Source of the DNA: Candidatus Falkowbacteria bacterium | Lineage (GTDB): Bacteria > Patescibacteriota > Patescibacteriia > CAIXNZ01 | Direction of reading: 5' to 3' | NCBI GenBank assembly: GCA_963774955.1 | Contig: CAVZGV010000004.1 | Span: 383,779 to 447,778 of the forward strand | DNA length: 64,000 nt | Shown: positions 1-64,000 of the stretch, piece by piece | How the letters are laid out: every line of letters begins with the position of its first letter | How positions within the stretch are numbered: position 1 is the stretch's first letter | The notes under the pieces: generated by a model | What the model was told of the DNA's origin: nothing | Databases searched by the model: none | Seen by the model: the letters and a program-made list of their open reading frames with translations, nothing else | Program-made: the position numbers and the translations under genes

Positions 1-66
1 ATCCAGATGAAGTCTTTATGTTTGAAATGCCCAAAGATCTGGCCAAGGAATTAAGCGTAGAGTAAA
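1..66 (+). CDS. 3' end of an upstream ORF (partial; last ~21 codons, ...PDEVFMFEMPKDLAKELSVE*)
   Basis: Open frame running in from the window edge to TAA at 64-66. Too short to assign a function. Confidence 0.25.
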
Positions 67-68
67 TT

Positions 69-923
69 ATGGAGAAAAAACTTTTAAAAATTTTAGGCTC
101 GCTTTTAGCCATAGTCTTTTTACTGATCGGTTTTGCGGTCAATTCTCAACAGGATCGTACCAAACTGGAAGTTGATTTTTTAGATGTAGGGCAGGGAGAT
201 GCCATTTTAATTAAAACTCCATATGAACAAAATATTCTAATTGACGGCGGTCCTAATGCCAAAGTTTTATCAGAGCTGGGTAAGAATCTGGCTTTTTTTG
301 ATAAAAAAATTGATCTGGTTGTTTTAACCCATCCGCATTCAGACCATGTGGCCGGTTTAGTCGAGGTATTAAGACGTTATAATGTCCAAAAAATATTAAT
401 GACCGGTGTTTTACATACTGCTCCGGATTATTTGGCATTTTTAAAGGAAATTGATGATCAGCAAATATCTGTTGACTATGCCAATGGTTTGCGCGATATT
501 AATTTGGGTCAAGACTTAACTTTAAAAATACTTTACCCGTTGAAGGATTTAAACGGGCAGAAAATTGAGGAACTTAATAATTCTTCGATTATTTTAAAGC
601 TGATTTATAAAAATAACACTTTTTTATTTACCGGTGATGCTGAAGAACTTGTGGAAACCGATTTATTAAGCGCTAAGCTTGATTTATCAGCCCAGGTTTT
701 AAAGGTCGCTCATCACGGCAGCAAATATAGCTCCAGCGATCCTTTTCTAACTGCAGTTAACCCTCAATATGCCGTGATTCAGGTGGGAGAAAATAATGCC
801 TTTGGCCATCCTCATCTGCGAACACTTGATAAATTGGCAAAGAGAAACATTGAAGTTCTAAGGACAGATCATTTGGGCACTATTCGCGCTGTTGCTGATG
901 GCAATATTGTATTATTTAAATAG
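69..923 (+). CDS. Exported MBL-fold metallo-hydrolase, ComEC/Rec2 C-terminal lactamase-like domain
   Basis: N-terminal signal/TM segment. Motifs DVGQGDAILIK, LVLTHPHSDHVAGL and KVAHHGSKYSS are typical of the ComEC beta-lactamase domain. Confidence 0.7.
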   Translation: MEKKLLKILGSLLAIVFLLIGFAVNSQQDRTKLEVDFLDVGQGDAILIKTPYEQNILIDGGPNAKVLSELGKNLAFFDKKIDLVVLTHPHSDHVAGLVEVLRRYNVQKILMTGVLHTAPDYLAFLKEIDDQQISVDYANGLRDINLGQDLTLKILYPLKDLNGQKIEELNNSSIILKLIYKNNTFLFTGDAEELVETDLLSAKLDLSAQVLKVAHHGSKYSSSDPFLTAVNPQYAVIQVGENNAFGHPHLRTLDKLAKRNIEVLRTDHLGTIRAVADGNIVLFK

Positions 924-989
924 CTTTAAAATTTGTTTAATCTTAGGCATTTAATTTTCAACAGTAAGTGATATTCTGATTAGGAAAAA

Positions 990-1000
990 TGTGGTATAAT
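990..1000 (+). promoter_or_regulatory. Extended -10 promoter element (TGgTATAAT) upstream of the giant repeat-protein gene
   Basis: tgtggtataat at 990-1000 in an AT-rich intergenic region about 115 nt before the ATG at 1116. Confidence 0.35.
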
Positions 1001-1115
1001 TAATATAAGTTAAGATCGAAGAATTTAATTAAACAATAAACGCTCTCAAAAGCTATTTTTTGAGATTATTTATCATTTAATTATCTCAAAATATTAAATT
1101 ATTTTTTAAAAAAAT

Positions 1116-4100
1116 ATGAGAACTTCAAAAAACAAATTTAAAATATATCTGGCTGTAGTCTCTCTGGCTGCTATGCTTATAAGTACGGCAGGCGCGTCTG
1201 CTGCCACCAGGATCGGCAGCAATATAAACTCTGCCGGTGATCTGACTGTTGACGGTGCTTTGAAATTTACTTCAGGCGCTGCTAACAATTATGTTTTAGC
1301 CAGTGATGCCAGCGGTAATGCCGCCTGGATTTCAGTGGCCACTCTTTTAGATTCTTCTCATGCCAATGTGACTACTAATGATCTGGATGAAGGCACTCTT
1401 AATTTATATTATGATTCGGCAGATGTTGAGACCAGAATTGATAATCGTAGTGGTATTGTCGGTGGTTTTGCTCCGCTTGATGCAGGGTTAAAGGTTCCAA
1501 GTTCATATTTGCCAAATTTAGTAATTACCAATGTCTATGCAGTTGCGGATATTGCTGCCAGGGACTTATTGACCGTTGAAGAAGGCGATGTGGCTGTGGT
1601 TGCTGATGCCGGTTTGTTAGAAAGCCGTTCTTATATTTATGACGGCACAGGCTGGCTGGAATTGAAAGCTCCGGTTGATTTATATTTAGCCGCCGCAAAT
1701 GATCTTTCAGATTTAGGCAATTTCGCTACTGCCAGAACTAATTTGGGTATTGGGACTACAGATATCCCCGAGTTTAACGGTTTGACTTTAAATAGTCTGA
1801 CAGCTGATTCATTTATTTATTCCGGCACGGGTGGATTACTTACCTCAACTGCTGCTCCTTTAGACGGGGAGTTGCTCATTGGTGTTGCTGGCTCGTCTCC
1901 GGTAGTGGCAACTTTAACAGGTACCACAAATCAGGTAGATGTAACCAATGGCGCAGGCTCCATAACTTTATCAACTCCACAAGATATAGATACTAGTGCA
2001 AGTCCACAATTCACAGGCTTAACTTTAAGCGGTACAACACTTTCAATTAACGGAATCGCTTATGCTTGGCCAGCTGCTGATGGCGCCTTGGGGGATGTTT
2101 TAACTACTGACGGTGCCGGCGCTTTAACCTGGACAACTGTGGCCGGTGCAGGTGAAACAAACACAGCTTCAAATGTTAATGTTGGCGGTCAGAGTTTATT
2201 TAAACAAAAAACAGGGGTAGACTTGGAATTCAGGGGCATTAATGCCGCTTCCAATAAGATAGGTATTGCGCTAGATGACCCGAATAATGAAGTAACAATT
2301 GATGTTAATGAAGCTAATTTAACTTTAGATAATCTCGGCGGAACTTTGAGTGAAACTCACGGTGGTACCAATCTGACAACTTATACTAGCGGCGATATTT
2401 TATATGCTTCGGCCGCAGATACTTTAAGTGCCTTACCAATAGGTGGTACTGATGGTTGGGTTTTAACAGTTAATACTGGTGCTCCGGTTTGGCAGGCTTT
2501 ACCTGGGGCAGGAGCAGAAACAGATCCGGTCTTTACTGGAAGCTTTACAGCCGCCGGTGATTTGTTAGTCGGTACAGGAGCAGGAACATATACTGCCGTT
2601 ACAGACGGTACTTCCGGCCAATTTTTAACTACTAACGGTTCAGGCGCTTTGAGCTGGGCAGCAGAAACAGATCCGGTGTATACAGCGTGGGATAAATCAA
2701 CCGGCATATCAATAACCGAATCACAAATATCAGATTTGCAGGCGTATCTGACATCAGAAACAGATTCTGTCTTTACTGGAAGTTTTACAGCCGCCGGTGA
2801 TTTGTTAGTCGGTACAGGAGCAGGAACATATACTGCCGTTACAGACGGTACTTCCGGCCAATTTTTAACTACTAACGGTTCAGGCGCTTTGAGCTGGGCA
2901 GCAGAAACAGATCCGGTGTATACAGCGTGGGATAAATCAACCGGCATATCAATAACCGAATCACAAATATCAGATTTGCAGGCGTATCTGACATCAGAAA
3001 CAGATTCTGTCTTTACTGGAAGTTTTACAGCCGCCGGTGATTTGTTAGTCGGTACAGGAGCAGGAACATATACTGCCGTTACAGACGGTACTTCCGGCCA
3101 ATTTTTAACTACTAACGGTTCAGGCGCTTTGAGCTGGGCAGCAGAAACAGATCCGGTGTATACAGCGTGGGATAAATCAACCGGCATATCAATAACCGAA
3201 TCACAAATATCAGATTTGCAGGCGTATCTGACATCAGAAACAGATTCTGTCTTTACTGGAAGTTTTACAGCCGCCGGTGATTTGTTAGTCGGTACAGGAG
3301 CAGGAACATATACTGCCGTTACAGACGGTACTTCCGGCCAATTTTTAACTACTAACGGTTCAGGCGCTTTGAGCTGGGCAGCAGAAACAGATCCGGTGTA
3401 TACAGCGTGGGATAAATCAACCGGCATATCAATAACCGAATCACAAATATCAGATTTGCAGGCGTATCTGACATCAGAAACAGATTCTGTCTTTACTGGA
3501 AGCTTTACAGCCGCCGGTGATTTGTTAGTCGGTACAGGAGCAGGAACATATACTGCCGTTACAGACGGTACTTCCGGCCAATTTTTAACTACTAACGGTT
3601 CAGGCGCTTTGAGCTGGGCAGCAGAAACAGATCCGGTGTATACAGCGTGGGATAAATCAACCGGCATATCAATAACCGAATCACAAATATCAGATTTGCA
3701 GGCGTATCTGACATCAGAAACAGATTCTGTCTTTACTGGAAGTTTTACAGCCGCCGGTGATTTGTTAGTCGGTACAGGAGCAGGAACATATACTGCCGTT
3801 ACAGACGGTACTTCCGGCCAATTTTTAACTACTAACGGTTCAGGCGCTTTGAGCTGGGCAGCAGAAACAGATCCGGTGTATACAGTGTGGGACAAATCAA
3901 CCGGCATATCAATAACCGAATCACAAATATCAGATTTGCAGACATATGCTCTAAGTGGAGCAAATGGAGACATTACCAGTTTAACCGGGTTGACTACTGC
4001 TCTTGGTCCGACTTATGGCGGTACTGGTTTAGCTACTTATGCTTTAGGCGATATTTTATATGCTTCAGCAGCTAATACTTTATCAGCCTTATCTTCAGGC

Positions 4101-7100
4101 GGAGCTGGTACATATTTGAAATCAGATGGTGCTGGCGGCTTAACTTGGGCTACTCCGGCTGGTAGCGGTACTATTACTGCTGTTGGTGATATAACCACAG
4201 GAGCCGCGTTTACACCTACAGCAGGCGCAGATGGCAATAATTTGTATTTTGAAGGCACAACCGGAAACGGTTTTGAAGTTAATCTGACAGCAGCAGATCC
4301 GGGATCAGATGTGATAGTGACAATCCCTGCAACAACCGGCACATTATTATTGAATACAAATAATTTATCTGACGTATCAAATACAGGAACAGCCAGGACA
4401 AATTTAGGTTTAGGCACGGGAGACAGCCCGCAATTTACAGGATTAACACTGACAAGCGATGAAACATTAAATGCACAGTCAGATTTACGGTTGGCAGATG
4501 CTGATTCATCAAATTGGGCGGCATTCCAGGCGCCAACGACAATTTCTACAAATTATACCTTGACTTTGCCGGCAGATGACGGGACAGCAGGACAATGTTT
4601 GACAACAAGCGACGGCACAGGGACATTAGCCTGGGCAGCTTGCGGAGCTGGAAGTGGAGCAGATACAGCATTATCAAATCTGGCATCAGTAGCCATTAAT
4701 ACATCATTATTACCGGGTACAACAGAATCAATAGCTTTAGGATCAGATTCATTTAACTGGTTGAATTTATACTTAGGGAATGGCGGAGTAGTTTTTGAAG
4801 GCGCAACAGGGGGAGTGGATACAAATGAGACTACCTTGGTAGTGACAGACCCGACAGCAGACCGGACAATAACCTTACCTAATGCAACAGGCACAGTATT
4901 ATTAAATACAAATAATTTATCGGATGTATCAAATACAGGAACGGCGAGAACAAGTTTAGGGTTGGGCACGGGAGATAGCCCGCAATTTACCGGATTAACA
5001 TTAACAAGCGATGAGACATTAAATGCACAGTCAGATTTACGGTTTGCAGATGCTGATTCATCAAATTGGGCAGCTTTCCAGGCGCCAACGACAATTGCAT
5101 CAAATTATACCTTGACCATGCCGGCAGATGACGGCACAGCGCTCCAGTTTTTACAGACTGACGGAAGCGGCGTTTTATCCTGGGCAACCCCAACAGTTAC
5201 ATCTGTAGCCTTTAGTGGCATAACTAATGGCATAAATACAACAGCCACTATGACGGTCGGAAGCGGAGCAACTTTAGCACCGTCAGGAACTGGTATAATA
5301 ACTGCTACCAGATATACAGGGTCAGGTTCTTCAACTAATGAAGTTGACTTAGGAACAGCAGAGGTAGCCGGTACTTTAACCGTAGTTAAGGGCGGTACGG
5401 GAATAACTGATTTTACTGGGGCGACTGGTAGTTTACCTTATTTTAATTCTGAAACTACTATGGATTTTACAAACGCCGGTACTAATAATAAATTCCTTAA
5501 AGGCGTCACAGGAGGAGCTCCAGCTTTTGCTTCAGTCGATTTGAGCAGTCCGGATGTGACAAGCACTTTGCCTATTGTTAGAGGTGGTACTGCTGCTACT
5601 ACGATAGGATCTGCTGGCAGAGTTGTATATAGTACAGGTACGGCTTATGGCACTTCCAGTGCCACAACCGAATTGGGACATATACTTATTTCAGGTACAA
5701 GTGGCACTGGTGCTCCGTCCTGGTTGGCTCAGGGTGCATCGGGGCAATTACTAGTATCAGGTGGGACAAATGTAGCACCGACTTGGACTTCCTTAGGTAG
5801 TGTACCAACTACGTCAAATAATGATGCTACTTTGCGTTCCAATGGTTCAGCTTGGGTTGAAAATACCTCCGTATTGATAAGTTCAACTGGAGGGATATCA
5901 TCCGCGAACGGTTCAGCCCTAACCATAAATTCTGGAACTACGGGTGATTTGGGGATTGGAACGGATGCAAGTATTGAAAATATAAATATAGGTACTGGTG
6001 GTGCCACTAAAACTATTATTTTTGGCAACAGTACTGGAGCAACCTCAGTTGCTATAAATACTGGTACCGGAGCATTAAATCTGGGAACGAATGCAATCGC
6101 TCATATCACAACATTGGGTTCTATAACAGGTGCCGCTTCAACCATAGTTCAATCAGGAACCGGTGACCTTAAAATTGAGACCCAGGGTACTGGCGGTTTA
6201 AAAATTGGTACTAATGCAGTAGCACAGAATATTACAATCGGCAACGGAACCGGAGCAACATCGCTTGTCTTAGAGGCTGGTACAGGCAATATCGATATTG
6301 GTAGCAATGATATTGCCAGGAGTATAAATATAGGTCAAACCTCTACAGCAGCTCAGGCTATTACCATAGGTAATGGTAATACAGGCACAGCAGTGGATAT
6401 AAAAGTCGGTACAGGAGCCTTAAATTTAGGGTCAAATGCTACAGTTCATACTACCACTTTAGGTTCAAATACTAGCACCTCAACCACTACAGTTCAATCA
6501 GGAACCGGCGGACTTAATTTAACTTCTGCAAGTACAGGTATAATAACCCTAGATTCGGGAACCACTGGTAGGATTGATATAGGAACTAATACTGGTGGCA
6601 AGACTATTAATATCGGGACAGGAGCAGCAGCTAATACCCTTAATATTGGTAATAATACTAGCGGCACAGGTACGTATATCAAAGCTGGAAACACCGGCAT
6701 TAATATATCAACTGGCGGGGCAGGGAATATAGACATATTGACTGACTCAACTGGTACTATGCACATTGATACAGGTACATCAGGTACGATAAATTTTGGA
6801 ACTGGCGATAGCGGAAAAACTATTAATATTGGTACCGGTAATGTCGCCAATACAATTAATATTGGTAATTCATCCTATGCTACTGCAATTCAGTTATATG
6901 GTACTGGCGGTGTAAAAATCGGCTCATCGAGTAGCACTGCGATTTTAAATCATTATTCTGGTACAGCTTCTCTGGATTTTGGCGCCACTGCTGCTAATAC
7001 CTGTGATGCCGCCACCATAACAGTGACTGGCGCTGCTGACGGAGATACTGTTACTCTTGGTGTACCTGCTGCTTTAGCCGGAAGCGATGCTAGTCAGAAT

Positions 7101-7217
7101 TTTTGGGGTTACGTAAGTGCTACAAATACTGTTACTGTAAAAAGATGTAATGTAACTGGTTCACCTTTAAGTGATCCTGCAGCTGCTACAGTACGCGCAG
7201 ATGTTTGGAAACACTAG
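1116..7217 (+). CDS. Giant secreted fibrous repeat protein (2033 aa), tail-fibre/adhesin-like
   Basis: Single uninterrupted ORF with an N-terminal signal peptide (cleavage likely after ASA). G/T/S/A-rich throughout. Recurrent motif G..GQ.LTT.GSGALSWA, six identical 80-aa tandem repeats, and a second diverged duplication (~aa 1070-1160 vs 1260-1345). The C-terminal region has 14-15-aa beta-helix-like repeats (TINIGTG..ANT.NIGN). Confidence 0.85.
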   Translation: MRTSKNKFKIYLAVVSLAAMLISTAGASAATRIGSNINSAGDLTVDGALKFTSGAANNYVLASDASGNAAWISVATLLDSSHANVTTNDLDEGTLNLYYDSADVETRIDNRSGIVGGFAPLDAGLKVPSSYLPNLVITNVYAVADIAARDLLTVEEGDVAVVADAGLLESRSYIYDGTGWLELKAPVDLYLAAANDLSDLGNFATARTNLGIGTTDIPEFNGLTLNSLTADSFIYSGTGGLLTSTAAPLDGELLIGVAGSSPVVATLTGTTNQVDVTNGAGSITLSTPQDIDTSASPQFTGLTLSGTTLSINGIAYAWPAADGALGDVLTTDGAGALTWTTVAGAGETNTASNVNVGGQSLFKQKTGVDLEFRGINAASNKIGIALDDPNNEVTIDVNEANLTLDNLGGTLSETHGGTNLTTYTSGDILYASAADTLSALPIGGTDGWVLTVNTGAPVWQALPGAGAETDPVFTGSFTAAGDLLVGTGAGTYTAVTDGTSGQFLTTNGSGALSWAAETDPVYTAWDKSTGISITESQISDLQAYLTSETDSVFTGSFTAAGDLLVGTGAGTYTAVTDGTSGQFLTTNGSGALSWAAETDPVYTAWDKSTGISITESQISDLQAYLTSETDSVFTGSFTAAGDLLVGTGAGTYTAVTDGTSGQFLTTNGSGALSWAAETDPVYTAWDKSTGISITESQISDLQAYLTSETDSVFTGSFTAAGDLLVGTGAGTYTAVTDGTSGQFLTTNGSGALSWAAETDPVYTAWDKSTGISITESQISDLQAYLTSETDSVFTGSFTAAGDLLVGTGAGTYTAVTDGTSGQFLTTNGSGALSWAAETDPVYTAWDKSTGISITESQISDLQAYLTSETDSVFTGSFTAAGDLLVGTGAGTYTAVTDGTSGQFLTTNGSGALSWAAETDPVYTVWDKSTGISITESQISDLQTYALSGANGDITSLTGLTTALGPTYGGTGLATYALGDILYASAANTLSALSSGGAGTYLKSDGAGGLTWATPAGSGTITAVGDITTGAAFTPTAGADGNNLYFEGTTGNGFEVNLTAADPGSDVIVTIPATTGTLLLNTNNLSDVSNTGTARTNLGLGTGDSPQFTGLTLTSDETLNAQSDLRLADADSSNWAAFQAPTTISTNYTLTLPADDGTAGQCLTTSDGTGTLAWAACGAGSGADTALSNLASVAINTSLLPGTTESIALGSDSFNWLNLYLGNGGVVFEGATGGVDTNETTLVVTDPTADRTITLPNATGTVLLNTNNLSDVSNTGTARTSLGLGTGDSPQFTGLTLTSDETLNAQSDLRFADADSSNWAAFQAPTTIASNYTLTMPADDGTALQFLQTDGSGVLSWATPTVTSVAFSGITNGINTTATMTVGSGATLAPSGTGIITATRYTGSGSSTNEVDLGTAEVAGTLTVVKGGTGITDFTGATGSLPYFNSETTMDFTNAGTNNKFLKGVTGGAPAFASVDLSSPDVTSTLPIVRGGTAATTIGSAGRVVYSTGTAYGTSSATTELGHILISGTSGTGAPSWLAQGASGQLLVSGGTNVAPTWTSLGSVPTTSNNDATLRSNGSAWVENTSVLISSTGGISSANGSALTINSGTTGDLGIGTDASIENINIGTGGATKTIIFGNSTGATSVAINTGTGALNLGTNAIAHITTLGSITGAASTIVQSGTGDLKIETQGTGGLKIGTNAVAQNITIGNGTGATSLVLEAGTGNIDIGSNDIARSINIGQTSTAAQAITIGNGNTGTAVDIKVGTGALNLGSNATVHTTTLGSNTSTSTTTVQSGTGGLNLTSASTGIITLDSGTTGRIDIGTNTGGKTINIGTGAAANTLNIGNNTSGTGTYIKAGNTGINISTGGAGNIDILTDSTGTMHIDTGTSGTINFGTGDSGKTINIGTGNVANTINIGNSSYATAIQLYGTGGVKIGSSSSTAILNHYSGTASLDFGATAANTCDAATITVTGAADGDTVTLGVPAALAGSDASQNFWGYVSATNTVTVKRCNVTGSPLSDPAAATVRADVWKH
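2515..3955 (+). repeat. 6 x 240-bp essentially identical tandem repeats inside the giant gene (each encodes 80 aa, ETDPVFTGSF...QAYLTS)
   Basis: Direct reading shows period 240, with 'gaaacagat(c/t)c(g/t)gtctttactgga' recurring at 2517, 2757, 2997, 3237, 3477 and 3717. Only synonymous or near-synonymous differences are seen in the first and last copies. Confidence 0.9.
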
Positions 7218-7244
7218 GTTAGTTAAAAGTCTAAATTATTACAG

Positions 7245-8684
7245 ATGTTAGAATCTAACTCAAATTTTATATCCAGATACTGGGTAATCGCTTTAATTTT
7301 GGTCATACCCTTAGCGGTTTTGGCGGCCAATGATTTTATATTGGATGATGTGGTTGAATTTGAACTGGATACTATTGATACTGTTCCTGTTGCGACGGTG
7401 ATTACGGCTGGTTCGGTTACGCCCGAACAGCAAGTGGTGGACATGAATGTGGAGACTAATTATATAGAAATCAGCGTATACACTGATACGGATATTACTT
7501 TTAATACCACGGTGGCCGGTCAGTATTTAAAATTTACCCCTGTTTCCAGCCCCAGTTTTACCTTGACGCCAGCATGTCCGACCACAACAGCCCGTCTGCA
7601 GGGCACAGGCGCAGCGCCGCTAACTGTTAGATTGGAAGTAACTACAGCCAATGCTTGCCTGGCCGGCATTACAGTCTCTGGTATTTCCGGCAATACTTCT
7701 GAATCCGGCAGCAGTGCAGTGTTTGCGGTTTATTTGAATACTCAGCCAACTGCTAATGTAACCATCAGTATTTCCAGCTCAGATAATTCCGAGGGCATTG
7801 CTTCTCCTGCTTCGCTGACCTTTACAAGTGCCAATTGGAATATTCCAAAGTTTATTACGGTGACCGGGGTGAATGATTTTATAGTTGATGGTAGCATTAC
7901 TTATTATATATTAACTGGTGCAGCCGTTTCTACAGATCTTATTTATAACGGTATAAATCCAACTGATGTGACCGTGGTTAATACTGATAATGACACTGGA
8001 GGCGGCGGCGGTGGTGGAGGAGGCGGCGGTGGTGGCGGCGGTGGTGGTGCTGTTATTCCCATTACACCCCCGGCAACTTTGCCAGCTGGCGTTTTTGTCG
8101 GAGATTTAATCAAACGCTCTGATATTCCGACTGTTTATTTTGTCGACGATGATTTTAAACGCCATTCATTCCCGAATAAAGAAACATATTTAAGCTGGTT
8201 TCCTGATTTTTCCAATCTCAAGATAGTTTCTGCCGAAACTCTGGCCGCAACTACTATGGGTTCAAATGTGACCCTCAGACCAGGCACTTATTTGGTTAAA
8301 GTTCAGTCAGTCCCCAAGGTTTTTGCTGTGGAACCGGCTGGTGTGATTAGATGGGTTCAGACTGAAGAGATAGCCAGAAAACTTTATGGTGATAATTGGA
8401 GTGAGCGAGTAATAGATCTAAATCCAGCCTTTTTTACCAATTACAGTGAAGGTGAGCCTATTGTTGCAGGCCAGCATCCGACCGGCAGTTTGGTTCAATG
8501 GCTAAACGGTCAAAGAGTTTACTATATTGAAAACGGAGTCAGACGTTATGTCACCTCTGAAGTTTTTATTAATAATAAATTCCAAAATATTTTTGTCTAT
8601 CGCCAGTTAACTCCTGATTTTTTCTATACCAATGGTCCTGATTATCCCATGCTGGGAATCCCAATAATGATGGACTTGAAATAA
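7245..8684 (+). CDS. Secreted/membrane-anchored protein with Ig/Calx-beta-like domain, an 18-residue poly-Gly linker and a C-terminal domain of unknown function
   Basis: N-terminal TM/signal segment. The motif ..TVTISISSSDNSEG...LTFTSANWNIPKFITVTGVNDFIVDG..YYIL is typical of adhesin Ig-like modules. The poly-Gly is encoded at ~7993-8048. It lies immediately downstream of the giant gene, so likely shares an operon. Confidence 0.7.
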   Translation: MLESNSNFISRYWVIALILVIPLAVLAANDFILDDVVEFELDTIDTVPVATVITAGSVTPEQQVVDMNVETNYIEISVYTDTDITFNTTVAGQYLKFTPVSSPSFTLTPACPTTTARLQGTGAAPLTVRLEVTTANACLAGITVSGISGNTSESGSSAVFAVYLNTQPTANVTISISSSDNSEGIASPASLTFTSANWNIPKFITVTGVNDFIVDGSITYYILTGAAVSTDLIYNGINPTDVTVVNTDNDTGGGGGGGGGGGGGGGGGAVIPITPPATLPAGVFVGDLIKRSDIPTVYFVDDDFKRHSFPNKETYLSWFPDFSNLKIVSAETLAATTMGSNVTLRPGTYLVKVQSVPKVFAVEPAGVIRWVQTEEIARKLYGDNWSERVIDLNPAFFTNYSEGEPIVAGQHPTGSLVQWLNGQRVYYIENGVRRYVTSEVFINNKFQNIFVYRQLTPDFFYTNGPDYPMLGIPIMMDLK

Positions 8685-8700
8685 TATTATTTATAAATTT

Positions 8701-8731
8701 AAAATCGCCCTGCCTCTTAGGGCGATTTTTA
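8701..8731 (+). terminator. Rho-independent terminator
   Basis: aaaatcgccct-gcctctt-agggcgatttttag: GC stem plus T-tract. Confidence 0.6.
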
Positions 8732-8828
8732 GTTGTTATTAATAAATGTCAAAACAGGGTAAGACTTGAAATAATATTATTTACCTGTTAAAATTCATAT
8801 AATTCTTAATAATAAGTTTATAAATTCT

Positions 8829-9410
8829 ATGGAAAAAACCCTAGTGATTATTAAACCCGATGGCGTGCAGCGCAATTTAATCGGTGAAATAATCAAACGT
8901 TTGGAACAAAGCGGCTTGAAACTAGTAGCTTTAAAGATGATGAGTGCAGATGAAAAGACGATTGAAAAACATTATACTATTGATCCTGAATGGCTAAAAA
9001 AAGTTGGCACAAAATCTATTGAATCTTATAAAAAGAAAGGACTAACACCGCCCAATGATGATCCGGTGGCTTTGGGTAAGGAAGTTTTAAATCGGCTCAA
9101 AGTTTATATTAGTAACGGACCAGTAGTGCCTATGGTCTGGGAGGGTAATCAAGCCGTAGAAATGGTTCGTAAGATTTGTGGTAGCACGGAGCCTTTGTCA
9201 GCTCTTTTAGGTACGATTAGAGGTGATTATACCCCAGAATCTTACCAATTAGCAGATGGAGATGAGCGTGCTATCCGTAATTTGGTTCATGCCTCAGGTA
9301 CTGCTGATGAAGCGGCCGAAGAGATCGACTTGTGGTTCGATAAGCCAGAAATTATGGAATACAAATTAGTGAGAGATTCCATTATTTATGATAAAGTCTG
9401 GGATATATAA
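8829..9410 (+). CDS. ndk: Nucleoside diphosphate kinase (long form with ~50-aa insertion)
   Basis: Motifs IIKPDGVQRNLIGEII and NLVHASGTADEAAEEIDLWF. At 193 aa it is longer than the canonical ~140 aa. Confidence 0.85.
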   Translation: MEKTLVIIKPDGVQRNLIGEIIKRLEQSGLKLVALKMMSADEKTIEKHYTIDPEWLKKVGTKSIESYKKKGLTPPNDDPVALGKEVLNRLKVYISNGPVVPMVWEGNQAVEMVRKICGSTEPLSALLGTIRGDYTPESYQLADGDERAIRNLVHASGTADEAAEEIDLWFDKPEIMEYKLVRDSIIYDKVWDI

Positions 9411-9432
9411 TTTTAAAGAATCAAAGAAGATC

Positions 9433-9460
9433 TTGACTTTTTATGTCAAAGTGCTATAAT
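9433..9460 (+). promoter_or_regulatory. Sigma70-like promoter (TTGACT - 16 nt - TATAAT)
   Basis: ttgact at 9433-9438 and tataat at 9455-9460. The ATG of a 36-codon ORF starts 8 nt downstream, so the transcript is probably leaderless. Confidence 0.45.
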
Positions 9461-9468
9461 ATATTTAT

Positions 9469-9579
9469 ATGATAACCGCAAAAGCAATCCAATTTGAGAA
9501 ATTTGAACTTAACCTACAATTGTTAGGTTTATTGTTGTTAAGCTGCTTGCTCGCGGTTAAGTTTTCCATGTTGCGATAA
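9469..9579 (+). CDS. Small hydrophobic peptide (36 aa, MITAKAIQFEKFELNLQLLGLLLLSCLLAVKFSMLR), leaderless
   Basis: Short ORF between a consensus promoter and a strong terminator. One predicted TM helix. Below the length cut-off of the ORF track. Confidence 0.3.
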   Translation: MITAKAIQFEKFELNLQLLGLLLLSCLLAVKFSMLR

Positions 9580-9595
9580 ATTATATTGACATAAG

Positions 9596-9640
9596 GAAAA
9601 AACTAGCACCGCGAAGCGGCGCTAGTTTTATTTTATTTTT
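9596..9640 (+). terminator. Rho-independent terminator
   Basis: aaaaaactagcaccgcg-aa-gcggcgctagttttattttatttt. Confidence 0.55.
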
Positions 9641-9700
9641 AAGTTTAGCGAAAAAATTGGCCTTGATTAATCTGAAATCAGGGCAAGATAAGGAGGGAAA

Positions 9701-9964
9701 ATGATAAATGTTTGTACTGGTTGTTTAAGGTTAAATTCTTTAGGACAGAAAAAGTGCTTACATTGCCGTGATACCTGTCAGGCAATGGAATCACAAGACT
9801 ATGGCAGGTTTATGCTCAGAAGCCATGGAAAAAAGGGTCAAAAGGAGGAGCAAGCAGAGAATGAAGATTCAGAGGACAATATCAGTGAGTATCCGGACTT
9901 GAAGGTTTTTGAGGATTGTGCTAATCTTAACAATCCTTGGGAACTTTATCTACTCAGGCCATGA
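9701..9964 (+). CDS. Small zinc-ribbon (zinc_ribbon_2-like, C-x2-C-x10-C-x2-C) protein with acidic tail
   Basis: Consensus SD (taaggagggaaaATG). Motif CTGCLRLNSLGQKKCLHC. Paralogous to the next ORF. Confidence 0.5.
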   Translation: MINVCTGCLRLNSLGQKKCLHCRDTCQAMESQDYGRFMLRSHGKKGQKEEQAENEDSEDNISEYPDLKVFEDCANLNNPWELYLLRP

Positions 9965-9997
9965 AGGCTAAGCCATGGAAAGCAAAGGAGGGGAAAA

Positions 9998-10201
9998 ATG
10001 CTGGAAGGATCGCCGATCAAGAGGAATTTGTGTAATGAGTGCAAACGACCCAATCCCGTAGGACAAACGAAATGTACACATTGTGGCGGTGTTTGTGACC
10101 CCAAAATAGTTGGTTACTTTAAGGGGGATGAAGAGGAAACCCCTGATTTCAATGACGTCGTAACCCATTCCGATGGAACTAAAAGAATTATCGGGTTATG
10201 A
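9998..10201 (+). CDS. Small zinc-ribbon protein, paralogue of 9701..9964
   Basis: Consensus SD (aaaggaggggaaaaATG). Motif CNECKRPNPVGQTKCTHCGG with the same Cys spacing. Confidence 0.5.
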   Translation: MLEGSPIKRNLCNECKRPNPVGQTKCTHCGGVCDPKIVGYFKGDEEETPDFNDVVTHSDGTKRIIGL

Positions 10202-10323
10202 GGTTTAAGCCCTGGACCAGTAATGGTTCAGGGTTTTAAAATTTTTGCTAAAATTAGGAAAATAATTACAAATTAGGTAAAATTTACTTGACAAATTCAT
10301 TTTCATGTTTTAAGCTGAATTAT

Positions 10324-10449
10324 ATGAATTTATTAGACAAAAGCATAATTGAAGAAAATTCCGAGCTATGGCTAGCCAATATAATGGTTTTATTAGTCGT
10401 AGTCGTCTTGGGCACTGTCACAGTGGCTAGAGTTTTAAATATGTTCTAA
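10324..10449 (+). CDS. Small peptide (41 aa, MNLLDKSIIEENSELWLANIMVLLVVVVLGTVTVARVLNMF) with C-terminal TM helix
   Basis: Preceded by TTGACA at 10288-10293 and followed by a terminator. No SD, so likely leaderless. Confidence 0.3.
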   Translation: MNLLDKSIIEENSELWLANIMVLLVVVVLGTVTVARVLNMF

Positions 10450-10465
10450 ACTTACTGATATATTT

Positions 10466-10499
10466 AAAAAAGGCCACTGCTAAAACAGTGGTCTTTTTG
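10466..10499 (+). terminator. Rho-independent terminator
   Basis: aaaaaggccactg-ctaaaa-cagtggtcttttt. Confidence 0.55.
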
Positions 10500-10524
10500 A
10501 TTATAGTTTAGAGTTCTTTAAAAT

Positions 10525-10599
10525 GGGGGCGTAGCTCAGTGAAAGAGCAGCGGGCAAACATCCCGCAGGTCGTGGGTTCAATTCCCACCGCCCCTACCA
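10525..10599 (+). tRNA. tRNA gene, isotype undetermined (anticodon loop reads CAAACAT, formally anticodon AAC with A33)
   Basis: By-eye cloverleaf: acceptor GGGGGCG/CGCCCCU, D-arm GCUC-AGUGAAA-GAGC, anticodon stem GCGGG/CCCGC, T-arm GUGGG-UUCAAUU-CCCAC, encoded ACCA. The D-loop lacks G18G19 and position 33 is A, both non-canonical. Confidence 0.55.
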
Positions 10600-10626
10600 T
10601 TTTCCGAAGACAGGTTTTCATATCTT

Positions 10627-10685
10627 GTGGGTGCGAATCCGTCTCCGGCGGGCAATTGCGAGGTTCGAACCCTCGTACGCCCACT
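10627..10685 (+). other. tRNA-like fragment: 7-bp acceptor-like pairing (GUGGGUG/CGCCCAC) plus perfect T-arm (CGAGG-UUCGAAC-CCUCG), but no D or anticodon arms
   Basis: Only ~58 nt with a 25-nt middle segment. Could be a degenerate or pseudo-tRNA or a tRNA-like structural RNA. Confidence 0.25.
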
Positions 10686-10703
10686 TAACATGTTTTTTAG
10701 TGT

Positions 10704-10777
10704 CAGGGGATAGCTTAAGTAAAGCGCCAAAACTACCCTTTTGGAGACTGTTGGTTCAAATCCAGCTCCCCTGACCA
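10704..10777 (+). tRNA. tRNA gene, isotype undetermined (anticodon arm cannot form a 5-bp stem with a 7-nt loop)
   Basis: Acceptor CAGGGGA/UCCCCUG, U8A9, T-arm GUUGG-UUCAAAU-CCAGC, encoded ACCA. The anticodon region CCAAA-ACUACCCU-UUUGG gives an 8-nt loop (or a 6-bp stem with a 6-nt loop). The D-loop lacks GG. Confidence 0.5.
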
Positions 10778-10805
10778 ATTTATAACCTTAAAAGGAGGGT
10801 TACAC

Positions 10806-11078
10806 ATGCCAGCGGAAAAGGGACCAGATCATGTAAGCGTAGCGGAGTTTTTTGCCCTGGAAAGTTTTGGAGACAGGCTGGCTGACCAACTTGACCGGCT
10901 AAATACTCGGCATAGCAATTATTGCCAGGAAACAGTCGCGCTCAAGCAGTCATTGGCTAATGGCGGTCGACGCCAAGAATTGAGGCAAGCACGGTTGCAT
11001 GATTTAGAAACGCGACTTTTACCCCAGTTACAGGCACGCCTGCATTCATTGCAGGATCAAAAAATCGGGCTTTATTAA
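10806..11078 (+). CDS. Hypothetical small protein (90 aa), GC-richer, coiled-coil-like
   Basis: Consensus SD (aaaaggagggttacacATG). Local GC is about 50% against a ~34% background. Followed by a terminator. Confidence 0.5.
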   Translation: MPAEKGPDHVSVAEFFALESFGDRLADQLDRLNTRHSNYCQETVALKQSLANGGRRQELRQARLHDLETRLLPQLQARLHSLQDQKIGLY

Positions 11079-11087
11079 GGCCCAGAG

Positions 11088-11114
11088 AAAGCTCCCTTCA
11101 CCGGGAGCTTTTTA
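11088..11114 (+). terminator. Rho-independent terminator
   Basis: aaagctccc-ttcacc-gggagcttttt. Confidence 0.55.
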
Positions 11115-11411
11115 AATTAATTTGTGCTATAATATAAGTGACCAGGCAATTAGCTTATGTTCTAGGACAATCTTATTTAATGGGAGGCTCATATTTTATA
11201 GCGCCGTGGCGTTATAATGCGGCCACCCACTTGATTCGCAGCTGGAAACATCAAGCTTATTGCCTGTTCATAAAAATCAGCCCTTTGTTTGTAAAGGACT
11301 GATTTTTTATTTGAAGACAAATATCCCCAGATTTGGGCTTAAATTATAGTCTAAAGGCTGAAATTATGCTAAAATAAAGAGAGGATACTTAAGTATTTTT
11401 CTGAAATTTTT

Positions 11412-13085
11412 ATGTTGAGCAGTAAAAAATTAAAAGATATATTAATCAAGCCTGGTTATGTCAAAGAGGCTGATTTTGAAGTGGCTGCTGCTGACGCCAA
11501 AGCCAAAAAAATTAGTCTAGAACAATCATTGGTTGAAAACAATTTACTTAAGGATGAATACTTGGGCCAATTGATTGCGGATAGCCTTAAGTACCGTTTA
11601 GTAAATTTAACAAAAAAAGCAATTGTCCCCGAAGTTTTAAGATTGATTCCAGAGTTAGTAGCTAAAAAACAGCTCATCGTTGCTTTTGCCAAAGATAATG
11701 AAGGGTTACATTTGGCCATGAATGAACCGGATAATTTACAGTTACAACATTTTATTGCCAAAAACACCGGAGAAAAAATTATTACTTATTATGCAACTCC
11801 CAAGGATATACTGAAAGCAATTAGCCTGTATCATAAGGAATTAAAACAAGAATTTTCTGAAATTGTTTTAAAAAATTTAAGTGAGATTAAGGCGGATAAT
11901 AAAGAACAATTGCCGATTATTAAAATAGTAGAGTCATTAATTCAGTATGCTTATGAAAATCGAGCTTCTGATATTCATATTGAGCCTCATGATGAGGATA
12001 CACTGATTCGTTTCCGCATCGACGGCGTCTTACATGATGTTTTGGCCATACCCAAAAATTACCATGATTTGATAGTCTCCCGAGTTAAAATTATGTCTAA
12101 TTTAAGGACTGATGAGCATAAAAGCAGCCAGGACGGTAAAATCCGATTTAATCTGGCTGAAGAAAAATTAGATATACGCGTATCAATTTTACCGATTGTT
12201 GAGGGCGAGAAAATTGTGATGAGACTTTTAGCAAAAAAATTGCGTCAGTTGAATCTGGATAATTCTGGTTTAAATCCCAAGGATGTAAAAAAGGTCAAAA
12301 AAGCCATCAAAAGTCCCTGGGGCATGATATTGGCCACCGGTCCGACGGGCAGCGGCAAGACAACAACCTTATATTCAATATTAAAACTGTTAAATTCTCG
12401 AGATATTAATATTTCCACCATTGAAGATCCGGTAGAATATGATGTTGACGGTATTAATCAAATCCAGGTCGATGTGGAAACTAATTTAACTTTTGCCAAG
12501 GGGTTGCGTGCGATTTTGCGCCAAGATCCGGATGTGATCATGGTTGGTGAAATTCGTGATGAAGAAACCGCTAAAATAGCCATAAATTCAGCGATGACCG
12601 GCCATTTAGTTTTATCTACTTTGCATACCAATGATTCAGCTACCGCCTTGCCACGTCTTTTAGATATGAAGGTCAAACCATATTTGATTGCCTCTACAGT
12701 TTTAATGGTAATTGCCCAGCGTTTGGTCAGAAAAATTTGTCCGAATTGCATTGCAAGTTATAACCTGTCAGCTGAAGAATTTGGTAAGTTATTGCCCAAA
12801 GGCATGGCAGCAAAATTTATTGACGGCAAAAAGAATGTTACCCTTTATAAAGGTGAAGGCTGCAAGTTGTGTCATAAAACCGGGTATACTGAACGTCTGG
12901 GAATCTTTGAGGTTTTAGAAGTAAGCCAAACTATTCGCGATTTAATTGTGGCCAAAGCAACTAGCCAGGACATAAAAAAACAGGCAATTTCCGAGGGTAT
13001 GACAACGATGCTGGAAGACGGGATGGAAAAGGTTTTTATGGGCCAGACTACTTTGGAGGAGATTTTAAGAGCAACTAAGGAATAA
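11412..13085 (+). CDS. pilB: Type IV pilus assembly ATPase PilB (GspE family)
   Basis: Walker A GPTGSGKTTT, Asp box and His box, plus a C-terminal CxxC...CxxC tetracysteine. 557 aa. Confidence 0.9.
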   Translation: MLSSKKLKDILIKPGYVKEADFEVAAADAKAKKISLEQSLVENNLLKDEYLGQLIADSLKYRLVNLTKKAIVPEVLRLIPELVAKKQLIVAFAKDNEGLHLAMNEPDNLQLQHFIAKNTGEKIITYYATPKDILKAISLYHKELKQEFSEIVLKNLSEIKADNKEQLPIIKIVESLIQYAYENRASDIHIEPHDEDTLIRFRIDGVLHDVLAIPKNYHDLIVSRVKIMSNLRTDEHKSSQDGKIRFNLAEEKLDIRVSILPIVEGEKIVMRLLAKKLRQLNLDNSGLNPKDVKKVKKAIKSPWGMILATGPTGSGKTTTLYSILKLLNSRDINISTIEDPVEYDVDGINQIQVDVETNLTFAKGLRAILRQDPDVIMVGEIRDEETAKIAINSAMTGHLVLSTLHTNDSATALPRLLDMKVKPYLIASTVLMVIAQRLVRKICPNCIASYNLSAEEFGKLLPKGMAAKFIDGKKNVTLYKGEGCKLCHKTGYTERLGIFEVLEVSQTIRDLIVAKATSQDIKKQAISEGMTTMLEDGMEKVFMGQTTLEEILRATKE

Positions 13086-13163
13086 AATTGGTAAAATGAC
13101 AAATAACAAAATTTAAAAATCAAAAAAATATCAAATATCAAAATTTAAATAACAAATAGGAAC

Positions 13164-14285
13164 ATGGGTAAAATTTTAAGCGCCTTGAGTGAAAAAAGGC
13201 GCTGGGAATTTAAAAATTGGAATTGGCATATCAATTTTGGCTTCAATGTTGAGAAAATTTTATTTGCCAAAACTTTGGCAACTTTATTACGTTCTAAAAT
13301 CAATATTGCTGACTCCTTGGTTATCTTGGAAGCGCAATTTTCCGGGAGTTTTAAACAAGCAGTCGGTGCTGTAAGGAAAGATGTGGAAAACGGTCAGACG
13401 TTATCCAGCGCTTTGGCCAAACATCCAAAATATTTTAATAAAATTTATGTTGGCCTGGTTAATGTCGGTGAAAAAAGCGGTCGTTTAGTCGAGTGTTTGC
13501 AAAGAGTTGCGAAACAGCAGGAAAAAGATTTGCAATTATCACGCAGTATCCAGGCAGCGTCTTTATACCCGGCCATTATTTTTATCTGTTTAGCTGGTTT
13601 GGCAGCCTTATTAAGTTATTATATCTTGCCTCAGTTGATTATTGTTTTTACCTCTTTTAATATGCCATTGCCATGGACGACTCTGGCCTTGTTATGGTTA
13701 GCTGAATTTATCAGGCAATATGGCCCATTACTTCTGATTTTAATAATTGCGGGTATTTTACTTTTTCGCTTTTTGGTTAACCAAGAAAAAATTAGGCCTC
13801 ATTGGCAGGGTTTTTTAATCAGCCTGCCGTTTTTGGGAGAACTTTTGAAAAAATGGAATCTGGCGCGCTTTTGCCGGATTTTAGGCACATTATTGGAAAG
13901 CGGTGTTTCTATTCACGAAGCATTAGATACTGCAATTGAAAGTTTGAGTAATGAAGTCTACAGAAATTTATTGAAAAAAGTTAAGGCCAAAGTATTGGGT
14001 GGCTTGTCTTTGGGTGAGGCTATTGAAACTTTATATAAAATTGATATTTTCCCGCGGTTTGTTTTTCAGTTAATTAGTGTCGGTGAACGAACCGGTACGC
14101 TGGAAGAAAACTTAATTTATCTGGCTGAATTTTACGAGGATGAAGTGGAAAATATCAGTAAAAACATGGCCAGCATTATTGAACCGGTTTTATTAATTGT
14201 TATCGGTATTATAGTGGCCGTGATTGGTTCCGCGATTATTTCGCCGATTTATGAGTTTATCGCTACCCTGAGCGAAAGCCTCTAA
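13164..14285 (+). CDS. pilC: Type IV pilus inner-membrane platform protein PilC (GspF family)
   Basis: Two GspF-like repeats, three TM segments and conserved ..GE.SG.L. motifs. Confidence 0.85.
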   Translation: MGKILSALSEKRRWEFKNWNWHINFGFNVEKILFAKTLATLLRSKINIADSLVILEAQFSGSFKQAVGAVRKDVENGQTLSSALAKHPKYFNKIYVGLVNVGEKSGRLVECLQRVAKQQEKDLQLSRSIQAASLYPAIIFICLAGLAALLSYYILPQLIIVFTSFNMPLPWTTLALLWLAEFIRQYGPLLLILIIAGILLFRFLVNQEKIRPHWQGFLISLPFLGELLKKWNLARFCRILGTLLESGVSIHEALDTAIESLSNEVYRNLLKKVKAKVLGGLSLGEAIETLYKIDIFPRFVFQLISVGERTGTLEENLIYLAEFYEDEVENISKNMASIIEPVLLIVIGIIVAVIGSAIISPIYEFIATLSESL

Positions 14286-14380
14286 AAAAGTCTAAAGGCT
14301 AATTTATAAAGTCTGAGTTAATAAATAAAAAACTTCCATAATTTAGACTTTAGCCTTTATACTTTAGACCTATTATTTTT

Positions 14381-14809
14381 ATGAACAAAGGTTTTACTTT
14401 AATTGAGTTGATAATTGTTATTTGCATTTTTTTATTGTTAGGCGCAATTTTTTGGCCGATAGGCGCTAATTTTTTCAGCCAAGAATTGGCCAGTAAAGGT
14501 CAGCAACAAATTATCTGGATTTTAAAACAAGCTCGGGCCAATGCCATAAATCAAAAAAATAATTCTGCTTTTGGTGTCTATCTGGAAAAAGGCCAGGCCA
14601 CTTTATTTCAGGGAGATAATTACACCGATAGAATCACAAGCGAGGATATAATTTACACTCTGCCAAAGATTGTAACTATTGTTGATTTAAACGAAATTGT
14701 TTTTGAGCCCAATACCGGTCAAGTTTCTACTCCGGGGACAATTAAACTTAATAGTCCGTCCTTAAGCAGAGAAATTGTGATCAACCAGCTGGGAGTTATT
14801 GATTATTAA
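14381..14809 (+). CDS. Prepilin-type N-terminal cleavage/methylation domain protein (pseudopilin)
   Basis: MNKG|FTLIELIIVICIFLLLG leader plus hydrophobic helix. Confidence 0.75.
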   Translation: MNKGFTLIELIIVICIFLLLGAIFWPIGANFFSQELASKGQQQIIWILKQARANAINQKNNSAFGVYLEKGQATLFQGDNYTDRITSEDIIYTLPKIVTIVDLNEIVFEPNTGQVSTPGTIKLNSPSLSREIVINQLGVIDY

Positions 14810-14816
14810 ATTTAAT

Positions 14817-17657
14817 ATGAATTATCGAAATAAACAAAAGGGTTTTTCTCTGATCGAGATTTTAATCGGGCTTGGTATTTTCGCTGTTATTTTTATTGGA
14901 GTCAGCTACCTGATGATTGATAATTTGCAGGCCAGTTTTGATAATCAGGAAAAAATAAAGGCTGATTTTTTAGTAGCTGAAGGTTTAGAGGCTGTTAAAG
15001 CTATTGCCGGTAATGATTGGGATCAAATCAAGCCAGGAATTTACGGTTTACAATTGAATAATAATCAATGGCAACTGGTAACTGAACCAGAGCAAGTAGT
15101 CCAAATGGCTAAAAAAGGTGAACGGGTTATTACCATCTCCGATGTTTCAGATAATAATATTAAAAAAATTGAAAGCGTTGTTGTTTGGCAGAGTATGACT
15201 GATAAAATAAAATCAAGCAGCGCTGTCACTTTATTAACTAATTGGCGGGGATATGTTTCAATTTGTGCTGACGGTCTTGATAATGATGGTGACGGCTTTG
15301 CTGATTTTCCTGAAGATCCCGGTTGCAGTACTGCTACTGATGAGGACGAATATAATTCTCCGTCAAGTGAGGATTCATTTCAATGTTCTGATGGTGATGA
15401 TAATGATGGTGACGGTAATATAGATTACCCCAATGATCCCGGTTGCAATTCAGCATTTGATAATGACGAGACAGATCCTTTAAATCCGCCTCAATGTTCA
15501 GATAATATAGATAATGACGGTGATGGTACTGTTGATTATCCTGATGATGCGGGTTGCGATTCAGCAGTTGATAATGACGAGACAGATCCTTTAAATCCGC
15601 CTCAATGTTCAGATAATATAGATAATGACGGCGATGGTTTCATTGATTATCCTAAGGATCCTAATTGCGATTCAGCCAGCGATGACGATGAAAGCCAATT
15701 GCCGGATTTGCCGGTTTGTTCCGACGGCCAAGATAATGACGCTGACGGTTTGGTTGATTATCCGGATGATCCAGGTTGCAGTTCTGCAAATGATGATAAT
15801 GAAGTTGACCCCAATAACCCCTCAGATTTACCAGGCTGTTCTGACGGCCAAGATAATGACGCTGATGGCTTCATTGATTATCCTGATGATCCCGGTTGTA
15901 GTTCTGCTGATGATGATAGTGAAGTTGACCCCAATAATCCCTCAGATTTACCAGTCTGTTCCGACGGTTTAGATAATGACGCTGATGGTTTGATTGATTA
16001 CCCGGCTGATCTCGGTTGCGATTCAGCTGATGATAATAATGAAATTAACGCCGAAGTAATGCCTGGCTGTGGTAATGGTATAGTTGAAGAAGATGAAGAA
16101 TGCGATGATGGTAATACCCAAAACAATGATGGCTGTTCCAACCAGTGTGAAACTGAAGCTGCTCCCGGCACAATTTGCGGTAATGGTGTAGTTGAAAATT
16201 CAGAAGAATGTGACAATCAGGCCTTACCTAATGGTTGTAATAAAAAATATGAATCATGTCAGAATAATTGTAAATGCAAAGTGCCAATATGCCACGCGAC
16301 AGCTTCTGAAAAAAATCCTTATGAAATGATTTGGGTAAGCTACAATGCTGTTGATGGTGAGGGTAATAATGATCATTCTCATCACCCCGAAGATATTATC
16401 CCTATTTGGGATATTAATAAAGATGGCAGTCTTGATGATGACGATTGTTTAACCGCCGCCGCCGAAAATTGCATAGGCTTGAATCAGGAGCAAAATTGCC
16501 AAGCAGTTACCCCAGATGTAGTTTTTGACAATGAAGATACCCCGTTATGTCAACTTGAAGAAAGCTCAATTATGGTTACAGGCAAGGTGGTTTTACCGGC
16601 TGGTACAACAGCAAAGTTACAGCTGTCTTATTATATTGTTTGGCCAGAAGATAAAAGGACTGAAATTACTTACGTTAATAAAGGTTTAGTAAATGATGGT
16701 GATACTTTTTCCTTGACAACTCCTTGGCCCGGTGTCAGGCCAGCTGAGATAAAAGTTGAAACTCATATTGGGGCCATGCTTTTAGACCTAATTACAGGCA
16801 ATCCTTTGATGGCCAATGGTTCCAGCTTGGATTATTACTGGTATCCTTGGGTTTGTCCGGCACCGCAAACTGAATGTTCGGATGCGATTGATAATGATGG
16901 TGACGGCAAAATTGATTACCCAGCTGATTCCGGGTGTTATGGAGATGATGATGACGGCGAATTCGGCAGTTGCACTGACAGCGATCATGACGGGTATAAT
17001 ACACCGGGATCAGGCTGCATCCCGACAGTGACCGTGCAAAACAATGGCAATATCAAGGCGCCTAAAGGCACAATGAATTTTAAAGTGATCACTTCTCAAA
17101 TTACTAATGGCGCTGGCGGATCGGAAATTTTTGTCAAAACAGCTTTGAAGATAAACAGCAATTTGACTTGGCTATTTGCGGGACAAGATGTTGATGGCGG
17201 AGAAGAATATAATACTATAATTGCTGATAATACCAATATTGCAGTCAGAGGTCAGGCTTGGTATCAAAATTCTTTTAATAGCCAGTATGATTCTGATACC
17301 AATACCAACTATGTTAAAGTTTTAACTAAAGGCAGTAGTTTGCCCAATGTGCCGCGTTTTGGTTCGCAGCAGCCGTTATCAGAAGTCTTAGCGGCGTTTG
17401 TTGATGCCGACCGTAAAATAGATATTGATGTCAATCAGGTTTTAATAATCTGGGAATTAGGTGTGACAGATTTACGATCTGAAGCCGCTGATTTCCAGGA
17501 TTTAGTGGTATTACTGACTTTTGGTCCGGAAACGTTGCCTTACTGTACCTGCGGACCTTTTGACTGTGATGATACTAACGCTAATATTAATCCAGGTCAG
17601 CCGGAAATTCTAGGCAATAACGTCGATGATAATTGCAACTTTTTTGCCGACGAATAA
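14817..17657 (+). CDS. Pilin-domain fusion protein: prepilin N-terminus + ~9 MopE/TSP3-like metal-binding repeats + Myxococcus-type cysteine-rich repeats; candidate pilus-tip adhesin
   Basis: Leader MNYRNKQKG|FSLIEILIGLGIF. Repeated C(S)DGxDNDGDGxxDYPxDPGC units. CGNGIVEEDEECDDGNTQNNDGCSNQCE motif appears twice. The ATG at 14817 is chosen over the TTG at 14799 used by the ORF track because it gives a canonical prepilin leader. Confidence 0.75.
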   Translation: MNYRNKQKGFSLIEILIGLGIFAVIFIGVSYLMIDNLQASFDNQEKIKADFLVAEGLEAVKAIAGNDWDQIKPGIYGLQLNNNQWQLVTEPEQVVQMAKKGERVITISDVSDNNIKKIESVVVWQSMTDKIKSSSAVTLLTNWRGYVSICADGLDNDGDGFADFPEDPGCSTATDEDEYNSPSSEDSFQCSDGDDNDGDGNIDYPNDPGCNSAFDNDETDPLNPPQCSDNIDNDGDGTVDYPDDAGCDSAVDNDETDPLNPPQCSDNIDNDGDGFIDYPKDPNCDSASDDDESQLPDLPVCSDGQDNDADGLVDYPDDPGCSSANDDNEVDPNNPSDLPGCSDGQDNDADGFIDYPDDPGCSSADDDSEVDPNNPSDLPVCSDGLDNDADGLIDYPADLGCDSADDNNEINAEVMPGCGNGIVEEDEECDDGNTQNNDGCSNQCETEAAPGTICGNGVVENSEECDNQALPNGCNKKYESCQNNCKCKVPICHATASEKNPYEMIWVSYNAVDGEGNNDHSHHPEDIIPIWDINKDGSLDDDDCLTAAAENCIGLNQEQNCQAVTPDVVFDNEDTPLCQLEESSIMVTGKVVLPAGTTAKLQLSYYIVWPEDKRTEITYVNKGLVNDGDTFSLTTPWPGVRPAEIKVETHIGAMLLDLITGNPLMANGSSLDYYWYPWVCPAPQTECSDAIDNDGDGKIDYPADSGCYGDDDDGEFGSCTDSDHDGYNTPGSGCIPTVTVQNNGNIKAPKGTMNFKVITSQITNGAGGSEIFVKTALKINSNLTWLFAGQDVDGGEEYNTIIADNTNIAVRGQAWYQNSFNSQYDSDTNTNYVKVLTKGSSLPNVPRFGSQQPLSEVLAAFVDADRKIDIDVNQVLIIWELGVTDLRSEAADFQDLVVLLTFGPETLPYCTCGPFDCDDTNANINPGQPEILGNNVDDNCNFFADE
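15270..16050 (+). repeat. Tandem ~120-126-bp coding repeats (DNDGDG...DYP.DPGC units) inside the pilin-fusion gene
   Basis: Near-identical stretches recur, e.g. 'ccgcctcaatgttcagataatatagataatgacgg' at ~15486 and ~15597. Confidence 0.7.
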
Positions 17658-17669
17658 AAATAAATCTTT

Positions 17670-18170
17670 ATGAGTAAAATAAACAATCAGGGTTTTACTT
17701 TAATTGAAACCGTAATTTATATTGCTTTACTGGCTATAATTATTATTTTCCTTGTTTCTTTCTTTTCGCAGGCCACATTTATTAAAGGTAAAATTAATGA
17801 ACGACTGGATAATCTGGATAATGCACAATATGCGCTGGATCGCATGACGTGGTATTTGCAAAATAGTCTTGAAATTACCGAGCCTTTGGCAGGCCAAACC
17901 TCAGAAACCCTGGTAATGAATTCGCTGGTTTCTCAAAAAAATCCTGTAAAATTTTATATTGAAGATAAAAAATTAAAAATGCAAATAGGCGATGAGGCCC
18001 CGCTTAATTTGACCAATAATCGGTTGGACATTAAGGAAATATCATTTTCCAGTCAGGGTTTTGTAAATCAACCCGCCTTGATTCAGATTAGACTGACGGT
18101 TCAGGGTAATCACAGTCTGTGGCAAACCCAGCCATTGACTCTGCAAACCTCGGTAAAATTAGAAAAATAA
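17670..18170 (+). CDS. Prepilin-type N-terminal domain protein (pseudopilin)
   Basis: MSKINNQG|FTLIETVIYIALLAIIIIFLV. Confidence 0.75.
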   Translation: MSKINNQGFTLIETVIYIALLAIIIIFLVSFFSQATFIKGKINERLDNLDNAQYALDRMTWYLQNSLEITEPLAGQTSETLVMNSLVSQKNPVKFYIEDKKLKMQIGDEAPLNLTNNRLDIKEISFSSQGFVNQPALIQIRLTVQGNHSLWQTQPLTLQTSVKLEK

Positions 18171-18183
18171 TCAAATTATTAAT

Positions 18184-18585
18184 ATGAAATTAAGAAAGAT
18201 CCCAAACGGTTATATTGCCCTGATGACATTGATAATGATTGGCGCGATCGTTTTGATTGCCGTAATTGCCCTGACATTTATGGCTGTCAGTCAGAGTAAT
18301 TTTATCATTAGTCATAATAAGACGGTAAAAAATTATTATGCCGCCAATGCTTGCGCTAATTATGCAATTTTAAAACTTCAAAAAAGCGAGGAATATTCCG
18401 GTAACGAAACAGTGGATATTGATAATATTAAATGTAAGATCGAGGCAGTCAGTCCGGCAGGTGAGCTTGGAAGAGTGTTTATTGTCAGCAGTCAGGAGGG
18501 TAATCAATTAAAAAAAATAAAAGTGGAACTTGATCAGGTTAAACCCGTAACCATAATTAAATCCTGGGCTGAGATTTTCGAATAA
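18184..18585 (+). CDS. PilX-like minor pilin / pilus assembly protein with N-terminal TM
   Basis: Hydrophobic N-terminus (GYIALMTLIMIGAIVLIAVIALTF) similar to the PilX N-terminal domain. Sits inside the pilus operon. Confidence 0.45.
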   Translation: MKLRKIPNGYIALMTLIMIGAIVLIAVIALTFMAVSQSNFIISHNKTVKNYYAANACANYAILKLQKSEEYSGNETVDIDNIKCKIEAVSPAGELGRVFIVSSQEGNQLKKIKVELDQVKPVTIIKSWAEIFE

Positions 18586-18609
18586 ATTATAAATTTTTAA
18601 CTATTTTGT

Positions 18610-19686
18610 ATGGGTATTCTCAAGAATCTGGGGGAGAAGTTTTTAAATCATAAATTCCCTATGGTTGGTGTTGATATTTCCGACTCTTCCATTGAATTAA
18701 TGCAGCTGCGTGCAGGCCTGCAGCAACCGAAAATTAAAGCAGCGTATCGCGTAGAATTGCCGGAGGGCCTGATAGAGAAAGGCAGGATTTTGGATGTCGA
18801 TAAATTGGCGGAAATATTAAAAAAAGCTTTTAGCGCAGGCGAGTTTGTCAATAATTATTGTCTGTTATCTCTGCCTGATAAAGAAACTTTTTTTATAAAT
18901 TTAAAGCCAAATCAGGAGGCTGTTGATATAGAGGCCGCTATTTACAAGCAGGCTGAAGAAAGTTTGCCGGTGGAATTTAGCAAATGCTTAAGCGATTACC
19001 AGCTTGGTAGTGATAAGGAGGCTTTTTTTGTGGCTGCGCCAAAGGAGATTATTAGCCAGTATGTTGATTTGTTTAAAAAAGCGCAGTTAAATTTAGAAGT
19101 TGTTGACTTTGAGTCGGCTTGTTTAGCCCGGGCATTTTTAGGAAGTGAAAAACTAAACGAAGCAATTTTTATTATCGATTTGGGCGCAAAATCGACCGAT
19201 ATTCTGCTCTTGGATCAAAACGGCTTTGAAGACCAGATTAATATTGCCAGTGGCGGCTTCTTTCTAAATCAGAAAATAGCCGAGAATTTAAAAATTAATT
19301 TGAGACAAGCTGAGGAAATTAAAGTAAAACAGGGCTTAAAAAAATCTGATCTTAACGAACAGCAAATTATGGAGGAAATTTTCGGGCCGGCTATTTCTGA
19401 AATTAAAAATATGTCCGATGATTATGAAGCTAAACATAACCAAAAAGCCAAACATATTCTTTTGGCCGGTGGATCTAGTCAATTAAAGGGACTTGATGAT
19501 TTTTTTAAGTTGCAACTGTCTGATTTTAAGATTGAAAAAGGCTCTCTGGAAGCCGTTGTTGATTTTAAAGACTTTGCTCCTAAAATTGATAAAATCTTGT
19601 ACGCTAATGTGGTTGGTCTGGCTTTAAGGGGACTTTCTGCCGGTAGTTTAAATAATGGAATCAATTTAATTAAAAATTTAGTATAA
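18610..19686 (+). CDS. pilM: Type IV pilus assembly protein PilM (actin-like ATPase fold)
   Basis: VGVDISDSSIELMQL start, size 358 aa, pilus-operon context. Confidence 0.75.
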   Translation: MGILKNLGEKFLNHKFPMVGVDISDSSIELMQLRAGLQQPKIKAAYRVELPEGLIEKGRILDVDKLAEILKKAFSAGEFVNNYCLLSLPDKETFFINLKPNQEAVDIEAAIYKQAEESLPVEFSKCLSDYQLGSDKEAFFVAAPKEIISQYVDLFKKAQLNLEVVDFESACLARAFLGSEKLNEAIFIIDLGAKSTDILLLDQNGFEDQINIASGGFFLNQKIAENLKINLRQAEEIKVKQGLKKSDLNEQQIMEEIFGPAISEIKNMSDDYEAKHNQKAKHILLAGGSSQLKGLDDFFKLQLSDFKIEKGSLEAVVDFKDFAPKIDKILYANVVGLALRGLSAGSLNNGINLIKNLV

Positions 19687-19692
19687 AAAATT

Positions 19693-20130
19693 ATGTTCAA
19701 ACAAAAAGGTTTTACACTTATTGAACTTTTAGTGGTCCTAGGTATTATTGCTATTTTGGCCGCTATTGTCATTATCGCGGTTAATCCCGCCAGACAGTTT
19801 GCTATTTCTAGAAATACTGTTCGGGAGGCCAATGTCAATTCAATTTTGAGCGCATCCTGGCAATATGCCATTGCCAATCAGGGTAATTTACCCGCTGCAA
19901 TTACAGAAACATCTAATGAGATTTGTAAGACGGAAGCCGTAAGTTGTGCCGGTCTGGTTGATTTATCGGTTTTGACGGAAGATGGTATGTATATTGTAAA
20001 AATTCCCGAAGATCCGACTTCTAAGTCTGGAAATGGTACTGGTTATTTCATTCAAAAAATGACTAATGGCCGTTTGAAAGTAACAGCCCCAAGTGCAGAA
20101 TTAGATGATGTTATTGAAGTTCAGAATTAA
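19693..20130 (+). CDS. Type IV pilin (candidate major pilin)
   Basis: MFKQKG|FTLIELLVVLGIIAILAAIVIIAV. 145 aa, last gene of the operon. Confidence 0.75.
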   Translation: MFKQKGFTLIELLVVLGIIAILAAIVIIAVNPARQFAISRNTVREANVNSILSASWQYAIANQGNLPAAITETSNEICKTEAVSCAGLVDLSVLTEDGMYIVKIPEDPTSKSGNGTGYFIQKMTNGRLKVTAPSAELDDVIEVQN

Positions 20131-20170
20131 GCATAAAGAAAAGTCATCCCAGGTGCGAGGGGTTTTCTTT

Positions 20171-20212
20171 TTTAAAAAAAACCTCGGGAAAGTTCCCGAG
20201 GTTTTGTTTTTA
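20171..20212. terminator. Bidirectional rho-independent terminator between the pilin gene (+) and the L,D-transpeptidase gene (-)
   Basis: aaaaaaaacctcggg-aaagtt-cccgaggttttgttttt. Confidence 0.6.
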
Positions 20213-21088
20213 GGGATAGGGTTTGATTGTGACCCTAGTCCTGACTTGAATGAAGTTTTTGCTCAGCCATTCGGCATCCGAGTAGAATAAGCGGACACAG
20301 CCATGGCTGGCATTGGCTCCTGGCAAATTGCCTGCATGAAAGGCATAATTTTCCTGAAAGAACATGGCATACGGCATACTGGCGCAGTTTGAGCCAGTGC
20401 AGCCTTTGGGGTAACGACTAGATCTATACTTCGGACCTTCTTTGCGAATGATCCGAAATTCTCCCACCCTGGTTCGGCAGGAACGACCGACATCAGCGCA
20501 ATAATCTTTACCGCCCACACCAGGCCCCCAGCGTACAAGCTTTCCGGCTTCGTTATAGGCGGCATAGGCAAGCAGGTTTGGATCCCAGATGATTAATTTT
20601 TCACCCAGCGTGTCCGTGAAGTAGGGAAAGGGTGAATAATCCATGAAGGTTTTGTCCTTCATCTTCCTGGGAACTGCCAGTTCATCGCCTTTTTTCAGCT
20701 TGATGTTTCGACGGTTAATTTTCATGACAATTTCGCGTTCAAGGGTATTGCCCCAGAGAATTTCCCATGATTCCAGGACTTCTTTGTCTTGAAGTTTAAC
20801 GCCTACTTCTGTTTCCACCTGGTCGGTGATTACGGTTATGACGACAGTATGACAGAAAAAGTTGACCGTATCCCCGCAAAGTTCAGTCCCATATTTTTTT
20901 GTGAGAATTTCAGGTTTGATCGGGGCGATGCTTTGCATTGTGTTGCCGTCTTGTATTTCATCTGTGGCTGGGGGTAGCGGCAGGGAAGAGCATTGATTCG
21001 CTTCTTCCTCTTCCAGTTGAGCGTAAATAAATAAAGGAACAATCAGGAGCGCGCACATAAAGAGCATTACCAGCCAGACTTTTTTCAT
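20210..21088 (-). CDS. L,D-transpeptidase (YkuD domain), secreted
   Basis: Signal peptide and catalytic motif HAGNLPGANASHGCVRL. Confidence 0.8.
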   Translation of the reverse strand: MKKVWLVMLFMCALLIVPLFIYAQLEEEEANQCSSLPLPPATDEIQDGNTMQSIAPIKPEILTKKYGTELCGDTVNFFCHTVVITVITDQVETEVGVKLQDKEVLESWEILWGNTLEREIVMKINRRNIKLKKGDELAVPRKMKDKTFMDYSPFPYFTDTLGEKLIIWDPNLLAYAAYNEAGKLVRWGPGVGGKDYCADVGRSCRTRVGEFRIIRKEGPKYRSSRYPKGCTGSNCASMPYAMFFQENYAFHAGNLPGANASHGCVRLFYSDAEWLSKNFIQVRTRVTIKPYP

Positions 21089-21170
21089 CGACTTCTCCTT
21101 TTAATTGAAAATCGTAGCCCTGACGATACTTTTCCTATATAATTAGCAAATATTTTTTTAAATGTCAATG

Positions 21171-21231
21171 GTCGGGCTGACGGGACTTGCCCGCCAGCGG
21201 CGGGTCCGCCTTTGGCGGAAACCCACCGATC
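21171..21231 (-). repeat. tRNA-Pro-associated element: twin GC tetraloop hairpins (CCGCC-AAAG-GCGG, CCGCC-GCUG-GCGG) followed by a partial copy of the tRNA-Pro 3' end
   Basis: Read on the minus strand: GTTTCCGCCAAAGGCGGACCCGCCGCTGGCGGGCAAGTCCCGTCAGCCCGACC, where the tRNA 3' end is ..CAAGTCCCGCCAGCCCGACCA. Homologous copies lie at 27283-27335 and 33826-33866. Confidence 0.5.
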
Positions 21232-21235
21232 GTAT

Positions 21236-21311
21236 TGGTCGGGCTGGCGGGACTTGAACCCACGACCTCATCGTCCCGAACGATGCGCGCTACCAACTGC
21301 GCTACAGCCCG
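21236..21311 (-). tRNA. tRNA-Pro (anticodon CGG)
   Basis: Reverse complement folds canonically: CGGGCTG-TA-GCGC-AGTTGGTA-GCGC-G-CATCG-TTCGGGA-CGATG-AGGTC-GTGGG-TTCAAGT-CCCGC-CAGCCCG-ACCA. Confidence 0.85.
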
Positions 21312-21430
21312 TAATGTCTTGTTTGATTGTAATTTTATTTTCCGCAGTTGGTTCGGTTCTTATCACTCGTCTCTTTCCCAACTGCCTGTCCGCCGAAGCT
21401 TTAGCGGAGGCGGGCGCTACAGCCCGTTTA
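21312..21430 (-). repeat. Upstream unit of tRNA-Pro(CGG): ~118-nt structured element ending in a second copy of the tRNA 5'-terminal 13 nt (CGGGCTGTAGCGC at 21418-21430)
   Basis: gcgctacagcccg occurs at 21299-21311 (tRNA 5' end) and again at 21418-21430. It is homologous to the 118-bp units upstream of tRNA-Pro(GGG) (shared gcagttgg..ccaactgc stem and ccgccgaagc hairpin). Confidence 0.4.
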
Positions 21431-21559
21431 GCTATGATGTAAGGTATATTAACAAAGATTCGTATAATTTTCAACCTTGAAATAATAGTTTAAATAATGT
21501 AAAATATAAATAAGCCGCATTTATGATTAATTTCGGCTTTTATATTTAAAATAATCATT

Positions 21560-21910
21560 ATGATTAAAAAAATTGTAGTTTGTGTTTTTTTAGGGACAAT
21601 TTTATTCGGTTTAGTTGGTTGCCAAAATTCAGATTCAGGCAAAATGATTTTTTATTACAGCTTGACCTGTCCGCATTGTAAAAATGTAGAAAAATATATT
21701 GAAGAAAATAATGTTAAGGCTAAAGTTACCTTTGAAGCTAAAGAAGTTTCAGAAAACAAGGATAATGCCGCTGAATTTGCAGATAAAGTAGCAAAGTGCG
21801 GAATCAAGCCTGAAGAAGCAGGAGTCCCTTTGTTTTGGGACGGCTCTACCTGTTTTGTCGGCGATGAACCAATAATTAATTACTTTTTTACCAAAATTAA
21901 TGAAAAATAA
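21560..21910 (+). CDS. Thioredoxin-fold lipoprotein (CPHC active site), DsbA/glutaredoxin-like
   Basis: Lipoprotein signal LVGC followed by YYSLTCPHCKNVEKY. Confidence 0.6.
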   Translation: MIKKIVVCVFLGTILFGLVGCQNSDSGKMIFYYSLTCPHCKNVEKYIEENNVKAKVTFEAKEVSENKDNAAEFADKVAKCGIKPEEAGVPLFWDGSTCFVGDEPIINYFFTKINEK

Positions 21911-22409
21911 ACTTTTATATCTATTGGCAATATATGCCAGCTTTTTAATTGCCAAGCCGTCTTTAGCGGTTTGTCCGGTTTGCGCTGTAGCAGTCGGAGC
22001 AGGCTTGGGATTTTCACGTTGGCTGGGCGTTGATGATTTGATTACTGGTAGCTGGGTCGGCGGTGTTTTAGTAACAATCAGTTGGTGGACAGTTGAATGG
22101 TTGAACAGCAAACAGATTAAATTCAAAGGCCGAAAGATTTTAATAACATTAGCTTATTACTCATTGACCATAGTGCCTTTGTATTATATAGGTATTATGG
22201 GGCACATATATAATCAATTTTGGGGCATTGATAAATTGCTTTTAGGCATAATTGTCGGTACTGTCGGTTTTTTTGGGGGATCAATGCTAAATCTATGGCT
22301 AAAAAAGAAAAATGGGGGTAAAGTATATATAAAGTTTCAAAGAGTCTTAATTCCGGTAGCTATTTTGCTTTTAATTAGTTTAGCCTGGTACTTAATTTTA
22401 ACAATTTAA
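21900..22409 (+). CDS. Integral membrane protein with CPVC motif (possible disulfide-bond partner of the upstream thioredoxin-like protein)
   Basis: 4-5 TM helices. AVCPVCAVAVG motif near the N-terminus. Overlaps the upstream gene stop by 11 nt. Confidence 0.45.
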   Translation: MKNKLLYLLAIYASFLIAKPSLAVCPVCAVAVGAGLGFSRWLGVDDLITGSWVGGVLVTISWWTVEWLNSKQIKFKGRKILITLAYYSLTIVPLYYIGIMGHIYNQFWGIDKLLLGIIVGTVGFFGGSMLNLWLKKKNGGKVYIKFQRVLIPVAILLLISLAWYLILTI

Positions 22410-22479
22410 CATTCGTATATTCTTATTATAATTAGTCCCGCATAGCGGGAAGCTGCTTCGCGGCTTAATTCGTATTATT

Positions 22480-23016
22480 ATGGAAAATAACCAGGATCTA
22501 AATAAAAAGATAGACGATTTCGTAGCCAAGGCCAATGCCAGCAAAACTGACAAATTAGATCTGTCTTCTGATGAGGATTTATCGATTGCGATCATGAATT
22601 TGATTTCAATTGAGGAGCATTTTTTCTTTACCGCGGAAAAAACCGGCAAACCGGAATATTTTGATCTGCTTAAGCAGGTTCGCGAAATGCGCAAAGAATT
22701 GCTTAAAAAGATTATCAAGGAATATGAAGGCGAAGTCTGGTGTATCTCAAAGCATCTTTTAGCAGCCTCTATGCGTTTAATGGAAGTCGGTACCAAACAA
22801 TTGGGTCAGGGCAAAAAAGAAGAAGCGGAAAAGCTCTTTAAAAATGCTTACGAATTATATTCTTTATTTTGGGGTCTTAATCTAAAGCTAATTAATTTGG
22901 GCGAAGTAAAAGGTTTAGCTGACGGTCAATTGAATAAAAAGGATACTGAGAAAAAAGGCGTCTTGGGTGCTTTGGGTAAATTAGTGCAAAAGGTGATTGA
23001 TTGTTGCATGGAATAA
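22480..23016 (+). CDS. Hypothetical protein (178 aa)
   Basis: Clean ORF, K/E-rich, no recognisable motif. Followed by a perfect palindromic terminator. Confidence 0.5.
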   Translation: MENNQDLNKKIDDFVAKANASKTDKLDLSSDEDLSIAIMNLISIEEHFFFTAEKTGKPEYFDLLKQVREMRKELLKKIIKEYEGEVWCISKHLLAASMRLMEVGTKQLGQGKKEEAEKLFKNAYELYSLFWGLNLKLINLGEVKGLADGQLNKKDTEKKGVLGALGKLVQKVIDCCME

Positions 23017-23035
23017 AAAAATCGGCAATTTATAC

Positions 23036-23070
23036 ATAAATTTGTAGGGAACGTTCTAGAACGTTCCCTA
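23036..23070 (+). terminator. Rho-independent terminator (perfect palindrome)
   Basis: tagggaacgttc-ta-gaacgttcccta followed by tattttttt. Confidence 0.6.
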
Positions 23071-23261
23071 TATTTTTTTATTGGCTATGCTTGCCACAAA
23101 CCGTGGATATTGCAAGAAAGTTTTTTGTATGTTAACTTGTTAAAAAAGTAGGGGGAGGTGTACATATTAAAAATATTTAAAATATTATAAATATAGAAAG
23201 CTGGTGTGAAATATTAGGTTATAGTTGCAACAATGATCGAAATCAAACAGGAGGAGGGAAA

Positions 23262-23843
23262 ATGCGCAGACCAAATGAAAAAAAATTTCTCGGCTGGGGG
23301 CTTTTAGGGGTTTTACTTTCAGTCATTGAGTGGGTTAATTATTGTGGGGTTAAGGAAATCAGGGGCGGTTATTATGTCAGCTGTTCTGGTTCTCCGACTG
23401 TCTCACAGCTTACAAAAAAGAGCGGATTAAAGATTGCGCACAGCGGAGTTTATGAAAAGCTGAGAAACAAAAAAATGTCGGACCAGCCAGATATTGAATT
23501 GTTCCTGGTGCATCTGAATAGGATAGTTGGCCTTGATGGAGTTCTTTTTGTTTTGTCCGCACTTGGCTTTGAATCTTCCAACTGGGCACACTTAATTTTA
23601 TTTGGTTCAATGTTTCCAGATGTACAAAAGGAGTTTCCGGTGTTTGCTTTGGGTACATGCCTGTCATATTTTTGGGCTGGCCAGGAGTATCTTTACCTTT
23701 TTGTTGACAAAGATGTTCGCATTTTTGGCGCCACAGATAAAATGGGTAATGAGCATTATACTACGGAATTCAGAAAGTTTACTCGCTTTCTGGTTGTGCG
23801 TACAGCCAAGCGCCCTGCTTCAGAGGTTACTCAATGGGGTTAA
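23262..23843 (+). CDS. Hypothetical protein (193 aa)
   Basis: Consensus SD (caggaggagggaaaATG), unusual for this genome. No recognisable motif. Confidence 0.5.
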   Translation: MRRPNEKKFLGWGLLGVLLSVIEWVNYCGVKEIRGGYYVSCSGSPTVSQLTKKSGLKIAHSGVYEKLRNKKMSDQPDIELFLVHLNRIVGLDGVLFVLSALGFESSNWAHLILFGSMFPDVQKEFPVFALGTCLSYFWAGQEYLYLFVDKDVRIFGATDKMGNEHYTTEFRKFTRFLVVRTAKRPASEVTQWG

Positions 23844-23964
23844 GTTCCTTTCTGGTTCTAATGCTGTTCGGAGTATATCCGAACAGCTTTTTATTTATTT
23901 TAAAAAAAGAGAACCCTGTTGGAGTTCTCTTCTTTGTTTATAAACAAGCCGATTTTTTTAGATT

Positions 23965-24351
23965 TTAATTTTCATTTTCCCACAAGCCATGGATATTACA
24001 GTAAATTCTGGCTGTGATTTTTTCAGCTTTGATGCAGAATTCCGCTTCCGGCGCCATGCCAGGCTTGAGAAATTGCTTATAACTGACTCCATCAACCAAA
24101 ATTTCAATCCATTCAATATAATGAGCGTCTTCCATGGGATGGGGGACAGAACCGACTTTGATTTTATAACCTGAGTCGGTTTTTTCAATTACCGGCACGT
24201 GTTTTTCTTTGCCTTCATTTTCTTTAGCATGAGGTTGTAATAGCTCCATTTCTTTACCACAGCAAACTAGGATACCGCCGCCGACATGATTGACTTCGAC
24301 AATATTGCCGCAGACAGAGCATTTATAAATTTCATTGATTTCTTTGACCAT
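23965..24351 (-). CDS. dfx: Desulfoferrodoxin / superoxide reductase (N-terminal desulforedoxin + neelaredoxin domain)
   Basis: [12 protein letters not shown]...VCCGKEM (centre I) and HVPVIE..H..H.IEWIE (centre II). 128 aa. Confidence 0.8.
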
Positions 24352-24375
24352 ATTTTTATATAGGGGAATAGCGTC

Positions 24376-24411
24376 CGGAGCTAAGCTCCGAAGCTTCGGA
24401 GCTTAGCTCCG
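24376..24411. promoter_or_regulatory. 36-bp perfect palindrome made of two self-palindromic 15-mers around AAGCTT, between rbr and dfx
   Basis: cggagctaagctccg-aagctt-cggagcttagctccg. No T-tract follows on the transcribed (minus) strand, so it is not a classical terminator. It may be an operator or an RNA processing/stability hairpin. Confidence 0.35.
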
Positions 24412-24419
24412 TTTGTTCA

Positions 24420-25001
24420 TTAGTACGTCTCGCATTTAACCTGATAAAAGGCCTTTTCATGATCGCAAGAAGGACATCTTTGTGGCGGTGTTTTGCCTTT
24501 ATGAACATAACCGCATTCACGGCAGACCCATTCGGTTTCTTCTTCTTTTTTAAAGACAGTCTCGGCTTTAACTTCTTTAAGGATTTTCAAATAGCGTTCT
24601 TCATGGTGCATTTCAGCTTTGGCGATTGAACGTAGTCGAGCGGCGATATCCTTCAAGCCTTCTTTTTCAGCTAGATCAGCAAATTCAGGGTACATGGTCG
24701 TATATTCCCAGTTTTCACCGGCAATGGCTGCTTCCAGGTTTTCAGCTGTGGTGCCATACGTAGTCGGCACTTCTGATTCAACAATTATTTTTTCTAAGTC
24801 TTTACGGTCAGCTTTTAGTTGCTTAATTAATTTAAACAGCCAGCTGGCGTGTTCACGTTCATTGTCAGCAGTGATTAAAAAGATTTCCGCAATTTGTTCA
24901 TAACCTTCTTTTTTGGCAACTTTGCTATACAGGGTATAGCGGTTTCTGGCCATTGATTCGCCGATAAAGGCTTTGGCCAGGTTTTTTATGGTTTCTTGCA
25001 T
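24420..25001 (-). CDS. rbr: Rubrerythrin (ferritin-like di-iron domain + C-terminal rubredoxin-like CxxC...CxxC)
   Basis: E..EH di-iron motifs and C-terminal CRECGYVHKG...CPSCDH. Confidence 0.85.
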   Translation of the reverse strand: MQETIKNLAKAFIGESMARNRYTLYSKVAKKEGYEQIAEIFLITADNEREHASWLFKLIKQLKADRKDLEKIIVESEVPTTYGTTAENLEAAIAGENWEYTTMYPEFADLAEKEGLKDIAARLRSIAKAEMHHEERYLKILKEVKAETVFKKEEETEWVCRECGYVHKGKTPPQRCPSCDHEKAFYQVKCETY

Positions 25002-25020
25002 AGAGGGTTGGGTTTAATAA

Positions 25021-26286
25021 TTAGGGTTGCAATATGTCTTCAGTCCTTCCGTTAATGGATATAACCACTTTTTTAATAGTTGAAAATTGCTTTAAGGTCT
25101 CTTGTATTTGGGCGCTGATTGCTGTCACCCGGCAGGAACCTCCGACTTGGGAATCCAGAGTTTCATCAAAGTCAGCATAAGCTGTGTCGTCTTTAATCGT
25201 TATTTTCTGCAGCTTTACGCCGGTATTTATGGAAGTAAAATATTTTTGCTCTAGTTCGGCCTGCGTCGGGCCTTTTAATAGTTCTTCCAGGGCTATCTGG
25301 GCTGTAGTTTGGGTTTTAGCGATCTGTCGTTCAACCGAAAAGACTTTGCTGCAATCTGCAGCCCCTGGATTTTTCTGTTCATTGCCAAAAAAAACTTTGA
25401 TTGTCATTGATTCAGATCCCTGAATGATAACAGGTATGGTAATTTGCACCAAAGGATCAAAATCCGCGGCTCTGGCCTTTTCCAGAATAATATAAGCTTT
25501 GAAAGGGTTTTGTGAAATATACTGCAGCTTGGCTTCAAACGGCGTAAATTTACCTGCCAGGCCATTATCCATCCAGTTAATGTCTGTGGCTTTAGCATAA
25601 GTGCTTAAAAGCTCTTCGTTGGTTTCATTAATAATTTTGACCGGGAAATCACCTTCAAAATACCAGTCTTTAGTTTCACCCTTGAGCGTAAAAGGCAGGT
25701 TAATTATCTCATTTGCTTTAAGGTTAAGGTTCTTTATACCCAGATTTTCCGCGCCTCTTAATTTGACGGGGATTTCTATTTTTTCTTCATTTTCTGGCAA
25801 GCCTGAGGGATTATCATTCATAAGAATTAAAGTACCGGCTTGATCTTGCAGGACATAATATCTGATGGTAGCAGTAAAAGGCACCCAATCTTCAGTCATC
25901 CAGTCGCTTTGCGCTTGGGCAATGCTAGTTGTGATTTCTTGGCCGCTTTCATCAAGTAATTTGATCGGGAAACTACCTTCGAAATACCAGAGCCTGGCCT
26001 CTCCTTTTAAGGTGAAAGGGCTGGTAATTAGATCATTCTCTTTGAGATTAAGTTCGTCTAATTTAACATTAGGCTCTTTTGAAGGTGATTGATTGATGTT
26101 TGCGTTAGCATTGTTGCCGCAACTAGAAGTCGGCATTGCCGCGCTTGGATTGCCGTGCTTTACCCAGACACCGTTTTGACACAGCCAGGTATCTTCAGTC
26201 GAAAATTTAAAATAAGTAATGGTGCCCAAGGCCAGAATAATTACAATGGCCAGAGCTGTTAAAATGATTTGAATTTGTTTGGACAT
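25021..26286 (-). CDS. Membrane-anchored GerMN-domain protein with two Gmad2 (Ig-like) domains
   Basis: N-terminal TM segment. Duplicated ..SPFTLKGEARLWYFEGSFPIKL.. modules. The C-terminus (ALEELLKGPTQAELE..GV.L.KITIKDDTAYADF) matches the GerMN pattern. Confidence 0.6.
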   Translation of the reverse strand: MSKQIQIILTALAIVIILALGTITYFKFSTEDTWLCQNGVWVKHGNPSAAMPTSSCGNNANANINQSPSKEPNVKLDELNLKENDLITSPFTLKGEARLWYFEGSFPIKLLDESGQEITTSIAQAQSDWMTEDWVPFTATIRYYVLQDQAGTLILMNDNPSGLPENEEKIEIPVKLRGAENLGIKNLNLKANEIINLPFTLKGETKDWYFEGDFPVKIINETNEELLSTYAKATDINWMDNGLAGKFTPFEAKLQYISQNPFKAYIILEKARAADFDPLVQITIPVIIQGSESMTIKVFFGNEQKNPGAADCSKVFSVERQIAKTQTTAQIALEELLKGPTQAELEQKYFTSINTGVKLQKITIKDDTAYADFDETLDSQVGGSCRVTAISAQIQETLKQFSTIKKVVISINGRTEDILQP

Positions 26287-26301
26287 AATAATATTTAATA
26301 T

Positions 26302-26889
26302 TTATTTGAATTCAATTTTTACTTGCCAATTAGGCGCGGCTAAGCTGATTAAGCGTTCAATTTCTTTGAGGGTATTGATTTTAGCGTCAGCCACCAAATT
26401 TTCCTGGTTGGCAGTAACTTGTGCCTGTTCTTTCAATTTACCAAAGGCCAAATTATAGCCGTCGTCATTGTTAAAGATTTTTTTTAAAATGCCTTGGGTA
26501 TTTTTTAATTCAATATCGCCAATTAATTCCGTACTCTGAATTTCAATCGCCGGCAATTTTATGCTTATTTGTTTAGCTGCCAGGGTAACATCTTCAGCAT
26601 TCAATTTAGTTAAATTTACTCCGGAACTTACTTTCATCACGGCGCTGGCTTCGATTTCCTGACCCCAGAAAAAATCCTTCCACATGACCCCTGTATTTTT
26701 ATCAATCGTCACTTTTTGATCCAAAATATAGGTTTGGGTAATTAAAAAGCCTTCATTTTTTAGGGTTTGTAAAATAGTCTGGGAATTAATTTGTTCTTTA
26801 ATAATTTGGGGCCTGAAAATTAAATAGCCGAAAGAGATACCCAAAACAAAAATTATTATAATCAGAGCCAGGGTTAAATAATATTTCAT
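26302..26889 (-). CDS. Hypothetical membrane-anchored protein (195 aa; DUF4230-like architecture)
   Basis: Single N-terminal TM helix followed by a soluble domain. No catalytic motif. Confidence 0.5.
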   Translation of the reverse strand: MKYYLTLALIIIIFVLGISFGYLIFRPQIIKEQINSQTILQTLKNEGFLITQTYILDQKVTIDKNTGVMWKDFFWGQEIEASAVMKVSSGVNLTKLNAEDVTLAAKQISIKLPAIEIQSTELIGDIELKNTQGILKKIFNNDDGYNLAFGKLKEQAQVTANQENLVADAKINTLKEIERLISLAAPNWQVKIEFK

Positions 26890-26914
26890 GTTGTTTTATT
26901 TAAATAATTAAGTT

Positions 26915-27307
26915 TTAGATTTTATAAATATCAGCTTCGGGATTTTGCCTTGAGCGATTTACCAGAAAATAGAGGCCAATTTGAGGAATTTTACTGAGCT
27001 CAGGTACTTCCACGTTATTGACTGTAATGACAAGTTTTGATTTGTGGCACTGGGGACAGGACACATTTTTCCAGATGCGGCCGCTAAGATTAAATTTTCG
27101 GGGGGAATCTTCAAAACCGCAATTTTGGCATTTAAATTTTATATAATATTTTTGAGTTTCTTGATTAGGCATAGATGTTATTTTACACTTTAATTTTAGC
27201 GAAAAATCAAGGAAAAGTCCATCAGGGTCGGCTTTTTCAACCAAAATAAAAACCCCTCGATAAAAGGGATTTTTATTATATTCGGGGCGGAGAGATTTGT
27301 CCGCCAA
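26915..27307 (-). CDS. Hypothetical zinc-ribbon protein (CQNCG...CPQCH); start uncertain (27307 or the internal Met at ~27172)
   Basis: The 5' end of the long ORF overlaps the tRNA-associated hairpin element, so the shorter form may be the real one. Confidence 0.4.
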   Translation of the reverse strand: MADKSLRPEYNKNPFYRGVFILVEKADPDGLFLDFSLKLKCKITSMPNQETQKYYIKFKCQNCGFEDSPRKFNLSGRIWKNVSCPQCHKSKLVITVNNVEVPELSKIPQIGLYFLVNRSRQNPEADIYKI

Positions 27308-27335
27308 AGGCGGATCCGCCGCCGGCGGAAACTTA
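27283..27335 (-). repeat. tRNA-Pro-associated element (second copy): twin GC hairpins plus a partial copy of the tRNA-Pro(GGG) 3' end
   Basis: Read on the minus strand: GTTTCCGCCGGCGGCGGATCCGCCTTTGGCGGACAAATCTCTCCGCCCCG, where the tRNA 3' end is ..CAAATCCTCTCGCCCCG. Confidence 0.5.
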
Positions 27336-27348
27336 TTATTTATAATAT

Positions 27349-27422
27349 CGGGGCGAGAGGATTTGAACCTCCGATCTTCGGACCCCCAGCCCGACGCCTT
27401 AGACCAACTGGGCCACGCCCCG
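27349..27422 (-). tRNA. tRNA-Pro (anticodon GGG)
   Basis: Reverse complement: CGGGGCG-TG-GCCC..GGC-G-TCGGG-CTGGGGG-TCCGA-AGATC-GGAGG-TTCAAAT-CCTCT-CGCCCCG. No CCA is encoded. Confidence 0.8.
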
Positions 27423-27658
27423 TGATATATTCTCAGTTTTGTTATTTGGCGTTGCAGTTGGTCTACAGTCCATAAAATTAATACATCCCTAACTGCTTGC
27501 CTGCCGAAGCATCAAGTGCGAAGGCAGGGGCCACGCCCCGTGATATATTCTCAGTTTTGTTATTTGGCGTTGCAGTTGGTCTACAGTCCATAAAATTAAT
27601 ACATCCCTAACTGCTTGCCTGCCGAAGCATCAAGTGCGTAGGCAGGGGCCACGCCCCG
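27423..27658. repeat. 2 x 118-bp tandem direct repeat immediately 5' of tRNA-Pro(GGG), each unit ending in a copy of the tRNA 5'-terminal 13 nt
   Basis: Units 27423-27540 and 27541-27658 are identical apart from one mismatch (gcgaagg vs gcgtagg). The unit contains the hairpins cctgcc..ggcagg and gcagttgg..ccaactgc. Confidence 0.85.
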
Positions 27659-27785
27659 TTAGATTCGTTTATCGCCTGTTTGCAGGCGGTTTTTTCGGTT
27701 TCGATGCTGTATCGTTTAGCGGTTATCGTTAATCGTGATATTTTAATATTACTTTAGAGTAGTTTAAAAATCAACCGTTATGAAC

Positions 27786-27816
27786 CAAAAAACTCCGCGT
27801 CGCGGAGTTTTTTGTA
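27786..27816. terminator. Rho-independent terminator (downstream of the minus-strand small zinc-ribbon gene)
   Basis: aaaaaactccgcg-tcgcggagtttttt. Confidence 0.55.
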
Positions 27817-27827
27817 TGAGAACAGTT

Positions 27828-27972
27828 ATTTAGCTGCGCCGATTTTAAACATTTTGGTGCCGCAGACTGGGCAGATGCCTGTTACAGCCGGTCTGCCATT
27901 TTTCATCTTGATTTCCTGAGCATCTTTCATTTCTCTTTTAGCTTTGCACTTAACACAATAGGCTTCGGTCAT
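27828..27972 (-). CDS. Small zinc-ribbon protein (47 aa, MTEAYCVKCKAKREMKDAQEIKMKNGRPAVTGICPVCGTKMFKIGAAK)
   Basis: C4 zinc-ribbon protein. Below the ORF-track length cut-off. Confidence 0.5.
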
Positions 27973-28038
27973 AAAAATTTTTTGAGTTAATAATTATCCT
28001 TAATTAAATTATACCTAAAATTAGGCAAAAATGCAAAT

Positions 28039-28218
28039 TTAGGCTTTGGCTTGCTTGTTTTGAGTGCGCATGCAGCTGGTGCAGATTTTAGTTTTTTTGC
28101 CGTCAATTTTTTTTGACTGCAGGTTTAAATATTTTTTTGTCAGGGTCTTTACGTTTGAATGGCTTCGGCTGGCGCTGCTTAAAGGCCCGCGGTCGCAGAT
28201 TTCACAAGTTCGTGACAT
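28039..28218 (-). CDS. rpmB: 50S ribosomal protein L28
   Basis: Reverse-strand translation MSRTCEICDRGPLSSASRSHSNVKTLTKKYLNLQSKKIDGKKTKICTSCMRTQNKQAKA matches the L28 pattern (MSR.C.ICGKGP..G..VSH.N.KT.R...PNLQ). Confidence 0.7.
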   Translation of the reverse strand: MSRTCEICDRGPLSSASRSHSNVKTLTKKYLNLQSKKIDGKKTKICTSCMRTQNKQAKA

Positions 28219-28312
28219 AATGGTAATATTAGTATATTAGGCATTGGGCCTTGATTATTATAGCCCATGGCTTATATGATAACCTATGTAATTAAAATAA
28301 TCAAGCTTTGAT

Positions 28313-28945
28313 ATGGATTTAAATCCAATCTTTCTAATTGTTAATTTTGTTGCTTTTTTCTTGGCTTTGACTGTCCATGAGTTTAGCCATGCCCTTTCGG
28401 CTTATTATTTAGGGGATAAAACGGCTCAGGATGCCGGGCGTTTAACTTTAAACCCGTTAGCCCATATTGATCTGTTCGGCACCGTCATTTTACCCTTATT
28501 ATTGATATTAAGTAATGCTGGTCTGGTTTTTGGCTGGGCCAAGCCAGTACCGGTTAATTTTTATAATTTAAAAGATCAAAAATGGGGACCGGCTTTAGTT
28601 TCTTTGGCCGGGCCGACTGCTAATTTAGTTTTTTGTATTATTAGCATAATACTCTTCCGTTTGCTGGAAAGTTATACCAGCTTAGGCTCAGCTAATTTGT
28701 TGGTAAATTTTGTCTTTATGTTGATTTTAGTAAATATGGTGTTAATGGTTTTTAATTTAATCCCTATCCCGCCGCTTGACGGTTCCAAAATATTATTTGC
28801 GATTTTGCCTGATAAATATGATGGCTTGAAGTTTTTCTTAGAAAGAAATGGTTTGATGATTTTGTTATTTTTAATTATTATGGGTGGAGGGCTTTTAGAA
28901 TTAGTTTATTCTTTCTTTTTTAATATCATAAACTTTTTTATATAG
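28313..28945 (+). CDS. Site-2 protease family zinc metalloprotease (M50-like)
   Basis: HEFSHAL (HExxH) within a TM helix, multiple TM segments, 210 aa. Confidence 0.65.
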   Translation: MDLNPIFLIVNFVAFFLALTVHEFSHALSAYYLGDKTAQDAGRLTLNPLAHIDLFGTVILPLLLILSNAGLVFGWAKPVPVNFYNLKDQKWGPALVSLAGPTANLVFCIISIILFRLLESYTSLGSANLLVNFVFMLILVNMVLMVFNLIPIPPLDGSKILFAILPDKYDGLKFFLERNGLMILLFLIIMGGGLLELVYSFFFNIINFFI

Positions 28946-28987
28946 TTTTGCAGAAAAACTCGATTTTTAGCTAAAATATGGGCTCTC

Positions 28988-29016
28988 TTGACAATAAACG
29001 TATTAAAGTATAAAAT
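28988..29016 (+). promoter_or_regulatory. Sigma70-like promoter of the str operon (TTGACA - 17 nt - TAAAAT)
   Basis: ttgaca at 28988-28993 and taaaat at 29011-29016, about 80 nt upstream of rpsL. Confidence 0.5.
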
Positions 29017-29098
29017 AAAATTACAATTTATTCGAGTTGCAAATTAGTTGAGTTATTAACTAATTATAATTTTAGAAAATTATAATTTTTTATTTATT

Positions 29099-29524
29099 AT
29101 GCCAACCATTAATCAATTAGTCAGAAAAAACAGGAAAGTAACCAAAAAGAAAACCAAAACTCCGGCTTTGGAAAGTGTTTATAATACTATTAGAAGGAAA
29201 AGCAAGTCTTTGTCTGGAGGTAACCCATTCAAGCGCGGTGTTTGCCTTAAAGTAACGACTATTACACCTAAAAAGCCGAACTCAGCCTTACGTAAAATCG
29301 CCAGGGTCAGATTATCTAACGGTATGGAAGTTACCGCGTATATTCCAGGCGAAGGTCATAATCTGCAGGAACACTCTATAGTCATGCTTCGGGGTGGTAG
29401 AGTCAAAGATTTGCCAGGTGTCCGCTATCACATTGTTCGCGGCCGTTATGACACCCAAGGTGTGGAAAATCGACGCAAAAGCCGTTCACTTTACGGTCAA
29501 AAACGACCTAAAGATAAAAAATAG
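29099..29524 (+). CDS. rpsL: 30S ribosomal protein S12
   Basis: [25 protein letters not shown]. Confidence 0.9.
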
Positions 29525-29649
29525 AACCACGAATAAATATAAGATTGTATAGGTTGTAATGTTTAAAATATCCTTGTAATCCGTGATTCAGAGCAACCTT
29601 ATATAACCTAATTTAATTTCATAAAAAATTATATAAAACTTATAATCAT

Positions 29650-30120
29650 ATGAGAGGTAAGCAAGCACCTAAAAGACATACACAACCTGATGCCAAGTTT
29701 AATAATGCGCAGATTGGTAAATTCATTAGCTACTTAATGCGCAGAGGTAAAAAATCTACTGCTCAAAATATTGTTTATGATTGTTTTGATAATATTTCGG
29801 AGAAAACCAAGCAGGATCCCTTGGAAGTTTTTGATGCTGCTATAAAAAATGTCGGCCCTTCTCTGGAAGTCAAAGGCCGTAGAATTGGTGGCGCCAACTA
29901 TCAGATTCCTTTCCCGGTAAAAACTGAAAGACGATACCAATTAGCTTGTCGTTGGGTTATTATTGCGGCGCAAAAAAGAAAAGGGCGATCTATGGCTGAT
30001 AAATTAGCCATGGAAATCGTTGATGCGGCCAATAGCCAGGGTGAAGCCTTTAAGAAAAAGGTTGATGCGCATAGAATGGCTGAAGCTAATCGTGCTTTTG
30101 CCCACTTTGCCCGATATTAA
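29650..30120 (+). CDS. rpsG: 30S ribosomal protein S7
   Basis: Canonical S7 sequence, 156 aa. Confidence 0.9.
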   Translation: MRGKQAPKRHTQPDAKFNNAQIGKFISYLMRRGKKSTAQNIVYDCFDNISEKTKQDPLEVFDAAIKNVGPSLEVKGRRIGGANYQIPFPVKTERRYQLACRWVIIAAQKRKGRSMADKLAMEIVDAANSQGEAFKKKVDAHRMAEANRAFAHFARY

Positions 30121-30183
30121 TTTTAAAATTCAATTTAATAAATTTTGGAATTTTTATTTTTACTTTTTAATTTATTTTGATTT

Positions 30184-32269
30184 ATGCCCCGTGAGTATAC
30201 ACTAGAAAAAACAAGAAATATCGGCATTATGGCCCATATTGACGCTGGTAAAACAACGGTTACCGAGCGTGTTTTATTTTATACCGGTAAAAAACATAAA
30301 ATTGGTGAAGTTCATGAAGGGGCTGCTGAAATGGATTGGATGGAACAGGAAAAAGAAAGAGGCATTACCATTACTGCCGCTGCTACTACTTGTTTTTGGA
30401 AAGATCACCGTATTAATATCATTGATACTCCCGGTCACGTTGATTTTACGGTAGAAGTCGAAAGGTCATTGCGCGTTTTAGACGGTGCAGTGGCGGTTTT
30501 TGACGGTTCTCAGGGTGTAGAACCTCAATCAGAAACAGTTTGGCATCAGGCAGCCAAATATGATGTTCCCAGGATTGCTTTTGTAAATAAAATGGATAAA
30601 ATGGGAGCAGATTTTTATATGACGTTTGGATTCAATTGCTGAACGTTTGTCAACTCATGCTGCGGCAGTGCAATTGCCTATCGGTGCTGAAGAAACTTTC
30701 TGTGGTCTGGTTGATTTATTAGATCGTCAAGGCTTATAAATTTGAAGGTGAATATGGCCAAAATGTTATAGAAATATCAATCCCGGAAGATATGAAAGAT
30801 AAGGTAGAAAAATACCGCAAAATTTTACTGGAAAAAGTTGCGGAAAATGATGAGGATATGATGAATAAATATTTAGCCGGACGAAGAATTGGATATTGAT
30901 CAGATTACGTCAGGTAATGCGTAAAGCTACAATATCTAATGATTTTCATCCGGTTTTGTGCGGTTCAGCTTTGAAAAATATCGGTGTACAACGAATGCTT
31001 GATGCGGTGGTATGCTTATTTACCATCACCGCTTGATGTACCTCCGATTATAGGTAAAAATCCTGATACAGGCAATGAGGAAAAAAGAGAAAGCTACTGA
31101 TGAAGCGCCTTTTGCCGCACTTGCCTTTAAATTAGCCACTGATCCTTTTGTCGGTAAATTAGTCTTTTTTCGTGTTTATTCGGGCAGTCTAAAAGCAGGT
31201 TCTTATGTTTTAAATACCAAGACAGGAAATAAAGAAAGAATTGGTCGTATTGTACGCTTGCATGCTAATTCCCGAGAAGATGTTGATGAGGTTTTTTCCG
31301 GAGAAATTGCAGCAGCTATTGGTTTGAAAAATACTGTAACGGGCAATACTTTGTGCGATGAAAAATACCCTGATAATTTTGGAAGAAATTATTTTTCCGG
31401 AACCGGTTATTTCCGTGGCGATTGAACCAAAAACCAAGGCTGACCAGGAAAAAATGGGCATGGCTATGCAGAAATTGGCCGAAGAAGATCCGACTTTTAA
31501 GATTCACACTGATGAGGAAACCTTACAGACTATTATTTCCGGTATGGGCGAATTACATTTGGATATTATTGTTGACCGTATGAAAAGAGAATTTAAAGTT
31601 GAAGCCAATGTCGGTGCGCCTCAGGTTGCTTATAAAGAAACCATCAAAGGTGGCGGCTGAAGGCGAAGGTAAATATATCAAACAGTCAGGTGGTCGTGGT
31701 CAATATGGTCATTGTTGGTTAAAAGTTGAACCGCGTGATCGAGGTGAAGGCTTTGAATTTGTTGATGAAATTAAAGGCGGCGTTATTCCCCGGGAATTTA
31801 TTCCTGCCGATTGAAAAAGGTGTTAAAGAATCTTTAACTAAAGGTATTTTGGCCGGTTATCCGGTTGTTGATATTAAAGGCTACTGTATATGACGGTTCT
31901 TATCATGACGTTGATTCTTCTGAAGTAGCTTTTAAAATTGCCGGTTCTATGGCTTTTTTTGAAGCCGCCAGAAAGGCTAAGCCAATTATCTTGGAACCGA
32001 TTATGAAGATTGAAGTAACTACCCCGGAGCAATTTATGGGTGATGTTATTGGTGATTTGAATTCCAAACGCGCTCAGATTTCTCAAATGACCGAGAAAGT
32101 TAAATTAAAGGTAATTGACGGTTTAGTTCCTCTTTCAGAAATGTTTGGTTATGCCACCTCTTTAAGGTCTTTGACTCAGGGACGTGCAAATTATGCCATG
32201 GAATTTGATCATTATCAGGAAGTTCCATCTAATGTTGCGCAAAAGATTATTGAAGGAAAAAAGAAATAA
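30184..32269 (+). pseudogene. fusA: Elongation factor G with at least 8 frameshifts between ~30620 and ~31870 (N-terminal G domain and C-terminal domains intact)
   Basis: ORF-track pieces 30184-30642, 31075-31425, 31358-31660, 31599-31814 and 31865-32269 are all EF-G in different frames. Manual translation of 30640-31075 gives further EF-G segments ([120 protein letters not shown]), each in a shifted frame. Confidence 0.85.
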
Positions 32270-32293
32270 TATATAATTATCATTTTATAAACA

Positions 32294-32325
32294 AAAACAC
32301 CCCGTATAAGGGGTGTTTTTGTTTA
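32294..32325 (+). terminator. Rho-independent terminator after fusA
   Basis: aaaaacacccc-gtataa-ggggtgtttttgttt. Confidence 0.6.
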
Positions 32326-32477
32326 TTGCCTTGGTTATTCCTAGGTCATAATTTTTGCAAGCGGGTATCAGAGGTGTTTAGTCAATATAATTGTGGTTTA
32401 ACATTCTCTTCTTTAATATTTTAACTAAAGTAATTATATTTGATTGTTAATAATAAGTGTATAACTCTGGGGACTAG

Positions 32478-32536
32478 TATGTAGATAACCATGTGTAAAA
32501 CTATGTGGGTAAATATGTGCAAAATTTGTCTATAAT
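32478..32536 (+). promoter_or_regulatory. Four phased 12-nt direct repeats (ATGTrnnTAAAy; weak DnaA-box-like TGTGGGTAA) abutting a TATAAT -10 element
   Basis: atgtagataacc / atgtgtaaaact / atgtgggtaaat / atgtgcaaaatt, then tgtctataat. Confidence 0.35.
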
Positions 32537-32844
32537 TAGCTAAAAATGGACTTGACGCTATTTGGGGTATAAGTTATTATAAGCATACGAACCCTACTTG
32601 ATTACGAGTTAAGTATCATTTTCTCAAATTTTTTGAGATGGGTACTTAGTTCAGTGTCTAAAGCGGGGTTTTTTTGTTGTCATAAAAAAATTGCAAGATA
32701 TATGGGATTTGAAAAGGAAACGCTACACTGTTTCCTTTTTATGTTGTCACCCGGGCTTAAAGGGAGGTAACTAAAGATGGTTAAAGGTTTTAAAGGATAT
32801 TGGAAGATCAAAGAAGCAACATTTAAAAAAGGAGGTGTTCTAAA

Positions 32845-33723
32845 ATGGAAGCGAAAAAGCTGGTGATGAATAATCAGATTCCTCGAGATTTTGATCTCTT
32901 GGATCCGGAAACTCGGCAACTGGCTTTAGCGATCGGCGGGCGCAAAGTTAATGGCACCAATTTTCATTTGGGTCATTTGGCCAAGAACTTAAAACGTTCT
33001 GAAGTCGCAGTCTGGGCAGCCAGACGAGTGATCCGTAGCGAGGCCATCGGTATCAACTGGGAACATCTTCTTGATGATATCGTTGAAACTTGTCTCAAGG
33101 AGTTCCACTATGAAACCTATCGTCATTTAAAGCGCATGCACGGGATTATGGCAGAAGAATTGAAGTACTTGCAACATCATCAGCCGGCGCAGATGGATGA
33201 TCGCGGCATCAAAGAGTTCCGAGAGATGGAGCATTTTCCTCTGGGTGAGGAAGAACAAGCTCAGATGAAATGGGCTTCTTCATTCCACGATATCTGTCGC
33301 ATGAGTTACAAGGTTTCTTACTGGAAGAAGAAAGGGAAATTTACTCCCTTGCAAAGAAAACAACTTGATTTTCATGCTCGGAACTTCTTTTTCCTGGGAC
33401 AATTGTTTAATGTTTACCAGGAAGTCATTGCCTTGTCAGTCTTGCATCACTATCCCAATAAAGGCTATCCTGACAACGGAATTATCGCTAAGTTAACGCC
33501 TTTTTTGGCGCAGCCTAAATTCCAGTACATGTTGAATTGGCTGGTTACCAACGACGTTTATACTGGTGCAACCGATGATCGAGGCTACCGAGATCAGCCA
33601 TACACCCATGAGCAGGCAATTGGCCAAACAATGCCTACTGAATTGGGTCCTGTTGGCATGGCTTGGGTACCGTTTATCGAAGCGATAAAACAACCAGGTG
33701 ACAAGGTGGTTTGCCCCGCTTAA
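32845..33723 (+). CDS. Hypothetical protein (292 aa), GC-richer, possible HD-type metal-dependent phosphohydrolase
   Basis: Consensus SD (aaaaaggaggtgttctaaaATG). H..H / HD / HH / D residues spaced as in HD-domain proteins (FHLGH, FHDICR, VLHHY, ATDD). GC about 47%. Inserted between fusA and tuf. Confidence 0.5.
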   Translation: MEAKKLVMNNQIPRDFDLLDPETRQLALAIGGRKVNGTNFHLGHLAKNLKRSEVAVWAARRVIRSEAIGINWEHLLDDIVETCLKEFHYETYRHLKRMHGIMAEELKYLQHHQPAQMDDRGIKEFREMEHFPLGEEEQAQMKWASSFHDICRMSYKVSYWKKKGKFTPLQRKQLDFHARNFFFLGQLFNVYQEVIALSVLHHYPNKGYPDNGIIAKLTPFLAQPKFQYMLNWLVTNDVYTGATDDRGYRDQPYTHEQAIGQTMPTELGPVGMAWVPFIEAIKQPGDKVVCPA

Positions 33724-33727
33724 CCAG

Positions 33728-33782
33728 TCAAGGGCCTCTCTTACTCGGACTTTAAGTCTGAGAGGAGAGGGCCCTTGACTTT
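33728..33782. terminator. Long perfect inverted repeat (bidirectional terminator-like)
   Basis: gtcaagggcctctc..ttactcggactttaagtctgagag..gagagggcccttgac. Confidence 0.5.
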
Positions 33783-33825
33783 CTTTTTAATTTAAGGTAA
33801 GTTATATATAGTTTTTTAAAAGATT

Positions 33826-33866
33826 TGCCCCGCAAAGTGGGGTCAGCCTTCGGCGGAAAACTTTTT
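33826..33866 (-). repeat. Third, more degenerate copy of the twin-hairpin element (no adjacent tRNA)
   Basis: Minus strand reads GTTTTCCGCCGAAGGCTGACCCCACTTTGCGGGGCAAATCT, the same architecture as the elements 3' of both tRNA-Pro genes. Confidence 0.4.
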
Positions 33867-33872
33867 TATTTT

Positions 33873-34196
33873 ATGAAGAATTTAAAAAGAATATTGGATC
33901 TGATTCGTAAAACAGGCGATAAATATATCTTCGAAGATGATAATGAGGGTATTTTTGTGGTCTTAGCTTTAGATGACTATGAAAATTATATTTTTAAGAA
34001 TAATCAGCTAAAGAATTTGTCTGAAGAGGAACTTTTAAATAAAATTAATAAGGATATCGCTATCTGGAAATCATCTCAAGAAGATAAAATTGTTGATCAG
34101 TCGTGGCAAGATTTGCCTGTTGAGGAAAATGAAAAAAAGCACTCGGTTGAAGATGAAGATCGTTATTATTTTGAGCCGGAAGAAGATGAAGATTAA
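33873..34196 (+). CDS. Hypothetical acidic protein (107 aa; MKNLKRILDL...EPEEDED)
   Basis: Start placed at the internal Met because the longer ORF from 33825 runs through the repeat element. Highly acidic C-terminus. Confidence 0.45.
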   Translation: MKNLKRILDLIRKTGDKYIFEDDNEGIFVVLALDDYENYIFKNNQLKNLSEEELLNKINKDIAIWKSSQEDKIVDQSWQDLPVEENEKKHSVEDEDRYYFEPEEDED

Positions 34197-34331
34197 AAAG
34201 ACTTGCCAAATGTTTAAATAGTGCTATAATTAGATATACATTTAAATAAATAAATAATTTTAATTAGGGAAGCGGCTGGATAAAACTCTGCCTCAATAAT
34301 GGTTAGAGGCCGACTCCAAGGAACTAAAAAA

Positions 34332-35522
34332 ATGGCAGCAGAAAAATTCGATCGATCAAAGCCCCATGTTAATGTTGGTACAATCGGCCATGTTGATCAT
34401 GGTAAAACCACTTTAACGGCGGCTATTTTAAATTATATCGGCGCTAAAGGCGGTAAAGCCCAGCAAAAAAGCGTTGATCAAATCGATGCAGCTCCTGAAG
34501 AAAAGGAACGCGGTATTACTATTGCTACTGCTCACGTGGAATATGAAACAGAAAAAAGACATTATGCTCACGTTGATTGCCCTGGTCATGCTGATTACAT
34601 CAAAAACATGATTACTGGCGCAGCTCAAATGGATGGCGCAATTTTGGTCGTGGCTGCAACTGACGGCCCTATGCCTCAGACTCGCGAACATATTTTATTA
34701 GCTTATCAGGTTGGCGTGCCTTCAATTGTTGTTTTCTTAAATAAATGTGATCAGGTTTCTGATCCAGAATTAATTAATTTGGTTGAGGAAGAAGTTAGAG
34801 ACCTTTTAAAGAAATATAAATATCCTGGAGACGAAATTCCGATTATCCGCGGTTCAGCCTTAAAGGCCTTGGAAGATCCTAAAGGTGAATCCGGCCAATG
34901 CATTCAACAACTTTTAGATGCCTTAGATAGTTATATTCCTGAACCAGTTAGACAAATTGATAAACCCTTCTTAATGCCAATAGAAGACGTGTTTTCAATT
35001 GAAGGTCGCGGCACAGTTGTGACCGGTAGAATTGAAAGAGGTATAATTAAAGTAACTGATGAAGTTGAAATAGTCGGCATTACGGCTACTCAAAAAACAG
35101 TAGTTACAGGGATTGAAATGTTTAATAAATCGTTAGACGAAGGTCGTGCTGGAGATAATGCCGGTATTTTATTGCGCGGTACTAAAAAAGAAGACGTGGA
35201 AAGAGGTCAGGTTATCGCTAAGCCAGGCTCTATTACTCCTCATACTGAATTTGAAGGTGAAACATATATTTTAACCAAAGAAGAAGGCGGTCGTCACAAA
35301 CCTTTTTTTAAAGGCTATAAACCCCAGTTTTATATTCGTACTACTGATGTAACTGGTGAAGTTGAAATTTTGGGCGGCGCAGAAATGGTTATGCCAGGCG
35401 ATACCATTCAATTAAAAGTTAAATTGATTGCTCCTGTTGCTTTGGAGGAAAAAATGAAATTTGCTATTAGAGAAGGCGGCAAAACCGTTGGTGCTGGCGT
35501 GATTACTAAGATTATTGCGTAA
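34332..35522 (+). CDS. tuf: Elongation factor Tu
   Basis: [44 protein letters not shown]. Confidence 0.95.
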
Positions 35523-35612
35523 TTATAAAGAATAAAACCCCGTTCCGTTTTAGTGGGACGGGATTTTATTCCGAAGTCAAGATTTACCTTAAAAATAATT
35601 AATTAAATTTTC

Positions 35613-35960
35613 ATGTCCAAGATTAAGATGGAAAAGACCAAAGAAACAAAAGAAGAACAACAAAAGATCAGGATAAAGATTAGAGCGTATGATCATAAGA
35701 TTATTGATCAGTCCGTAAAGACTATTTTGGATACAGCTATCAGAACAGGCGCTCAAATTTCCGGTCCTATCCCGTTGCCGGTTGAAAAGAAAAAATATAC
35801 TGTTCTAAGCTCGACTTTTGTTCACAAGAATGCCCGCGATCAGTATGAAATGAGGATTCATAAGCGCTTAATTGATATTATTGAGCCGACAGCCGCAACA
35901 GTTGAAGCTTTGACAAGTTTGAACTTGCCAGCAGGCGTTGATGTGGAAATCAAAATGTAA
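35613..35960 (+). CDS. rpsJ: 30S ribosomal protein S10 (N-terminally extended)
   Basis: [16 protein letters not shown] matches the S10 core. A K/E-rich N-terminal extension is present. Confidence 0.9.
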
Positions 35961-36266
35961 AATTTGACAGAATTCTTTGATTCCGCTAAAATACTAGCAA
36001 CATTATCAATCGCTGATTTTTTAAAATTAGCTTTGAAATTTGTAAAGAAAGCTTCTTGCCCGCTTTGCGGCTAGAAAAACCTTTATATTTTTCCAAAGTT
36101 AGCAAAGGAGAAATAACCATTTTCAACAATTAAATCCAGAGCAAAAGCAATAAATACTAGTTTTTTAGTATTTTAATCTGGATGTTTAGACCAGATTTTT
36201 TATTTCTCAAGAAAATGGTTTATGTCTTTTGATAAGTTTTAAGAATCGATCAAATTCATAATAAAT

Positions 36267-37031
36267 ATGAAATTTATCTTAGGAAAAAAAATAGCAATGA
36301 GCCAGAAGTTTAAGCCTGATGGTCAAGTAGTCCCCGTCACAATAGTGCAGGCTGGACCTTGTTTTATTTCACAGGTAAAAAAAGAGGCTAAAGACGGATA
36401 TTTAGCAGTACAAATAGGTTATGCAACCAAGAAAAAATTAAATAAACCCAATAGCGGTCATTTAAAAGACTTAGCTAAGGCTCGTTATTTGCGTGAATTC
36501 AGATTAGCTGAAGATCAGTCGGTTTTAGCCAGAGGGCAGAAAATTACAGCAACTATTTTTCAGACGGGTGATTTGGTTAATGTTACGGCAAATTCCAAGG
36601 GACGAGGTTTTCAGGGCGTTGTTAAAAGACATGGTTTTGCCGGTGCTCCGAAAACTCACGGCAATAAAGATCAATTACGACATGGTGGTTCTATTGGCGC
36701 ACAAAGGCCGCAACGCGTATTGAAAAACAAGAGAATGGCAGGCCGCATGGGGAATGATCAGATAACCGTGAAAAATTTGGAGATTATTGAAGTTGATGCT
36801 GTTAATAATTTATTATTTTTAAAAGGCGCCGTTCCTGGCTGTCGCAATGCTTTAGTCAGAATTACCGCACCAGGTGAAATGAAATTGGAAACTGAAATTA
36901 AAGCAGAAACTCAAGCAGCGGAAACAGTTCCTGAAATAAGGACGGAGGTAAAAACTGAAGTAAAAGTTGAAGAAATTGTAGTTAATAAAAATGAAAATGA
37001 GCAGGTCGCTCAAGCTGAAATCAAACAATAA
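36267..37031 (+). CDS. rplC: 50S ribosomal protein L3 (with E/K-rich C-terminal extension)
   Basis: L3 core with a ~50-aa charged tail. Confidence 0.9.
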   Translation: MKFILGKKIAMSQKFKPDGQVVPVTIVQAGPCFISQVKKEAKDGYLAVQIGYATKKKLNKPNSGHLKDLAKARYLREFRLAEDQSVLARGQKITATIFQTGDLVNVTANSKGRGFQGVVKRHGFAGAPKTHGNKDQLRHGGSIGAQRPQRVLKNKRMAGRMGNDQITVKNLEIIEVDAVNNLLFLKGAVPGCRNALVRITAPGEMKLETEIKAETQAAETVPEIRTEVKTEVKVEEIVVNKNENEQVAQAEIKQ

Positions 37032-37046
37032 GTTAATAATTTTTAT

Positions 37047-37682
37047 ATGCTGAAAGTCAAAGTTTACAATTTAGAAGGTAAGGAAGTTGACGAATTAAAA
37101 TTAGATTCAGAAGTTTTTGGCGTTGAGATTAATCCTGCCTTAGTTCACCAGGTGGTGGAAGCTCAAAATGCCAATGCCCGCTTGACTTTGGCCCACACCA
37201 AGACTAAAGGTGAAGTTAGAGGCGGTGGCCGTAAACCATGGAGACAAAAAGGTACTGGCAGAGCCAGACACGGTTCTTCTAGATCGCCCATATGGATCGG
37301 CGGCGGTATTACTTTTGGTCCTCGCACAGACAGAAATTACAGTAAAAAGATTAATAAGAAAATGAAAAAACGGGCCTTATATATGGGTTTAAGTGATAAA
37401 GTTAATGAAAATCAGCTGTTAGTTGTCGAAAAACTGGAATTGCCTGAAATTAAAACTCAAAAATTAGTAAAAATATTGACTAAACTACCGGGCAAAGAGG
37501 CAAAGTCAACTTTGATCGTTTTAGCAGCTAATGATAAAAATACGATTAAAGCAGCCCAGAATATACCTAAGGTCAAGACGATTTTAGCTGATAGTTTGAA
37601 TATTTTGGATATTTTGCAGTATAAATATTTATTGATTGATAAAGAAGGTATTAAAAAAATAATTTCTACCTATAAACAATAA
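37047..37682 (+). CDS. rplD: 50S ribosomal protein L4
   Basis: L4 family sequence, 211 aa. Confidence 0.9.
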   Translation: MLKVKVYNLEGKEVDELKLDSEVFGVEINPALVHQVVEAQNANARLTLAHTKTKGEVRGGGRKPWRQKGTGRARHGSSRSPIWIGGGITFGPRTDRNYSKKINKKMKKRALYMGLSDKVNENQLLVVEKLELPEIKTQKLVKILTKLPGKEAKSTLIVLAANDKNTIKAAQNIPKVKTILADSLNILDILQYKYLLIDKEGIKKIISTYKQ

Positions 37683-37688
37683 AAATAT

Positions 37689-38180
37689 ATGGGAATTTTT
37701 GACCGATTTAAAAAAAATCCAAAAGCTGGAATTAAAGATAAAACTGGAAAGAAAATTGAAGCTAAAGAAACTGCCAAGGAAGATAAGGCTGTACCGTCAA
37801 AAGAGACTGGCTCCACTTTAAAGCTAAAGAGCGAGGAAACCAAGCCAGAAGCAGGCAAAGAAATTAAGGCGAAAAGATCAAAAAAAGTTGAGACTGATTT
37901 GGCTTTCCAAATTTTAATTAAGCCATTGATTACAGAAAAAGCTACTGCTTTAGTTAGTCAGAATAAATATGCTTTTAAGGTTGCGCCAAAGGCCAATAAA
38001 ATGAATATTAAAAAAGCCATCACCAATTTATACGGCGTTAAGCCATTGGCAGTTAATATTATTAATGAAAGAGGTAAGAGAGTGACTTATGGAAGCATTC
38101 GGGGTAAAAAGAGTAACTGGAAAAAAGCTATTGTAACCTTAAAACCGGGCGATAAGATTGAAATTTACGAAGGAGTTTAA
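37689..38180 (+). CDS. rplW: 50S ribosomal protein L23 (K-rich N-terminal extension)
   Basis: The C-terminal ~95 aa is the L23 core. About 65 aa of K/E-rich extension at the N-terminus. Confidence 0.85.
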   Translation: MGIFDRFKKNPKAGIKDKTGKKIEAKETAKEDKAVPSKETGSTLKLKSEETKPEAGKEIKAKRSKKVETDLAFQILIKPLITEKATALVSQNKYAFKVAPKANKMNIKKAITNLYGVKPLAVNIINERGKRVTYGSIRGKKSNWKKAIVTLKPGDKIEIYEGV

Positions 38181-38257
38181 AATTAATTATTAATTATAAA
38201 TTTACAATTTCCAATCATTGAAAATTGAACATTGTAAATTGTAAAATATTAATAGAT

Positions 38258-39109
38258 ATGGGAGTAAAACTTTACAAACCACTAACAGCCGGCAGGCGAG
38301 GCGCAAGCGTTGATGATTTTAAGGATTTAACGGTTAAACGCCCCTGGAAAGGCTTGATTGTCATTAAGAAGAAGACAGGCGGCCGCAATGCCCAGGGTAA
38401 GATTACGGTCAGACATATCGGCGGCGGACAGAAACAATATATCCGAATGGTTGATTTCAAAAGAGATAAATTTGATGTGCCTGCAGTGGTGAAGACAATT
38501 GAATATGATCCAAATCGCAATGCTAGAATTGCCCTGGTTTTATATACAGACGGTGAAAAAAGATATATTGTTGCTCCAGGAGAATTAAAAGTTGGAAATC
38601 AGATTGTTTCTTATAAAGAAAAAACGCCGGAAATCAAGGCCGGCAATGCCATGAGCTTAGAAAAAATTCCAGTCGGTTCCATGATTTACAATATTGAAAT
38701 AACACCAGGCAAGGGCGGACAATTAGTTCGCAGTGCTGGCAACAGCGCCCAGCTAATGGCAGTCGAAGGCGATTATGCTACTATTAAATTACCATCAGGA
38801 GAAGTGCGAAAAGTATTAAAAAGTTGTTTGGCTGTTTTAGGCACTGTCAGTAATCCAGAAATTATGAATATTCGCTTGGGTAAAGCAGGTCGGACCAGAA
38901 ACAAGGGGATCAGGCCAACAGTCAGGGGCAAAGCAATGAATCCGGTTGATCATCCTCATGGTGGTGGTGAAGGTAAACATCCGATTGGCTTAAAATATCC
39001 TAAAACAAAATGGGGTAAGCATGCTTTAGGCGTTAGAACCAGGAAACCAAATAAATTTTCAAATAAATTAATTATTAGCAGGAAAAATAAACAAAAATTA
39101 GCCGGTTAA
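38258..39109 (+). CDS. rplB: 50S ribosomal protein L2
   Basis: [14 protein letters not shown]..., GGGEGK. The ATG at 38258 is preferred over the TTG at 38225. Confidence 0.9.
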
Positions 39110-39246
39110 GGATAATTAATAATAATCCATAAAATACAGATATATGTCGCATGGCGGCATCCCGCGACTGCGGGGTTAATCATAGATAATGCCGAGAAGT
39201 ATTTCATCCGCAAAATCAGTGATTAAATAATCTAGTTTATAATATT

Positions 39247-39546
39247 ATGTCTAGAAGTTTAAAAAAAGGGCCATATATTAACGAGAAATTACTGAAAAAG
39301 ATTTCGCAATTGAAGGCGGGAGATAAAACAGTTATTAAAACTTGGGATCGCGCCGCTACGATTACGCCAGAAATGGTTGGTTTTAAAATTGGTGTTCATA
39401 ATGGCAGAGAACATTTAGTCGTTGATATCGTTGAAAATATGGTCGGTCATAAATTGGGAGAATTTGCCTTAACTAGAAAATTCGTGGTTCATGGCGGCAA
39501 GATGTCCAAAGAACAGCAAAAGGGGCCGGACGAAGCAAAAAAGTAA
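39247..39546 (+). CDS. rpsS: 30S ribosomal protein S19
   Basis: [11 protein letters not shown]... Confidence 0.9.
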
Positions 39547-39565
39547 TCATTTAATTATTTGAAAT

Positions 39566-40165
39566 ATGCAAGTAATAGCAAAATTAAATTATTTACGAAT
39601 GTCTCCGAAAAAGGTAAGATTAATTGCTGATGTTATTCGGGGTATGAAAGTTGAGGCAGCATTGACTCAGCTGGCTTTTGTAAATAAACTGGCTACAAGG
39701 CCCGTGATTAAACTTTTGGATTCTGCGATTAGTAATGCGGAAAACAATTTTAGTTTAAAAAGAGATAATTTATTTGTAAAAGAAATTAAAGTTGATATGG
39801 CCGGTACGCTAAAGAGATGGCAGTATAAAGCTCATGGACGGGCAACTCCTTTAAGAAAGAGAAATGCTCATATTGTATTGATTTTAGATGAGTTGGTGCC
39901 AACTAAGGCTAAAGCGAAAAAAGTTAAAGCTGAAAAACCGGTGAAGGTAAAATCTTTGGAAAAAATTAAGGAAAAAGCTGCTTCGGAAAAGATTAAATTG
40001 CCAAAAGAAGAAATAATAACTAAGGAACATGAGAAAGAGACAGCAGAGCAGCCCTTCGATGTAAGATTAGAGGGCAAGCATAGGCATAAACAGAACGAAG
40101 ATAAAAGAAATATGAAGGGTGATAAGGGATTTATTAAAAAAATATTTAATAGAAAGTCAGGTTAA
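39566..40165 (+). CDS. rplV: 50S ribosomal protein L22 (K/E-rich C-terminal extension)
   Basis: L22 core in the first ~115 aa, then a charged tail. Confidence 0.85.
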   Translation: MQVIAKLNYLRMSPKKVRLIADVIRGMKVEAALTQLAFVNKLATRPVIKLLDSAISNAENNFSLKRDNLFVKEIKVDMAGTLKRWQYKAHGRATPLRKRNAHIVLILDELVPTKAKAKKVKAEKPVKVKSLEKIKEKAASEKIKLPKEEIITKEHEKETAEQPFDVRLEGKHRHKQNEDKRNMKGDKGFIKKIFNRKSG

Positions 40166-40177
40166 AAAATTACAAAT

Positions 40178-40837
40178 ATGGGACATAAAGTTAATCCAAG
40201 AGCAATTAGAATAAGTATTAATAAGGGTTGGGACTCCAAGTGGTTTTCCCGCCAGAATTTTGGCGCTTTTTTACGTCAGGACGTAGCTATTAGAAAATTT
40301 TTAAAAGCAAAATTAAAAGATGCTGGTGTCGCTAAAATTGAAATTGAACGCTCAGCTGAAAATTTAAATGTTATAATTTCCGCAGTAAAACCCGGGGTGA
40401 TTATTGGCCGCTCTGGTGTTGGTATTGAAGATTTAAAGGCAGCCTTAAAGAAAACTATTTTGAATAAGGAAGTAACCAAGGTACCTGGTAAGATGAATTT
40501 GAATATTAATATAATGGAAGTAGACAAGCCGAATCTTAATGCCCAAATAGTAGTAGATAATATTATTCTTGATTTGGAAAAAAGAATTCCTTTTAGACGT
40601 TCTATGAAGCAGTCCATAGGCAGAGTAATGCGTGCTGGCGCTAAAGGTGTTAAGGTCATGGTCGCTGGACGTTTGAATGGTGCTGAAATTGCCAGACGAG
40701 AAACTTTAACTGAAGGTGAAGTACCGCTACACACTTTACGAGCCGATATTGATTATACACCTGGTTATGCTCAAACGATTTATGGTAAAATCGGGGTCAA
40801 AGTTTGGATTTACAAAGGGGAAGTTTTTAATAAATAA
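40178..40837 (+). CDS. rpsC: 30S ribosomal protein S3
   Basis: [12 protein letters not shown]..., KH domain. Confidence 0.9.
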
Positions 40838-40854
40838 TTTGTAGGAATTTATAT

Positions 40855-41268
40855 ATGTTGATGCCCAAAAAAGTAAAACATCGCAAATGGCATAAAGGCC
40901 GTAAGCGCAATCAAGGAGTCAGTACCACCAGAACTGAATTGAATTTTGGCAGTTATGGCTTAAAAGCACTGACTCATGCTTGGATTACTGCTAGACAGAT
41001 TGAGGCTACCAGAAGGACATTGACCCATTATTTGAAGCGTGGCGGTAAAATTTGGATTAGAGTATTTCCTGATAAACCGGTTACTAAAAAGGGAGCTGAG
41101 GTGCCTATGGGCGGAGGTAAAGGTGCTCCGGATCATTTTGTGGCAGTAGTTAAGCCGGGAACAATATTATTCGAAATGGAGGGCGTGCCTGAAGATAAGG
41201 CTCGGGAAGCTATGCGTTTGGGCAGCTTTAAATTACCGGTTAAAACTAGATTTTTAAGCAAACAATAA
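40855..41268 (+). CDS. rplP: 50S ribosomal protein L16
   Basis: [16 protein letters not shown]... Confidence 0.9.
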
Positions 41269-41281
41269 TTTTATTAATCAT

Positions 41282-41491
41282 ATGAAAGCTAAAGAAGAGC
41301 TGAAAGAATTAAAGTTAAAATCAGCAGGCGAACTGCAGAAGCTTTTAAATTCTAGCCGGGAAAAATTACGAGAATTGAGATTTAAAGTATCTCAAAATCA
41401 GCTGAAGAATATAAGGGAGGTGAGAAGCTGCAAGAAAAAGATTGCCAAAATTATTACATTGATTAATCAAAAGCCAAAAGAAGTAAAATAA
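41282..41491 (+). CDS. rpmC: 50S ribosomal protein L29
   Basis: Size and position; KELRELRFK pattern. Confidence 0.8.
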   Translation: MKAKEELKELKLKSAGELQKLLNSSREKLRELRFKVSQNQLKNIREVRSCKKKIAKIITLINQKPKEVK

Positions 41492-41540
41492 TTTAAACCG
41501 TCAACCGCGGCTGAATGTCGCCAACGGTAAATATATAATT

Positions 41541-41798
41541 ATGGAAAGTAAGAAACCAAGAAAAAATTTAAGAAAATTCCAGGGGATAGTAGTAAGCGAT
41601 AAAATGGATAAAACTCGCGTGGTTATGATTACTAATTTAAAGTGGCATTCTAAATATAAAAAACAGTATAAAGTCAGTACTAAATATAAAATCCACGACG
41701 AGAAAAATCAGGCTAAAGTTGGTAATGAAGTTATTTTTCAGGAATGCCGGCCTTTAAGTAGGGATAAAAGATGGCGTTTAATTAAAATTGTAAAATAA
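41541..41798 (+). CDS. rpsQ: 30S ribosomal protein S17
   Basis: GIVVSDKMDKTRVV... Confidence 0.85.
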   Translation: MESKKPRKNLRKFQGIVVSDKMDKTRVVMITNLKWHSKYKKQYKVSTKYKIHDEKNQAKVGNEVIFQECRPLSRDKRWRLIKIVK

Positions 41799-41807
41799 GA
41801 TAAATAT

Positions 41808-42179
41808 ATGGTGCAGCATCGCACAATGTTAAAATTAGCCGATAATTCCGGAGCCAAGAAATTACAGGTAATTAGAGTTTTGGGCGGTTATAAAAAAAGA
41901 TATGGCCGTTTAGGCGATATTATTACTGCTACTGTTAAAGAAGCAGTACCTCACGGCATGGTAAAAAAGAGTGAGATAGTCCATGCAGTTTTAGTTCGGA
42001 CTGCAAAGGAAGTCAAAAGAAAAGACGGTTCATATATTCGTTTTGATGATAATGCGGCGGTTATAATTGACATGAAATCTAAAGAACCTGTTGGCAGCCG
42101 TATTTTAGGCCCAGTAGCCAGAGAGTTGAGAGCTGGTGGATTTAATAAAATTATTTCTTTAGCTCCCGAAGTTTTATAA
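41808..42179 (+). CDS. rplN: 50S ribosomal protein L14
   Basis: [17 protein letters not shown]... Confidence 0.9.
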
Positions 42180-42200
42180 ATAATGACCAATTGATTATAT

Positions 42201-42557
42201 ATGAAGAAGAATTATATAACCGCCTATGGCGGAAAAATCAGATCCGGAGACAGAGTCAAGGTCCTAGCCGGTAAGGATAAGGGTAAGAAGGGAAAGGTCT
42301 TACAGGTTTTAGGTGAAAAGAATCGGGCTTCAGTCGAAGGTATCAATTTAATGGTCAAGCATATGCGCCCACGTAAGCAGGGTGAAAAAGGTCAGAAAAT
42401 TGAATTTCCGGCTCCGCTTAATATTTCCAATTTATTATTGATTTGTCCTAAATGCAATAGATCAATTAGAATTAAATATAAGTTTTTAGAAAAAACCGGA
42501 GATAAAAAAGCTAAAAAAGTTAGAATTTGCGGTAAATGTAAGGAATTATTAGATTAA
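42201..42557 (+). CDS. rplX: 50S ribosomal protein L24 with C-terminal C4 zinc-ribbon extension
   Basis: KOW-containing L24 core plus CPKCNRS...CGKCKEL. Confidence 0.85.
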   Translation: MKKNYITAYGGKIRSGDRVKVLAGKDKGKKGKVLQVLGEKNRASVEGINLMVKHMRPRKQGEKGQKIEFPAPLNISNLLLICPKCNRSIRIKYKFLEKTGDKKAKKVRICGKCKELLD

Positions 42558-42579
42558 TTAGAAATTTAAGCTATTATAT

Positions 42580-43125
42580 ATGAATTTAAAGGAATATTAT
42601 GTCAAGAAAGTTGTACCCGAATTGAACAAACAGTTTGGTTACAAAAATGAAATGCAGGTGCCTAAGTTAGAAAAGGCTGTTTTGAATGTGGGTTTAAGTA
42701 AAGGCTTGAAAGACGCTACATTTATTGATACAGTTGAAAGTACCTTGACTAGAATTACCGGACAAAAACCCATTAAAACCAAGGCTAAAAAATCAATTTC
42801 AAATTTTAAAATCAGAGAAGGCATGATTATTGGAATGAAGGTTACTTTGCGTGGTAAAAGACTGTACGATTTTGTGGAGAAATTAATTAAAGTAACATTG
42901 CCTCGCGTCCGAGATTTTCGTGGACTCGACACCAGGGTTTTGGATGAAAATGGCAATTTAACTATTGGTATAACAGAACATATTGCTTTCCCGGAAATCA
43001 GATCCGATGAAATTGAAAAGATTCATGGGTTAGAAGTTACTATTGTTACAACAGCAAAAGAAAAAAACGAAGCTAAGGCTCTATTCTCAGCTTTAGGCTT
43101 CCCATTTAAAGAAGAAAGTAAATAA
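42580..43125 (+). CDS. rplE: 50S ribosomal protein L5
   Basis: L5 family, 181 aa. Confidence 0.9.
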   Translation: MNLKEYYVKKVVPELNKQFGYKNEMQVPKLEKAVLNVGLSKGLKDATFIDTVESTLTRITGQKPIKTKAKKSISNFKIREGMIIGMKVTLRGKRLYDFVEKLIKVTLPRVRDFRGLDTRVLDENGNLTIGITEHIAFPEIRSDEIEKIHGLEVTIVTTAKEKNEAKALFSALGFPFKEESK

Positions 43126-43149
43126 TTTATTTTATAATTTTTTATTAAT

Positions 43150-43335
43150 ATGGCGACATCTGCTCAAATAGCAAAATCGAATAGAAAACCGAAATATTCA
43201 TCTAGGATTGTCAGACGATGCTGGCGCTGTGGTCGGGCCCATGGTTATATGCGTGATTTTCAGTTATGCCGTATCTGTTTTAGGGAATTGGCAGCTAAAG
43301 GTGCTATTCCAGGTGTAAGAAAGAGCAGTTGGTAA
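43150..43335 (+). CDS. rpsN: 30S ribosomal protein S14, zinc-binding type Z
   Basis: [23 protein letters not shown]. 61 aa. Confidence 0.85.
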
Positions 43336-43381
43336 TTTTAATTAAATTATTTTGTCTAAATTTTAAACATAAACTATAAAT

Positions 43382-43777
43382 ATGATTACAGATCCAATTG
43401 CCGACATGTTAACAAGAATTCGCAATGCGCAGATGGTTAAAAAGAGTGAAGTTTTGGTACCATTTTCCAAACTTAAGTTTGAAATTGCAAAAATCTTGAA
43501 ACATGAAAATTATATTGGCGATTTTGAAAAAACTGAAGAAGCCAATTTCCCGCAATTGAAAATTGTTTTGAAATACGACGAGAATAATCAGTCAGCTATT
43601 CAGTCGATTCAAAGAGTGAGTCGACCTGGCCAGCGGGTATATGTTAGTAAAAATAAAATTAGAAATGTTTTGAATAATTTTGGTTTTGCAATAATTTCTA
43701 CCTCAGCTGGCTTGATGACTAGTAAAGAAGCAAAAAGAAAAGGAGTCGGCGGAGAAATAATTTGTGAAATTTGGTAA
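43382..43777 (+). CDS. rpsH: 30S ribosomal protein S8
   Basis: DPIADMLTRIRNA... Confidence 0.9.
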   Translation: MITDPIADMLTRIRNAQMVKKSEVLVPFSKLKFEIAKILKHENYIGDFEKTEEANFPQLKIVLKYDENNQSAIQSIQRVSRPGQRVYVSKNKIRNVLNNFGFAIISTSAGLMTSKEAKRKGVGGEIICEIW

Positions 43778-43858
43778 AAATCCTAACGATTATTAAAAAA
43801 ACACTGATATTTCGTCAAAGAAAGATGTTAAATTAATGGTTAAGTAATCTATAATATT

Positions 43859-44407
43859 ATGTCTAGAATAGGAAAAAAAATAATAGAGCTGCCGAGTGGG
43901 GTTGAAATTAAAATTTCTGATGATTTAATTACGGTTAAAGGGCCAAAAGGTGAATTAACTCAAAAACTTCATTCCTTTGTTAAGGTTGAAAAACAAGAAG
44001 ATGGCTTGGTCGTGACCGTTTCAAATCCCGAACAAAAGGATGGTAAGGCTATCTGGGGATTATTTAATCGTTTGATAAATAATATGGTTATCGGCACCAC
44101 CAAAGAGTTTCAAAAAAAATTGGAAGTAATAGGTGTCGGTTTTAAAGTGAATTTGCAGGGACAGAAATTAGTTTTAAATTTGGGTTTTTCGCATCCAGTA
44201 GAATACACATTACCACGAGGGATTAGCGGAGCAGTGGAAAAAAATATTATAACTATAATAGGCATTGATAAACAATTAGTAGGTGAGGTGGCAGCCCAGA
44301 TTAGAAGGCTCAAAAAACCCGAGCCATATAAAGGTAAGGGGATAAGATATCTTGGTGAGATAGTAAAGAAAAAAGTCGGCAAAGCAGCAGCTAAAAGCGC
44401 TGGTTAA
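43859..44407 (+). CDS. rplF: 50S ribosomal protein L6
   Basis: MSRIGKK.IELP.GV... Confidence 0.9.
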   Translation: MSRIGKKIIELPSGVEIKISDDLITVKGPKGELTQKLHSFVKVEKQEDGLVVTVSNPEQKDGKAIWGLFNRLINNMVIGTTKEFQKKLEVIGVGFKVNLQGQKLVLNLGFSHPVEYTLPRGISGAVEKNIITIIGIDKQLVGEVAAQIRRLKKPEPYKGKGIRYLGEIVKKKVGKAAAKSAG

Positions 44408-44440
44408 TTTTAGAAAGTAATAATAAATATAATCATTACT

Positions 44441-44800
44441 ATGGCAGATAAATTAAAAATTAAGATGAATTTAAGAGCCGCTAGAAAGGCAAGAATCAGA
44501 AAGCGGATTAAGGGTGACGATAAATGTCCTCGGTTTAGTGTTTATCGTAGCTTGCAGCATATTTATGCTCAGTTGATTGATGACCAGTCTGGCAAAACTT
44601 TAGTTAGCGCCAGTGATTTAGAATTGAAGACTCAAAAAGGAAAAAAACTTGATAAAGCTAAAGAGGTTGGTAAATTAATCGCTAAAAAAGCAGTTGATAA
44701 GAAAATAAGTCAGGTTGTTTTTGACCGTGGTGGGTTTAAGTTTCATGGCAGAGTTAAGGCAGTAGCAGAAGGCGCTCGCGAAGGCGGCTTAAAATTTTAA
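44441..44800 (+). CDS. rplR: 50S ribosomal protein L18
   Basis: L18 family; RLSVYRSLQHIYAQLIDD. Confidence 0.85.
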   Translation: MADKLKIKMNLRAARKARIRKRIKGDDKCPRFSVYRSLQHIYAQLIDDQSGKTLVSASDLELKTQKGKKLDKAKEVGKLIAKKAVDKKISQVVFDRGGFKFHGRVKAVAEGAREGGLKF

Positions 44801-44816
44801 TAATAAATTTTTTAAT

Positions 44817-45419
44817 ATGCCTAGAAGAGAAAAAAATCATAGAGAAGAAAAAGAATTTGAACAGCAAATTGTTGATTTGGCTAGGGTTACGCGTGTTACT
44901 TCTGGTGGTAAAAGAATGAGATTTCGAGCCACCTTAGCAATTGGTGATAAAAAGGGTAGAATAGGGATGGGGGTAGCTAAAGGAGCTGATGTAACTATTG
45001 CTGTAAATAAAGCCTATAATCAGGCTAAAAAGAAATTAATCAGAGTACCGATTGTTAATGAAACAATTCCACATAAAATTTTAATTAAGTATAAATCAGC
45101 TCAACTTTTATTAAAGCCGGCGCCAAAAGGCACTGGCATTAAAGTCGGAGGTGCAGTTCGTATCATCTGCGAATTGGCAGGTCTGGCTAATATCCGTGGT
45201 AAAATTCTAGGTTCAAATAATAAAATAAGCAATTTAAGGGCGACTTTAATTGCGATGCAAAGTTTTAAAAAATCCACTAAATCAGAAAAAGAGCTTACCT
45301 ATAAGGAAGAAAAAACAGCAGCTGAATTTAAATCAGTAGAGGATAAAAATGTAAAAATTGATGATAAAAAAAGTTTTAAGGAAAAAATAAAGAGTTTTAT
45401 TAAAAAAGGAGATAAATAA
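44817..45419 (+). CDS. rpsE: 30S ribosomal protein S5 (C-terminal K/E-rich extension)
   Basis: S5 dsRBD and core; tail after ~aa 150. Confidence 0.85.
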   Translation: MPRREKNHREEKEFEQQIVDLARVTRVTSGGKRMRFRATLAIGDKKGRIGMGVAKGADVTIAVNKAYNQAKKKLIRVPIVNETIPHKILIKYKSAQLLLKPAPKGTGIKVGGAVRIICELAGLANIRGKILGSNNKISNLRATLIAMQSFKKSTKSEKELTYKEEKTAAEFKSVEDKNVKIDDKKSFKEKIKSFIKKGDK

Positions 45420-45424
45420 AATAT

Positions 45425-45907
45425 ATGGCTTTGAATTTATACAATTTAAAACCTGCTAAAGGCGCAAAAAAACGAAAGATTAGAGTGGGTCGTGGTTTGT
45501 CTTCAGGCCATGGTACTTATTCCGGTCGTGGCGCCAAAGGACAGCGAGCCAGAAGCGGTGGTAAGGGCGGTCTTAAGGCCTTTGGATTAAAAGGCATTAT
45601 TCAAAGTACTCCTAAATTGGGAGGGTTTAGAAGTTTAAAGTCCAAATTGGAGATTGTTAATTTGTCTGATTTAGAAAAAAATTTTAAAGATGGTGATATA
45701 ATTACCCCCGGGTTATTAAAAGACAAGGGATTAATCAATGATACTAAAAAGGGAGTTAAAATATTAGGCGACGGTAAATTAACTAAAAAGTTGGTAGTTA
45801 AAGTTAATAAAATTTCCGAATCAGGCAAGGCTATGATAGAAAAAAATGGCGGCCAAGTGATTTTATTAGGCGCTGAAAGTTCTGATGAGCCTAAAGACAA
45901 TAAGTAA
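45425..45907 (+). CDS. rplO: 50S ribosomal protein L15 (directly follows rpsE; no L30 gene)
   Basis: MALNLYNLKPAKGAKKRKIRVGRG... Confidence 0.85.
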   Translation: MALNLYNLKPAKGAKKRKIRVGRGLSSGHGTYSGRGAKGQRARSGGKGGLKAFGLKGIIQSTPKLGGFRSLKSKLEIVNLSDLEKNFKDGDIITPGLLKDKGLINDTKKGVKILGDGKLTKKLVVKVNKISESGKAMIEKNGGQVILLGAESSDEPKDNK

Positions 45908-45916
45908 ATTTTAATT

Positions 45917-47191
45917 ATGTTGGAAAGGATAACTCAAATTTTTAAAGTCAGAGATTTACGCAAAAACATCTTTTATGTTTTGGCTTTGATTGTAATTTTT
46001 CGTATTGCAGCACATATTCCGGTACCTGGCATTAACCTTCAAAATTTGAAAGAATTTTTTAATTCTAATCAGATTTTAGGTCTGATTAATATTTTCTCAG
46101 GGGGTAGTATGGAAAACTTTTCTATTGTTGCCATGGGCGTTTCTCCTTATATTACCGCCTCAATTATTTTTCAGCTCTTGGTAATGATTATTCCGAAATT
46201 AGAACAGATCTCTAAAGACCCGGGCGGGCATCAAAAAATCAATAGTTGGACCAGGTGGTTGACTGTGCCCCTGGCTGTTTTACAGGGTTACGGGATGATT
46301 ACCATGTTGCGTTACCAGTCTTCTTTTAAGATTATTGAAAACTTAGAGATATTTGATTTAATTGTAACTTTGGTTACAATAACTGGCGGAACTATTTTCT
46401 TGATGTGGATTGGAGAATTAATTTCTGAGCAGAAGATTGGTAATGGTATATCACTTTTAATTTTTGCAGGTATCGTTTCTAGCTTACCCGGTATTGTTCA
46501 AAAAACATTAGCGGTCTTTGATCCTGCTCAGCTTATAAATATGTTAATTTTTGTGGCCATAGCCGTTGTTACTATTGTTGGCGTGGTTATTATAAATGAA
46601 GGTACACGCAATGTGCCAGTGTCTTATGCCCGCCACGTCAGAGGTAATCGCATGTATGGCGGAGTCAATACTTATTTGCCCTTGAAGGTTAATATGGCCG
46701 GAGTTATTCCTATCATTTTTGCTATTTCCTTGATTTTATTCCCCCCCATGATTGCTAATTTCTTTTTGCATGCCAAAACCAGATTTCTAGCTCAAGCTTC
46801 GGAATTTGTGATCAGTGTTTTTCAAAATCATTTGGTTTACGGCATATTATATTTTGTTTTTGTCTTCGCCTTTACCTATTTTTATACAGCAGTCATTTTC
46901 CATCCTCAACAAATTGCTGAAAATCTGCAAAAGAATGGCGGGTTTGTCCCAGGAATTAGGCCTGGTAAAAATACTGAAGATTATTTAGCACATGTTACCA
47001 ATCGTGTTATCTTTGCCGGTGCTTTGTTTTTGGGGTTAATCGCAGTTATGCCGTTGGTTATTCAGGAATTTACAGGTGGTTTGAATTTGGTAATTGGTGG
47101 TACTAGTTTGTTGATTGTAGTTAGTGTAGTTATCGAGACAGTAAAACAGGTTGAATCACAATTAACTGTCAGAGAATACGAGGGCTTATAA
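45917..47191 (+). CDS. secY: Preprotein translocase subunit SecY
   Basis: 10 TM segments and SecY signature regions, 424 aa. Confidence 0.9.
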   Translation: MLERITQIFKVRDLRKNIFYVLALIVIFRIAAHIPVPGINLQNLKEFFNSNQILGLINIFSGGSMENFSIVAMGVSPYITASIIFQLLVMIIPKLEQISKDPGGHQKINSWTRWLTVPLAVLQGYGMITMLRYQSSFKIIENLEIFDLIVTLVTITGGTIFLMWIGELISEQKIGNGISLLIFAGIVSSLPGIVQKTLAVFDPAQLINMLIFVAIAVVTIVGVVIINEGTRNVPVSYARHVRGNRMYGGVNTYLPLKVNMAGVIPIIFAISLILFPPMIANFFLHAKTRFLAQASEFVISVFQNHLVYGILYFVFVFAFTYFYTAVIFHPQQIAENLQKNGGFVPGIRPGKNTEDYLAHVTNRVIFAGALFLGLIAVMPLVIQEFTGGLNLVIGGTSLLIVVSVVIETVKQVESQLTVREYEGL

Positions 47192-47266
47192 GAATGTTTA
47201 TAAAAATTAAATATATGCTATAATAAAAAGGGACATTCCCTTTTTATTTTTTTTAGCTAATATTAG

Positions 47267-47917
47267 ATGACAATTATTTTATTTGGGCCGCAGGGAAGCG
47301 GTAAAGGCACACAGGCTGAATTGCTAAGTAAAAAATTTTCTCTGCCGACGCTTTCAGTTGGGCAGCTTTATCGTCAGCAAATTCGCCGGAGGACCAAGAT
47401 TGGTAAAAAGGCAGCAACTTATGTTTTGGCTGGCAAATTAGTGCCTAATAAATTAACTGATAATTTGTTGAAGCAGGAACTAAGAAAGAAAAAATACAAG
47501 AAGGGCGTTATTTTTGACGGTTTTCCCCGCAATTATGAACAGAATAAATTTTTGGAAAATATTTTAGGTGTTGATCTTATAATTTTAATTCACATTAGTC
47601 ATAAAGAAATTTTGAGGAGATTAAGCGGGCGGTATGTTTGTGACTGCGGACAAACTTATAATATTAATTCTGAAAAATCCGCAAGACCCAAACATAAGAT
47701 GCTTTGTGATAAATGCGGTCATAAATTGAGGCAAAGGTCCGATGATACCCCGAAAGCAATCAAGCAACGTTTAAAAATATACGAACATGATACGACCCCC
47801 TTATTTAAGTACTATAAAAATCAAAAGAAATTAATTACTATTTCTGGCGAACAAAATGTAAAGCAGGTTTTTCAGGCTATTTTGTTGGCATTAAAGCATA
47901 AAGGAATCAAACCATGA
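47267..47917 (+). CDS. adk: Adenylate kinase (zinc-binding LID)
   Basis: GPQGSGKGTQA P-loop; CDCG...CDKCG lid cysteines. Confidence 0.9.
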   Translation: MTIILFGPQGSGKGTQAELLSKKFSLPTLSVGQLYRQQIRRRTKIGKKAATYVLAGKLVPNKLTDNLLKQELRKKKYKKGVIFDGFPRNYEQNKFLENILGVDLIILIHISHKEILRRLSGRYVCDCGQTYNINSEKSARPKHKMLCDKCGHKLRQRSDDTPKAIKQRLKIYEHDTTPLFKYYKNQKKLITISGEQNVKQVFQAILLALKHKGIKP

Positions 47918-48690
47918 TTTATTATAAAACCCAAAAAGAAATAGACGCTTTGGCCATGGGCGGCAAGATATTGGCACAAATTCTGAAACAAGTAGCTCAA
48001 ACAGTCGGGCCTGGTGTCGGCACTAAAGAATTGGATGATTTGGCTGAGCGTTTGATTTTACAAAGCGGCGGGCATCCGTCTTTCAAGAATTATCGACCGT
48101 CAAGTTCTGACCGGCCTTTTCCGACTACGCTCTGCACTTCAATTAATGATGAAGTCGTACATGCGCCCGCCATACCCAATCGCATTTTAAAGGAAGGCGA
48201 TATTATTGGTTTGGATATTGGCATGCAATACAAGGGTTTTTATACGGACATGGCAGTAACGGTGAGTGTTGGGCAAATTAGTAAGCAAGCACAACGGCTT
48301 TTAAATGTTACTCAAGAAGCTTTAAATTTAGCAATTGAGCAAGTTAAAGAAGGTAATTATTTAAGCGACATTGCCGCCGCAATTCAGAATTACGCTGAAA
48401 AAAACGGATTTGGTGTGGTGCGGGAATTAGTCGGGCATGGCGTCGGCAAAAAAGTTCATGAAGAGCCGAATGTCCCTAATTTTGTTACCGAAGAAAGTAA
48501 GTTGATAAAAATTAAAAGAGGTATGGTTTTAGCCTTAGAACCCATGATTAACATTGGTGGTTGGCAAATTAAAGTAGCTGATGATGATTTAACTTTTAAA
48601 ACAGCTGATGGCTCTTTATCTGCGCAGTTTGAACACACGGTGGCAGTTGATCATAATGGGGAAGCCAGAGTCATAACTGCGTTTGAATAA
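47914..48690 (+). CDS. map: Methionine aminopeptidase type I
   Basis: M24A motifs D..D, H, E, E. Overlaps the adk stop by 4 nt. Confidence 0.9.
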   Translation: MIYYKTQKEIDALAMGGKILAQILKQVAQTVGPGVGTKELDDLAERLILQSGGHPSFKNYRPSSSDRPFPTTLCTSINDEVVHAPAIPNRILKEGDIIGLDIGMQYKGFYTDMAVTVSVGQISKQAQRLLNVTQEALNLAIEQVKEGNYLSDIAAAIQNYAEKNGFGVVRELVGHGVGKKVHEEPNVPNFVTEESKLIKIKRGMVLALEPMINIGGWQIKVADDDLTFKTADGSLSAQFEHTVAVDHNGEARVITAFE

Positions 48691-48808
48691 TAAACTAAGA
48701 ATTAAAAACTAAGATGTAAAAACTAGAACTTGAAATTTGTAACTTTAAGTTTATAGTTTTAAGTTCCAGTTATTAGTTATGAGTTGTTAGTTTTTGAGTT
48801 ATTAGCGT

Positions 48809-49534
48809 ATGTGTTATCATTTGTCAGTTAATCGTAAACAAAAAGATTTGGAAGCAAGGTTTGGGGCAAAGTTTTCCAAACCTGATTTATTTCAGCCTAT
48901 ATTTTATGCTAATGGCTTTGAAGCGCCGCGAATTCCGGTGATAACCAATAATGAACCTGATAAAATTAAAATGTTGACTTGGGGATTGATTCCAGCTTGG
49001 ATTGCTAACGAGGAAAAAGCTAAATCAATCAGGTTTAAGACTTTAAATTCACGTGCTGATACTTTGTTAACTAAAGCTTCTTTCCGTGAACCAGCCAGGA
49101 AACAGCGATGTCTGATTTTGGCGGACGGTTTTTTTGACTGGAGGGAATATAAAGGTAAAAAATATCCTTATTACATCTATTTAAAGTCAAAGGAACCGTT
49201 TGCTTTTTCCGGCATCTGGGATCAGTGGCAAAATCCAGATACGAAAAAGATAATTAAGACTGTTTCTATTATTACTACTGCTGCCAATGAATTAGTGGCT
49301 AAAATTCATAATATCAAGCAGCGTATGCCGGTAATTTTAGGAAAAGCTGAAGAAAGACGGTGGCTGGGTAGTTTGGATGATGAGGAAATTGAAAGCATGC
49401 TCTATCCTTATCCGGCCCAGGAAATGGCTGCGTATACGATATCCAAATTAATTACTGCTCAGGGGGCTGAGCTCAATGTGCCGGAAGTGATGGCAGCGTT
49501 TGAATATAATAATTTAGAATCAATTAAAGTTTAA
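48809..49534 (+). CDS. SOS response-associated peptidase (SRAP/YedK family; abasic-site DNA-protein crosslink)
   Basis: N-terminal MC (Cys2), RCLILADGFFDWRE, PFAFSGIWDQW, SIITTAANE, QRMPVIL. Confidence 0.7.
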   Translation: MCYHLSVNRKQKDLEARFGAKFSKPDLFQPIFYANGFEAPRIPVITNNEPDKIKMLTWGLIPAWIANEEKAKSIRFKTLNSRADTLLTKASFREPARKQRCLILADGFFDWREYKGKKYPYYIYLKSKEPFAFSGIWDQWQNPDTKKIIKTVSIITTAANELVAKIHNIKQRMPVILGKAEERRWLGSLDDEEIESMLYPYPAQEMAAYTISKLITAQGAELNVPEVMAAFEYNNLESIKV

Positions 49535-49539
49535 ATAAT

Positions 49540-49935
49540 ATGGAAAAATTTTTGGCCATAGACTATGGTGAGAAAAAAATCGGCTTAGCCATCGGGGATA
49601 CAGAGACAAAAATTGCCTCACCTTTTAAGATACTTGAAAATACTGGCGATCTATTTGATAAGCTTCAAGCTATTTGTGAGCTTGAGAAGATAGATAAGAT
49701 TGTGATGGGCGTGCCTACAGGTTTAAAGGGGGTGAAGTCACAGCAATATGGAGAAGCTATTGCTTTTGGCGATAAATTGATCCAAGCTCTTGGTCTTGAA
49801 GTTATTCAGCAGGATGAAAATTTATCCAGTAGTTATGCTCAGAAGCTGTTACAGGGGACTAAGGCGAAAGGCAAGGACGATGCAGTGGCAGCCATGATTA
49901 TACTCCAAAGCTACTTGGATGGAATTAATAATTAG
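49540..49935 (+). CDS. ruvX: Holliday-junction resolvase-like / pre-16S rRNA nuclease RuvX (YqgF)
   Basis: LAIDYGEKKIGLAIGD; 131 aa. Confidence 0.8.
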   Translation: MEKFLAIDYGEKKIGLAIGDTETKIASPFKILENTGDLFDKLQAICELEKIDKIVMGVPTGLKGVKSQQYGEAIAFGDKLIQALGLEVIQQDENLSSSYAQKLLQGTKAKGKDDAVAAMIILQSYLDGINN

Positions 49936-49985
49936 CTTTGAGTTTTGAGCTCTTAGCCCATAGCCATAAAGCTCAGCGCATTAAT

Positions 49986-50768
49986 ATGTCCAGAACCTAT
50001 ACGACAACAGGAATAATATTAAAACGCCGAGACTATCAAGAAAATGATCGTCTCTTTTGTCTGTACACCAAGGATTTTGGTAAGATTGACGTGGTTGCCA
50101 GAGGAACAAAAAAAATCTCCAGTAAGCTCAAAGGTTATTTGGAACCTTTTTATTTGGTTAAACTAATGATTGCCAAGGGTAAAGTAATTGATAAACTGGC
50201 AAACTGTAATACCATTAGAACTTATGCTAATTTACATACAGAGCAGACACTTTTGGGGTTTGCTTTAATTAATTATTTGGCTGAAGGCACAGATGCTTTG
50301 ATTTCCGGACATGTTGCGCAGAGCGATAAATTCAATTTGCTTGTAGAAACTTTGGATTTATTAGAACGGGAAATTGCCAATGATTTGTCAGAGAAAAAGG
50401 AGCGCTTGCTATTTATGGTGAATATTTATTTTTTGAAACTCCTGGGGCTTTTAGGTTATCAGCCGGAAATTCAGCGTTGTGTTTTATGTCATAAAGGGAT
50501 TCTATTGACCAAAAACATTTTTGATTTTGTTAAAGGCGGTTTGGTTTGCGAAGAGTGCAAGAAAATTTGTTTGATTGAGGATTATCTGCGGGTCTCCGAC
50601 GGTGTCATTAAGCTTTTGCAATTAGTCAAAGAAAAATCTCTGGAATATTTTGTAAATTTACCGGTTGAGCTTAGTGAGCATAAAGAATTTAGTAAAGTTA
50701 CAGAAAAATTAGTAACCGTAAATATAGAAAAACCACTTAAATCCCTGGATTTTTTCGTGAGTATTTAA
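49986..50768 (+). CDS. recO: DNA repair protein RecO
   Basis: N-terminal OB-fold sequence GIILKRRDYQENDRL; C-terminal zinc finger C..C...CEEC. Confidence 0.75.
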   Translation: MSRTYTTTGIILKRRDYQENDRLFCLYTKDFGKIDVVARGTKKISSKLKGYLEPFYLVKLMIAKGKVIDKLANCNTIRTYANLHTEQTLLGFALINYLAEGTDALISGHVAQSDKFNLLVETLDLLEREIANDLSEKKERLLFMVNIYFLKLLGLLGYQPEIQRCVLCHKGILLTKNIFDFVKGGLVCEECKKICLIEDYLRVSDGVIKLLQLVKEKSLEYFVNLPVELSEHKEFSKVTEKLVTVNIEKPLKSLDFFVSI

Positions 50769-50883
50769 AGCTAAATTTCGCTATAATTTTAGCAAAAATT
50801 TCGTCTTGACAGGGCGGTTTTTTTTTGTTAAGGTTGGTTCAGTAATTTTGGTCTTTACAAAAATAACCAGAGGAGGGGATGAC

Positions 50884-51873
50884 ATGAAAAAATGGTGGGG
50901 TGATCATGATGGGATTGATTTCCCACATGTGGTTTTGTCTCAGCAATTTGATCGGCAACATCTGGAGCAGTTGTTCAAGCTTACTGCGATTCTTAAAGAA
51001 CAGGTGCCCAAAGGAACGATAAAAGATTGGCTGCAAGGTACAATTTTAGCCGCTATTTTTTACGAAGCATCAACCAGAACTCGTTTAAGTTTCGAAACCG
51101 CGGCTTTAAGGCTGGGTGCTCAGGTGGTATCCAGTGAAAACGCCAAGGAGTTTTCTTCGGCCATCAAGGGTGAGACGCTTGAGGACACCGCAAGGATTAT
51201 GTCTTCATACGCCGATGTCATGGTTTTGCGTCATTCTGATGATGATGCGGCAATCCGGATAGCCAAAGTCCCGGGTTGTATCCCTATTCTCAACGGTGGT
51301 TCTGGCATGGGACAGCATCCGACGCAATCATTGCTGGATGTTTTTACCATTTACGAGCATTTCGGTTACGTTGATGGTTTGAAAGTCGCTATTGTAGGAG
51401 ATTTATTGCACGGACGCACCGTCCGTTCTCTGGCCTATCTGCTTTCAAAGTTCAATGACGTGGAAATCTTTTTTATCGCACCGCCTATTTGTCAAATCAG
51501 TTTTGATATCAAAGAGCATCTTGATGAAAAGGGAATTAAGTGGCACGAGACAGAAGATTTCCGACAGGTAGCCAGAGAAGTGGATGTGATTTACATGACT
51601 CGTTATCAGCTGGAGCGGACATCTTCACCTGAAGAAAAAGATCAGCTCATGGAGGCGAGTCACAGTCACCGCATGAATACAGAAGTTGCAAACTCCATGA
51701 AGTCTAAGGCGATTATTCTGCATCCTTTGCCTCGAATCGAGGAAATCCGCTGGAACGTAGATAATAATCCGCGGGCCAAATATTTCCTCCAGGCCGCAAA
51801 TGGCGTTCACGTGCGTATGGCTTTGCTTTTGGCCATATTTAATTCTAACATGGCCGAGAAGCTTTTGGTTTAG
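50884..51873 (+). CDS. pyrB: Aspartate carbamoyltransferase catalytic subunit
   Basis: STRTRLSFE, HPTQ and HPLP motifs. SD gaggagggg upstream. The ATG at 50884 is preferred over the SD-less extension to 50806. Confidence 0.9.
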   Translation: MKKWWGDHDGIDFPHVVLSQQFDRQHLEQLFKLTAILKEQVPKGTIKDWLQGTILAAIFYEASTRTRLSFETAALRLGAQVVSSENAKEFSSAIKGETLEDTARIMSSYADVMVLRHSDDDAAIRIAKVPGCIPILNGGSGMGQHPTQSLLDVFTIYEHFGYVDGLKVAIVGDLLHGRTVRSLAYLLSKFNDVEIFFIAPPICQISFDIKEHLDEKGIKWHETEDFRQVAREVDVIYMTRYQLERTSSPEEKDQLMEASHSHRMNTEVANSMKSKAIILHPLPRIEEIRWNVDNNPRAKYFLQAANGVHVRMALLLAIFNSNMAEKLLV

Positions 51874-51929
51874 AAATCAAGGAGGGCCCGCGCCCTCCTT
51901 AACTTTTGTAAAAAAACAAGGAGGCACTG

Positions 51930-52055
51930 ATGGCACCATCTTGTAATCAAGAGGACAGGAAGAAATCAAAAAAGAAAAGAAAGAAAAATGACGAGCGCGG
52001 TAAACGCAGGCGCAAAGGCTGGAAAGCCAAGTGCGCCGGCAGGCGGGGGAGGTGA
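51930..52055 (+). CDS. Small highly basic ORF (41 aa, MAPSCNQEDRKKSKKKRKKNDERGKRRRKGWKAKCAGRRGR) between pyrB and pyrC
   Basis: SD acaaggaggcactgATG. Its stop overlaps the pyrC SD. Could be a leader/coupling peptide or a genuine small basic protein. Confidence 0.25.
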   Translation: MAPSCNQEDRKKSKKKRKKNDERGKRRRKGWKAKCAGRRGR

Positions 52056-52058
52056 GAC

Positions 52059-53312
52059 ATGGCCAGCATATTGTTGAATGGTGGAAGTGTGGTTGATCCA
52101 CAAAATAGCACCATACGTAAAAGAGACATCTGGATTGAAAACGGCAAAGTCACCAAGATAGACATTAGCAGATCAATTAGTCCGATTGGAGACAATTGGG
52201 AGGTTATTAATTGCAACGGTCTTCTGGTTGTTCCGGGTCTGATTGATATGCATGTGCATTTTCGTACACCTGGCCAGGAACATAAGGAAACTTTGACCAC
52301 CGGCAGTATGGCTGCTTTAGCCGGAGGTTTTACCACAGTTGTTGGCATGGCCAATACTTCACCGGCCATTGATAATCCCGAAGCTTTACATCAGCTTCTG
52401 ATCATGGCGGAAAGGGAATCACTGGTGAATTATTTTCAGGTGGCAGCAGCAACGGCTGGCAGAAAAGGACAGGAACTTTCGGATCTGACTGCCTTAGTAG
52501 CTGCAGGTGCCATTGCTTTTTCTGATGATGGTGACGGCATTCAGGATCCGGAGATTTTACTGAAGGCAATTTTCCAAGCCCGGAGTCATTTTAAACCCAT
52601 TCTGCTTCACTGTCAGGATAAACGCTTTGATCCTTATGACAAAAGAGCAGAGATCGAGGACGTCTCATTGGCCTTGAGAATTGCTGAAGTTTTCAAGCGG
52701 CCGATCCATATACAGCACGTTTCGCTGACTGAATCGGTTCAGCTGATCCGTGAAGCTAAGGTCAGAGGAGTCCAAGTTACCTGTGAAACAGCACCGCATT
52801 ATTTGGCCTTGACCCAGGCGGATTTCAAACGCATTGGACCAAACGCCAAGATGAATCCGCCGCTTCGAGGTGAAGCTGACCGACTGGCAGTGATACAGGG
52901 ATTGGTTGACGGGACGATTGACGTGATTGCCACTGATCACGCCCCTCACTCTGATGAAGAAAAACAGAGTGATAAGCCGCCCTTTGGGATTATTGGCCTT
53001 GAAACGGCTGTGCCAGTTGTTTTTTCTCATCTGGGTAAGTGGTTAACAGTTCCGCAAATTATTGCCAAGCTGACCATCAATCCTGCCAGAATTTTGAAAC
53101 TGGAGAATCAAGGCATAATTAAGGAAAGCTGGCAGGGTGCTTCAGCTGACATTACAGTCATTGACCCCAAAATGCGTAAGGTGCTTAAAGCCGAAGATTT
53201 AAAGTCCAGGTCACATAATAGTCCCTGGCTCGGCAAGCGCATGCAGACCTGGCCGGTGATGACCATTCATAATGGCAAAATAATGATGAGATTTGGAGAA
53301 ATCATCATTTGA
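52059..53312 (+). CDS. pyrC: Dihydroorotase
   Basis: VPGLIDMHVHFRTPG, DHAPH. Uses a TGA stop. Confidence 0.9.
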   Translation: MASILLNGGSVVDPQNSTIRKRDIWIENGKVTKIDISRSISPIGDNWEVINCNGLLVVPGLIDMHVHFRTPGQEHKETLTTGSMAALAGGFTTVVGMANTSPAIDNPEALHQLLIMAERESLVNYFQVAAATAGRKGQELSDLTALVAAGAIAFSDDGDGIQDPEILLKAIFQARSHFKPILLHCQDKRFDPYDKRAEIEDVSLALRIAEVFKRPIHIQHVSLTESVQLIREAKVRGVQVTCETAPHYLALTQADFKRIGPNAKMNPPLRGEADRLAVIQGLVDGTIDVIATDHAPHSDEEKQSDKPPFGIIGLETAVPVVFSHLGKWLTVPQIIAKLTINPARILKLENQGIIKESWQGASADITVIDPKMRKVLKAEDLKSRSHNSPWLGKRMQTWPVMTIHNGKIMMRFGEIII

Positions 53313-53593
53313 TCTCATTTAAGGACGTTCGTAAGGGCGTCCTTTTATAATTAATGACTAATAACCAATAATCAATAACCAAATAAATTTTAATTTAAAA
53401 TAATTAAACAATTTTAGTATTTGGTATTTATTATTTGTTATTGTTTGGTCATTGGAATTTGGTTATTGGTTATTCAAAATGAAGTGATTTTCTAAGATGG
53501 CAATACCTTGACTTAAGGTATTCATTTTGCTAAGGTTTGGTTACAAAAAGTTATTTGAAAAGTCAAGAAAAAATAGGATAAAAGGAGGCTTTC

Positions 53594-54400
53594 ATGGATC
53601 CAAAAATTCAGGTCTGTCAGGCAGAGGTGCTTTCCAATGAGCGAAAGGCCAAAAATATCTGGGAACTAAAATTAGATCCTAGGCTTGATTTGCATGAAGA
53701 TGATATTTTTATGCCCGGCCAGTTTGTTTGTCTGGAGCCTTTAGATCCAGCATCAACCATGGCCAGGCCATTCAGTATTTCTTACGTCAGCATGAGCAGC
53801 GGTACTTTTAAGCTGCTTTATAAGGTCGTAGGCAAAAATACGGAATTAATGACCGGCTTAAATCCAGGTCAACAAATCAAATTCTGGGGGCCTTTGGGCC
53901 AGGAATTTTTGCCTGATTCTCTGGAGTACGGTGAAGTTTGGCTGGTCGGTGGTGGCATTGGTATTGCCCCGTTGATCTACTACGAAAAAGCGATTACAGA
54001 ATTACAGGGCGGTACGGCCCGGGTTTTTTATGGCAGCAAAACCAAGGAAGAAGTAATTCCTCTGGATTTGTACACTCGCGAGCCTTTAGTAATTGCCACT
54101 GATGACGGCTCGGCCGGCTTTCCGGGTTTTGTTCCTGACTTGATTAATGGATTTTTAAAAGGAACAATCAGAGAAAAAGTTCTGGTCATTACCTGCGGGC
54201 CAAACATCATGATGAAAAGGGTGGCGGAAATTTGTGCTGAGCGCCAAATTGAATGCCATGTCATTTTGGAAACCATTATGGCCTGCGGTTTGAACAACTG
54301 CAAGGGCTGCACCATCAAAACTACGTCCGGCATGAAAAGTATCTGTCATGACGGTCCTGTCTTTCCGGCTCAGGAGGTAATTTGGAATGAAGTCATTTGA
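53594..54400 (+). CDS. pyrK: Dihydroorotate dehydrogenase electron-transfer subunit (FAD/NAD-binding, 2Fe-2S)
   Basis: Ferredoxin-reductase-like fold; C-terminal C..C..C....C cluster (CGLNNCKGC...C). Confidence 0.8.
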   Translation: MDPKIQVCQAEVLSNERKAKNIWELKLDPRLDLHEDDIFMPGQFVCLEPLDPASTMARPFSISYVSMSSGTFKLLYKVVGKNTELMTGLNPGQQIKFWGPLGQEFLPDSLEYGEVWLVGGGIGIAPLIYYEKAITELQGGTARVFYGSKTKEEVIPLDLYTREPLVIATDDGSAGFPGFVPDLINGFLKGTIREKVLVITCGPNIMMKRVAEICAERQIECHVILETIMACGLNNCKGCTIKTTSGMKSICHDGPVFPAQEVIWNEVI

Positions 54401-55295
54401 TTTGAGCGTTCAAATTGGCAGCCTGAAACTGAAAAATCCAATCATGAATGCTTCAGGCTGTTTTGATCCTGAACAAATGTGCAGGCTCAATGGTATGGAT
54501 TTAAGTCGCTTCGGGGCTTTGGTTTCTAAGGGTACAACTTTAGAACCCCGGTCGGGTAATCCTCAACCGCGTATCATGGAAACAGCTAGCGGTATGATCA
54601 ACTTCATTGGCCTGGAAAATCCTGGCGTTGACGTTTTGATCGATCTCAAATTGCCGTTTATGGCGCAGTTTGGGGTGCCGATCATAGTCAATCTTTCAGG
54701 GTTTAACATTCAGGATTATGCAGTAATGGCCGAAAGGCTCAATGATATTCCTTATGTTTCAGCCCTGGAAATCAATATCTCCTGTCCCAATGTTAAGGGC
54801 GGGGGCATTGTTTTTGGCAGTGATCCTGTGGTGGCTTCGGATGTGGTCAGGCAAGTCAGAAAGCTGACCAAGCTGCCATTGATTGTAAAGCTGACACCCA
54901 ATGTCACCAATATCGAGGACATTGCCCAGGCAGTGGTTGAAGTCGGAGCTGACGCAATTTCCCTGATCAATACTCTGCGAGGTCTGTTCATTTACAAGGG
55001 TAAACTTGTTCAGGGTGGACTTTCTGGACCAGCCATCAAACCTAATGCCTTATGGCTGATTAATAAGGTTGCCCAGACTGTCAATGTGCCGATCATCGGC
55101 ATGGGCGGCATCAGCACGTTGAACGACATCTTCGAATTTTTCCAGGTCGGTGCTTCAGCTGTGGCCATCGGCACAGCCAATTTCAAAAATCCGCTCATCA
55201 TGATGGAACTGATTGACGGGTTAGAAAAACATTGTCTGGAAAACGGTCTGGCCAACATTGACCAGGTTAAAGAAAAGATAAAAGGAGGAAAGTGA
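54387..55295 (+). CDS. pyrD: Dihydroorotate dehydrogenase catalytic subunit (class 1B)
   Basis: NASGCFDP, GGISTLNDIFEFFQVGASAVAIGTA. Confidence 0.9.
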   Translation: MKSFDLSVQIGSLKLKNPIMNASGCFDPEQMCRLNGMDLSRFGALVSKGTTLEPRSGNPQPRIMETASGMINFIGLENPGVDVLIDLKLPFMAQFGVPIIVNLSGFNIQDYAVMAERLNDIPYVSALEINISCPNVKGGGIVFGSDPVVASDVVRQVRKLTKLPLIVKLTPNVTNIEDIAQAVVEVGADAISLINTLRGLFIYKGKLVQGGLSGPAIKPNALWLINKVAQTVNVPIIGMGGISTLNDIFEFFQVGASAVAIGTANFKNPLIMMELIDGLEKHCLENGLANIDQVKEKIKGGK

Positions 55296-56077
55296 TGGAG
55301 AGACCGAAAGGGGAAAAACGGATTATTGTGGCACTGGATGTGCCGGATCTTGACCGGGCAGGTGACTTAGTCAAACAATTGGCTTCGCATGTGGGTATGT
55401 TCAAGGTCGGCTTGTACCTGATTACATCAGTCGGCTTGCCCCAAATCGTGGACTGGTTCCGAAAGCAGGTCGGTTCGGCGGACCAACTCTTTGCCGACCT
55501 TAAACTGCATGACATCCCCAATACCATTGGCACGGCAGCCAGGGCAGCTTCCGAGCTCAGCGTGGGCATGGTGAATGTTCATGCCAGCAGTGGCTTGAAC
55601 GGTATGATAGCCGCAGTCGAGAATTCCAAATCCGGTCCTGATACTGGCGGACCAGAGCAGTATCGTGACACTTTGGTTTTAGCGGTGACAGTCTTGACTT
55701 CGCACGAAGAAAACGAAGGGCATCTGATTTTTGGAAGTCCGACCAAAGCCAAGGTGCTGGAATTCGCTCTCTGGGCCAAGCTGGCTGGGTGTGACGGCTT
55801 AATCTGTTCGCCTCAAGAGCTGGCGCTTTTGCGGCAGCAGAGTGTTCTCAAGGACATGTTGATGGTTACTCCTGGTGTGCGTCCTGAATGGGCAGCAGCC
55901 GGTGACCAGAAGCGAATCATGACCCCAGGAGAAGCAGTAAAGGCAGGAGCTGATTATTTAGTCATCGGTCGGCCCATCACCAGGCCGCCGGAAAGCATTG
56001 GCGATCCGGTGAAAGCCGCCCAACTGATAGTCGAAGAAATTACGGCGGCTGAAGCAGAAATGGACAAGAAAAAGTAG
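55292..56077 (+). CDS. pyrF: Orotidine 5'-phosphate decarboxylase (long type)
   Basis: IIVALDVPD, DLKLHDIPNT. Confidence 0.85.
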   Translation: MMERPKGEKRIIVALDVPDLDRAGDLVKQLASHVGMFKVGLYLITSVGLPQIVDWFRKQVGSADQLFADLKLHDIPNTIGTAARAASELSVGMVNVHASSGLNGMIAAVENSKSGPDTGGPEQYRDTLVLAVTVLTSHEENEGHLIFGSPTKAKVLEFALWAKLAGCDGLICSPQELALLRQQSVLKDMLMVTPGVRPEWAAAGDQKRIMTPGEAVKAGADYLVIGRPITRPPESIGDPVKAAQLIVEEITAAEAEMDKKK

Positions 56078-56227
56078 TTTAATAAGGAGGAATTTTTATT
56101 AAAGGGATTCTCGCAAGAGGGTCCCTTTTTTCTTTTAGCTATTTGCCAAAATTTAATAGATTTGATAAGGTTGAAAAAATCAGGGGTTTGTTCAATATCA
56201 AAAGATAAAAAAGAAGGAGGAATTGGT

Positions 56228-56995
56228 ATGCAAGAATCCAGAGTTGTGGAAACGGTCAATAATGGAGGCGTCTTTACCTTGACTCCGGCGGATTTTGCCG
56301 GGCGTCGTATGACCACCAGCGAGGCAGTGGCAATTTTTGGATCTTTCGGCGCGTTTTGGGAATATCCGGGTGAGCCGCGAGCTGACAGACCACATGCTCT
56401 TTTGAAATCAGGTCTGCATAGTAATGGCTTTATCAATTGTCGGGCGGTACTGGATTTTCCCAGATTGTGTATGCTTTTTGCCGAGGAGATGCTCAAAACT
56501 GTCGAGGAATCGATTGTTATCACTGATCTTCTGCCGTTGGGCTTTGTTGCCTCCTCAGCCTATTCAGCTTTGGATTTGGGGTTTTGTTTGACCTGGCTTT
56601 TAAGTCAAAAGTACAATACCCAAATCAAACGGGTCATGGCGGAAAAAGATGCGTCCGGTAATCCTACGGTTATCCGCGGCGGCATTGATTCCACTCTGAG
56701 CGGCTTGGTCATTAATGAGTTGATGACCACAGCGGCAGGGTCGACTTGGGAAACGAAGGAAGCGGTCTTGAAGAGTAATGGTGATAAGCCAGCACCGTTA
56801 GTACTGTCTTCTTCTTTCGTGCTGATGCACCGGTCACGCGATTTGAAGCTTCCGGACGATTCACCTGTTGTGCCTGTTTTTCATTTCAATATCGATAATT
56901 TTGCCAAGGACAATTGTCCTTATTGTCAGGCCGGCTCCGAAGCCATTAAGCCCAAAGTGGGGGATAACTGGCAAAGGCTACACGGCCTAATCTAG
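56228..56995 (+). CDS. Phosphoribosyltransferase-family protein, putative orotate phosphoribosyltransferase (pyrE-like, atypical long form)
   Basis: PRPP-binding-like motif GLVINELMTTAAGST. Last gene of the pyr cluster, after pyrF. SD aagaaggaggaattggtATG. Confidence 0.45.
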   Translation: MQESRVVETVNNGGVFTLTPADFAGRRMTTSEAVAIFGSFGAFWEYPGEPRADRPHALLKSGLHSNGFINCRAVLDFPRLCMLFAEEMLKTVEESIVITDLLPLGFVASSAYSALDLGFCLTWLLSQKYNTQIKRVMAEKDASGNPTVIRGGIDSTLSGLVINELMTTAAGSTWETKEAVLKSNGDKPAPLVLSSSFVLMHRSRDLKLPDDSPVVPVFHFNIDNFAKDNCPYCQAGSEAIKPKVGDNWQRLHGLI

Positions 56996-57002
56996 TTCGA
57001 AC

Positions 57003-57037
57003 AAAACCGCTTGTCGCGAGACAAGCGGTTTTTCATT
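57003..57037 (+). terminator. Rho-independent terminator ending the pyr operon
   Basis: aaaaccgcttgtc-gcga-gacaagcggttttt. Confidence 0.6.
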
Positions 57038-57122
57038 TGACATTGAAAGTTAAATTTGGTAATTTAAGGCTAAACAGCGTCGCTGTCGGTTACTATTCTC
57101 AGGCTCCTTTAAGGAGGGAACG

Positions 57123-57557
57123 ATGAAAATAATATACATGTTCGTCGATTACAAGAAATTTGACATGTTTCCCGAGGATGATTTATTTGACACTAGCTCC
57201 CATAAATATCATTATTTACACCTTGAAGGCCGGGAGTGGACCGTAGGTTGGAATGAAGAGAATAAAATTTTTCTAACCAATCGACCGATTGTCAGAAAAG
57301 AACCGATTGCGGAGCAGGCTCTTTCGGGGCCGCCGATCGAAGAAGAAAAGGAAATTGATATGGCAGATGCTCATTTTTTAGTCACAGTTGAGGCAACAAC
57401 GGAGCATCCACTTTATCAACTGATGATAGGGGCCTATGAAATGCTAAAACAAAAGGCTGACCTAGAAACAGCCTTGAAGTCAAAACACGAACAGCTGGAA
57501 ACATTGTTAAAAAGTTTCCCAAAAACTATCAGTATAGACACCAAGGGCTCCTCCTAA
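57123..57557 (+). CDS. Hypothetical protein (144 aa)
   Basis: Consensus SD (ttaaggagggaacgATG). Followed by the terminator gggctcc-tcctaac-ggagcctttttt at 57539-57575. Confidence 0.5.
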   Translation: MKIIYMFVDYKKFDMFPEDDLFDTSSHKYHYLHLEGREWTVGWNEENKIFLTNRPIVRKEPIAEQALSGPPIEEEKEIDMADAHFLVTVEATTEHPLYQLMIGAYEMLKQKADLETALKSKHEQLETLLKSFPKTISIDTKGSS

Positions 57558-57600
57558 CGGAGCCTTTTTTACTTGACTAAATTTGGCAATTTGTTATAAT

Positions 57601-57830
57601 AATGTTACAAAACTGATGATCCTAACTGACATTAGGGGAGGTGCGGGAAGAAGCCTTTTAGGTGGTAGAACCCGCCGTGAATCTGCGTTAATGACATAAG
57701 AGAGTGTCCTCCGAAGCTTTAGCGAAGGAGGAAATCAAGGTGGTACCGCGGAAAAAATTCCGTCCTTGAATCTGTTCAGCTTTTTATTGTATAACAGATT
57801 TGAAGACGGAATTTTTTGTTTAAGTTTAAA
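57601..57830 (+). promoter_or_regulatory. T-box riboswitch leader (Asp-specific, specifier GAC) with promoter TTGACT-16-TATAAT (57573-57600) and terminator/antiterminator
   Basis: T-box consensus AAUCAAGGUGGUACCGCGG at ~57735-57751. Specifier-loop candidate cuGACAuu at ~57622. A ~20-bp terminator stem (aattccgtccttgaatctgtt...aacagatttgaagacggaatt) followed by tttttt. Confidence 0.7.
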
Positions 57831-57935
57831 TATTTAATGATTAATTTTTAAACAATTATTAATATTTTAATTAGTAAATTAGTCATTAGGGCATTCAATA
57901 AAAATTTATAATTAATAATTATTAAACTAAAAAAT

Positions 57936-59715
57936 ATGCTACGTACCAATACATGCGGAGAACTAACTAAAAAACAAGTCGGTAAAGAAGACTACCCTAT
58001 GCGGTTGGGTCAATTCCAGGCGCGATCATGGCGGCATTATTTTTATTGATTTGCGCGATCGTTATGGTTTAACCCAGATTAAATTTGATCCGAAAATTTC
58101 CCAGGAGGCCTGGAATGAGGCCGATAAGGTTCAGGCCAGAATGGGTTTTGAAAGTTAGCGGGGAAGTTTTAGGCCGGCCTAAGGATATGGTTAATAATAA
58201 TTTAGCGACCGGCGAGGTGGAAGTGGCGATATCGGAAATTGAAATTTTGTCTGAGGCTAAAACACCGCCATTTGAAATTGATCAGGATAAAATGGTCAAT
58301 GAGGATTTAAGCGCTTAAAATACCGATTTTTGGATTTGCGCCACCAGCGTTTGCAGAAAATCATGGCTGATCGCGATCAATTGATAACTTATGTGCGTGA
58401 ATATTTTCATAAAAAAGAATTTATTGAAATTCAGACCCCAATTTTGGCAAATTCTTCACCTGAAGGCGCCCGCGATTATTTGGTGCCTTCAAGAATTCAT
58501 CCGGGTAAATTTTATGCCTTACCCCAGGCACCACAGCAATTTAAACAGCTATTAATGGTCGCTGGTTTTGATCGTTACTTTCAGATTGCGCCTTGTTTTC
58601 GTGATGAAGATCCTCGCGCAGACCGTCATCCTGGTGAATTTTATCAGATTGATTTGGAAATGTCTTTTGTAGAGCAGGAAGATATCTGGCAAATGGTTGA
58701 GCCGTTGATGGTTGAGCTGACTGATAAATTTTCCGATAAAAAAATAATTACCAACCCTTTCCCAGAATAACCTACCAAGAAGCTTTGGAAAAATATGGTT
58801 CAGATAAGCCTGATTTGACGTTTTGATTTGGAAATTCAACCAATCACGTGAGTTGGTCAAAGATTGCGGTTTTGCGGTTTTTAGCGAGGCTATAAAAAAT
58901 AAAGGAGTAGTTCATGCTTTGAAAATTGACTAATGGCGGTAAATTTAGTCGTAAAGAAATTGATGAACTTAACTGAATTGGCTAAAAGCAAAGGCGCTAA
59001 AGGTTTAGCCTATATTATTGTCAAAGATAAAGAATTGCAATCACCGTTGATTAAATTTTTAGGTGATGATTTATCCCAGAAAATTGTTAAAGAAGTTAAA
59101 GCCAAAGCCGGTGATATTATATTTTTCGGAGCAGATAACTGGAAAACAGTTTGTTCAGCTTTGGGGGCGGTCAGAAATGAGTGCGGCAGTCGTTTAGGCC
59201 TCAAGGATCCGAAAAAAGCAGCCTGGCTGTGGGTAATTGATTTTCCCATGTATGATTATTCAGAACTGGAACACGGTCGGATTGATTTTTCGCACAATCC
59301 CTTTTCCATGCCACAGGGCGGTTTGAAAGCTTTGGAAGATAAAGATCCATTGGAAATTTTGGCGCATCAATATGATTTGGTCTGCAACGGCTTTGAAATT
59401 TCTTCAGGCGCCATTAGAAACCATCAGCCGGAAATTATGTATAAAGCTTTTGCCATCGCGGGTTATACCAAGGAAGAAGTTGATGCCAAATTTGGTCATA
59501 TGATTAAGGCCTTTGAATTTGGGGCGCCGCCTCATGGCGGTATTGCACCGGGTCTGGATCGTTTATTAATGGTACTCTGGGATTTACCAAGTATCCGGGA
59601 TATTTACGCCTTTCCGAAAAACGGATCAGCTCAGGATGCTATGTTGGGTGCGCCCAGCGAAGTTGAGATCAAGCAATTGAAGGAATTGCATATTAAATTG
59701 GATTTAGAGAAATAG
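57936..59715 (+). pseudogene. aspS: Aspartate--tRNA ligase with at least 4 frameshifts
   Basis: AspRS sequence runs continuously but switches frame near 58050, 58320, 58770 and 58925. The ORF-track pieces 58085-58318, 58330-58770 and 58933-59715 are all AspRS. Class II motifs FRDED and GGIAPGLDRL are present. Confidence 0.8.
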
Positions 59716-59939
59716 GGACTAGGAGCTAGAAGAGTTATAAGGGAAGAAGGGAATTATTATATAAAAACTGCCTGGGAAACTGGGCGGTTTTTTTGTTGTT
59801 ACTAATCTACGAATAGGCTACAAATCTACAAAATATTCGACGGAGTCACCCATTCGACTAAGCTCAGGGTAACAAGAGAGGCTGTTTTCGCTCGAAACTT
59901 GAATAATCGCCATTTTTACGCTAAAATTAAAGGGTACCT

Positions 59940-60251
59940 ATGAGACTTTCAGGATTACAGAAATACATACTTTTACAGGCCTTTGACGCTAAAAATAAGC
60001 TAGATCGCAAGGTTTTGCTGGGATTTTACGGTTCTGGCAAAAAAAGGACTGGTCGTGATACTATGGTAAATTCTATTACTAGTAGTCTTGAGCGATTGAT
60101 TAAGAAAGGGTTGATTGTTGGATTCGGGGAGATTACTAAGGATAAAATTTATATTACTAAGATAAGATTAACGAAGGTGGGACGGTTGTTGGCGAAGAAA
60201 GCGTTAGGCGAGCAGAAAAGATTGCCGTTTAAATTGAAAAGCACGAAGTAA
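59940..60251 (+). CDS. Hypothetical small basic protein (103 aa), possibly DNA-binding
   Basis: Clean ORF; K/R-rich. Confidence 0.4.
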   Translation: MRLSGLQKYILLQAFDAKNKLDRKVLLGFYGSGKKRTGRDTMVNSITSSLERLIKKGLIVGFGEITKDKIYITKIRLTKVGRLLAKKALGEQKRLPFKLKSTK

Positions 60252-60406
60252 CAAATTACAAGATCCAAATAAATTTCAAAATCCAATATTTAAAATTCCA
60301 AAGGTTTTGTAATTTGAGATTTGAGGGTTGTAATTTATTTGTGATTTGTTGATTGGGATTTGATATTTTTGTATAATATAACATCATATAACTTAATTAA
60401 TCTAAT

Positions 60407-60991
60407 TTGAACAATATGTCTATTCCTAAAAAAATCACTAATTACCTAGATAAACGTGGTGCCAAATATGCTATTATCACTCATCGTAAAGTTTACACTG
60501 CCTATGATGCAGCGCAGACATTAAGGAAAAGGCTTGATGAGATCGTGAAAAATTTATTAGTTAAAACTGATAAGGGCTTTGTTTTAGTTCTATTACCGGC
60601 GTCTAAGAATGTAAATCTTAAGGATTTGAAAAAACTAATGAATGCTCAGGGTAAGGGGGTAAAGACAGTTGAAATTCCTAAGGAAGGCGCTATGGTAAGA
60701 TTGTTAAAAGTTAAGCCGGGGGCACTATCAGCTTTTGGCAGATTACATGATTTGGAAGTCTATATGGATAAGAATTTAAGAAAAGCCAAAAAAGCAATTT
60801 TTTCTAGCGGTAGCATCACTGAAAGTTTAGAAATGGCGTTGAAAGAATTTGAAAAATTGGAACAGCCGGTCGTGGGCGCTTTTTCTGAAGCTAAAAAATT
60901 TAAACCTGTTAAGAAAGCTATAAAGAAAGTAAAAAAGACCATTAAAAAAACAGTCAGAAAAGTTAAAAAAGCAATTAAGAAAAGAAAATAG
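60407..60991 (+). CDS. YbaK/ProX-family aminoacyl-tRNA deacylase-like protein with K-rich C-terminal tail
   Basis: Pattern match to YbaK: ..KTL.VK.DKGFVLVLLPA....LKDLKK......V.MA.......V.PG..S.FG......V..D..L.....I..S.G. Confidence 0.5.
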   Translation: MNNMSIPKKITNYLDKRGAKYAIITHRKVYTAYDAAQTLRKRLDEIVKNLLVKTDKGFVLVLLPASKNVNLKDLKKLMNAQGKGVKTVEIPKEGAMVRLLKVKPGALSAFGRLHDLEVYMDKNLRKAKKAIFSSGSITESLEMALKEFEKLEQPVVGAFSEAKKFKPVKKAIKKVKKTIKKTVRKVKKAIKKRK

Positions 60992-61043
60992 TTTGGCTTT
61001 ATGCTTATGGCCTTGAGCTTAGAGCTCTTAGCCCACAGCTTAT

Positions 61044-61742
61044 ATGGAACAATATAAAGTACAATTAGAAGAATGGCAGGGTCCTTTGGATCTGCTTTTA
61101 CAGCTGATTGAACATCAGGAAATGGATATTACTAAAATTTCCTTGTCACAAGTCGCTGATCAATTCATCTCTTATATGAATGCAAAGCCGCTTCAGCTCG
61201 AAGAAACTGCTGATTTTTTGGTAGTGGCTGCCAAATTAATATATATTAAATCTAAGGCTTTATTGCCGACATTAAATTTGGAAGAAGACGATGGTATAGA
61301 CTTGGAAAAACAGTTAAAAATGTACAAAGAATACCTGGAAGCTGCAAAAAAAATTCAGAAGATTATTCTTAAAAAAAATTATTGTTTTAGCAAAGAGAAA
61401 TTCCCCGAAGGCATTACCAGTCAGGTTTTTTATGTGCCTAAAAGTATTACGGCCAGTAAGTTGCAGAATGTTTTTTTTCAAGTGATAAATCGTATTAAGC
61501 CGATTGTTGAACTGCCCAAAAGGGTGATTGAAAAATCAATCAAATTGTCTGAGAGAATTCAGCATATTAAGGATCTTATTTTTAGGGAGGCAAGCACCAC
61601 TTTCTGTAAAATGTTGGGTGAATCGAAATCAAAAACGGAAAAAATAGTTAATTTTTTAGCTGTGCTGGAATTAGTTAAGCAAAAGGTAATTGATGTGGAG
61701 CAGCACGAACTATTTGATGATATAACTATGAATAAAATTTAA
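61044..61742 (+). CDS. scpA: Segregation and condensation protein A
   Basis: QLEEWQGPLDLLLQLIEHQEMDI. Confidence 0.8.
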   Translation: MEQYKVQLEEWQGPLDLLLQLIEHQEMDITKISLSQVADQFISYMNAKPLQLEETADFLVVAAKLIYIKSKALLPTLNLEEDDGIDLEKQLKMYKEYLEAAKKIQKIILKKNYCFSKEKFPEGITSQVFYVPKSITASKLQNVFFQVINRIKPIVELPKRVIEKSIKLSERIQHIKDLIFREASTTFCKMLGESKSKTEKIVNFLAVLELVKQKVIDVEQHELFDDITMNKI

Positions 61743-61773
61743 ATTTATAGCTTAAAACTAATACAATTTAATT

Positions 61774-62349
61774 ATGTCATTAAAATCAAAAATAGAGTCT
61801 TTGTTATTTATAGCTACCAAACCTCTTTCTGTTAATAAAATTGCAGAGTTAGTTGAAGGTGATAAAACCGAAGTTAAGGCTGAATTGGATAAGATGTTTG
61901 AAGAAAATAATCAACCGGAAAAAGGCATGAATTTACAGAAAATTGGTTCTGATTTTCAGATGGTCACTAGCGCGGATAATAGCCTAATGATAAACGAGTT
62001 TTTAAAGGAGGAAATTACTGGCGAATTGACTCCTGCTTCCTTAGAAACTCTGACTGTGGTTGCTTATCGCGGTCCGATTACCAAAGCAGAATTGGAATTA
62101 ATTCGCGGGGTTAATTGTAGTATTATTTTAAGGAATTTAATGATTCGTGGTTTAATCGAAGAAATTGAAGATAAAAAGAATATGGTGGAAACATACCAAA
62201 TAACTTTTGATTTTTTAAAACATTTGGGAATAACTGCTCCTGAGCAATTGCCAGAGTACCAGCATTTAAACAGTTCCGAAGCCTTGGAACAATTATTAAA
62301 ACAGAAACAAACAACGCAGATTAATAATGAACCGAAAGCAGCAGAATAA
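61774..62349 (+). CDS. scpB: Segregation and condensation protein B
   Basis: IESLLFIATKPLSVNKIAEL, two winged-helix repeats. Confidence 0.8.
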   Translation: MSLKSKIESLLFIATKPLSVNKIAELVEGDKTEVKAELDKMFEENNQPEKGMNLQKIGSDFQMVTSADNSLMINEFLKEEITGELTPASLETLTVVAYRGPITKAELELIRGVNCSIILRNLMIRGLIEEIEDKKNMVETYQITFDFLKHLGITAPEQLPEYQHLNSSEALEQLLKQKQTTQINNEPKAAE

Positions 62350-62387
62350 AATTTCATAGTCGTTGTTTAAAACGATTTTCAAGTCTT

Positions 62388-63287
62388 ATGATTTTAGATA
62401 TTATTTTAAGTTTAATAATCATGCCTGCCTTATGGCAAGCCCACTTTAATTTTGATGGGTTTTTAAATTTACATAATCCAGCGACCGTAAATCAGGATTT
62501 GGCCGGACCGCAAAGAGTTTATACGGATTATTTGGATATCGAGATTACTGCCAGGAGTGCTATGGCCGTTGATGTTCAAAGCGGTAAGGTCTTATATAAA
62601 AAAAATCCGGAGGAAATTTTACCCATGGCCAGCATTACCAAATTGATGACGGCATTGGTTTTTTTGGATCACAATCCTGGCTGGCAAAAAGAATGGTCAA
62701 CAATTCCAGCAGATCGTCGTAACGGCGGAATTATCTATCTGAATACCGGGGAAATTTTAACCTTGGATAATTTATTCAAGACAGCACTGATAGTTTCTGA
62801 TAATGATTCTGCCATGGCTTTGTCTCGGGCATCTGGTTTGGGGGCGGAAGAGTTTATAAGCCAGATGAATATCAAAGCAAAACAGATAGGCATGTCCAGC
62901 GCGCAATTTGCTGACCCTACTGGTTTAAAAGTTGCTAATAAGGGAACAGTTGGCGATGTTATAAAATTGTTAAATTTTGCTTTGCATAATGAAACTATTG
63001 CTAAAACAACCAGTACGGCATATTATGAATTTGAAGTTCAGGGTCCTGAGAAAAAACGTACAGTTAAACTAAGAAATACTGATAGTTTGTTAAAGGGTTA
63101 TCTAACTATCATGGGCGGTAAAACAGGATCTTTAGATGAGGCCGGCTATAATTTGACAGTCAAAATAAAGGGGGAAAATGACCAGGAAATATTGGTTGTG
63201 ACCTTAGGTAGTGAAACAAACTTTGAACGCTTTCAGGATGTTAAGGCCATAGCTGACTGGGTTTTTTCAAATTATAAATGGGATTAG
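62388..63287 (+). CDS. D-alanyl-D-alanine carboxypeptidase (S11 peptidase, PBP5-like)
   Basis: SITKLMTA (SxxK), SDN and KTG motifs; signal/TM N-terminus. Confidence 0.75.
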   Translation: MILDIILSLIIMPALWQAHFNFDGFLNLHNPATVNQDLAGPQRVYTDYLDIEITARSAMAVDVQSGKVLYKKNPEEILPMASITKLMTALVFLDHNPGWQKEWSTIPADRRNGGIIYLNTGEILTLDNLFKTALIVSDNDSAMALSRASGLGAEEFISQMNIKAKQIGMSSAQFADPTGLKVANKGTVGDVIKLLNFALHNETIAKTTSTAYYEFEVQGPEKKRTVKLRNTDSLLKGYLTIMGGKTGSLDEAGYNLTVKIKGENDQEILVVTLGSETNFERFQDVKAIADWVFSNYKWD

Positions 63288-63305
63288 ATTTTAAATTTTA
63301 CGATT

Positions 63306-63806
63306 ATGATTTTTGATATTAATTATGTAGAATTGTTTAAAAATATTCCGCCTGAACTTTCAGTGCTAATCATTTCTATGTTGCCGATTGCTGAATTAAG
63401 GGTGGCAATCCCGATCGCTTTGGGTGCTTATAAATTAAATATATTTGCAGCCTATATTTTTTCAGTTTTAGGTAATATTGTGCCGATATTTTTCATTTTA
63501 TATTTTATTGATCCAGTCTCCAAATATTTGATGGGGAAATTTAAAATTTTCAACCGTTTTTTTACCTGGTTATTTGAAAGAACCAGAATTAAATTTACCA
63601 AAAAATCCGTCAAATATGGCGGTATTATCGCTTTAGTTCTTTTTGTCGCAGTTCCGTTGCCGGTTACAGGCGCCTGGACGGGTTCACTGGCGGCATTTCT
63701 ATTTCAAATTCCTAAACGATACGCCATCCCTGCGATTATTGGCGGAGTGATGATCGCGGGCATTATTGTCTCAATTATAACTCTCGGGATTTTAAACTTA
63801 ATTTAA
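63306..63806 (+). CDS. Small integral membrane protein (COG2426-like, putative small multidrug export family)
   Basis: Four predicted TM helices; 166 aa. Confidence 0.4.
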   Translation: MIFDINYVELFKNIPPELSVLIISMLPIAELRVAIPIALGAYKLNIFAAYIFSVLGNIVPIFFILYFIDPVSKYLMGKFKIFNRFFTWLFERTRIKFTKKSVKYGGIIALVLFVAVPLPVTGAWTGSLAAFLFQIPKRYAIPAIIGGVMIAGIIVSIITLGILNLI

Positions 63807-63814
63807 ATATAAAT

Positions 63815-64000
63815 ATGAGGATTGGCATTGATTGCAGAAGAATTTTAGACCCCAAGCATAATGAAGCTGCCGGGGTTGGTTATTATACATATTATTTAAT
63901 CAAAAATTTACTGGAACGGGATAAAACCAACCAGTATTTTTTATTTTTATATGACACTCGAATCAAACTTAATGAATTTAAACAGGATAATGTACAAATT
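63815..64000 (+). CDS. Glycosyltransferase family 1 protein (5' partial, runs off the window)
   Basis: MRIGIDCRRI... is a typical GT4 N-terminus. Confidence 0.45.
   Translation, partial: MRIGIDCRRILDPKHNEAAGVGYYTYYLIKNLLERDKTNQYFLFLYDTRIKLNEFKQDNVQI

Follow-up and report, generated by a model that had tools for sequence, protein, structure and literature searches.

A 946-residue modular pilin from a Parcubacteria type IV pilus operon that lacks a secretin

Modular pilins function as adhesins, and an InterPro survey found 1,219 of them in 264 architectures, with named CPR examples from Falkowbacteria, Magasanikbacteria and Wolfebacteria (Raynaud et al. 2021, PMC8179133). CPR pili lack PilQ, the absence of a secretin being normal for these bacteria (PMC6744442), and host binding by Saccharibacteria requires large minor pilins that bear accessory domains (PMC11623550). 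In this study, we analyzed a DNA stretch of 64,000 nucleotides (hereafter, the window) that contains a monoderm-style type IV pilus operon, without a secretin, from a Parcubacteria (CPR/Patescibacteria) bacterium. One of its genes codes for a pilin of 946 aa. A first-pass annotation had described this fusion as not belonging to a standard annotated family, which holds for two of its domains (Domains A and B). However, because the literature already describes modular pilins, some of them from CPR, and CPR pili without a secretin (PMC8179133, PMC6744442, PMC11623550), its novelty is lower than that annotation implied, and the protein is most likely a new example of a published class, not a new kind of system.

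PilB (vWA module) and PilC (lectin module) of Streptococcus sanguinis share with the 946-aa protein an N-terminal pilin module, a class III signal, a linker and effector modules, and they likewise belong to a monoderm pilus without a secretin, in which they have a proposed role as tip adhesins (PMC8179133). Whereas these pilins have two modules, the 946-aa protein has eight, including a stalk of NF033662 repeats and two domains that match none of the Pfam or NCBIfam models searched. This architecture is absent from the published table of modular pilins, where IPR021655 occurs only behind IPR006860 and PF18884 occurs once (PMC8179133). [quoted passage not shown] PilX2 contains a beta-propeller and its signal peptide is non-canonical, whereas the 946-aa protein has a canonical GFxxxE motif, a repeat stalk and two beta-sandwiches; moreover, the TM7x loci have pilT, pilD, pilN and pilO, unlike the window.

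Four consecutive pilin-like genes, as in our operon, are known from GspH-I-J-K (T2SS) and FimU-PilV-PilW-PilX (T4aP). The first pilin-like protein of the operon is GspH-like, and the last lacks Glu5, as do GspK and PilX. In the classical tip complexes the fourth subunit (K/PilX) is enlarged, whereas here the second is enlarged and the PilX-like protein is minimal (133 aa); PilY1 is not present. CofB/TcpB, the tip minor pilins of T4bP, and ComZ of Thermus are similar in being large minor pilins with extra beta-rich domains (PMC8179133), but searches with Domains A and B found neither a sequence match nor a fold match to them.

The pilus operon and neighboring genes

The eight genes at 11412-20130 form a single operon with a terminator-like hairpin at either side, the upstream one marking its 5' boundary (Table 1). 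Gene order and coordinates were as first annotated: pilB, pilC, the GspH-like minor pilin gene, the 946-aa pilin gene, a second minor pilin gene, the PilX-like gene, pilM and the 145-aa pilin gene. Two Parcubacteria MAGs from Lac Pavin share this order, with large pilins of 858 and 752 aa.

Table 1. Features of the operon, the 946-aa pilin and the surrounding DNA
Feature	Position	Strand	Evidence
MBL gene, similar to the ComEC C-terminal domain	69-923		TIGR00361 E 6e-38, below cut-off
Upstream hairpin, terminator-like	11086..11113	+	11-bp stem, then T-run; closes the upstream unit
pilB, assembly ATPase of the type IV pilus/T2SS family, 557 aa	11412..13085	+	T2SSE PF00437 E 2.6e-130
pilC, platform protein, 373 aa	13164..14285	+	T2SSF PF00482 E 2.1e-55, two stretches
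Minor pilin, GspH/FimU/ComGD-like, 142 aa	14381..14809	+	N_methyl E 2.4e-5; GspH E 9.6e-5
Modular minor pilin, 946 aa, whole gene	14817..17657	+	N_methyl, NF033662, TIGR02232 and PF11617 above cut-offs
Pilin carrier module, aa 1-148	14817..15260	+	Leader MNYRNKQKG|FSLIE with Glu5, hydrophobic helix
Acidic stalk, aa 149-417	15261..16067	+	Seven tandem C-x-DNDGDG-xxDYP-x-D-x-GC repeats, acidic linkers
Cysteine-rich repeats (CGNG..E.CD type), aa 418-491	16068..16289	+	TIGR02232 E 3e-11; DUF4215 E 2e-6
Small Cys/His motif module, aa 492-556 (ICHATASEKNPY...NDHSHHPEDIIP)	16290..16484	+	Kept in some orthologs
Domain A, seven-strand Ig/CARDB-like beta-sandwich (predicted), aa 557-686	16485..16874	+	AF2 pLDDT 94.5, pTM 0.84
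Eighth acidic repeat and MopE-like CTDSDHDGY unit, aa 687-734	16875..17018	+	Motif search
Domain B, beta-sandwich (predicted), aa 735-908	17019..17540	+	AF2 pLDDT 94, pTM 0.90
C-terminal MopE-type Cys/Asp motif, aa 909-946	17541..17654	+	PF11617 31.4 bits, cut-off 27
Minor pilin, 166 aa	17670..18170	+	N_methyl E 5e-6; weak ComGE and ComGF matches
PilX/GspK/ComGG-like pilin-like protein, 133 aa	18184..18585	+	Profile-profile comparison
pilM, actin-like assembly protein, 358 aa	18610..19686	+	PilM_2 PF11104 E 4e-25
Candidate major pilin, 145 aa, MFKQKG|FTLIELLVV	19693..20130	+	N_methyl E 8.9e-10
3' hairpin, terminator-like, operon end	20178..20205	+	12-bp stem, then T-run
Possible accessory pair: thioredoxin-fold lipoprotein (CPHC) and membrane protein (CPVC)	21560..22409	+	Thioredoxin_4 and Glutaredoxin matches

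Domain calls were made by family HMM scans judged against curated cut-offs. PilB has an N-terminal MshEN domain (PF05157, E 5.9e-12) and scored about 530 bits against both the GspE and PilB equivalogs, below either cut-off, and 258 bits against ComGA (cut-off 300). Matches of the 142-aa minor pilin to ComGD (E 1.3e-8) and of PilM to TIGR01175 (E 1e-30) were also below their cut-offs. The 145-aa pilin has the top N_methyl score of the operon, and only this protein and the 946-aa pilin have the canonical GFxxxE in the window. The earlier designation of the 133-aa protein as PilX-like found no HMM match in the family scans; it is supported by hhalign only, with which the protein aligned with PilX-like N-terminal modules (82% probability, E 1.1e-5). 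This protein, whose N-terminal helix follows NG|YIAL, is kept in L001 and L002. As previously noted, pilQ, pilD, pilT, pilN and pilO were not found among the ORFs of the window, as judged by inspecting the translations by eye and scanning the unassigned ORFs with Pfam.

The ComEC-like MBL protein reported at the start of the window was confirmed at the level of its TIGR00361 match and has a membrane anchor at its N-terminus. Its gene lies 10 kb upstream of the operon in a different transcription unit, with a 2033-aa gene, ndk, two tRNA genes and a terminator in between. Downstream of the operon, the possible accessory pair is a candidate disulfide-forming system for the pilin and its 38 Cys residues; in L001, the two proteins occur at the equivalent position with their CxxC motifs conserved. 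Such oxidoreductases are reported to be enriched in CPR (PMC6744442).

Modules of the 946-residue pilin

Judged from its sequence, the 946-aa protein appears to be a small pilin onto whose C-terminus a stalk and beta-sandwich domains were grafted, giving eight successive modules. The leader is that of a canonical class III prepilin, and the pilin N-terminus proposed in the first-pass annotation was verified by N_methyl (29.3 bits, cut-off 21.2), which aa 1-148 alone also matched (E 4.4e-8). This module is homologous over its full length to the stand-alone pilins P0345 and P0346 (145 and 149 aa), which terminate at TNWRG, exactly where the graft begins. The protein contains 187 Asp/Glu vs 42 Lys/Arg, 38 Cys and 6 His; the stalk has 84 Asp/Glu, 1 Lys/Arg and 14 Cys.

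The other two families named in the first-pass annotation, TIGR02232 and PF11617, also scored above their curated cut-offs, although the repeats it had called MopE/TSP3-like need to be reassigned. No TSP3 model matched the protein, PF11617 matched the C-terminal 30 aa only (aa 916-946), and the likeness to MopE is at the level of motifs; on sequence grounds, NF033662 (acidic double-disulfide repeat; 70 bits, cut-off 41, in 5 stretches) is the curated family that fits the acidic repeats. The estimate of about nine repeats stands for the DxDxDG loops, whereas strict C..DNDGDG..DYP.D.GC repeats number eight (regex; at aa 150, 190, 227, 264, 301, 341, 381 and 687), the ninth loop being a degenerate DSDHDG unit. 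At the DNA level they are true tandem arrays with periods of 111 and 120 nt and 85% match. Likewise, one of two reported Myxococcus-type cysteine repeats is canonical and passes the HMM (TIGR02232 42.9 bits, cut-off 20.8; DUF4215 28.4 bits, cut-off 27), whereas the other, at aa 454-487, is degenerate. The Cys/His module had no match in the Pfam scan, and a motif resembling it, ICH.PPGNP..H, was found in the Domain-B proteins P0134, P0135 and P0137.

Domains A and B and module shuffling

The folds of both domains were confidently predicted. Domain A, which ends with YYWYPWVCP, gave generic beta-sandwich matches only (Ig/CBM/CARDB), indicating no specific ligand, and was also found outside pilins, in surface proteins of which one is labelled Roseiflexaceae and another has an LPKTG anchor. 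Domain B, with the conserved motifs ITYGAGGP, DVDGGE, NQV..ELG and ADFQDLVVL, had no match among PDB sequences; its fold matches, to PA-IIL-type lectin and C2 domains, were weak (TM 0.44-0.56) and again point to no specific ligand. The best Foldseek PDB match was BclA (PDB 2vnv), a PA-IIL/LecB-type Ca2+-dependent lectin (E 1.1e-3, TM 0.44/0.56). Domain B shares with PA-IIL/LecB lectins and DUF4114 a small beta-sandwich with conserved acidic residues directly before the last strand, but it has no sequence similarity to BclA, the TM is marginal and C2 domains score nearly as well. A DUF4114 protein was among weak viral matches to Domain B.

With a threshold of E<=1e-3, the Domain-B family comprises at least 470 clusters. 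Among 94 members, the Pfam families that recurred were all pilin N-termini, of four kinds: Pilin_N (9), N_methyl (7), PilX_N (6) and Tad/TadE (2). By regex, pilin-type N-termini were recognized in 58 or more of 122 members that were not truncated. Bacterial, PilX-like, Tad or archaeal pilin N-termini are present in about half of the clusters or more. The Domain-B genes P0137 and P0145 sit within minor-pilin clusters. In other lineages, PilX-like, Tad-like and archaeal pilins have Domain B at their C-terminus. Because some members have ordinary Sec signal peptides, the domain is not limited to pilins. The most novel lead of this analysis is that Domain B is associated with pilins.

An identical protein, P0001, is present in public data on a contig of 455 kb. 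In orthologs from Parcubacteria/Falkowbacteria MAGs, the operon is conserved and so is the pilin module, while the remaining modules are shuffled. In 16 family members, identity within the pilin module is 33-82%, the acidic repeats range from 0 to 8 and the MopE-like units from 0 to 3, and the C-terminal domains vary. A retained pilin module with varying repeats and C-terminal domains is typical of adhesins.

Proposed role and alternative explanations

We consider it fairly probable that the 946-aa protein is a modular minor pilin of a monoderm-style CPR pilus, displayed at the tip and binding a ligand as an adhesin. PilB, PilC and PilM would polymerise the 145-aa pilin of the last gene, and the products of the four pilin-like genes that separate pilC from pilM (GspH-like, 946-aa, 166-aa and 133-aa PilX-like without Glu5) would form a priming complex that ends at the pilus tip. 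The 148-residue pilin module would hold the 946-aa protein in the filament. Its highly acidic stalk of about 270 residues, made of seven DxDxDG repeats that disulfides clamp and Ca2+ probably stiffens, would be followed by the cysteine-rich spacers, the Ig-like beta-sandwich of Domain A and the second beta-sandwich of Domain B, distancing both domains from the tip and allowing them to bind a ligand on a host cell or surface. The tip-adhesin role suggested in the first-pass annotation is the best supported and most likely one, because the gene belongs to a block of four minor-pilin genes that related MAGs retain, the pilin module has homologs among small pilins that stand alone, orthologs show shuffling of the grafted modules, and tip-type (PilX-like) pilins elsewhere also carry Domain B.

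The bulk of 946 aa for passage through the assembly machinery, the lack of a retraction ATPase in the window and the occurrence of Domains A and B on Sec-exported and sortase-anchored proteins would fit a cell-surface protein in which the pilin-type signal serves only for membrane anchoring or export and which is not part of an extended pilus. Models for such a protein are archaeal substrates with class III signals, or a short pseudopilus. We regard this as unlikely: minor pilin genes flank the gene in the conserved pilB-pilC-...-pilM-pilin operon, the protein retains Glu5 and the whole of a pilin module that has homologs among small pilins, and modular pilins of at least 50 kDa have been shown to be incorporated into pili (PMC8179133). 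A competence (DNA-uptake) pilus in which the large pilin is the DNA receptor, like ComZ of Thermus or other DNA-binding minor pilins, is quite improbable. CPR must obtain nucleotides by scavenging, and competence genes occur together with their pili (PMC6744442); the ComEC-type MBL gene and the weak ComGD, ComGE and ComGF matches among the minor pilins point in the same direction. However, the strongly acidic composition of the large pilin and its stalk makes it ill-suited to DNA binding, all Com equivalog scores are below cut-off, the ComGA model gives the ATPase a lower score than the GspE and PilB models do, and the MBL gene is distant and belongs to another transcription unit. DNA uptake, first offered for the pilus alongside host attachment, is weakly linked to the operon, although the pilus as a whole could take up DNA via other subunits.

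Copper binding by the 946-aa protein is not supported by its sequence, and a MopE-type metal (copper) binding or scavenging protein on the pilus is highly improbable. The 'putative metal-binding motif' PF11617 and the MopE-like units in orthologs would agree with it, but a single 30-residue motif matches, the protein has only six His, and the DxDxDG loops of the NF033662 repeats offer oxygen ligands, which suit Ca2+ rather than Cu. The copper site of MopE presumably lies outside the PF11617 motif. As for the arrangement of the proposed tip complex, the 133-aa protein rather than the 946-aa adhesin candidate may be the very tip subunit, because the latter has Glu5 and the former does not.

Gene organization of the pilus operon

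The genes of the pilus operon (11412–20130) are all encoded on the plus strand with intergenic gaps of 6–95 nt, and the operon is flanked by strong terminator-like hairpins. The ORF map bore out the gene order proposed in the first-pass annotation. An assembly ATPase, a platform protein, PilM, and pilins are encoded together, as in a monoderm type IV pilus system, for which a secretin is dispensable. Assignment of the operon to a type II secretion system was rejected because a secretin and GspL/M are missing and the host is a monoderm.

Features of the pilus operon and its surroundings (profile matches of the operon genes are from Pfam/NCBIfam)
Feature	Position	Strand	Evidence
ComEC-type MBL domain protein	69–923		TIGR00361, 6e-38
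2033-aa secreted protein	1116–7217		Signal peptide
Tandem repeat array in the 2033-aa protein gene	2515–3941		5.9 copies of a 240-nt (80-aa) unit, 99% identity
tRNA-like gene	10704–10777		Rfam tRNA, 50 bits
Terminator-like hairpin	11086–11113		
PilB	11412–13085	+	T2SSE 2.6e-130; MshEN
PilC	13164–14285	+	T2SSF 2.1e-55
GspH/ComGD-like minor pilin	14381–14809	+	N_methyl, GspH
Large pilin	14817–17657	+	ATG at 14817; 946 aa
Cys/His motif of the large pilin	16290–16484	+	
Second minor pilin	17670–18170	+	N_methyl
133-aa ORF (PilX-like candidate)	18184–18585	+	
PilM	18610–19686	+	PilM_2 4e-25
145-aa pilin	19693–20130	+	N_methyl 9e-10, best such score
Terminator-like hairpin	20178–20205		
CPHC lipoprotein	21560–21910		Thioredoxin fold
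CPVC membrane protein	21900–22409		
Broken fusA (EF-G)	30184–32269		At least five frame segments
Broken aspS	58330–59715		

As had been stated at first reading, pilQ, pilD, pilT, pilN, and pilO were not found within the 64-kb window, and no Peptidase_A24-like ORF that could encode the prepilin peptidase (PilD) was detected there. The PilN/PilO alignment proteins and the retraction ATPase PilT were also absent from the syntenic loci of two Lac Pavin Parcubacteria MAGs (L001 and L002) and are possibly encoded elsewhere in the genome. The remainder of the window carries genes for ribosomal proteins, secY, adk, map, pyrimidine synthesis genes, a rubrerythrin gene, and similar genes. The interruptions in fusA and aspS point to assembly indel errors or pseudogenes and call for caution with reading frames elsewhere in the window; the ORFs of the pilus operon are intact. 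The tRNA-like gene adjoins a tRNA-Val gene and, according to ARAGORN, has an abnormal anticodon loop with no assignable anticodon.

Modular structure of the large pilin

A protein identical to the large pilin over its 946 residues is present in public data (P0001). The N-terminus, MNYRNKQKG followed by FSLIEILIGLGIFAVIF, is a class III signal composed of a polar leader ending in Gly, a hydrophobic helix, and Glu at position +5. Its scores against PF07963 (29.3 bits, cut-off 21.2) and TIGR02532 (20.3 bits, cut-off 16.3) agree with the canonical prepilin leader and helix that the first-pass annotation had recognized. The pilin module (aa 1–148) aligned over its full length with stand-alone pilins of 145 and 149 aa, which stop at TNWRG, where the graft starts. 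Against the PDB, the profile of this module matched only the N-terminal helices of pilins, and a homolog search with it returned just three proteins, a limit of the word index. NF033662, TIGR02232, PF13948, and PF11617 lie behind N_methyl, and the C-terminal Domains A and B occur in non-pilin proteins too, so that the protein fits the definition of a modular pilin given by Raynaud et al. 2021.

In the stalk (aa 149–417), 84 residues are acidic, just one is basic, and 14 are Cys; for the protein as a whole, the counts are 187 Asp/Glu, 42 Lys/Arg, and 38 Cys, and the net charge is close to −145. NF033662, an acidic double-disulfide repeat, matched the large pilin in five stretches (70 bits, cut-off 41). 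A regular-expression search for strict C-x-DNDGDG-xx-DYP-x-D-x-GC units detected eight, of which seven form a tandem series and the other lies at aa 687; with one degenerate DSDHDG unit, they give nine DxDxDG loops; the earlier count of about nine repeats thus holds for the loops, but not for the strict units. At the DNA level, the tandem units form arrays with periods of 111 and 120 nt and 85% match.

Two Myxococcus-type cysteine-rich repeats had also been proposed. The family was correctly recognized (TIGR02232, 42.9 bits vs cut-off 20.8; DUF4215, 28.4 bits vs 27), but only one copy was matched in the large pilin. The MopE/TSP3-like label given to the protein holds only at motif level: PF11617, the MopE-type metal-binding motif, exceeded its cut-off (31.4 bits vs 27) only at aa 916–946, whereas the thrombospondin type 3 models (PF02412 and PF18884) gave no match at E ≤ 0.01, and the resemblance of the repeats to TSP3 is confined to the DxDxDG motif. 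With no TSP3 match and a single terminal PF11617 match, identification of the repeats as TSP3 or copper-MopE was rejected. Binding of copper by the large pilin is also less likely, since the name of PF11617 is its sole support and the match says nothing on copper.

A Cys/His motif (ICH-x-T/P...NP...H...H-x-D) at aa 492–556, for which no Pfam model was found, is also present in unrelated PilX-like proteins that carry Domain B (P0134, P0135, P0137, and P0246).

Relatives of the large pilin and distribution of Domains A and B

About 15 full-length relatives of the large pilin, all annotated as hypothetical, were found in Parcubacteria and Falkowbacteria MAGs. In the two Lac Pavin MAGs, the eight-gene operon recurs with the same YkuD gene after it, and it encodes large pilins of 858 and 752 aa. 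Across the family, the pilin module is 33–82% identical and the cargo varies, with 0–8 acidic repeats, 0–3 MopE-type units, 0–2 cysteine repeats, and, in one member, Big_2 repeats. Most members have Domain A, and about two thirds have Domain B, the remainder having an unrelated C-terminal domain. A retained pilin module, variable cargo, and stand-alone pilins that end at the graft point are together what would be expected if a carrier pilin bore an interchangeable effector cassette. In some orthologs (P0004, P0005, and P0011, the last at L002 9983–12241), Domain B is replaced by a different C-terminal domain of ~150 aa (CGT..N.Y...C...IKI.NNN..GLS...YSIKF.TIG), which had no family match.

None of the Pfam/NCBIfam models searched matches Domain A or Domain B. 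Domain A (aa 557–686) was modeled by AF2 with 23 homologs as a seven-strand beta-sandwich (pLDDT 94.5, pTM 0.84), and the fold matches of the model are generic (C3 MG domains, CBM, CARDB, and RhoGDI). Beyond the family, Domain A is found in proteins that are secreted or anchored and have Pro/Thr-rich linkers; one of them is labelled Roseiflexaceae, and one bears an LPKTG motif.

Domain B (aa 735–908; ~170 residues) is also a predicted beta-sandwich (AF2 pLDDT 94, pTM 0.90). The best PDB fold matches of the model are weak and comprise the PA-IIL-type lectin BclA (E 1.1e-3, TM 0.44/0.56), thrombocorticin, and C2 domains, while a search of its profile against PDB sequences found nothing (best E 0.19) and Domain-B members gave no Pfam match to the domain even at E ≤ 5. 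Domain B may resemble DUF4114, a likeness backed by just one weak viral fold match. The conserved acidic motifs of Domain B (DVDGGE, E..G, and ADFQD), together with the weak PA-IIL likeness, would be compatible with a head that binds glycans in a Ca2+-dependent manner.

When 1.84 billion cluster representatives were searched exhaustively with phmmer, 470 clusters with Domain B were retrieved at a threshold of E ≤ 1e-3, and 125 at the stricter threshold of E ≤ 1e-10. The recurrent Pfam families among 94 Domain-B members are pilin N-termini only: archaeal Pilin_N (9), N_methyl (7), PilX_N (6), and Tad/TadE (2). A bacterial class III, PilX-like, or archaeal pilin N-terminus was recognized by a lenient regular expression in 58 of the 122 non-truncated members; reading the list by eye, we judged the true pilin-type fraction to be closer to two thirds. 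At least about 15 members have ordinary Sec signal peptides. In Bacteria as well as Archaea, Domain B has repeatedly been joined to the C-terminal end of filament subunits, which fall into four classes: bacterial GFxxxE pilins, PilX/GspK-like tip pilins, TadE/G-like pseudopilins, and archaeal pilins. Two of the PilX-like Domain-B genes are embedded in minor-pilin clusters of the usual kind, with four or five genes, and an archaeal Domain-B gene adjoins a second Pilin_N gene. Where members bear a name, it is 'hypothetical protein'; these come from a Deltaproteobacteria MAG and a Lindowbacteria MAG. We tentatively suggest that Domain B might be an ancient component of type IV filaments that has so far escaped annotation. 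If so, it would be a tip-adhesin cassette common to the pili of both prokaryotic domains, and if its strong association with pilin N-termini holds, it would add a recognizable adhesin head to pilus annotation.

The 133-aa ORF has no Glu5 and no Pfam/NCBIfam match even at E ≤ 5; hhalign, the one source of its PilX-like reading, aligned it with the N-terminal modules of PilX-like Domain-B proteins (82%, E 1e-5). This alignment suggests that the PilX-like subunit is minimal here and that Domain B is carried by a different minor pilin; if the module reading is true, Domain B would have moved in this Parcubacteria lineage from a PilX-like subunit to another minor pilin. In an unrelated metagenome-assembled contig (L004 5243–7269), a PilX-like gene of 240 aa that lacks Domain B directly precedes its 422-aa paralog, which has it; the pair resembles a tip pilin that was duplicated, with the head domain on one copy only.

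Proposed role of the large pilin and its neighbors

The best reading of the locus is a monoderm type IV pilus with a modular tip pilin. Four minor pilins would prime pilus assembly and stay at the tip, where the pilin module would hold the 946-aa subunit in the filament; the long, acidic, disulfide-clamped stalk, probably stiffened by Ca2+, would display Domains A and B, which may bind a ligand on a host cell or surface. The tandem DNA repeats would offer a simple route to variation in stalk length. The analysis supports the earlier proposal of a pilus operon with a tip adhesin, and we infer the adhesive role, along with pilus incorporation, tip location, and Ca2+ binding.

A role of the large pilin as a DNA receptor is less likely. 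Such a receptor would be hard to square with the strongly negative net charge, the ComEC-like gene belongs to another transcription unit, and the Com scores are under threshold (ComGA, 258 vs cut-off 300; ComGB, 152 vs 240; ComGC–GF, far below), the GspE and PilB models scoring higher. With every equivalog score under its cut-off, membership of the operon in the ComG competence pili was rejected. That the protein is a surface protein merely using a pilin anchor is, in our view, also a less likely account of it than a tip pilin.

Modular pilins have been defined, with S. sanguinis PilB shown to be a tip-type adhesin, and 1,219 of them in 264 architectures, including CPR examples, have been catalogued (Raynaud et al. 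2021, PMC8179133). Candidate tip adhesins of Saccharibacteria are PilX1 and PilX2, large minor pilins that bear accessory domains; efficient host binding requires PilX2 (PMC11623550). CPR pili lack PilQ (PMC6744442). Both the missing secretin and the pilin–adhesin fusion are therefore expected, and these features, like the operon itself, belong to established biology. The first-pass description of the fusion as not a standard annotated family holds for the two domains, but its class is published and its novelty lower than implied. The architecture of the large pilin is absent from the table of Raynaud et al. (PMC8179133), in which IPR021655 (the MopE motif) occurs only behind IPR006860 and PF18884 occurs once. 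What is new is the particular eight-module build, with an NF033662 repeat stalk on a pilin, the two domains matching no Pfam/NCBIfam model, and the repeated pairing of Domain B with filament subunits across Bacteria and Archaea.

Members of the CPR/Patescibacteria live as obligate or near-obligate partners of other cells. To our knowledge, experimental demonstration of attachment machinery in CPR is confined to type IV pili, and to those of Saccharibacteria, and we know of no cultures of Parcubacteria; a conserved, module-shuffled tip pilin is therefore a concrete candidate for a host-recognition molecule. Domains A and B, two predicted well-folded domains, could be expressed for ligand tests.

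The ComEC-like MBL domain noted earlier at the window start (TIGR00361, score below cut-off) is encoded by itself, as a 284-aa protein that carries a membrane anchor at its N-terminus, and not as part of a full-length ComEC. This gene and that of the 2033-aa repeat protein lie in transcription units separate from the pilus operon, and no evidence tying either to the operon was found. The 2033-aa protein, whose gene lies a short way upstream of the pilus genes, is rich in Gly/Thr/Ala, has no Pfam family, and may be a fibrous surface protein.

A thioredoxin-fold lipoprotein with a CPHC motif and a membrane protein with a CPVC motif, the latter with no family match, are encoded 1.4 kb downstream of the operon, and a related MAG (L001 16294–17225) has both of them conserved next to its own pilus operon. 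The two proteins may be a disulfide-forming pair for the cysteine-rich pilin and are candidate makers of its 19 potential disulfides, in line with a report that oxidoreductases of this kind are enriched near the pilin genes of CPR (PMC6744442).

Follow-up and report, generated by a model that had tools for sequence, protein, structure and literature searches.

Both tRNA-Pro genes in a 64,000-nucleotide stretch of DNA from a Candidatus Falkowbacteria bacterium (the window) lie among GC-rich hairpins and partial copies of their own 5' and 3' ends, which raises the question of how these fragments came to surround them. The duplicated tRNA ends record the insertion or rearrangement of DNA within a tRNA gene.

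Two intact tRNA-Pro genes and their broken copies

The presence of two tRNA-Pro genes was confirmed with ARAGORN and the Rfam tRNA model: tRNA-Pro(CGG), intact and with an encoded CCA, occupies 21236-21311 of the minus strand (68.1 bits), and tRNA-Pro(GGG), also intact, occupies 27348-27422 of the same strand (58.1 bits), with its start at 27348 rather than 27349. Rfam searches at gathering and at permissive thresholds (E-value up to 5) matched only tRNAs. The flank architecture common to both loci is real, with some coordinates shifted by 1-4 nt from the original prediction. At each locus, a broken copy of tRNA-Pro has its two ends on either side of one intact gene for the same tRNA. The 3' piece of this copy covers approximately tRNA positions 39-76 at locus 1 and positions 53-73 at locus 2, and is interrupted in both by a twin hairpin, termed E, exactly between T55 and C56. 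The 5' piece consists of positions 1-13 and the remainder of the D-loop (approximately 1-21 in all), split in the D-loop by a hairpin termed E'. The pieces are not chance matches, since an exact 13-nt copy is expected only about 4e-6 times within 250 nt (arithmetic).

At locus 1, the displaced 3' piece (CAAGTCCCGTCAGCCCGACCA, 21169-21189, minus strand) was delimited by sequence comparison and extends from T-loop C56 through CCA. It is identical to the 3' end of tRNA-Pro(CGG) at 20 of 21 positions, CCA included, and its first 17 nt match at 16 of 17, starting 21 nt from the tRNA end. E follows as 30 bp at 21190-21219, detected by both pattern and covariance-model matches, and reads TCCGCC-AAA-GGCGGA / CCCGCC-GCT-GGCGGG on the minus strand. 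To its left is a 14-nt remnant of the broken copy, ACGATCGGTGGGTT (21220-21233, minus strand), which on direct comparison with the tRNA (ACGATGAGGTCGTGGGTT) comprises the 3' strand of the anticodon stem, the variable loop and the 5' strand of the T-stem plus TT, with small deletions. As this remnant is of tRNA origin, E sits within a T-loop, with T55 on one side and C56 on the other. On the far side of the intact gene, an AT-rich spacer (21312-21377, minus strand), too short for any ORF remnant, contains at 21344-21351 an inverted copy (CCAACTGC) of the D-loop segment of tRNA-Pro(CGG) itself. The D-loop remainder CAGTTGG (21378-21384) and the 5 nt ACAGG that follow E' complete the minus-strand segment 21378-21389, and E' itself (21390-21413) reads CCGCC-GAA-GC-TTTA-GC-GGA-GGCGG on the plus strand. 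The exact copy of tRNA positions 1-13 (CGGGCTGTAGCGC, 21414-21426, minus strand) forms the outer end of the cassette. Relatives of E' are present in L209, L176/L177 and window locus 2, and the junction '...GGCGG-AC(A/G)GG-CAGTTGG' is common to locus 1 and L225, another organism in which locus 1 is reproduced. A promoter-like site, TTGAAA-17-TAATAT with TG (21446-21474, minus strand; a consensus match only), precedes the outer 5' piece by about 20 nt, and no site comparable to it occurs directly before the intact tRNA. A terminator-like site was sought at locus 1 and none was found.

At locus 2, the displaced 3' piece (CAAATCTCTCCGCCCCGA, 27282-27299, minus strand) is without CCA, as is its tRNA; over its first 17 nt it agrees with the tRNA 3' end at 13 of 17 positions, starting 18 nt from the end. 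It is followed after 13 nt by an intrinsic-terminator-like hairpin and T run (27253-27268, minus strand). E is canonical here, with a GGATCC centre (27300-27329; pattern and covariance-model matches), and is preceded on the minus strand by GTT from the T-loop. The predicted upstream unit of 118 nt was found (repeat family D7), with a tandem duplicate of 99% identity at this locus. The proximal unit (27423-27540, minus strand) carries the 5' piece at 27528-27540, a variant of E' at 27501-27527 (CTGCC-GAA-GCA-TCAAG-TGC-GAA-GGCAG on the plus strand), a decayed D-loop, CAGTTAGG, and an inverted copy of the D-loop of the tRNA itself, TAGACCAACTG. The distal unit (27541-27658, minus strand) carries its 5' piece at 27646-27658 and E' at 27619-27645.

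Most of the pieces described in the original prediction were recovered, including the twin hairpin downstream of each tRNA, the copies of both tRNA 3' ends and the stems gcagttgg/ccaactgc and ccgccgaagc.... As claimed, the 5' end is copied without mismatch over 13 nt, at the positions given above rather than at 21418-21430, 27527-27539 and 27644-27656. A third twin hairpin without a tRNA is likewise present, at 33828-33857 and not at 33826-33866, and is diverged; its covariance-model score of 37.3 bits was obtained with a model of which this copy is itself part. It lies in the spacer before a Phd/YefM-like ORF, and its minus-strand flanks (GTT...CAAATCT) repeat the few T-loop bases that flank E at locus 2. 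With a promoter-like site upstream of the 5' piece and a terminator after the 3' piece, the outer pieces appear to be the original ends of the gene and, because the native promoter and terminator flank them, the intact tRNA is nested inside the broken copy.

The twin hairpin as a dispersed element

E is a 30-bp element of two 15-nt units, TCCGCC-NNN-GGCGGA. The tetraloops originally assigned to it were an error: a pattern with NNNN loops matches nothing, the loops are of 3 nt and the true form is TCCGCC-NNN-GGCGG-A-(T/C)CCGCC-NNN-GGCGG-(A/G), which occurs at two sites in the window against 0.00 expected (100 shuffles). The element is far from unique to the window, with at least 120 loci in each of two collection scans and more than 240 in all. 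Its carriers, among the loci listed from the two scans, are mostly Patescibacteria, Omnitrophota and PVC phyla. The second hairpin is perfect in 91 of 132 unbiased matches, and a check by covariance model found covariation in hairpin 2, with compensatory changes in the stem, among them U-A to C-G at the closing pair.

Approximately a third of the matches (49 of 139) fall inside long ORFs, nearly all in the frame that encodes SAxGGSAxGG, and the proteins that carry this peptide include UvrB, Mfd, Ctp, Fmt and RpsC. Comparison of filled and empty sites gave a clean insertion at the 3' end of rpsC, where E is present in L050 and absent from the window. In UvrB, the encoded peptide substitutes for native residues and there is no clean addition of ten residues. 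E is an insertion that proteins accommodate, and it behaves like an in-frame selfish palindromic element, in that conserved protein genes carry it and their homologues include both filled and empty sites. E is thus a dispersed 30-bp insertion element, found in spacers, in-frame in protein genes and at loop positions of tRNA-gene copies. No general target-site duplication was detected: of 76 copies, only about 6 had flanking direct repeats in excess of controls, and most of these were in low-complexity contexts.

Several other identities for E were considered and rejected. A phage origin is unlikely, given that E is nearly missing from viral contigs (three matches) and that the nuclease described below has no phage match. 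E is without the U tract of an intrinsic terminator, and on the tRNA strand the terminator-like site of locus 2 follows the 3' fragment and is not at E. A tRNA intron, of either the group I or the bulge-helix-bulge type, is not indicated by any Rfam match other than tRNA, and the insertions occupy the D-loop and T-loop of incomplete copies that have an intact tRNA alongside. No published description of E or of the cassette was found in the searched literature on CPR palindromic/REP elements, on GIY-YIG proteins and tRNAs of CPR bacteria and on double-hairpin elements, and a 2026 paper on group I introns in tRNA genes of Patescibacteria makes no mention of GIY-YIG, hairpins, palindromes, pseudogenes or duplications.

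Recurrence at other tRNA genes and the GIY-YIG ORF

The layout of the window loci recurs at Pro, Ile, Leu, Ala, Arg, Thr, Val, Met, Gly, Lys and Ser tRNAs. In 21 clear cases, an intact tRNA is followed by a short spacer, E and a copy of its own 3' end from C56; these are independent, involve eight tRNA types and have E at the same T-loop nucleotide (T55|C56), with Pro over-represented (10 of 21). The compact, recurrent element family of the original prediction is therefore borne out, but not its tie to tRNA-Pro, as other tRNAs and protein genes also carry E; the family is specific neither to tRNA-Pro nor to this genome. The metagenome scan selected E followed by a T-loop-like CRANNC, so tRNA contexts, and tRNA-Ser especially, are inflated in it, and in the unselected genome set E follows a tRNA in only 3 of 117 copies. 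At window locus 1, and in L068, L095, L126, L203 and L156, E has tRNA sequence to either side, which excludes a long target-site duplication as the source of the tRNA fragments. Retro-copying of mature tRNA is excluded too, because the fragments mirror the presence or absence of CCA in the gene. As side observations, partial tandem duplications occur as the doubled 118-nt unit, an array in L203 and in L107, and the inner tRNA of L126, L095 and L085 is flanked by inverted repeats of 11-18 bp.

In relatives, an ORF of 80-100 aa of the UPF0213/SLX1 branch of GIY-YIG proteins lies between the broken and the intact tRNA copy. PF01541 ORFs were found at 31 of the 120 metagenome loci listed, a set selected on E and CRANNC, with E-values of about 1e-15 in related loci, and at 6 of the 120 loci listed from the unselected genome set. 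Among 39 PF01541 matches, an E unit lies no more than 80 nt upstream in 28 and an intact tRNA no more than 250 nt downstream in 31. A protein-first search, without selection on E, again placed close homologues in hairpin-disrupted tRNA-Pro loci (L244-L247), and in L244 and L209 the ORF occupies the place of the AT-rich spacer of window locus 1. The nuclease sequence clusters follow tRNA type, with one GIY-YIG lineage linked to Pro. The best PDB relatives are UPF0213 and SLX1, I-TevI being matched only at E = 0.035, and the score against TIGR01453 was below cut-off. The ORFs comprise the catalytic domain only, with no separate DNA-binding domain, which full-length Seg and I-TevI enzymes carry. 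A tblastn search for the ORFs in phages, as a sign of relationship to phage Seg, gave no match. The 64-kb window itself has no GIY-YIG ORF, and the link to a nuclease therefore rests on other genomes.

Ordinary tandem duplication of tRNA-Pro, with decaying flanks and with hairpins that are unrelated REP/REPIN-like palindromes, mobilised for example by a RAYT into neutral DNA, is an unlikely origin for these loci. Partial duplications are clear, most copies of E lie away from tRNAs and, as in REP, BIME and REPIN elements, E is an inverted pair of short hairpin palindromes, dispersed in many copies. REP-type elements are, however, extragenic and lineage-specific, whereas E occurs inside ORFs, is shared near-identically across phyla and has no GTAG head nearby (its consensus flanks are T-rich and A-rich); no RAYT was seen, and there is no Y1-transposase-like family among those recurring near E at the 120 loci listed. 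Nor would unrelated hairpins and simple duplication lead one to expect a single insertion point, T55|C56, in all 21 cases, or GIY-YIG ORFs sandwiched between broken and intact copies. The 5' and 3' pieces also occur together more often than expected: among 168 tRNAs, the 5' end is copied upstream in 14, the 3' end downstream in 22 and both in seven, against approximately 1.8 expected under independence (arithmetic).

It is still less probable that the cassette is a functional RNA, in which the 5' copy in the leader pairs with the 3' copy in the trailer to enclose pre-tRNA-Pro in a processing stem and in which the GC hairpins serve as stabilisers, terminators or RNase sites. Such a stem does form in prediction, where the outer CGGGCUG of the RNA 21165-21432 (minus strand) is base-paired to CAGCCCG and the two enclose an inner cloverleaf that is left intact (MFE -106.8 kcal/mol, z = -3.4); the promoter-like site upstream of the outer piece makes co-transcription of the flanks probable, and the inverted repeats around the inner tRNA in L126, L095 and L085 are consistent with it. 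The complementarity of the outer pieces is not independent evidence, because they descend from the halves of the acceptor stem. Flanks are, moreover, variable among related tRNA-Pro loci, with the 5' unit missing from L068, L166 and L196 and freshly duplicated at locus 2, which argues against an obligatory role, and E also occurs in ORFs, lacks a U tract and matches no Rfam family.

The reading as classical integration scars, in which a tyrosine-integrase element entered the tRNA-Pro 3' ends, restored them and was later mostly deleted, leaving the tRNA as attL and the 3' fragment as attR, can largely be set aside: the direct repeat does begin in the T-loop and stop precisely where the tRNA ends, with CCA in or out as in the gene, and T-loop crossover classes are reportedly known for integrases, but there is no integrase or recombinase in the 20 neighbouring ORFs (18.6-35.5 kb, Pfam scan) and no integrase among the families recurring near E at the 120 loci listed, tRNA sequence continues to the left of E (as on the inner side in L068, L095 and L126), so that E is inside the displaced copy and not at an att border, there are 5' fragments as well, only about 45-65 nt of 'element' separate the repeats, and the same 30-bp E is inside protein genes and nearly missing from viral contigs. 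Of the integration reading in the original prediction, the insertion or rearrangement footprints stand and the classical attL/attR scar does not; neither integrase scars nor the processing stem is supported. Integrative elements of tRNA genes do resemble the cassette in that a tRNA is broken, a replacement is supplied and the displaced 3' end is left as a direct repeat; they differ from it in that here there is no integrase, the insert is of tens to a few hundred nucleotides, the 5' part is replaced as well and a hairpin lies inside the displaced copy.

A probable selfish system targeting tRNA genes

The cassette is probably what remains, without its ORF, of a selfish DNA system directed at tRNA genes. 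A putative nuclease would break tRNA-gene DNA at loop or cruciform positions, and recombinational repair would then lead to partial segmental duplication, as with phage SegB. Only arrangements that keep one intact tRNA would survive, and the redundant copy could then gather hairpin insertions and deletions; the nuclease ORF would since have been lost from this genome. Transcription of the intact tRNAs probably starts at the old promoter and runs through a leader, predicted to span about 115 nt at locus 1 and some 236 nt at locus 2, with RNase P then freeing the tRNA. The nested tRNA within a tRNA offers a testable model for the survival of an essential single-copy gene under repeated nuclease attack, and broken, hairpin-riddled tRNA copies, together with tRNAs that have leaders of at least 115 nt, affect tRNA annotation and estimates of completeness in reduced genomes.

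By analogy, the closest precedent is phage SegB. SegB of phages T4 and T6, which is encoded within tRNA gene clusters, is a free-standing GIY-YIG homing endonuclease with a recognition site that holds a conserved T-stem-loop motif and cleavage within tRNA genes, and it drives homing and recombination-dependent tandem amplification of tRNA-containing segments (PMC2330249; PMC13096335). Both systems have a GIY-YIG gene among tRNA genes (here in relatives) and partial or whole duplication of tRNAs. They differ in that SegB is found in phage, whereas the present loci are chromosomal, in CPR and other bacteria, with a window that is itself without the ORF; in addition, the ORF here is a predicted nuclease of 80-100 aa from the UPF0213/SLX1 branch, and the broken copy contains hairpins.

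A bolder proposal is that E and the mini GIY-YIG ORF together constitute an undescribed class of bacterial mobile element, formed of a cassette and a satellite; this is a tentative suggestion, which we consider possible and somewhat less than even in its chances. On this proposal, the cassette of a putative SLX1-like, structure-specific nuclease might land in cloverleaf-forming tRNA-gene DNA, the host being spared through an intact tRNA left or carried inside the broken one, and might ride the tRNA promoter. E could then be its non-autonomous, frame-neutral satellite across Patescibacteria, Omnitrophota and PVC phyla, putting 10-codon Ser/Ala/Gly loops into essential proteins. If true, this would be a chromosomal, multi-phylum counterpart to phage SegB, and would suggest that the tiny UPF0213/SLX1-type GIY-YIG proteins, a very common group without an assigned role, can act as selfish parasites of tRNA genes. 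UPF0213 proteins could also be housekeeping.

E may also be compared with other short palindromic elements. Mitochondrial GC clusters, double-hairpin elements and repetitive hairpin-forming elements are GC-rich sequences in the AT-rich organellar genomes of fungi and sponges, where they occupy spacers, structural RNA genes and coding regions, often beside endonuclease ORFs and partial gene duplications. The likeness to E lies in short, GC-rich, two-hairpin elements that are dispersed near endonuclease ORFs and partial duplications; they differ in being organellar and without sequence similarity to E, which is a fixed 30-bp, frame-neutral element near-identical across phyla. Double-hairpin elements are a term under which PMC2800124 and PMC4478555 are indexed. 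E likewise resembles the palindromic elements of Rickettsia (RPE) in being palindromic and in-frame in protein genes. The latter are reportedly selfish, tolerated in-frame in protein genes and present also in RNA genes. They measure 100-150 bp and are restricted to Rickettsia, whereas E measures 30 bp, encodes SAxGGSAxGG and occurs in several phyla; on size, homology between E and the RPE families is implausible. E provides a clean natural case in which essential proteins (UvrB, S3, Mfd) accept a frame-neutral insertion, and its insertions bear on alignments, phylogenies and structure prediction of CPR proteins.

Interrupted tRNA copies at the two tRNA-Pro loci

The fragments that flank both tRNA-Pro genes, tRNA-Pro(CGG) at 21236-21311 and tRNA-Pro(GGG) at 27348-27422 (both minus strand; ARAGORN and Rfam), are parts of a second, interrupted tRNA copy. 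The flank architecture of the original prediction was borne out by a minus-strand reading, with small coordinate corrections. Copies of the first 13 nt of the tRNA do exist, but lie at 21414-21426, 27528-27540 and 27646-27658 rather than where they had been placed, and the 3'-end copies are found at 21169-21189 and 27282-27299. The twin hairpin (E) had been described with 4-nt loops, a pattern that matches nothing; the loops are of 3 nt, and the corrected 30-nt pattern finds both tRNA-Pro sites in the window, against 0.00 expected from shuffles. A third, diverged twin hairpin is present as claimed, at 33828-33857. The 118-nt unit upstream of tRNA-Pro(GGG) is a tandem duplicate (99%).

At the CGG locus, E is bordered on the left by ACGATCGGTGGGTT, a slightly deleted copy of the tRNA segment ACGATGAGGTCGTGGGTT, and on the right by CAAGTCCCGTCAGCCCGACCA. 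With tRNA sequence on both sides, E therefore interrupts a second, partial tRNA copy at T55|C56; this copy covers approximately positions 39-76 and begins 2 nt past the intact tRNA. A different hairpin, E' (CCGCC-GAA-GC-TTTA-GC-GGA-GGCGG on the plus strand), directly follows the 13-nt 5' piece and is succeeded by ACAGG and the remaining D-loop (CAGTTGG), an order that places E' as an interruption of the D-loop of the 5' partial copy. In addition, each upstream unit contains an inverted copy of a D-loop segment of its own tRNA (CCAACTGCG at the CGG locus, TAGACCAACTG at the GGG locus). At the CGG locus, a promoter-like site precedes the outer 5' piece by approximately 20 nt, and none was found directly before the intact tRNA; at the GGG locus, the outer 3' piece has a terminator-like hairpin after it. 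The outer pieces thus resemble the two ends of the original gene, and the intact tRNA is nested inside them.

Distribution and insertion of the twin hairpin

Recurrence of E beyond the window was confirmed by a scan with its first 20 nt (TTTCCGCCNNNGGCGGAYCC) against one genome per species, which returned at least 120 loci. Among the first 80 titled records of the matches listed, approximately 37 are from Patescibacteria/CPR lineages and approximately 21 from Omnitrophota, Kiritimatiellia, Planctomycetota, Lentisphaerota or Verrucomicrobiota, by the authors' tally. Only three copies occur in viral contigs. The second hairpin continues nearly all matches, although it was outside the search query, and its 5-bp stem is perfect at canonical spacing in 91 of the 132 listed matches. 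This stem is CCGCC/GGCGG in 74 of the 91, and compensated variants among the rest include CCACC/GGTGG, CCCCC/GGGGG and CCTCC/GGAGG. The consensus, TCCGCC-nnA-GGCGGA-TCCGCC-Tnn-GGCGGA, spans 30 nt and consists of a pair of 15-nt hairpin units, nearly palindromic around a GGATCC centre. Compensatory substitutions were found in a 67-row alignment: 6 of 12 pairs show changes on both sides, and five of these six belong to hairpin 2, whose closing pair is U-A in 49 rows, against 15 with C-G. Preselection of the rows (at least 5/6 pairs) biases the percentage paired and leaves the covariation unbiased. No family like E was found in Rfam, and no published description of it in the searchable literature. 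In Kiritimatiellia-like contigs (L003, L012, L100, L121, L130, L140, L237), E lies inside a longer repeated unit (...ataggaat-E-caatcc...), suggesting composite elements built around E.

That E is a dispersed insertion is seen directly in rpsC. In L050 (3600-3860), from a related Patescibacteria MAG, the 3' end of this gene carries E (...KGEVF-SAEGGSARGG-EGH*), and the same place in the window rpsC (40178-40837) is empty (...KGEVFNK*). No general target-site duplication was found around E. Approximately one third of the E matches (49/139) lie inside long open frames, nearly all read as F-SAxGGSAxGG-K, and the 30-nt length means that E never shifts the frame; recognisable host proteins are UvrB, Mfd/RecG-like proteins, Ctp, Fmt and ribosomal protein S3.

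Other intergenic twin hairpins are present in the window at 24376-24411, 22436-22464 and 39146-39174, one being a perfect 36-nt palindrome, CGGAGCTAAGCTCCGAAG|CTTCGGAGCTTAGCTCCG, with the centre AAGCTT, an E-like build and different stems. A solo E half unit (CCGCC-TAT-GGCGG, then AAAAA) lies at 42220-42232 and is a marginal match to the covariance model (E = 0.09).

Nested tRNAs and the GIY-YIG reading frame

The broken-copy arrangement recurs around other tRNAs. A scan of metagenomes for E with a T-loop-like CRANNC after it returned at least 120 loci, and the genome and metagenome sets together contain 21 cases in which an intact tRNA is followed by a short spacer, E and a copy of its own 3' end, starting 18-21 nt from the tRNA end. 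These tRNAs are Pro (10), Ile, Leu, Ala, Arg, Thr and Met, with further cases at Val, so the family is not tied to tRNA-Pro as had been proposed. Among 168 tRNAs with enough flank, an own 5'-end copy lies upstream of 14 and an own 3'-end copy downstream of 22; both accompany seven, against approximately 1.8 expected by the authors' calculation if independent. A tRNA-Pro(CGG) of another organism (L225) has the same pieces as its window counterpart, with a differing D-loop hairpin, and E-bearing units form tandem arrays at L203 and L107, as at the window GGG locus. At L095 (Ile) and L126 (Pro TGG) the outer tRNAs are nearly complete and are split by an inner cassette with an intact tRNA. Perfect, locus-specific inverted repeats flank the intact inner tRNA, of 18 bp in L095 (~2179-2255, minus strand), 13 bp in L126 (1250-1400) and 11 bp in L085 (3270-3370), and would lengthen the acceptor stem in the precursor. 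In L153 (~1970-2450, shown strand), copies of tRNA-Ser(GCT) have their T-loop interrupted at TTCG|AATCC by another insertion, longer than E (40-85 nt); thus, E is not the sole T-loop occupant in pseudo-copies.

A long-range processing stem around the pre-tRNA, as originally suggested, is indeed predicted by RNA folding (z = -3.4), but a function for it is doubtful. The complementarity is a by-product of the shared ancestry of the pieces, and relatives can dispense with the flanks: the 5' unit is missing from the related tRNA-Pro loci L068, L166 and L196, which retain only the 3' part, so that the flanks vary in presence.

In relatives, the arrangement contains a GIY-YIG ORF. An all-against-all comparison of the 120 listed genome loci gave a GIY-YIG family of approximately 90 aa as the second most recurrent ORF family, and four of its five members adjoin tRNAs with E. 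Such an ORF is present in 31 of the 120 listed metagenome loci, where an E unit lies no more than 80 nt upstream in 28 of 39 matches and an intact tRNA no more than 250 nt downstream on the same strand in 31 of them. The typical order (L161, L158) is the 5' portion of a tRNA as far as the loop that bears E, then E, ORF and intact tRNA; the mirror order (L094, L205) is intact tRNA, ORF and E-bearing 3' part. In L209, the ORF, and then an intact tRNA, come after a pseudo-copy of tRNA-Pro(CGG) that is full-length and has three hairpins inserted, among them E in the T-loop and an E' nearly identical to that of the window. Because the metagenome loci had been chosen through E, a protein-side search was made and the contigs of L209 ORF homologues were inspected. 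The L244 homologue (Howlettbacteria MAG) has on one side a 5' piece whose D-loop carries a twin hairpin, and on the other an intact tRNA-Pro(TGG) that is followed in turn by a 3' piece interrupted by a hairpin; the L247 homologue precedes E and a tRNA-Pro 3' part. The ORFs match Pfam GIY-YIG, and a profile of 18 gave best matches to UPF0213 proteins (1zg2, 1ywl) and SLX1, with I-TevI marginal only; no phage matches were found. Sequence clusters track tRNA type (Ser clades and one Pro/Val clade), with sampling biased towards Ser. The 64-kb window contains no GIY-YIG ORF, and the spacer at 21312-21377 (66 nt) corresponds to the place of the ORF in L244. The window loci are decayed, ORF-less examples of a widespread family.

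Under plain duplication with unrelated REP-like palindromes, three observations would be left unaccounted for: the constant placement of E at T55|C56 (21 cases), 5' and 3' pieces that occur together more often than expected, and nuclease ORFs that lie sandwiched. The classical integrase scar first proposed fails on three defining features, since no recombinase was found among 20 neighbouring ORFs, the repeat has tRNA sequence on its inner side and the inserts are tiny. For a nuclease-driven origin, it is envisaged that the GIY-YIG enzyme would break tRNA-gene DNA, that recombinational repair would yield partial tRNA duplications, that only products with an intact tRNA would persist, and that the redundant copy would gather hairpins and deletions. 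The SLX1-like affinity suggests, speculatively, that stem-loop or cruciform DNA may be recognised. The precedent is SegB of T-even phages, a GIY-YIG enzyme in a tRNA cluster with a 27-bp site that includes a conserved T-stem-loop motif (PMC2330249); the nuclease activity of SegB drives a tandem amplification of segments with tRNAs that depends on recombination (PMC13096335). The nearest known kinds are SegB-type homing endonucleases, mitochondrial GC clusters and double-hairpin elements, Rickettsia palindromic elements and REPINs.

Other features of the window

Two odd tRNAs lie within 10525-10777, a tRNA-Val(AAC) with the anticodon loop CAAACAU and a D-loop without GG, and another without an assigned anticodon. 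Between them, at 10628-10690, is a tRNA-like minihelix of acceptor stem and T-arm, with a single E-like hairpin (CCGTC-TCC-GGCGG) in its middle. The fusA gene (EF-G; 30181-32266), between intact rpsL/rpsG and tuf, is distributed over approximately ten reading-frame segments that overlap, with Pfam domains divided among ORFs 30184-30642, 31075-31425 and 31865-32269, so that either the gene is a pseudogene with many frameshifts or the stretch contains indel errors. Very regular coding tandem repeats are present as six 240-nt units of 99% identity (2515-4014) in an ORF of 2033 aa (1116-7217), and as Asp/Gly-rich 111/120-nt units (15252-16960) in ORF 14799-17657.

Follow-up and report, generated by a model that had tools for sequence, protein, structure and literature searches.

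Several sources of a changed reading frame within a bacterial gene have been described. Programmed +1 frameshifting of the prfB type employs one site per gene, which consists of CUU UGA and an upstream SD. In reduced endosymbionts, transcriptional slippage on poly(A) takes place at A tracts of 9 or more. Bacterial pseudogenes, in turn, carry indels that are biased towards deletions. Broken frames can also arise in the assembly itself: MAGs have been documented to contain local stretches of consensus that lack support (Chen et al. 2020, PMC7111523). Within the 64-kb stretch of DNA analysed here (the window), both fusA, coding for EF-G, and aspS, coding for aspartate-tRNA ligase (AspRS), are broken by dense runs of frameshifts. 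Our analysis indicates that these frameshifts very probably arose in the consensus, as a localised artefact of two segments of the MAG that seem to vary between strains, and do not belong to the DNA of the organism.

The fusA gene occupies positions 30184-32269 on the + strand (2086 nt), as judged from alignment, repaired translation and Pfam matches. In the ORF list and in a three-frame translation it falls into ~10 ORF pieces with alternating frames, and its ends are clean, with the first 152 and the last 134 amino acids being uninterrupted. A MAFFT alignment of the window gene with three intact homologues of 2076 nt revealed exactly ten insertions of one base each and not a single deletion in the interval from 30624 to 31879, located approximately at 30624, 30728, 30882, 30907, 31012, 31089, 31371, 31649, 31807 and 31879. 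The preliminary description had reported at least eight frameshifts between 30620 and 31870, flanked by clean stretches of ~150 amino acids at the start and ~135 amino acids at the end, and the observation is confirmed, with the count raised to ten. All frame changes are +1, and a seeming -1 step in the ORF list resolves into two +1 steps that lie 25 nt apart.

Written as a complete codon followed by the extra base, the first insertion reads ACG+T (Thr, ACG/ACT) at 30624-30625 and moves the frame by +1. It is followed on the same strand by CGT+C (Arg, CGT/CGC) at 30727-30728, GGA+C (Gly, GGA/GGC) at 30881-30882, ATT+A (Ile, ATT/ATA) at 30906-30907, GTA+T (Val, GTA/GTT) at 31012-31013, AGA+G (Arg, AGA/AGG) at 31088-31089 and CCT+G (Pro, CCT/CCG) at 31371-31372, all taken from the alignment. 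The second, third and fifth of these are incompatible with the extension of a homopolymer. The eighth insertion can be read as AAA+G (Lys) or as GGT+G (Gly), its placement being ambiguous within the 5 nt from 31648 to 31652 (+). The last two are GCC+G (Ala, GCC/GCG) at 31808-31809 and AAA+G (Lys, AAA/AAG) at 31878-31879, both on the + strand and both required to be absent from an independent contig (see below). Upon removal of the ten extra bases, fusA measures 2076 nt and encodes 691 amino acids without stops. The repaired EF-G matches the Pfam domains GTP_EFTU, D2, EFG_III, EFG_IV and EFG_C from end to end and shares 90-94% identity with intact EF-Gs of 691 amino acids from Patescibacteria. 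Its five-domain architecture (~690 amino acids) together with its syntenic position identifies the repaired gene as an EF-G orthologue.

The aspS gene at 57936-59715 (+), likewise delimited by alignment, repaired translation and Pfam matches, measures 1780 nt instead of 1773 nt. The alignment shows eight inserted bases in seven insertion events and one deleted base between 57987 and 58969, and what had been put forward as the same pattern with at least four shifts thus amounts to nine. The first insertion, GAA+G or AAA+G, is ambiguous in its placement within 57986-57990, and the second is GTT+C (Val) at 58131-58132. A two-base insertion, AG, precedes the Arg codon CGC at 58310-58311, where a frame change at 58309/58312 was also detected by tblastn. 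The corresponding Arg codon is AGA in the syntenic locus L004 and CGT in L005, and the insertion is consistent with AGG and CGC alleles that may have been interleaved as AG-CG-C. The sole deletion, which leaves ATT-AC?-CAA short of one base, lies at 58751-58752. It is followed by TTG+A (Leu) at 58817-58818, ACG+T (Thr) at 58848-58849, GAC+T (Asp) at 58930-58931 and, at 58968-58971, either C+TTA (Leu, CTA/TTA) or CTT+A; all of these sites were placed by alignment on the + strand. The repaired gene comprises 1773 nt and encodes 590 amino acids, again without stops, that are 88.8% identical to the homologue P0126. Pfam recovers a full tRNA_anti-codon domain (PF01336), tRNA-synt_2 (PF00152) over positions 1-307 of 308 and GAD (PF02938). 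With an OB anticodon-binding domain, a class II catalytic core and a GAD insertion in ~590 amino acids, repaired aspS encodes an aspartate-tRNA ligase. The best matches of both EF-G and AspRS are, without exception, MAG proteins of Patescibacteria (Parcubacteria group).

The surroundings of fusA are intact. The gene order runs from rpsL, rpsG and fusA over two small conserved ORFs to tuf and then to the ribosomal protein genes of the S10/spc/alpha operons, and the window from 29099 to 35519 is collinear with the loci L001, L002, L003 and L006. All relatives compared possess an intact single fusA at the same syntenic position with an uninterrupted frame, and the frames of the aspS relatives are uninterrupted as well. 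Single-frame tblastn matches with 83-94% identity to homologues cover rpsL (29099-29524, +) and rpsG (29650-30120, +), and tuf (34320-35519, +) is intact with 97.5% amino acid identity to its counterpart in L006. The flanking genes had been described as intact, which holds in that rpsL, rpsG, tuf and the ribosomal protein genes are each read in a single frame; tuf, however, does not directly follow fusA, as two ORFs lie between them. The frames were further checked by tblastn, in which every ORF from the syntenic loci L001-L006 served as a query for the window. Homologues cover 31,430 nt of the window, 27,581 nt of which lie outside fusA and aspS, and no frame change was found in these 27,581 nt. 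All 19 small indels, i.e., 18 extra bases and one missing base, fall within 2,239 nt of the 31,430 nt (P ~1e-20 under uniform positions), which supports the earlier remark that random sequencing error would not cluster in this way. The indel density is alike in both genes, with 10 in 1256 nt of fusA and 9 in 983 nt of aspS. A second copy of fusA or aspS was not found within the 64-kb window.

The two ORFs between fusA and tuf, at 32845-33723 (292 amino acids) and 33825-34196 (123 amino acids), are both encoded on the + strand. The larger one has no Pfam match, and the smaller one gave a weak, sub-threshold match to a Phd/YefM antitoxin (22 bits). Homologues of both are located correspondingly in L006 and L002, and L003 has a homologue of the larger ORF there too; we thus regard the pair as a conserved insertion into the str operon that is specific to this lineage. 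The tuf ORF at 34299-35522 (+) encodes 407 amino acids from its first ATG, while homologues have 395-396 amino acids and align from 34320, and the start of tuf is probably internal to this ORF. An apparent loss of rplC in L001 and L006 was dismissed, since the ORF is intact in both loci and merely absent from the gene table. Elsewhere in the window, its largest ORF extends over 1116-7217 (+) and encodes 2033 amino acids, with a G+C content of 0.40-0.455 that exceeds that of most of the window. A tRNA gene at 10704-10777 (+; Rfam RF00005, 50 bits) begins 105 nt after a tRNA-Val(AAC) at 10525-10599. ARAGORN was unable to name it and placed an anticodon '(ac)' in a loop of 6 nt; if the anticodon stem is taken as 5 bp, the loop would read ACUACCC and correspond to Val(UAC) with an unusual C33 and C37. 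This gene could be a real oddity or a further one-base consensus error.

We then asked whether the broken fusA carries traces of coding constraint. When its shifted segment is read in the repaired frame, codon positions 1+2 are 0.92-0.95 identical to those of the homologues, and for position 3 the identity is 0.60-0.63. Intact homologue pairs gave 0.92-0.955 and 0.54-0.61, respectively, by the same measure. Since the contrast between positions 1+2 and position 3 equals that of the intact pairs, fusA shows undiminished purifying selection and no decay. The indel spectrum of fusA and aspS together comprises 18 inserted bases in 17 events versus one deleted base, and every event is 1-2 nt in length. 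Of the marks expected for a pseudogene, neither relaxed selection nor deletions that equal or outnumber insertions and vary in length could be found. Homopolymer sequencing error was also rejected as the cause, as the insertions are not enriched in homopolymers: 8 of the 16 single insertions could not have arisen by extension of a homopolymer, and about half would be expected at random. Furthermore, the insertion sites share no sequence motif that would point to a methylation-motif-linked error.

Inspected by eye, the 16 single insertions can each be read as a codon XYZ plus one extra base Z', with XYZ and XYZ' encoding the same amino acid. That every site forms such a pair at the third position initially seemed to have a chance probability of ~1e-8, a claim that had to be downgraded, as 40-75% of simulated random insertions pass as well. 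With null rates taken from these simulations, 14 of 16 insertions passed a strict synonymous-pair test (null 0.39-0.42; P = 1.5e-4) and all 16 passed a lenient one (null 0.74-0.75; P = 9e-3). Random insertions pass often because the placement of an insertion is ambiguous, and the signature is thus only moderately significant. At this moderate strength, the errors carry a signature of variant merging, in which two synonymous alleles stand in tandem.

Independent evidence came from the Logan assemblies of the sequencing runs ERR15459710 and ERR12035938, which encode proteins identical to S7 and to the 292-aa, 144-aa and 103-aa ORFs of the window. We found no papers that name these runs. In ERR15459710, one contig ends 117 nt into fusA (~30300) and another starts at ~31589. 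At aspS, a contig of the same run stops at ~57743, and contigs of both runs restart at ~59011; the ERR12035938 contig upstream of this break has no aspS gene call and ends near the gene start, at a point that is not fixed. Breaks in both segments are thus documented for ERR15459710, and for ERR12035938 in aspS only. Contig ends at ~30300/31589 and ~57743/59011, next to neighbours that assemble cleanly, suggest a local hypervariability of fusA and aspS, and the breaks of the k-mer graph at the damaged segments are consistent with branching from local strain variation. Three of the fusA indels (31649-31879) lie outside the contig gap of ERR15459710. Its contig contains an open fusA 3' end of 226 codons, with the same 576-nt spacing to an identical next gene as in the window, whose own sequence has only 143 open codons at this end. 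The insertions at 31808/9 and 31878/9 must therefore be absent from the ERR15459710 contig. This read-through of two sites was deduced from gene-call coordinates and not base by base, and the test leaves the site at 31649 undecided.

The exact repaired EF-G (691 amino acids), its last 226 amino acids and the window fragments were not found among 15 billion proteins, a collection that does contain an exact copy of the window S7, encoded on an NCBI/ENA contig of 455,071 bp. Patterns allowing two insertions to be present or absent gave no matches in the genome-contig and metagenome-contig collections, and no relatives could be retrieved from these two collections via the lineage-specific 292-aa neighbour. 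An odd top match to the 226-aa C-terminus, P0247, was set aside, since its source is a contig of an unrelated hybrid assembly in which part of EF-G is duplicated internally. At positions 6001-7077 of locus L007 (ENA ERZ13690513, opera_contig_185877), an EF-G fragment of 358 amino acids has its domains IV-V tandemly duplicated and adjoins Mob and integrase genes; in this other organism, the duplication looks like a further assembly artefact or the junction of a mobile element.

With these data at hand, we weighed whether the frameshifts could be genuine. Were fusA and aspS true pseudogenes, functional copies would have to reside elsewhere in the genome or the host would have to supply the function. 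Neither protein can indeed be encoded in one frame from the sequence as given, CPR bacteria are reduced episymbionts, and our paralogue check covers the 64-kb window, within which no second copy of either gene exists. Yet constraint is as strong as in intact orthologue pairs, while 19 neutral indels should be accompanied by many more substitutions and some nonsense codons. Insertions prevail by 18:1, whereas bacterial pseudogenes are biased the other way, towards deletions, and the damage is confined to sharp segments of ~1 kb with pristine 5' and 3' ends. Moreover, all relatives keep one intact fusA at the syntenic position, and, as judged from gene-call coordinates, at least two of the shifts are missing from an assembly built independently for this population. 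We therefore consider inactivation of the two genes highly improbable. Of the three options raised in the preliminary description, mixed-strain consensus and localised assembly damage stand, although they are not fully separable, whereas the pseudogene is very hard to reconcile with the constraint, the 18:1 insertions and the Logan contig. Even harder to uphold is the idea that the extra bases are real and that full-length EF-G and AspRS arise by recoding at ~19 heterogeneous sites, be it through programmed +1 frameshifting or hopping, quadruplet (four-base) decoding, transcriptional slippage or excision of the extra bases from the mRNA by RNA editing. This would account for all events but one being +1, each after a complete sense codon, and for the rescue that real indels in two essential genes would need. 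However, the 17 insertion sites have no common motif, and the codon before the extra base is of at least 12 different kinds. There is no in-frame stop and no known slippery or hungry-codon context, the first stop following 5 codons past fusA site 1, and no conserved slippery or stall motif that is kept in relatives. Likewise, no A/T tract of ~9 nt or more, as slippage would need, is present at the frameshifts: runs at the sites do not exceed 3 nt, with a single A6 tract nearby that is found upstream of site 6 at a distance of 3 nt. Ten serial frameshifts at an efficiency of 50% each would leave ~0.1% full-length EF-G. The events also include a deletion and a +2 shift, highly expressed neighbouring genes are devoid of frameshifts, the frames of relatives are uninterrupted, and by gene-call coordinates at least two of the sites are absent from the independent assembly. 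To our knowledge, efficient recoding at ~19 heterogeneous sites is not known in bacteria, and we give this reading next to no credence.

A further explanation differs from the consensus artefact that we favor only in the origin of the errors, and the two are not mutually exclusive. Here, short-read breaks in strain-variable segments would have been closed with a low-coverage, unpolished long-read consensus, so that most of the errors would be random single-base insertions. Several observations are in line with such gap filling: the independent k-mer assemblies break at these very segments, error density is similar in both, insertions predominate with about half of them being homopolymer-compatible, as for random insertions, and a contig of 455 kb for a CPR MAG suggests long reads. 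On the other hand, 14 of 16 insertions pass the strict synonymous-pair test, compared to ~40% for random insertions (P = 1.5e-4), and substitutions at codon positions 1+2 are not in excess within the fusA segment. The three fusA errors at 31649-31879 are also located outside the Logan gap, though another assembler may break elsewhere. On balance, we regard gap filling as a possible but rather unlikely origin of the errors.

The insertion bias, the intact constraint, the clustering, the repairable full-length proteins and the independent contigs together are the reason for our assignment of the frameshifts to a localised consensus artefact. We propose that the sampled population would be locally polymorphic in two stretches of ~1-1.3 kb inside fusA and aspS, and that a consensus or polishing step may mishandle the variants that co-occur there. 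Most likely, the two alleles of a synonymous SNP would be placed in separate alignment columns and both be written to the consensus, which would turn XYZ into XYZZ'. Each such event would add one base and shift the frame by +1. Judging from the pattern of the insertions, we infer the retention of both alleles with moderate confidence, and a consensus or polishing step is its presumed source. Besides the absence of the repaired proteins from the protein collection and the moderate significance of the allele signature, two observations speak against the consensus artefact: the single deletion is not predicted by a pure both-alleles model, and only fusA and aspS were hit, while equally conserved neighbours such as tuf were spared.

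As an artefact, the frameshifts have no biological importance and are a matter of data quality. Automatic annotation would call EF-G and AspRS, two essential single-copy markers, pseudogenes or fragments. The consequences would be lower completeness estimates, loss of the genes from phylogenomic marker sets and possibly unfounded reports that a CPR symbiont has lost them. The combination of runs of +1 insertions, synonymous-allele pairs and short segments in which independent assemblies fragment provides a cheap diagnostic that does not require reads and could help to detect and mend comparable damage in other MAGs.

How does this locus compare to the described systems? With prfB-type frameshifting and the slippage of endosymbionts it shares a +1 frame change within an essential gene. 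These systems rely on one defined site with a motif, whereas fusA and aspS contain 10 and 9 heterogeneous sites, respectively, that have none. Closer is the resemblance to the MAG errors of Chen et al. 2020 (PMC7111523), in which short consensus stretches lack single-read support, reads of related populations pile up and gene calls are broken, and which are mended by read-level curation. Those errors, however, arose with short-read assemblers, and runs of +1 insertions at synonymous sites are not described among them. Finally, single-base indels that split genes in long contigs are also a feature of long-read assemblies (proovframe, 10.1101/2021.08.23.457338; Sereika et al. 2022, PMC9262707). 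There, they are spread genome-wide and concentrated in homopolymers, whereas here the indels show no homopolymer enrichment and are confined to two segments of ~1 kb.
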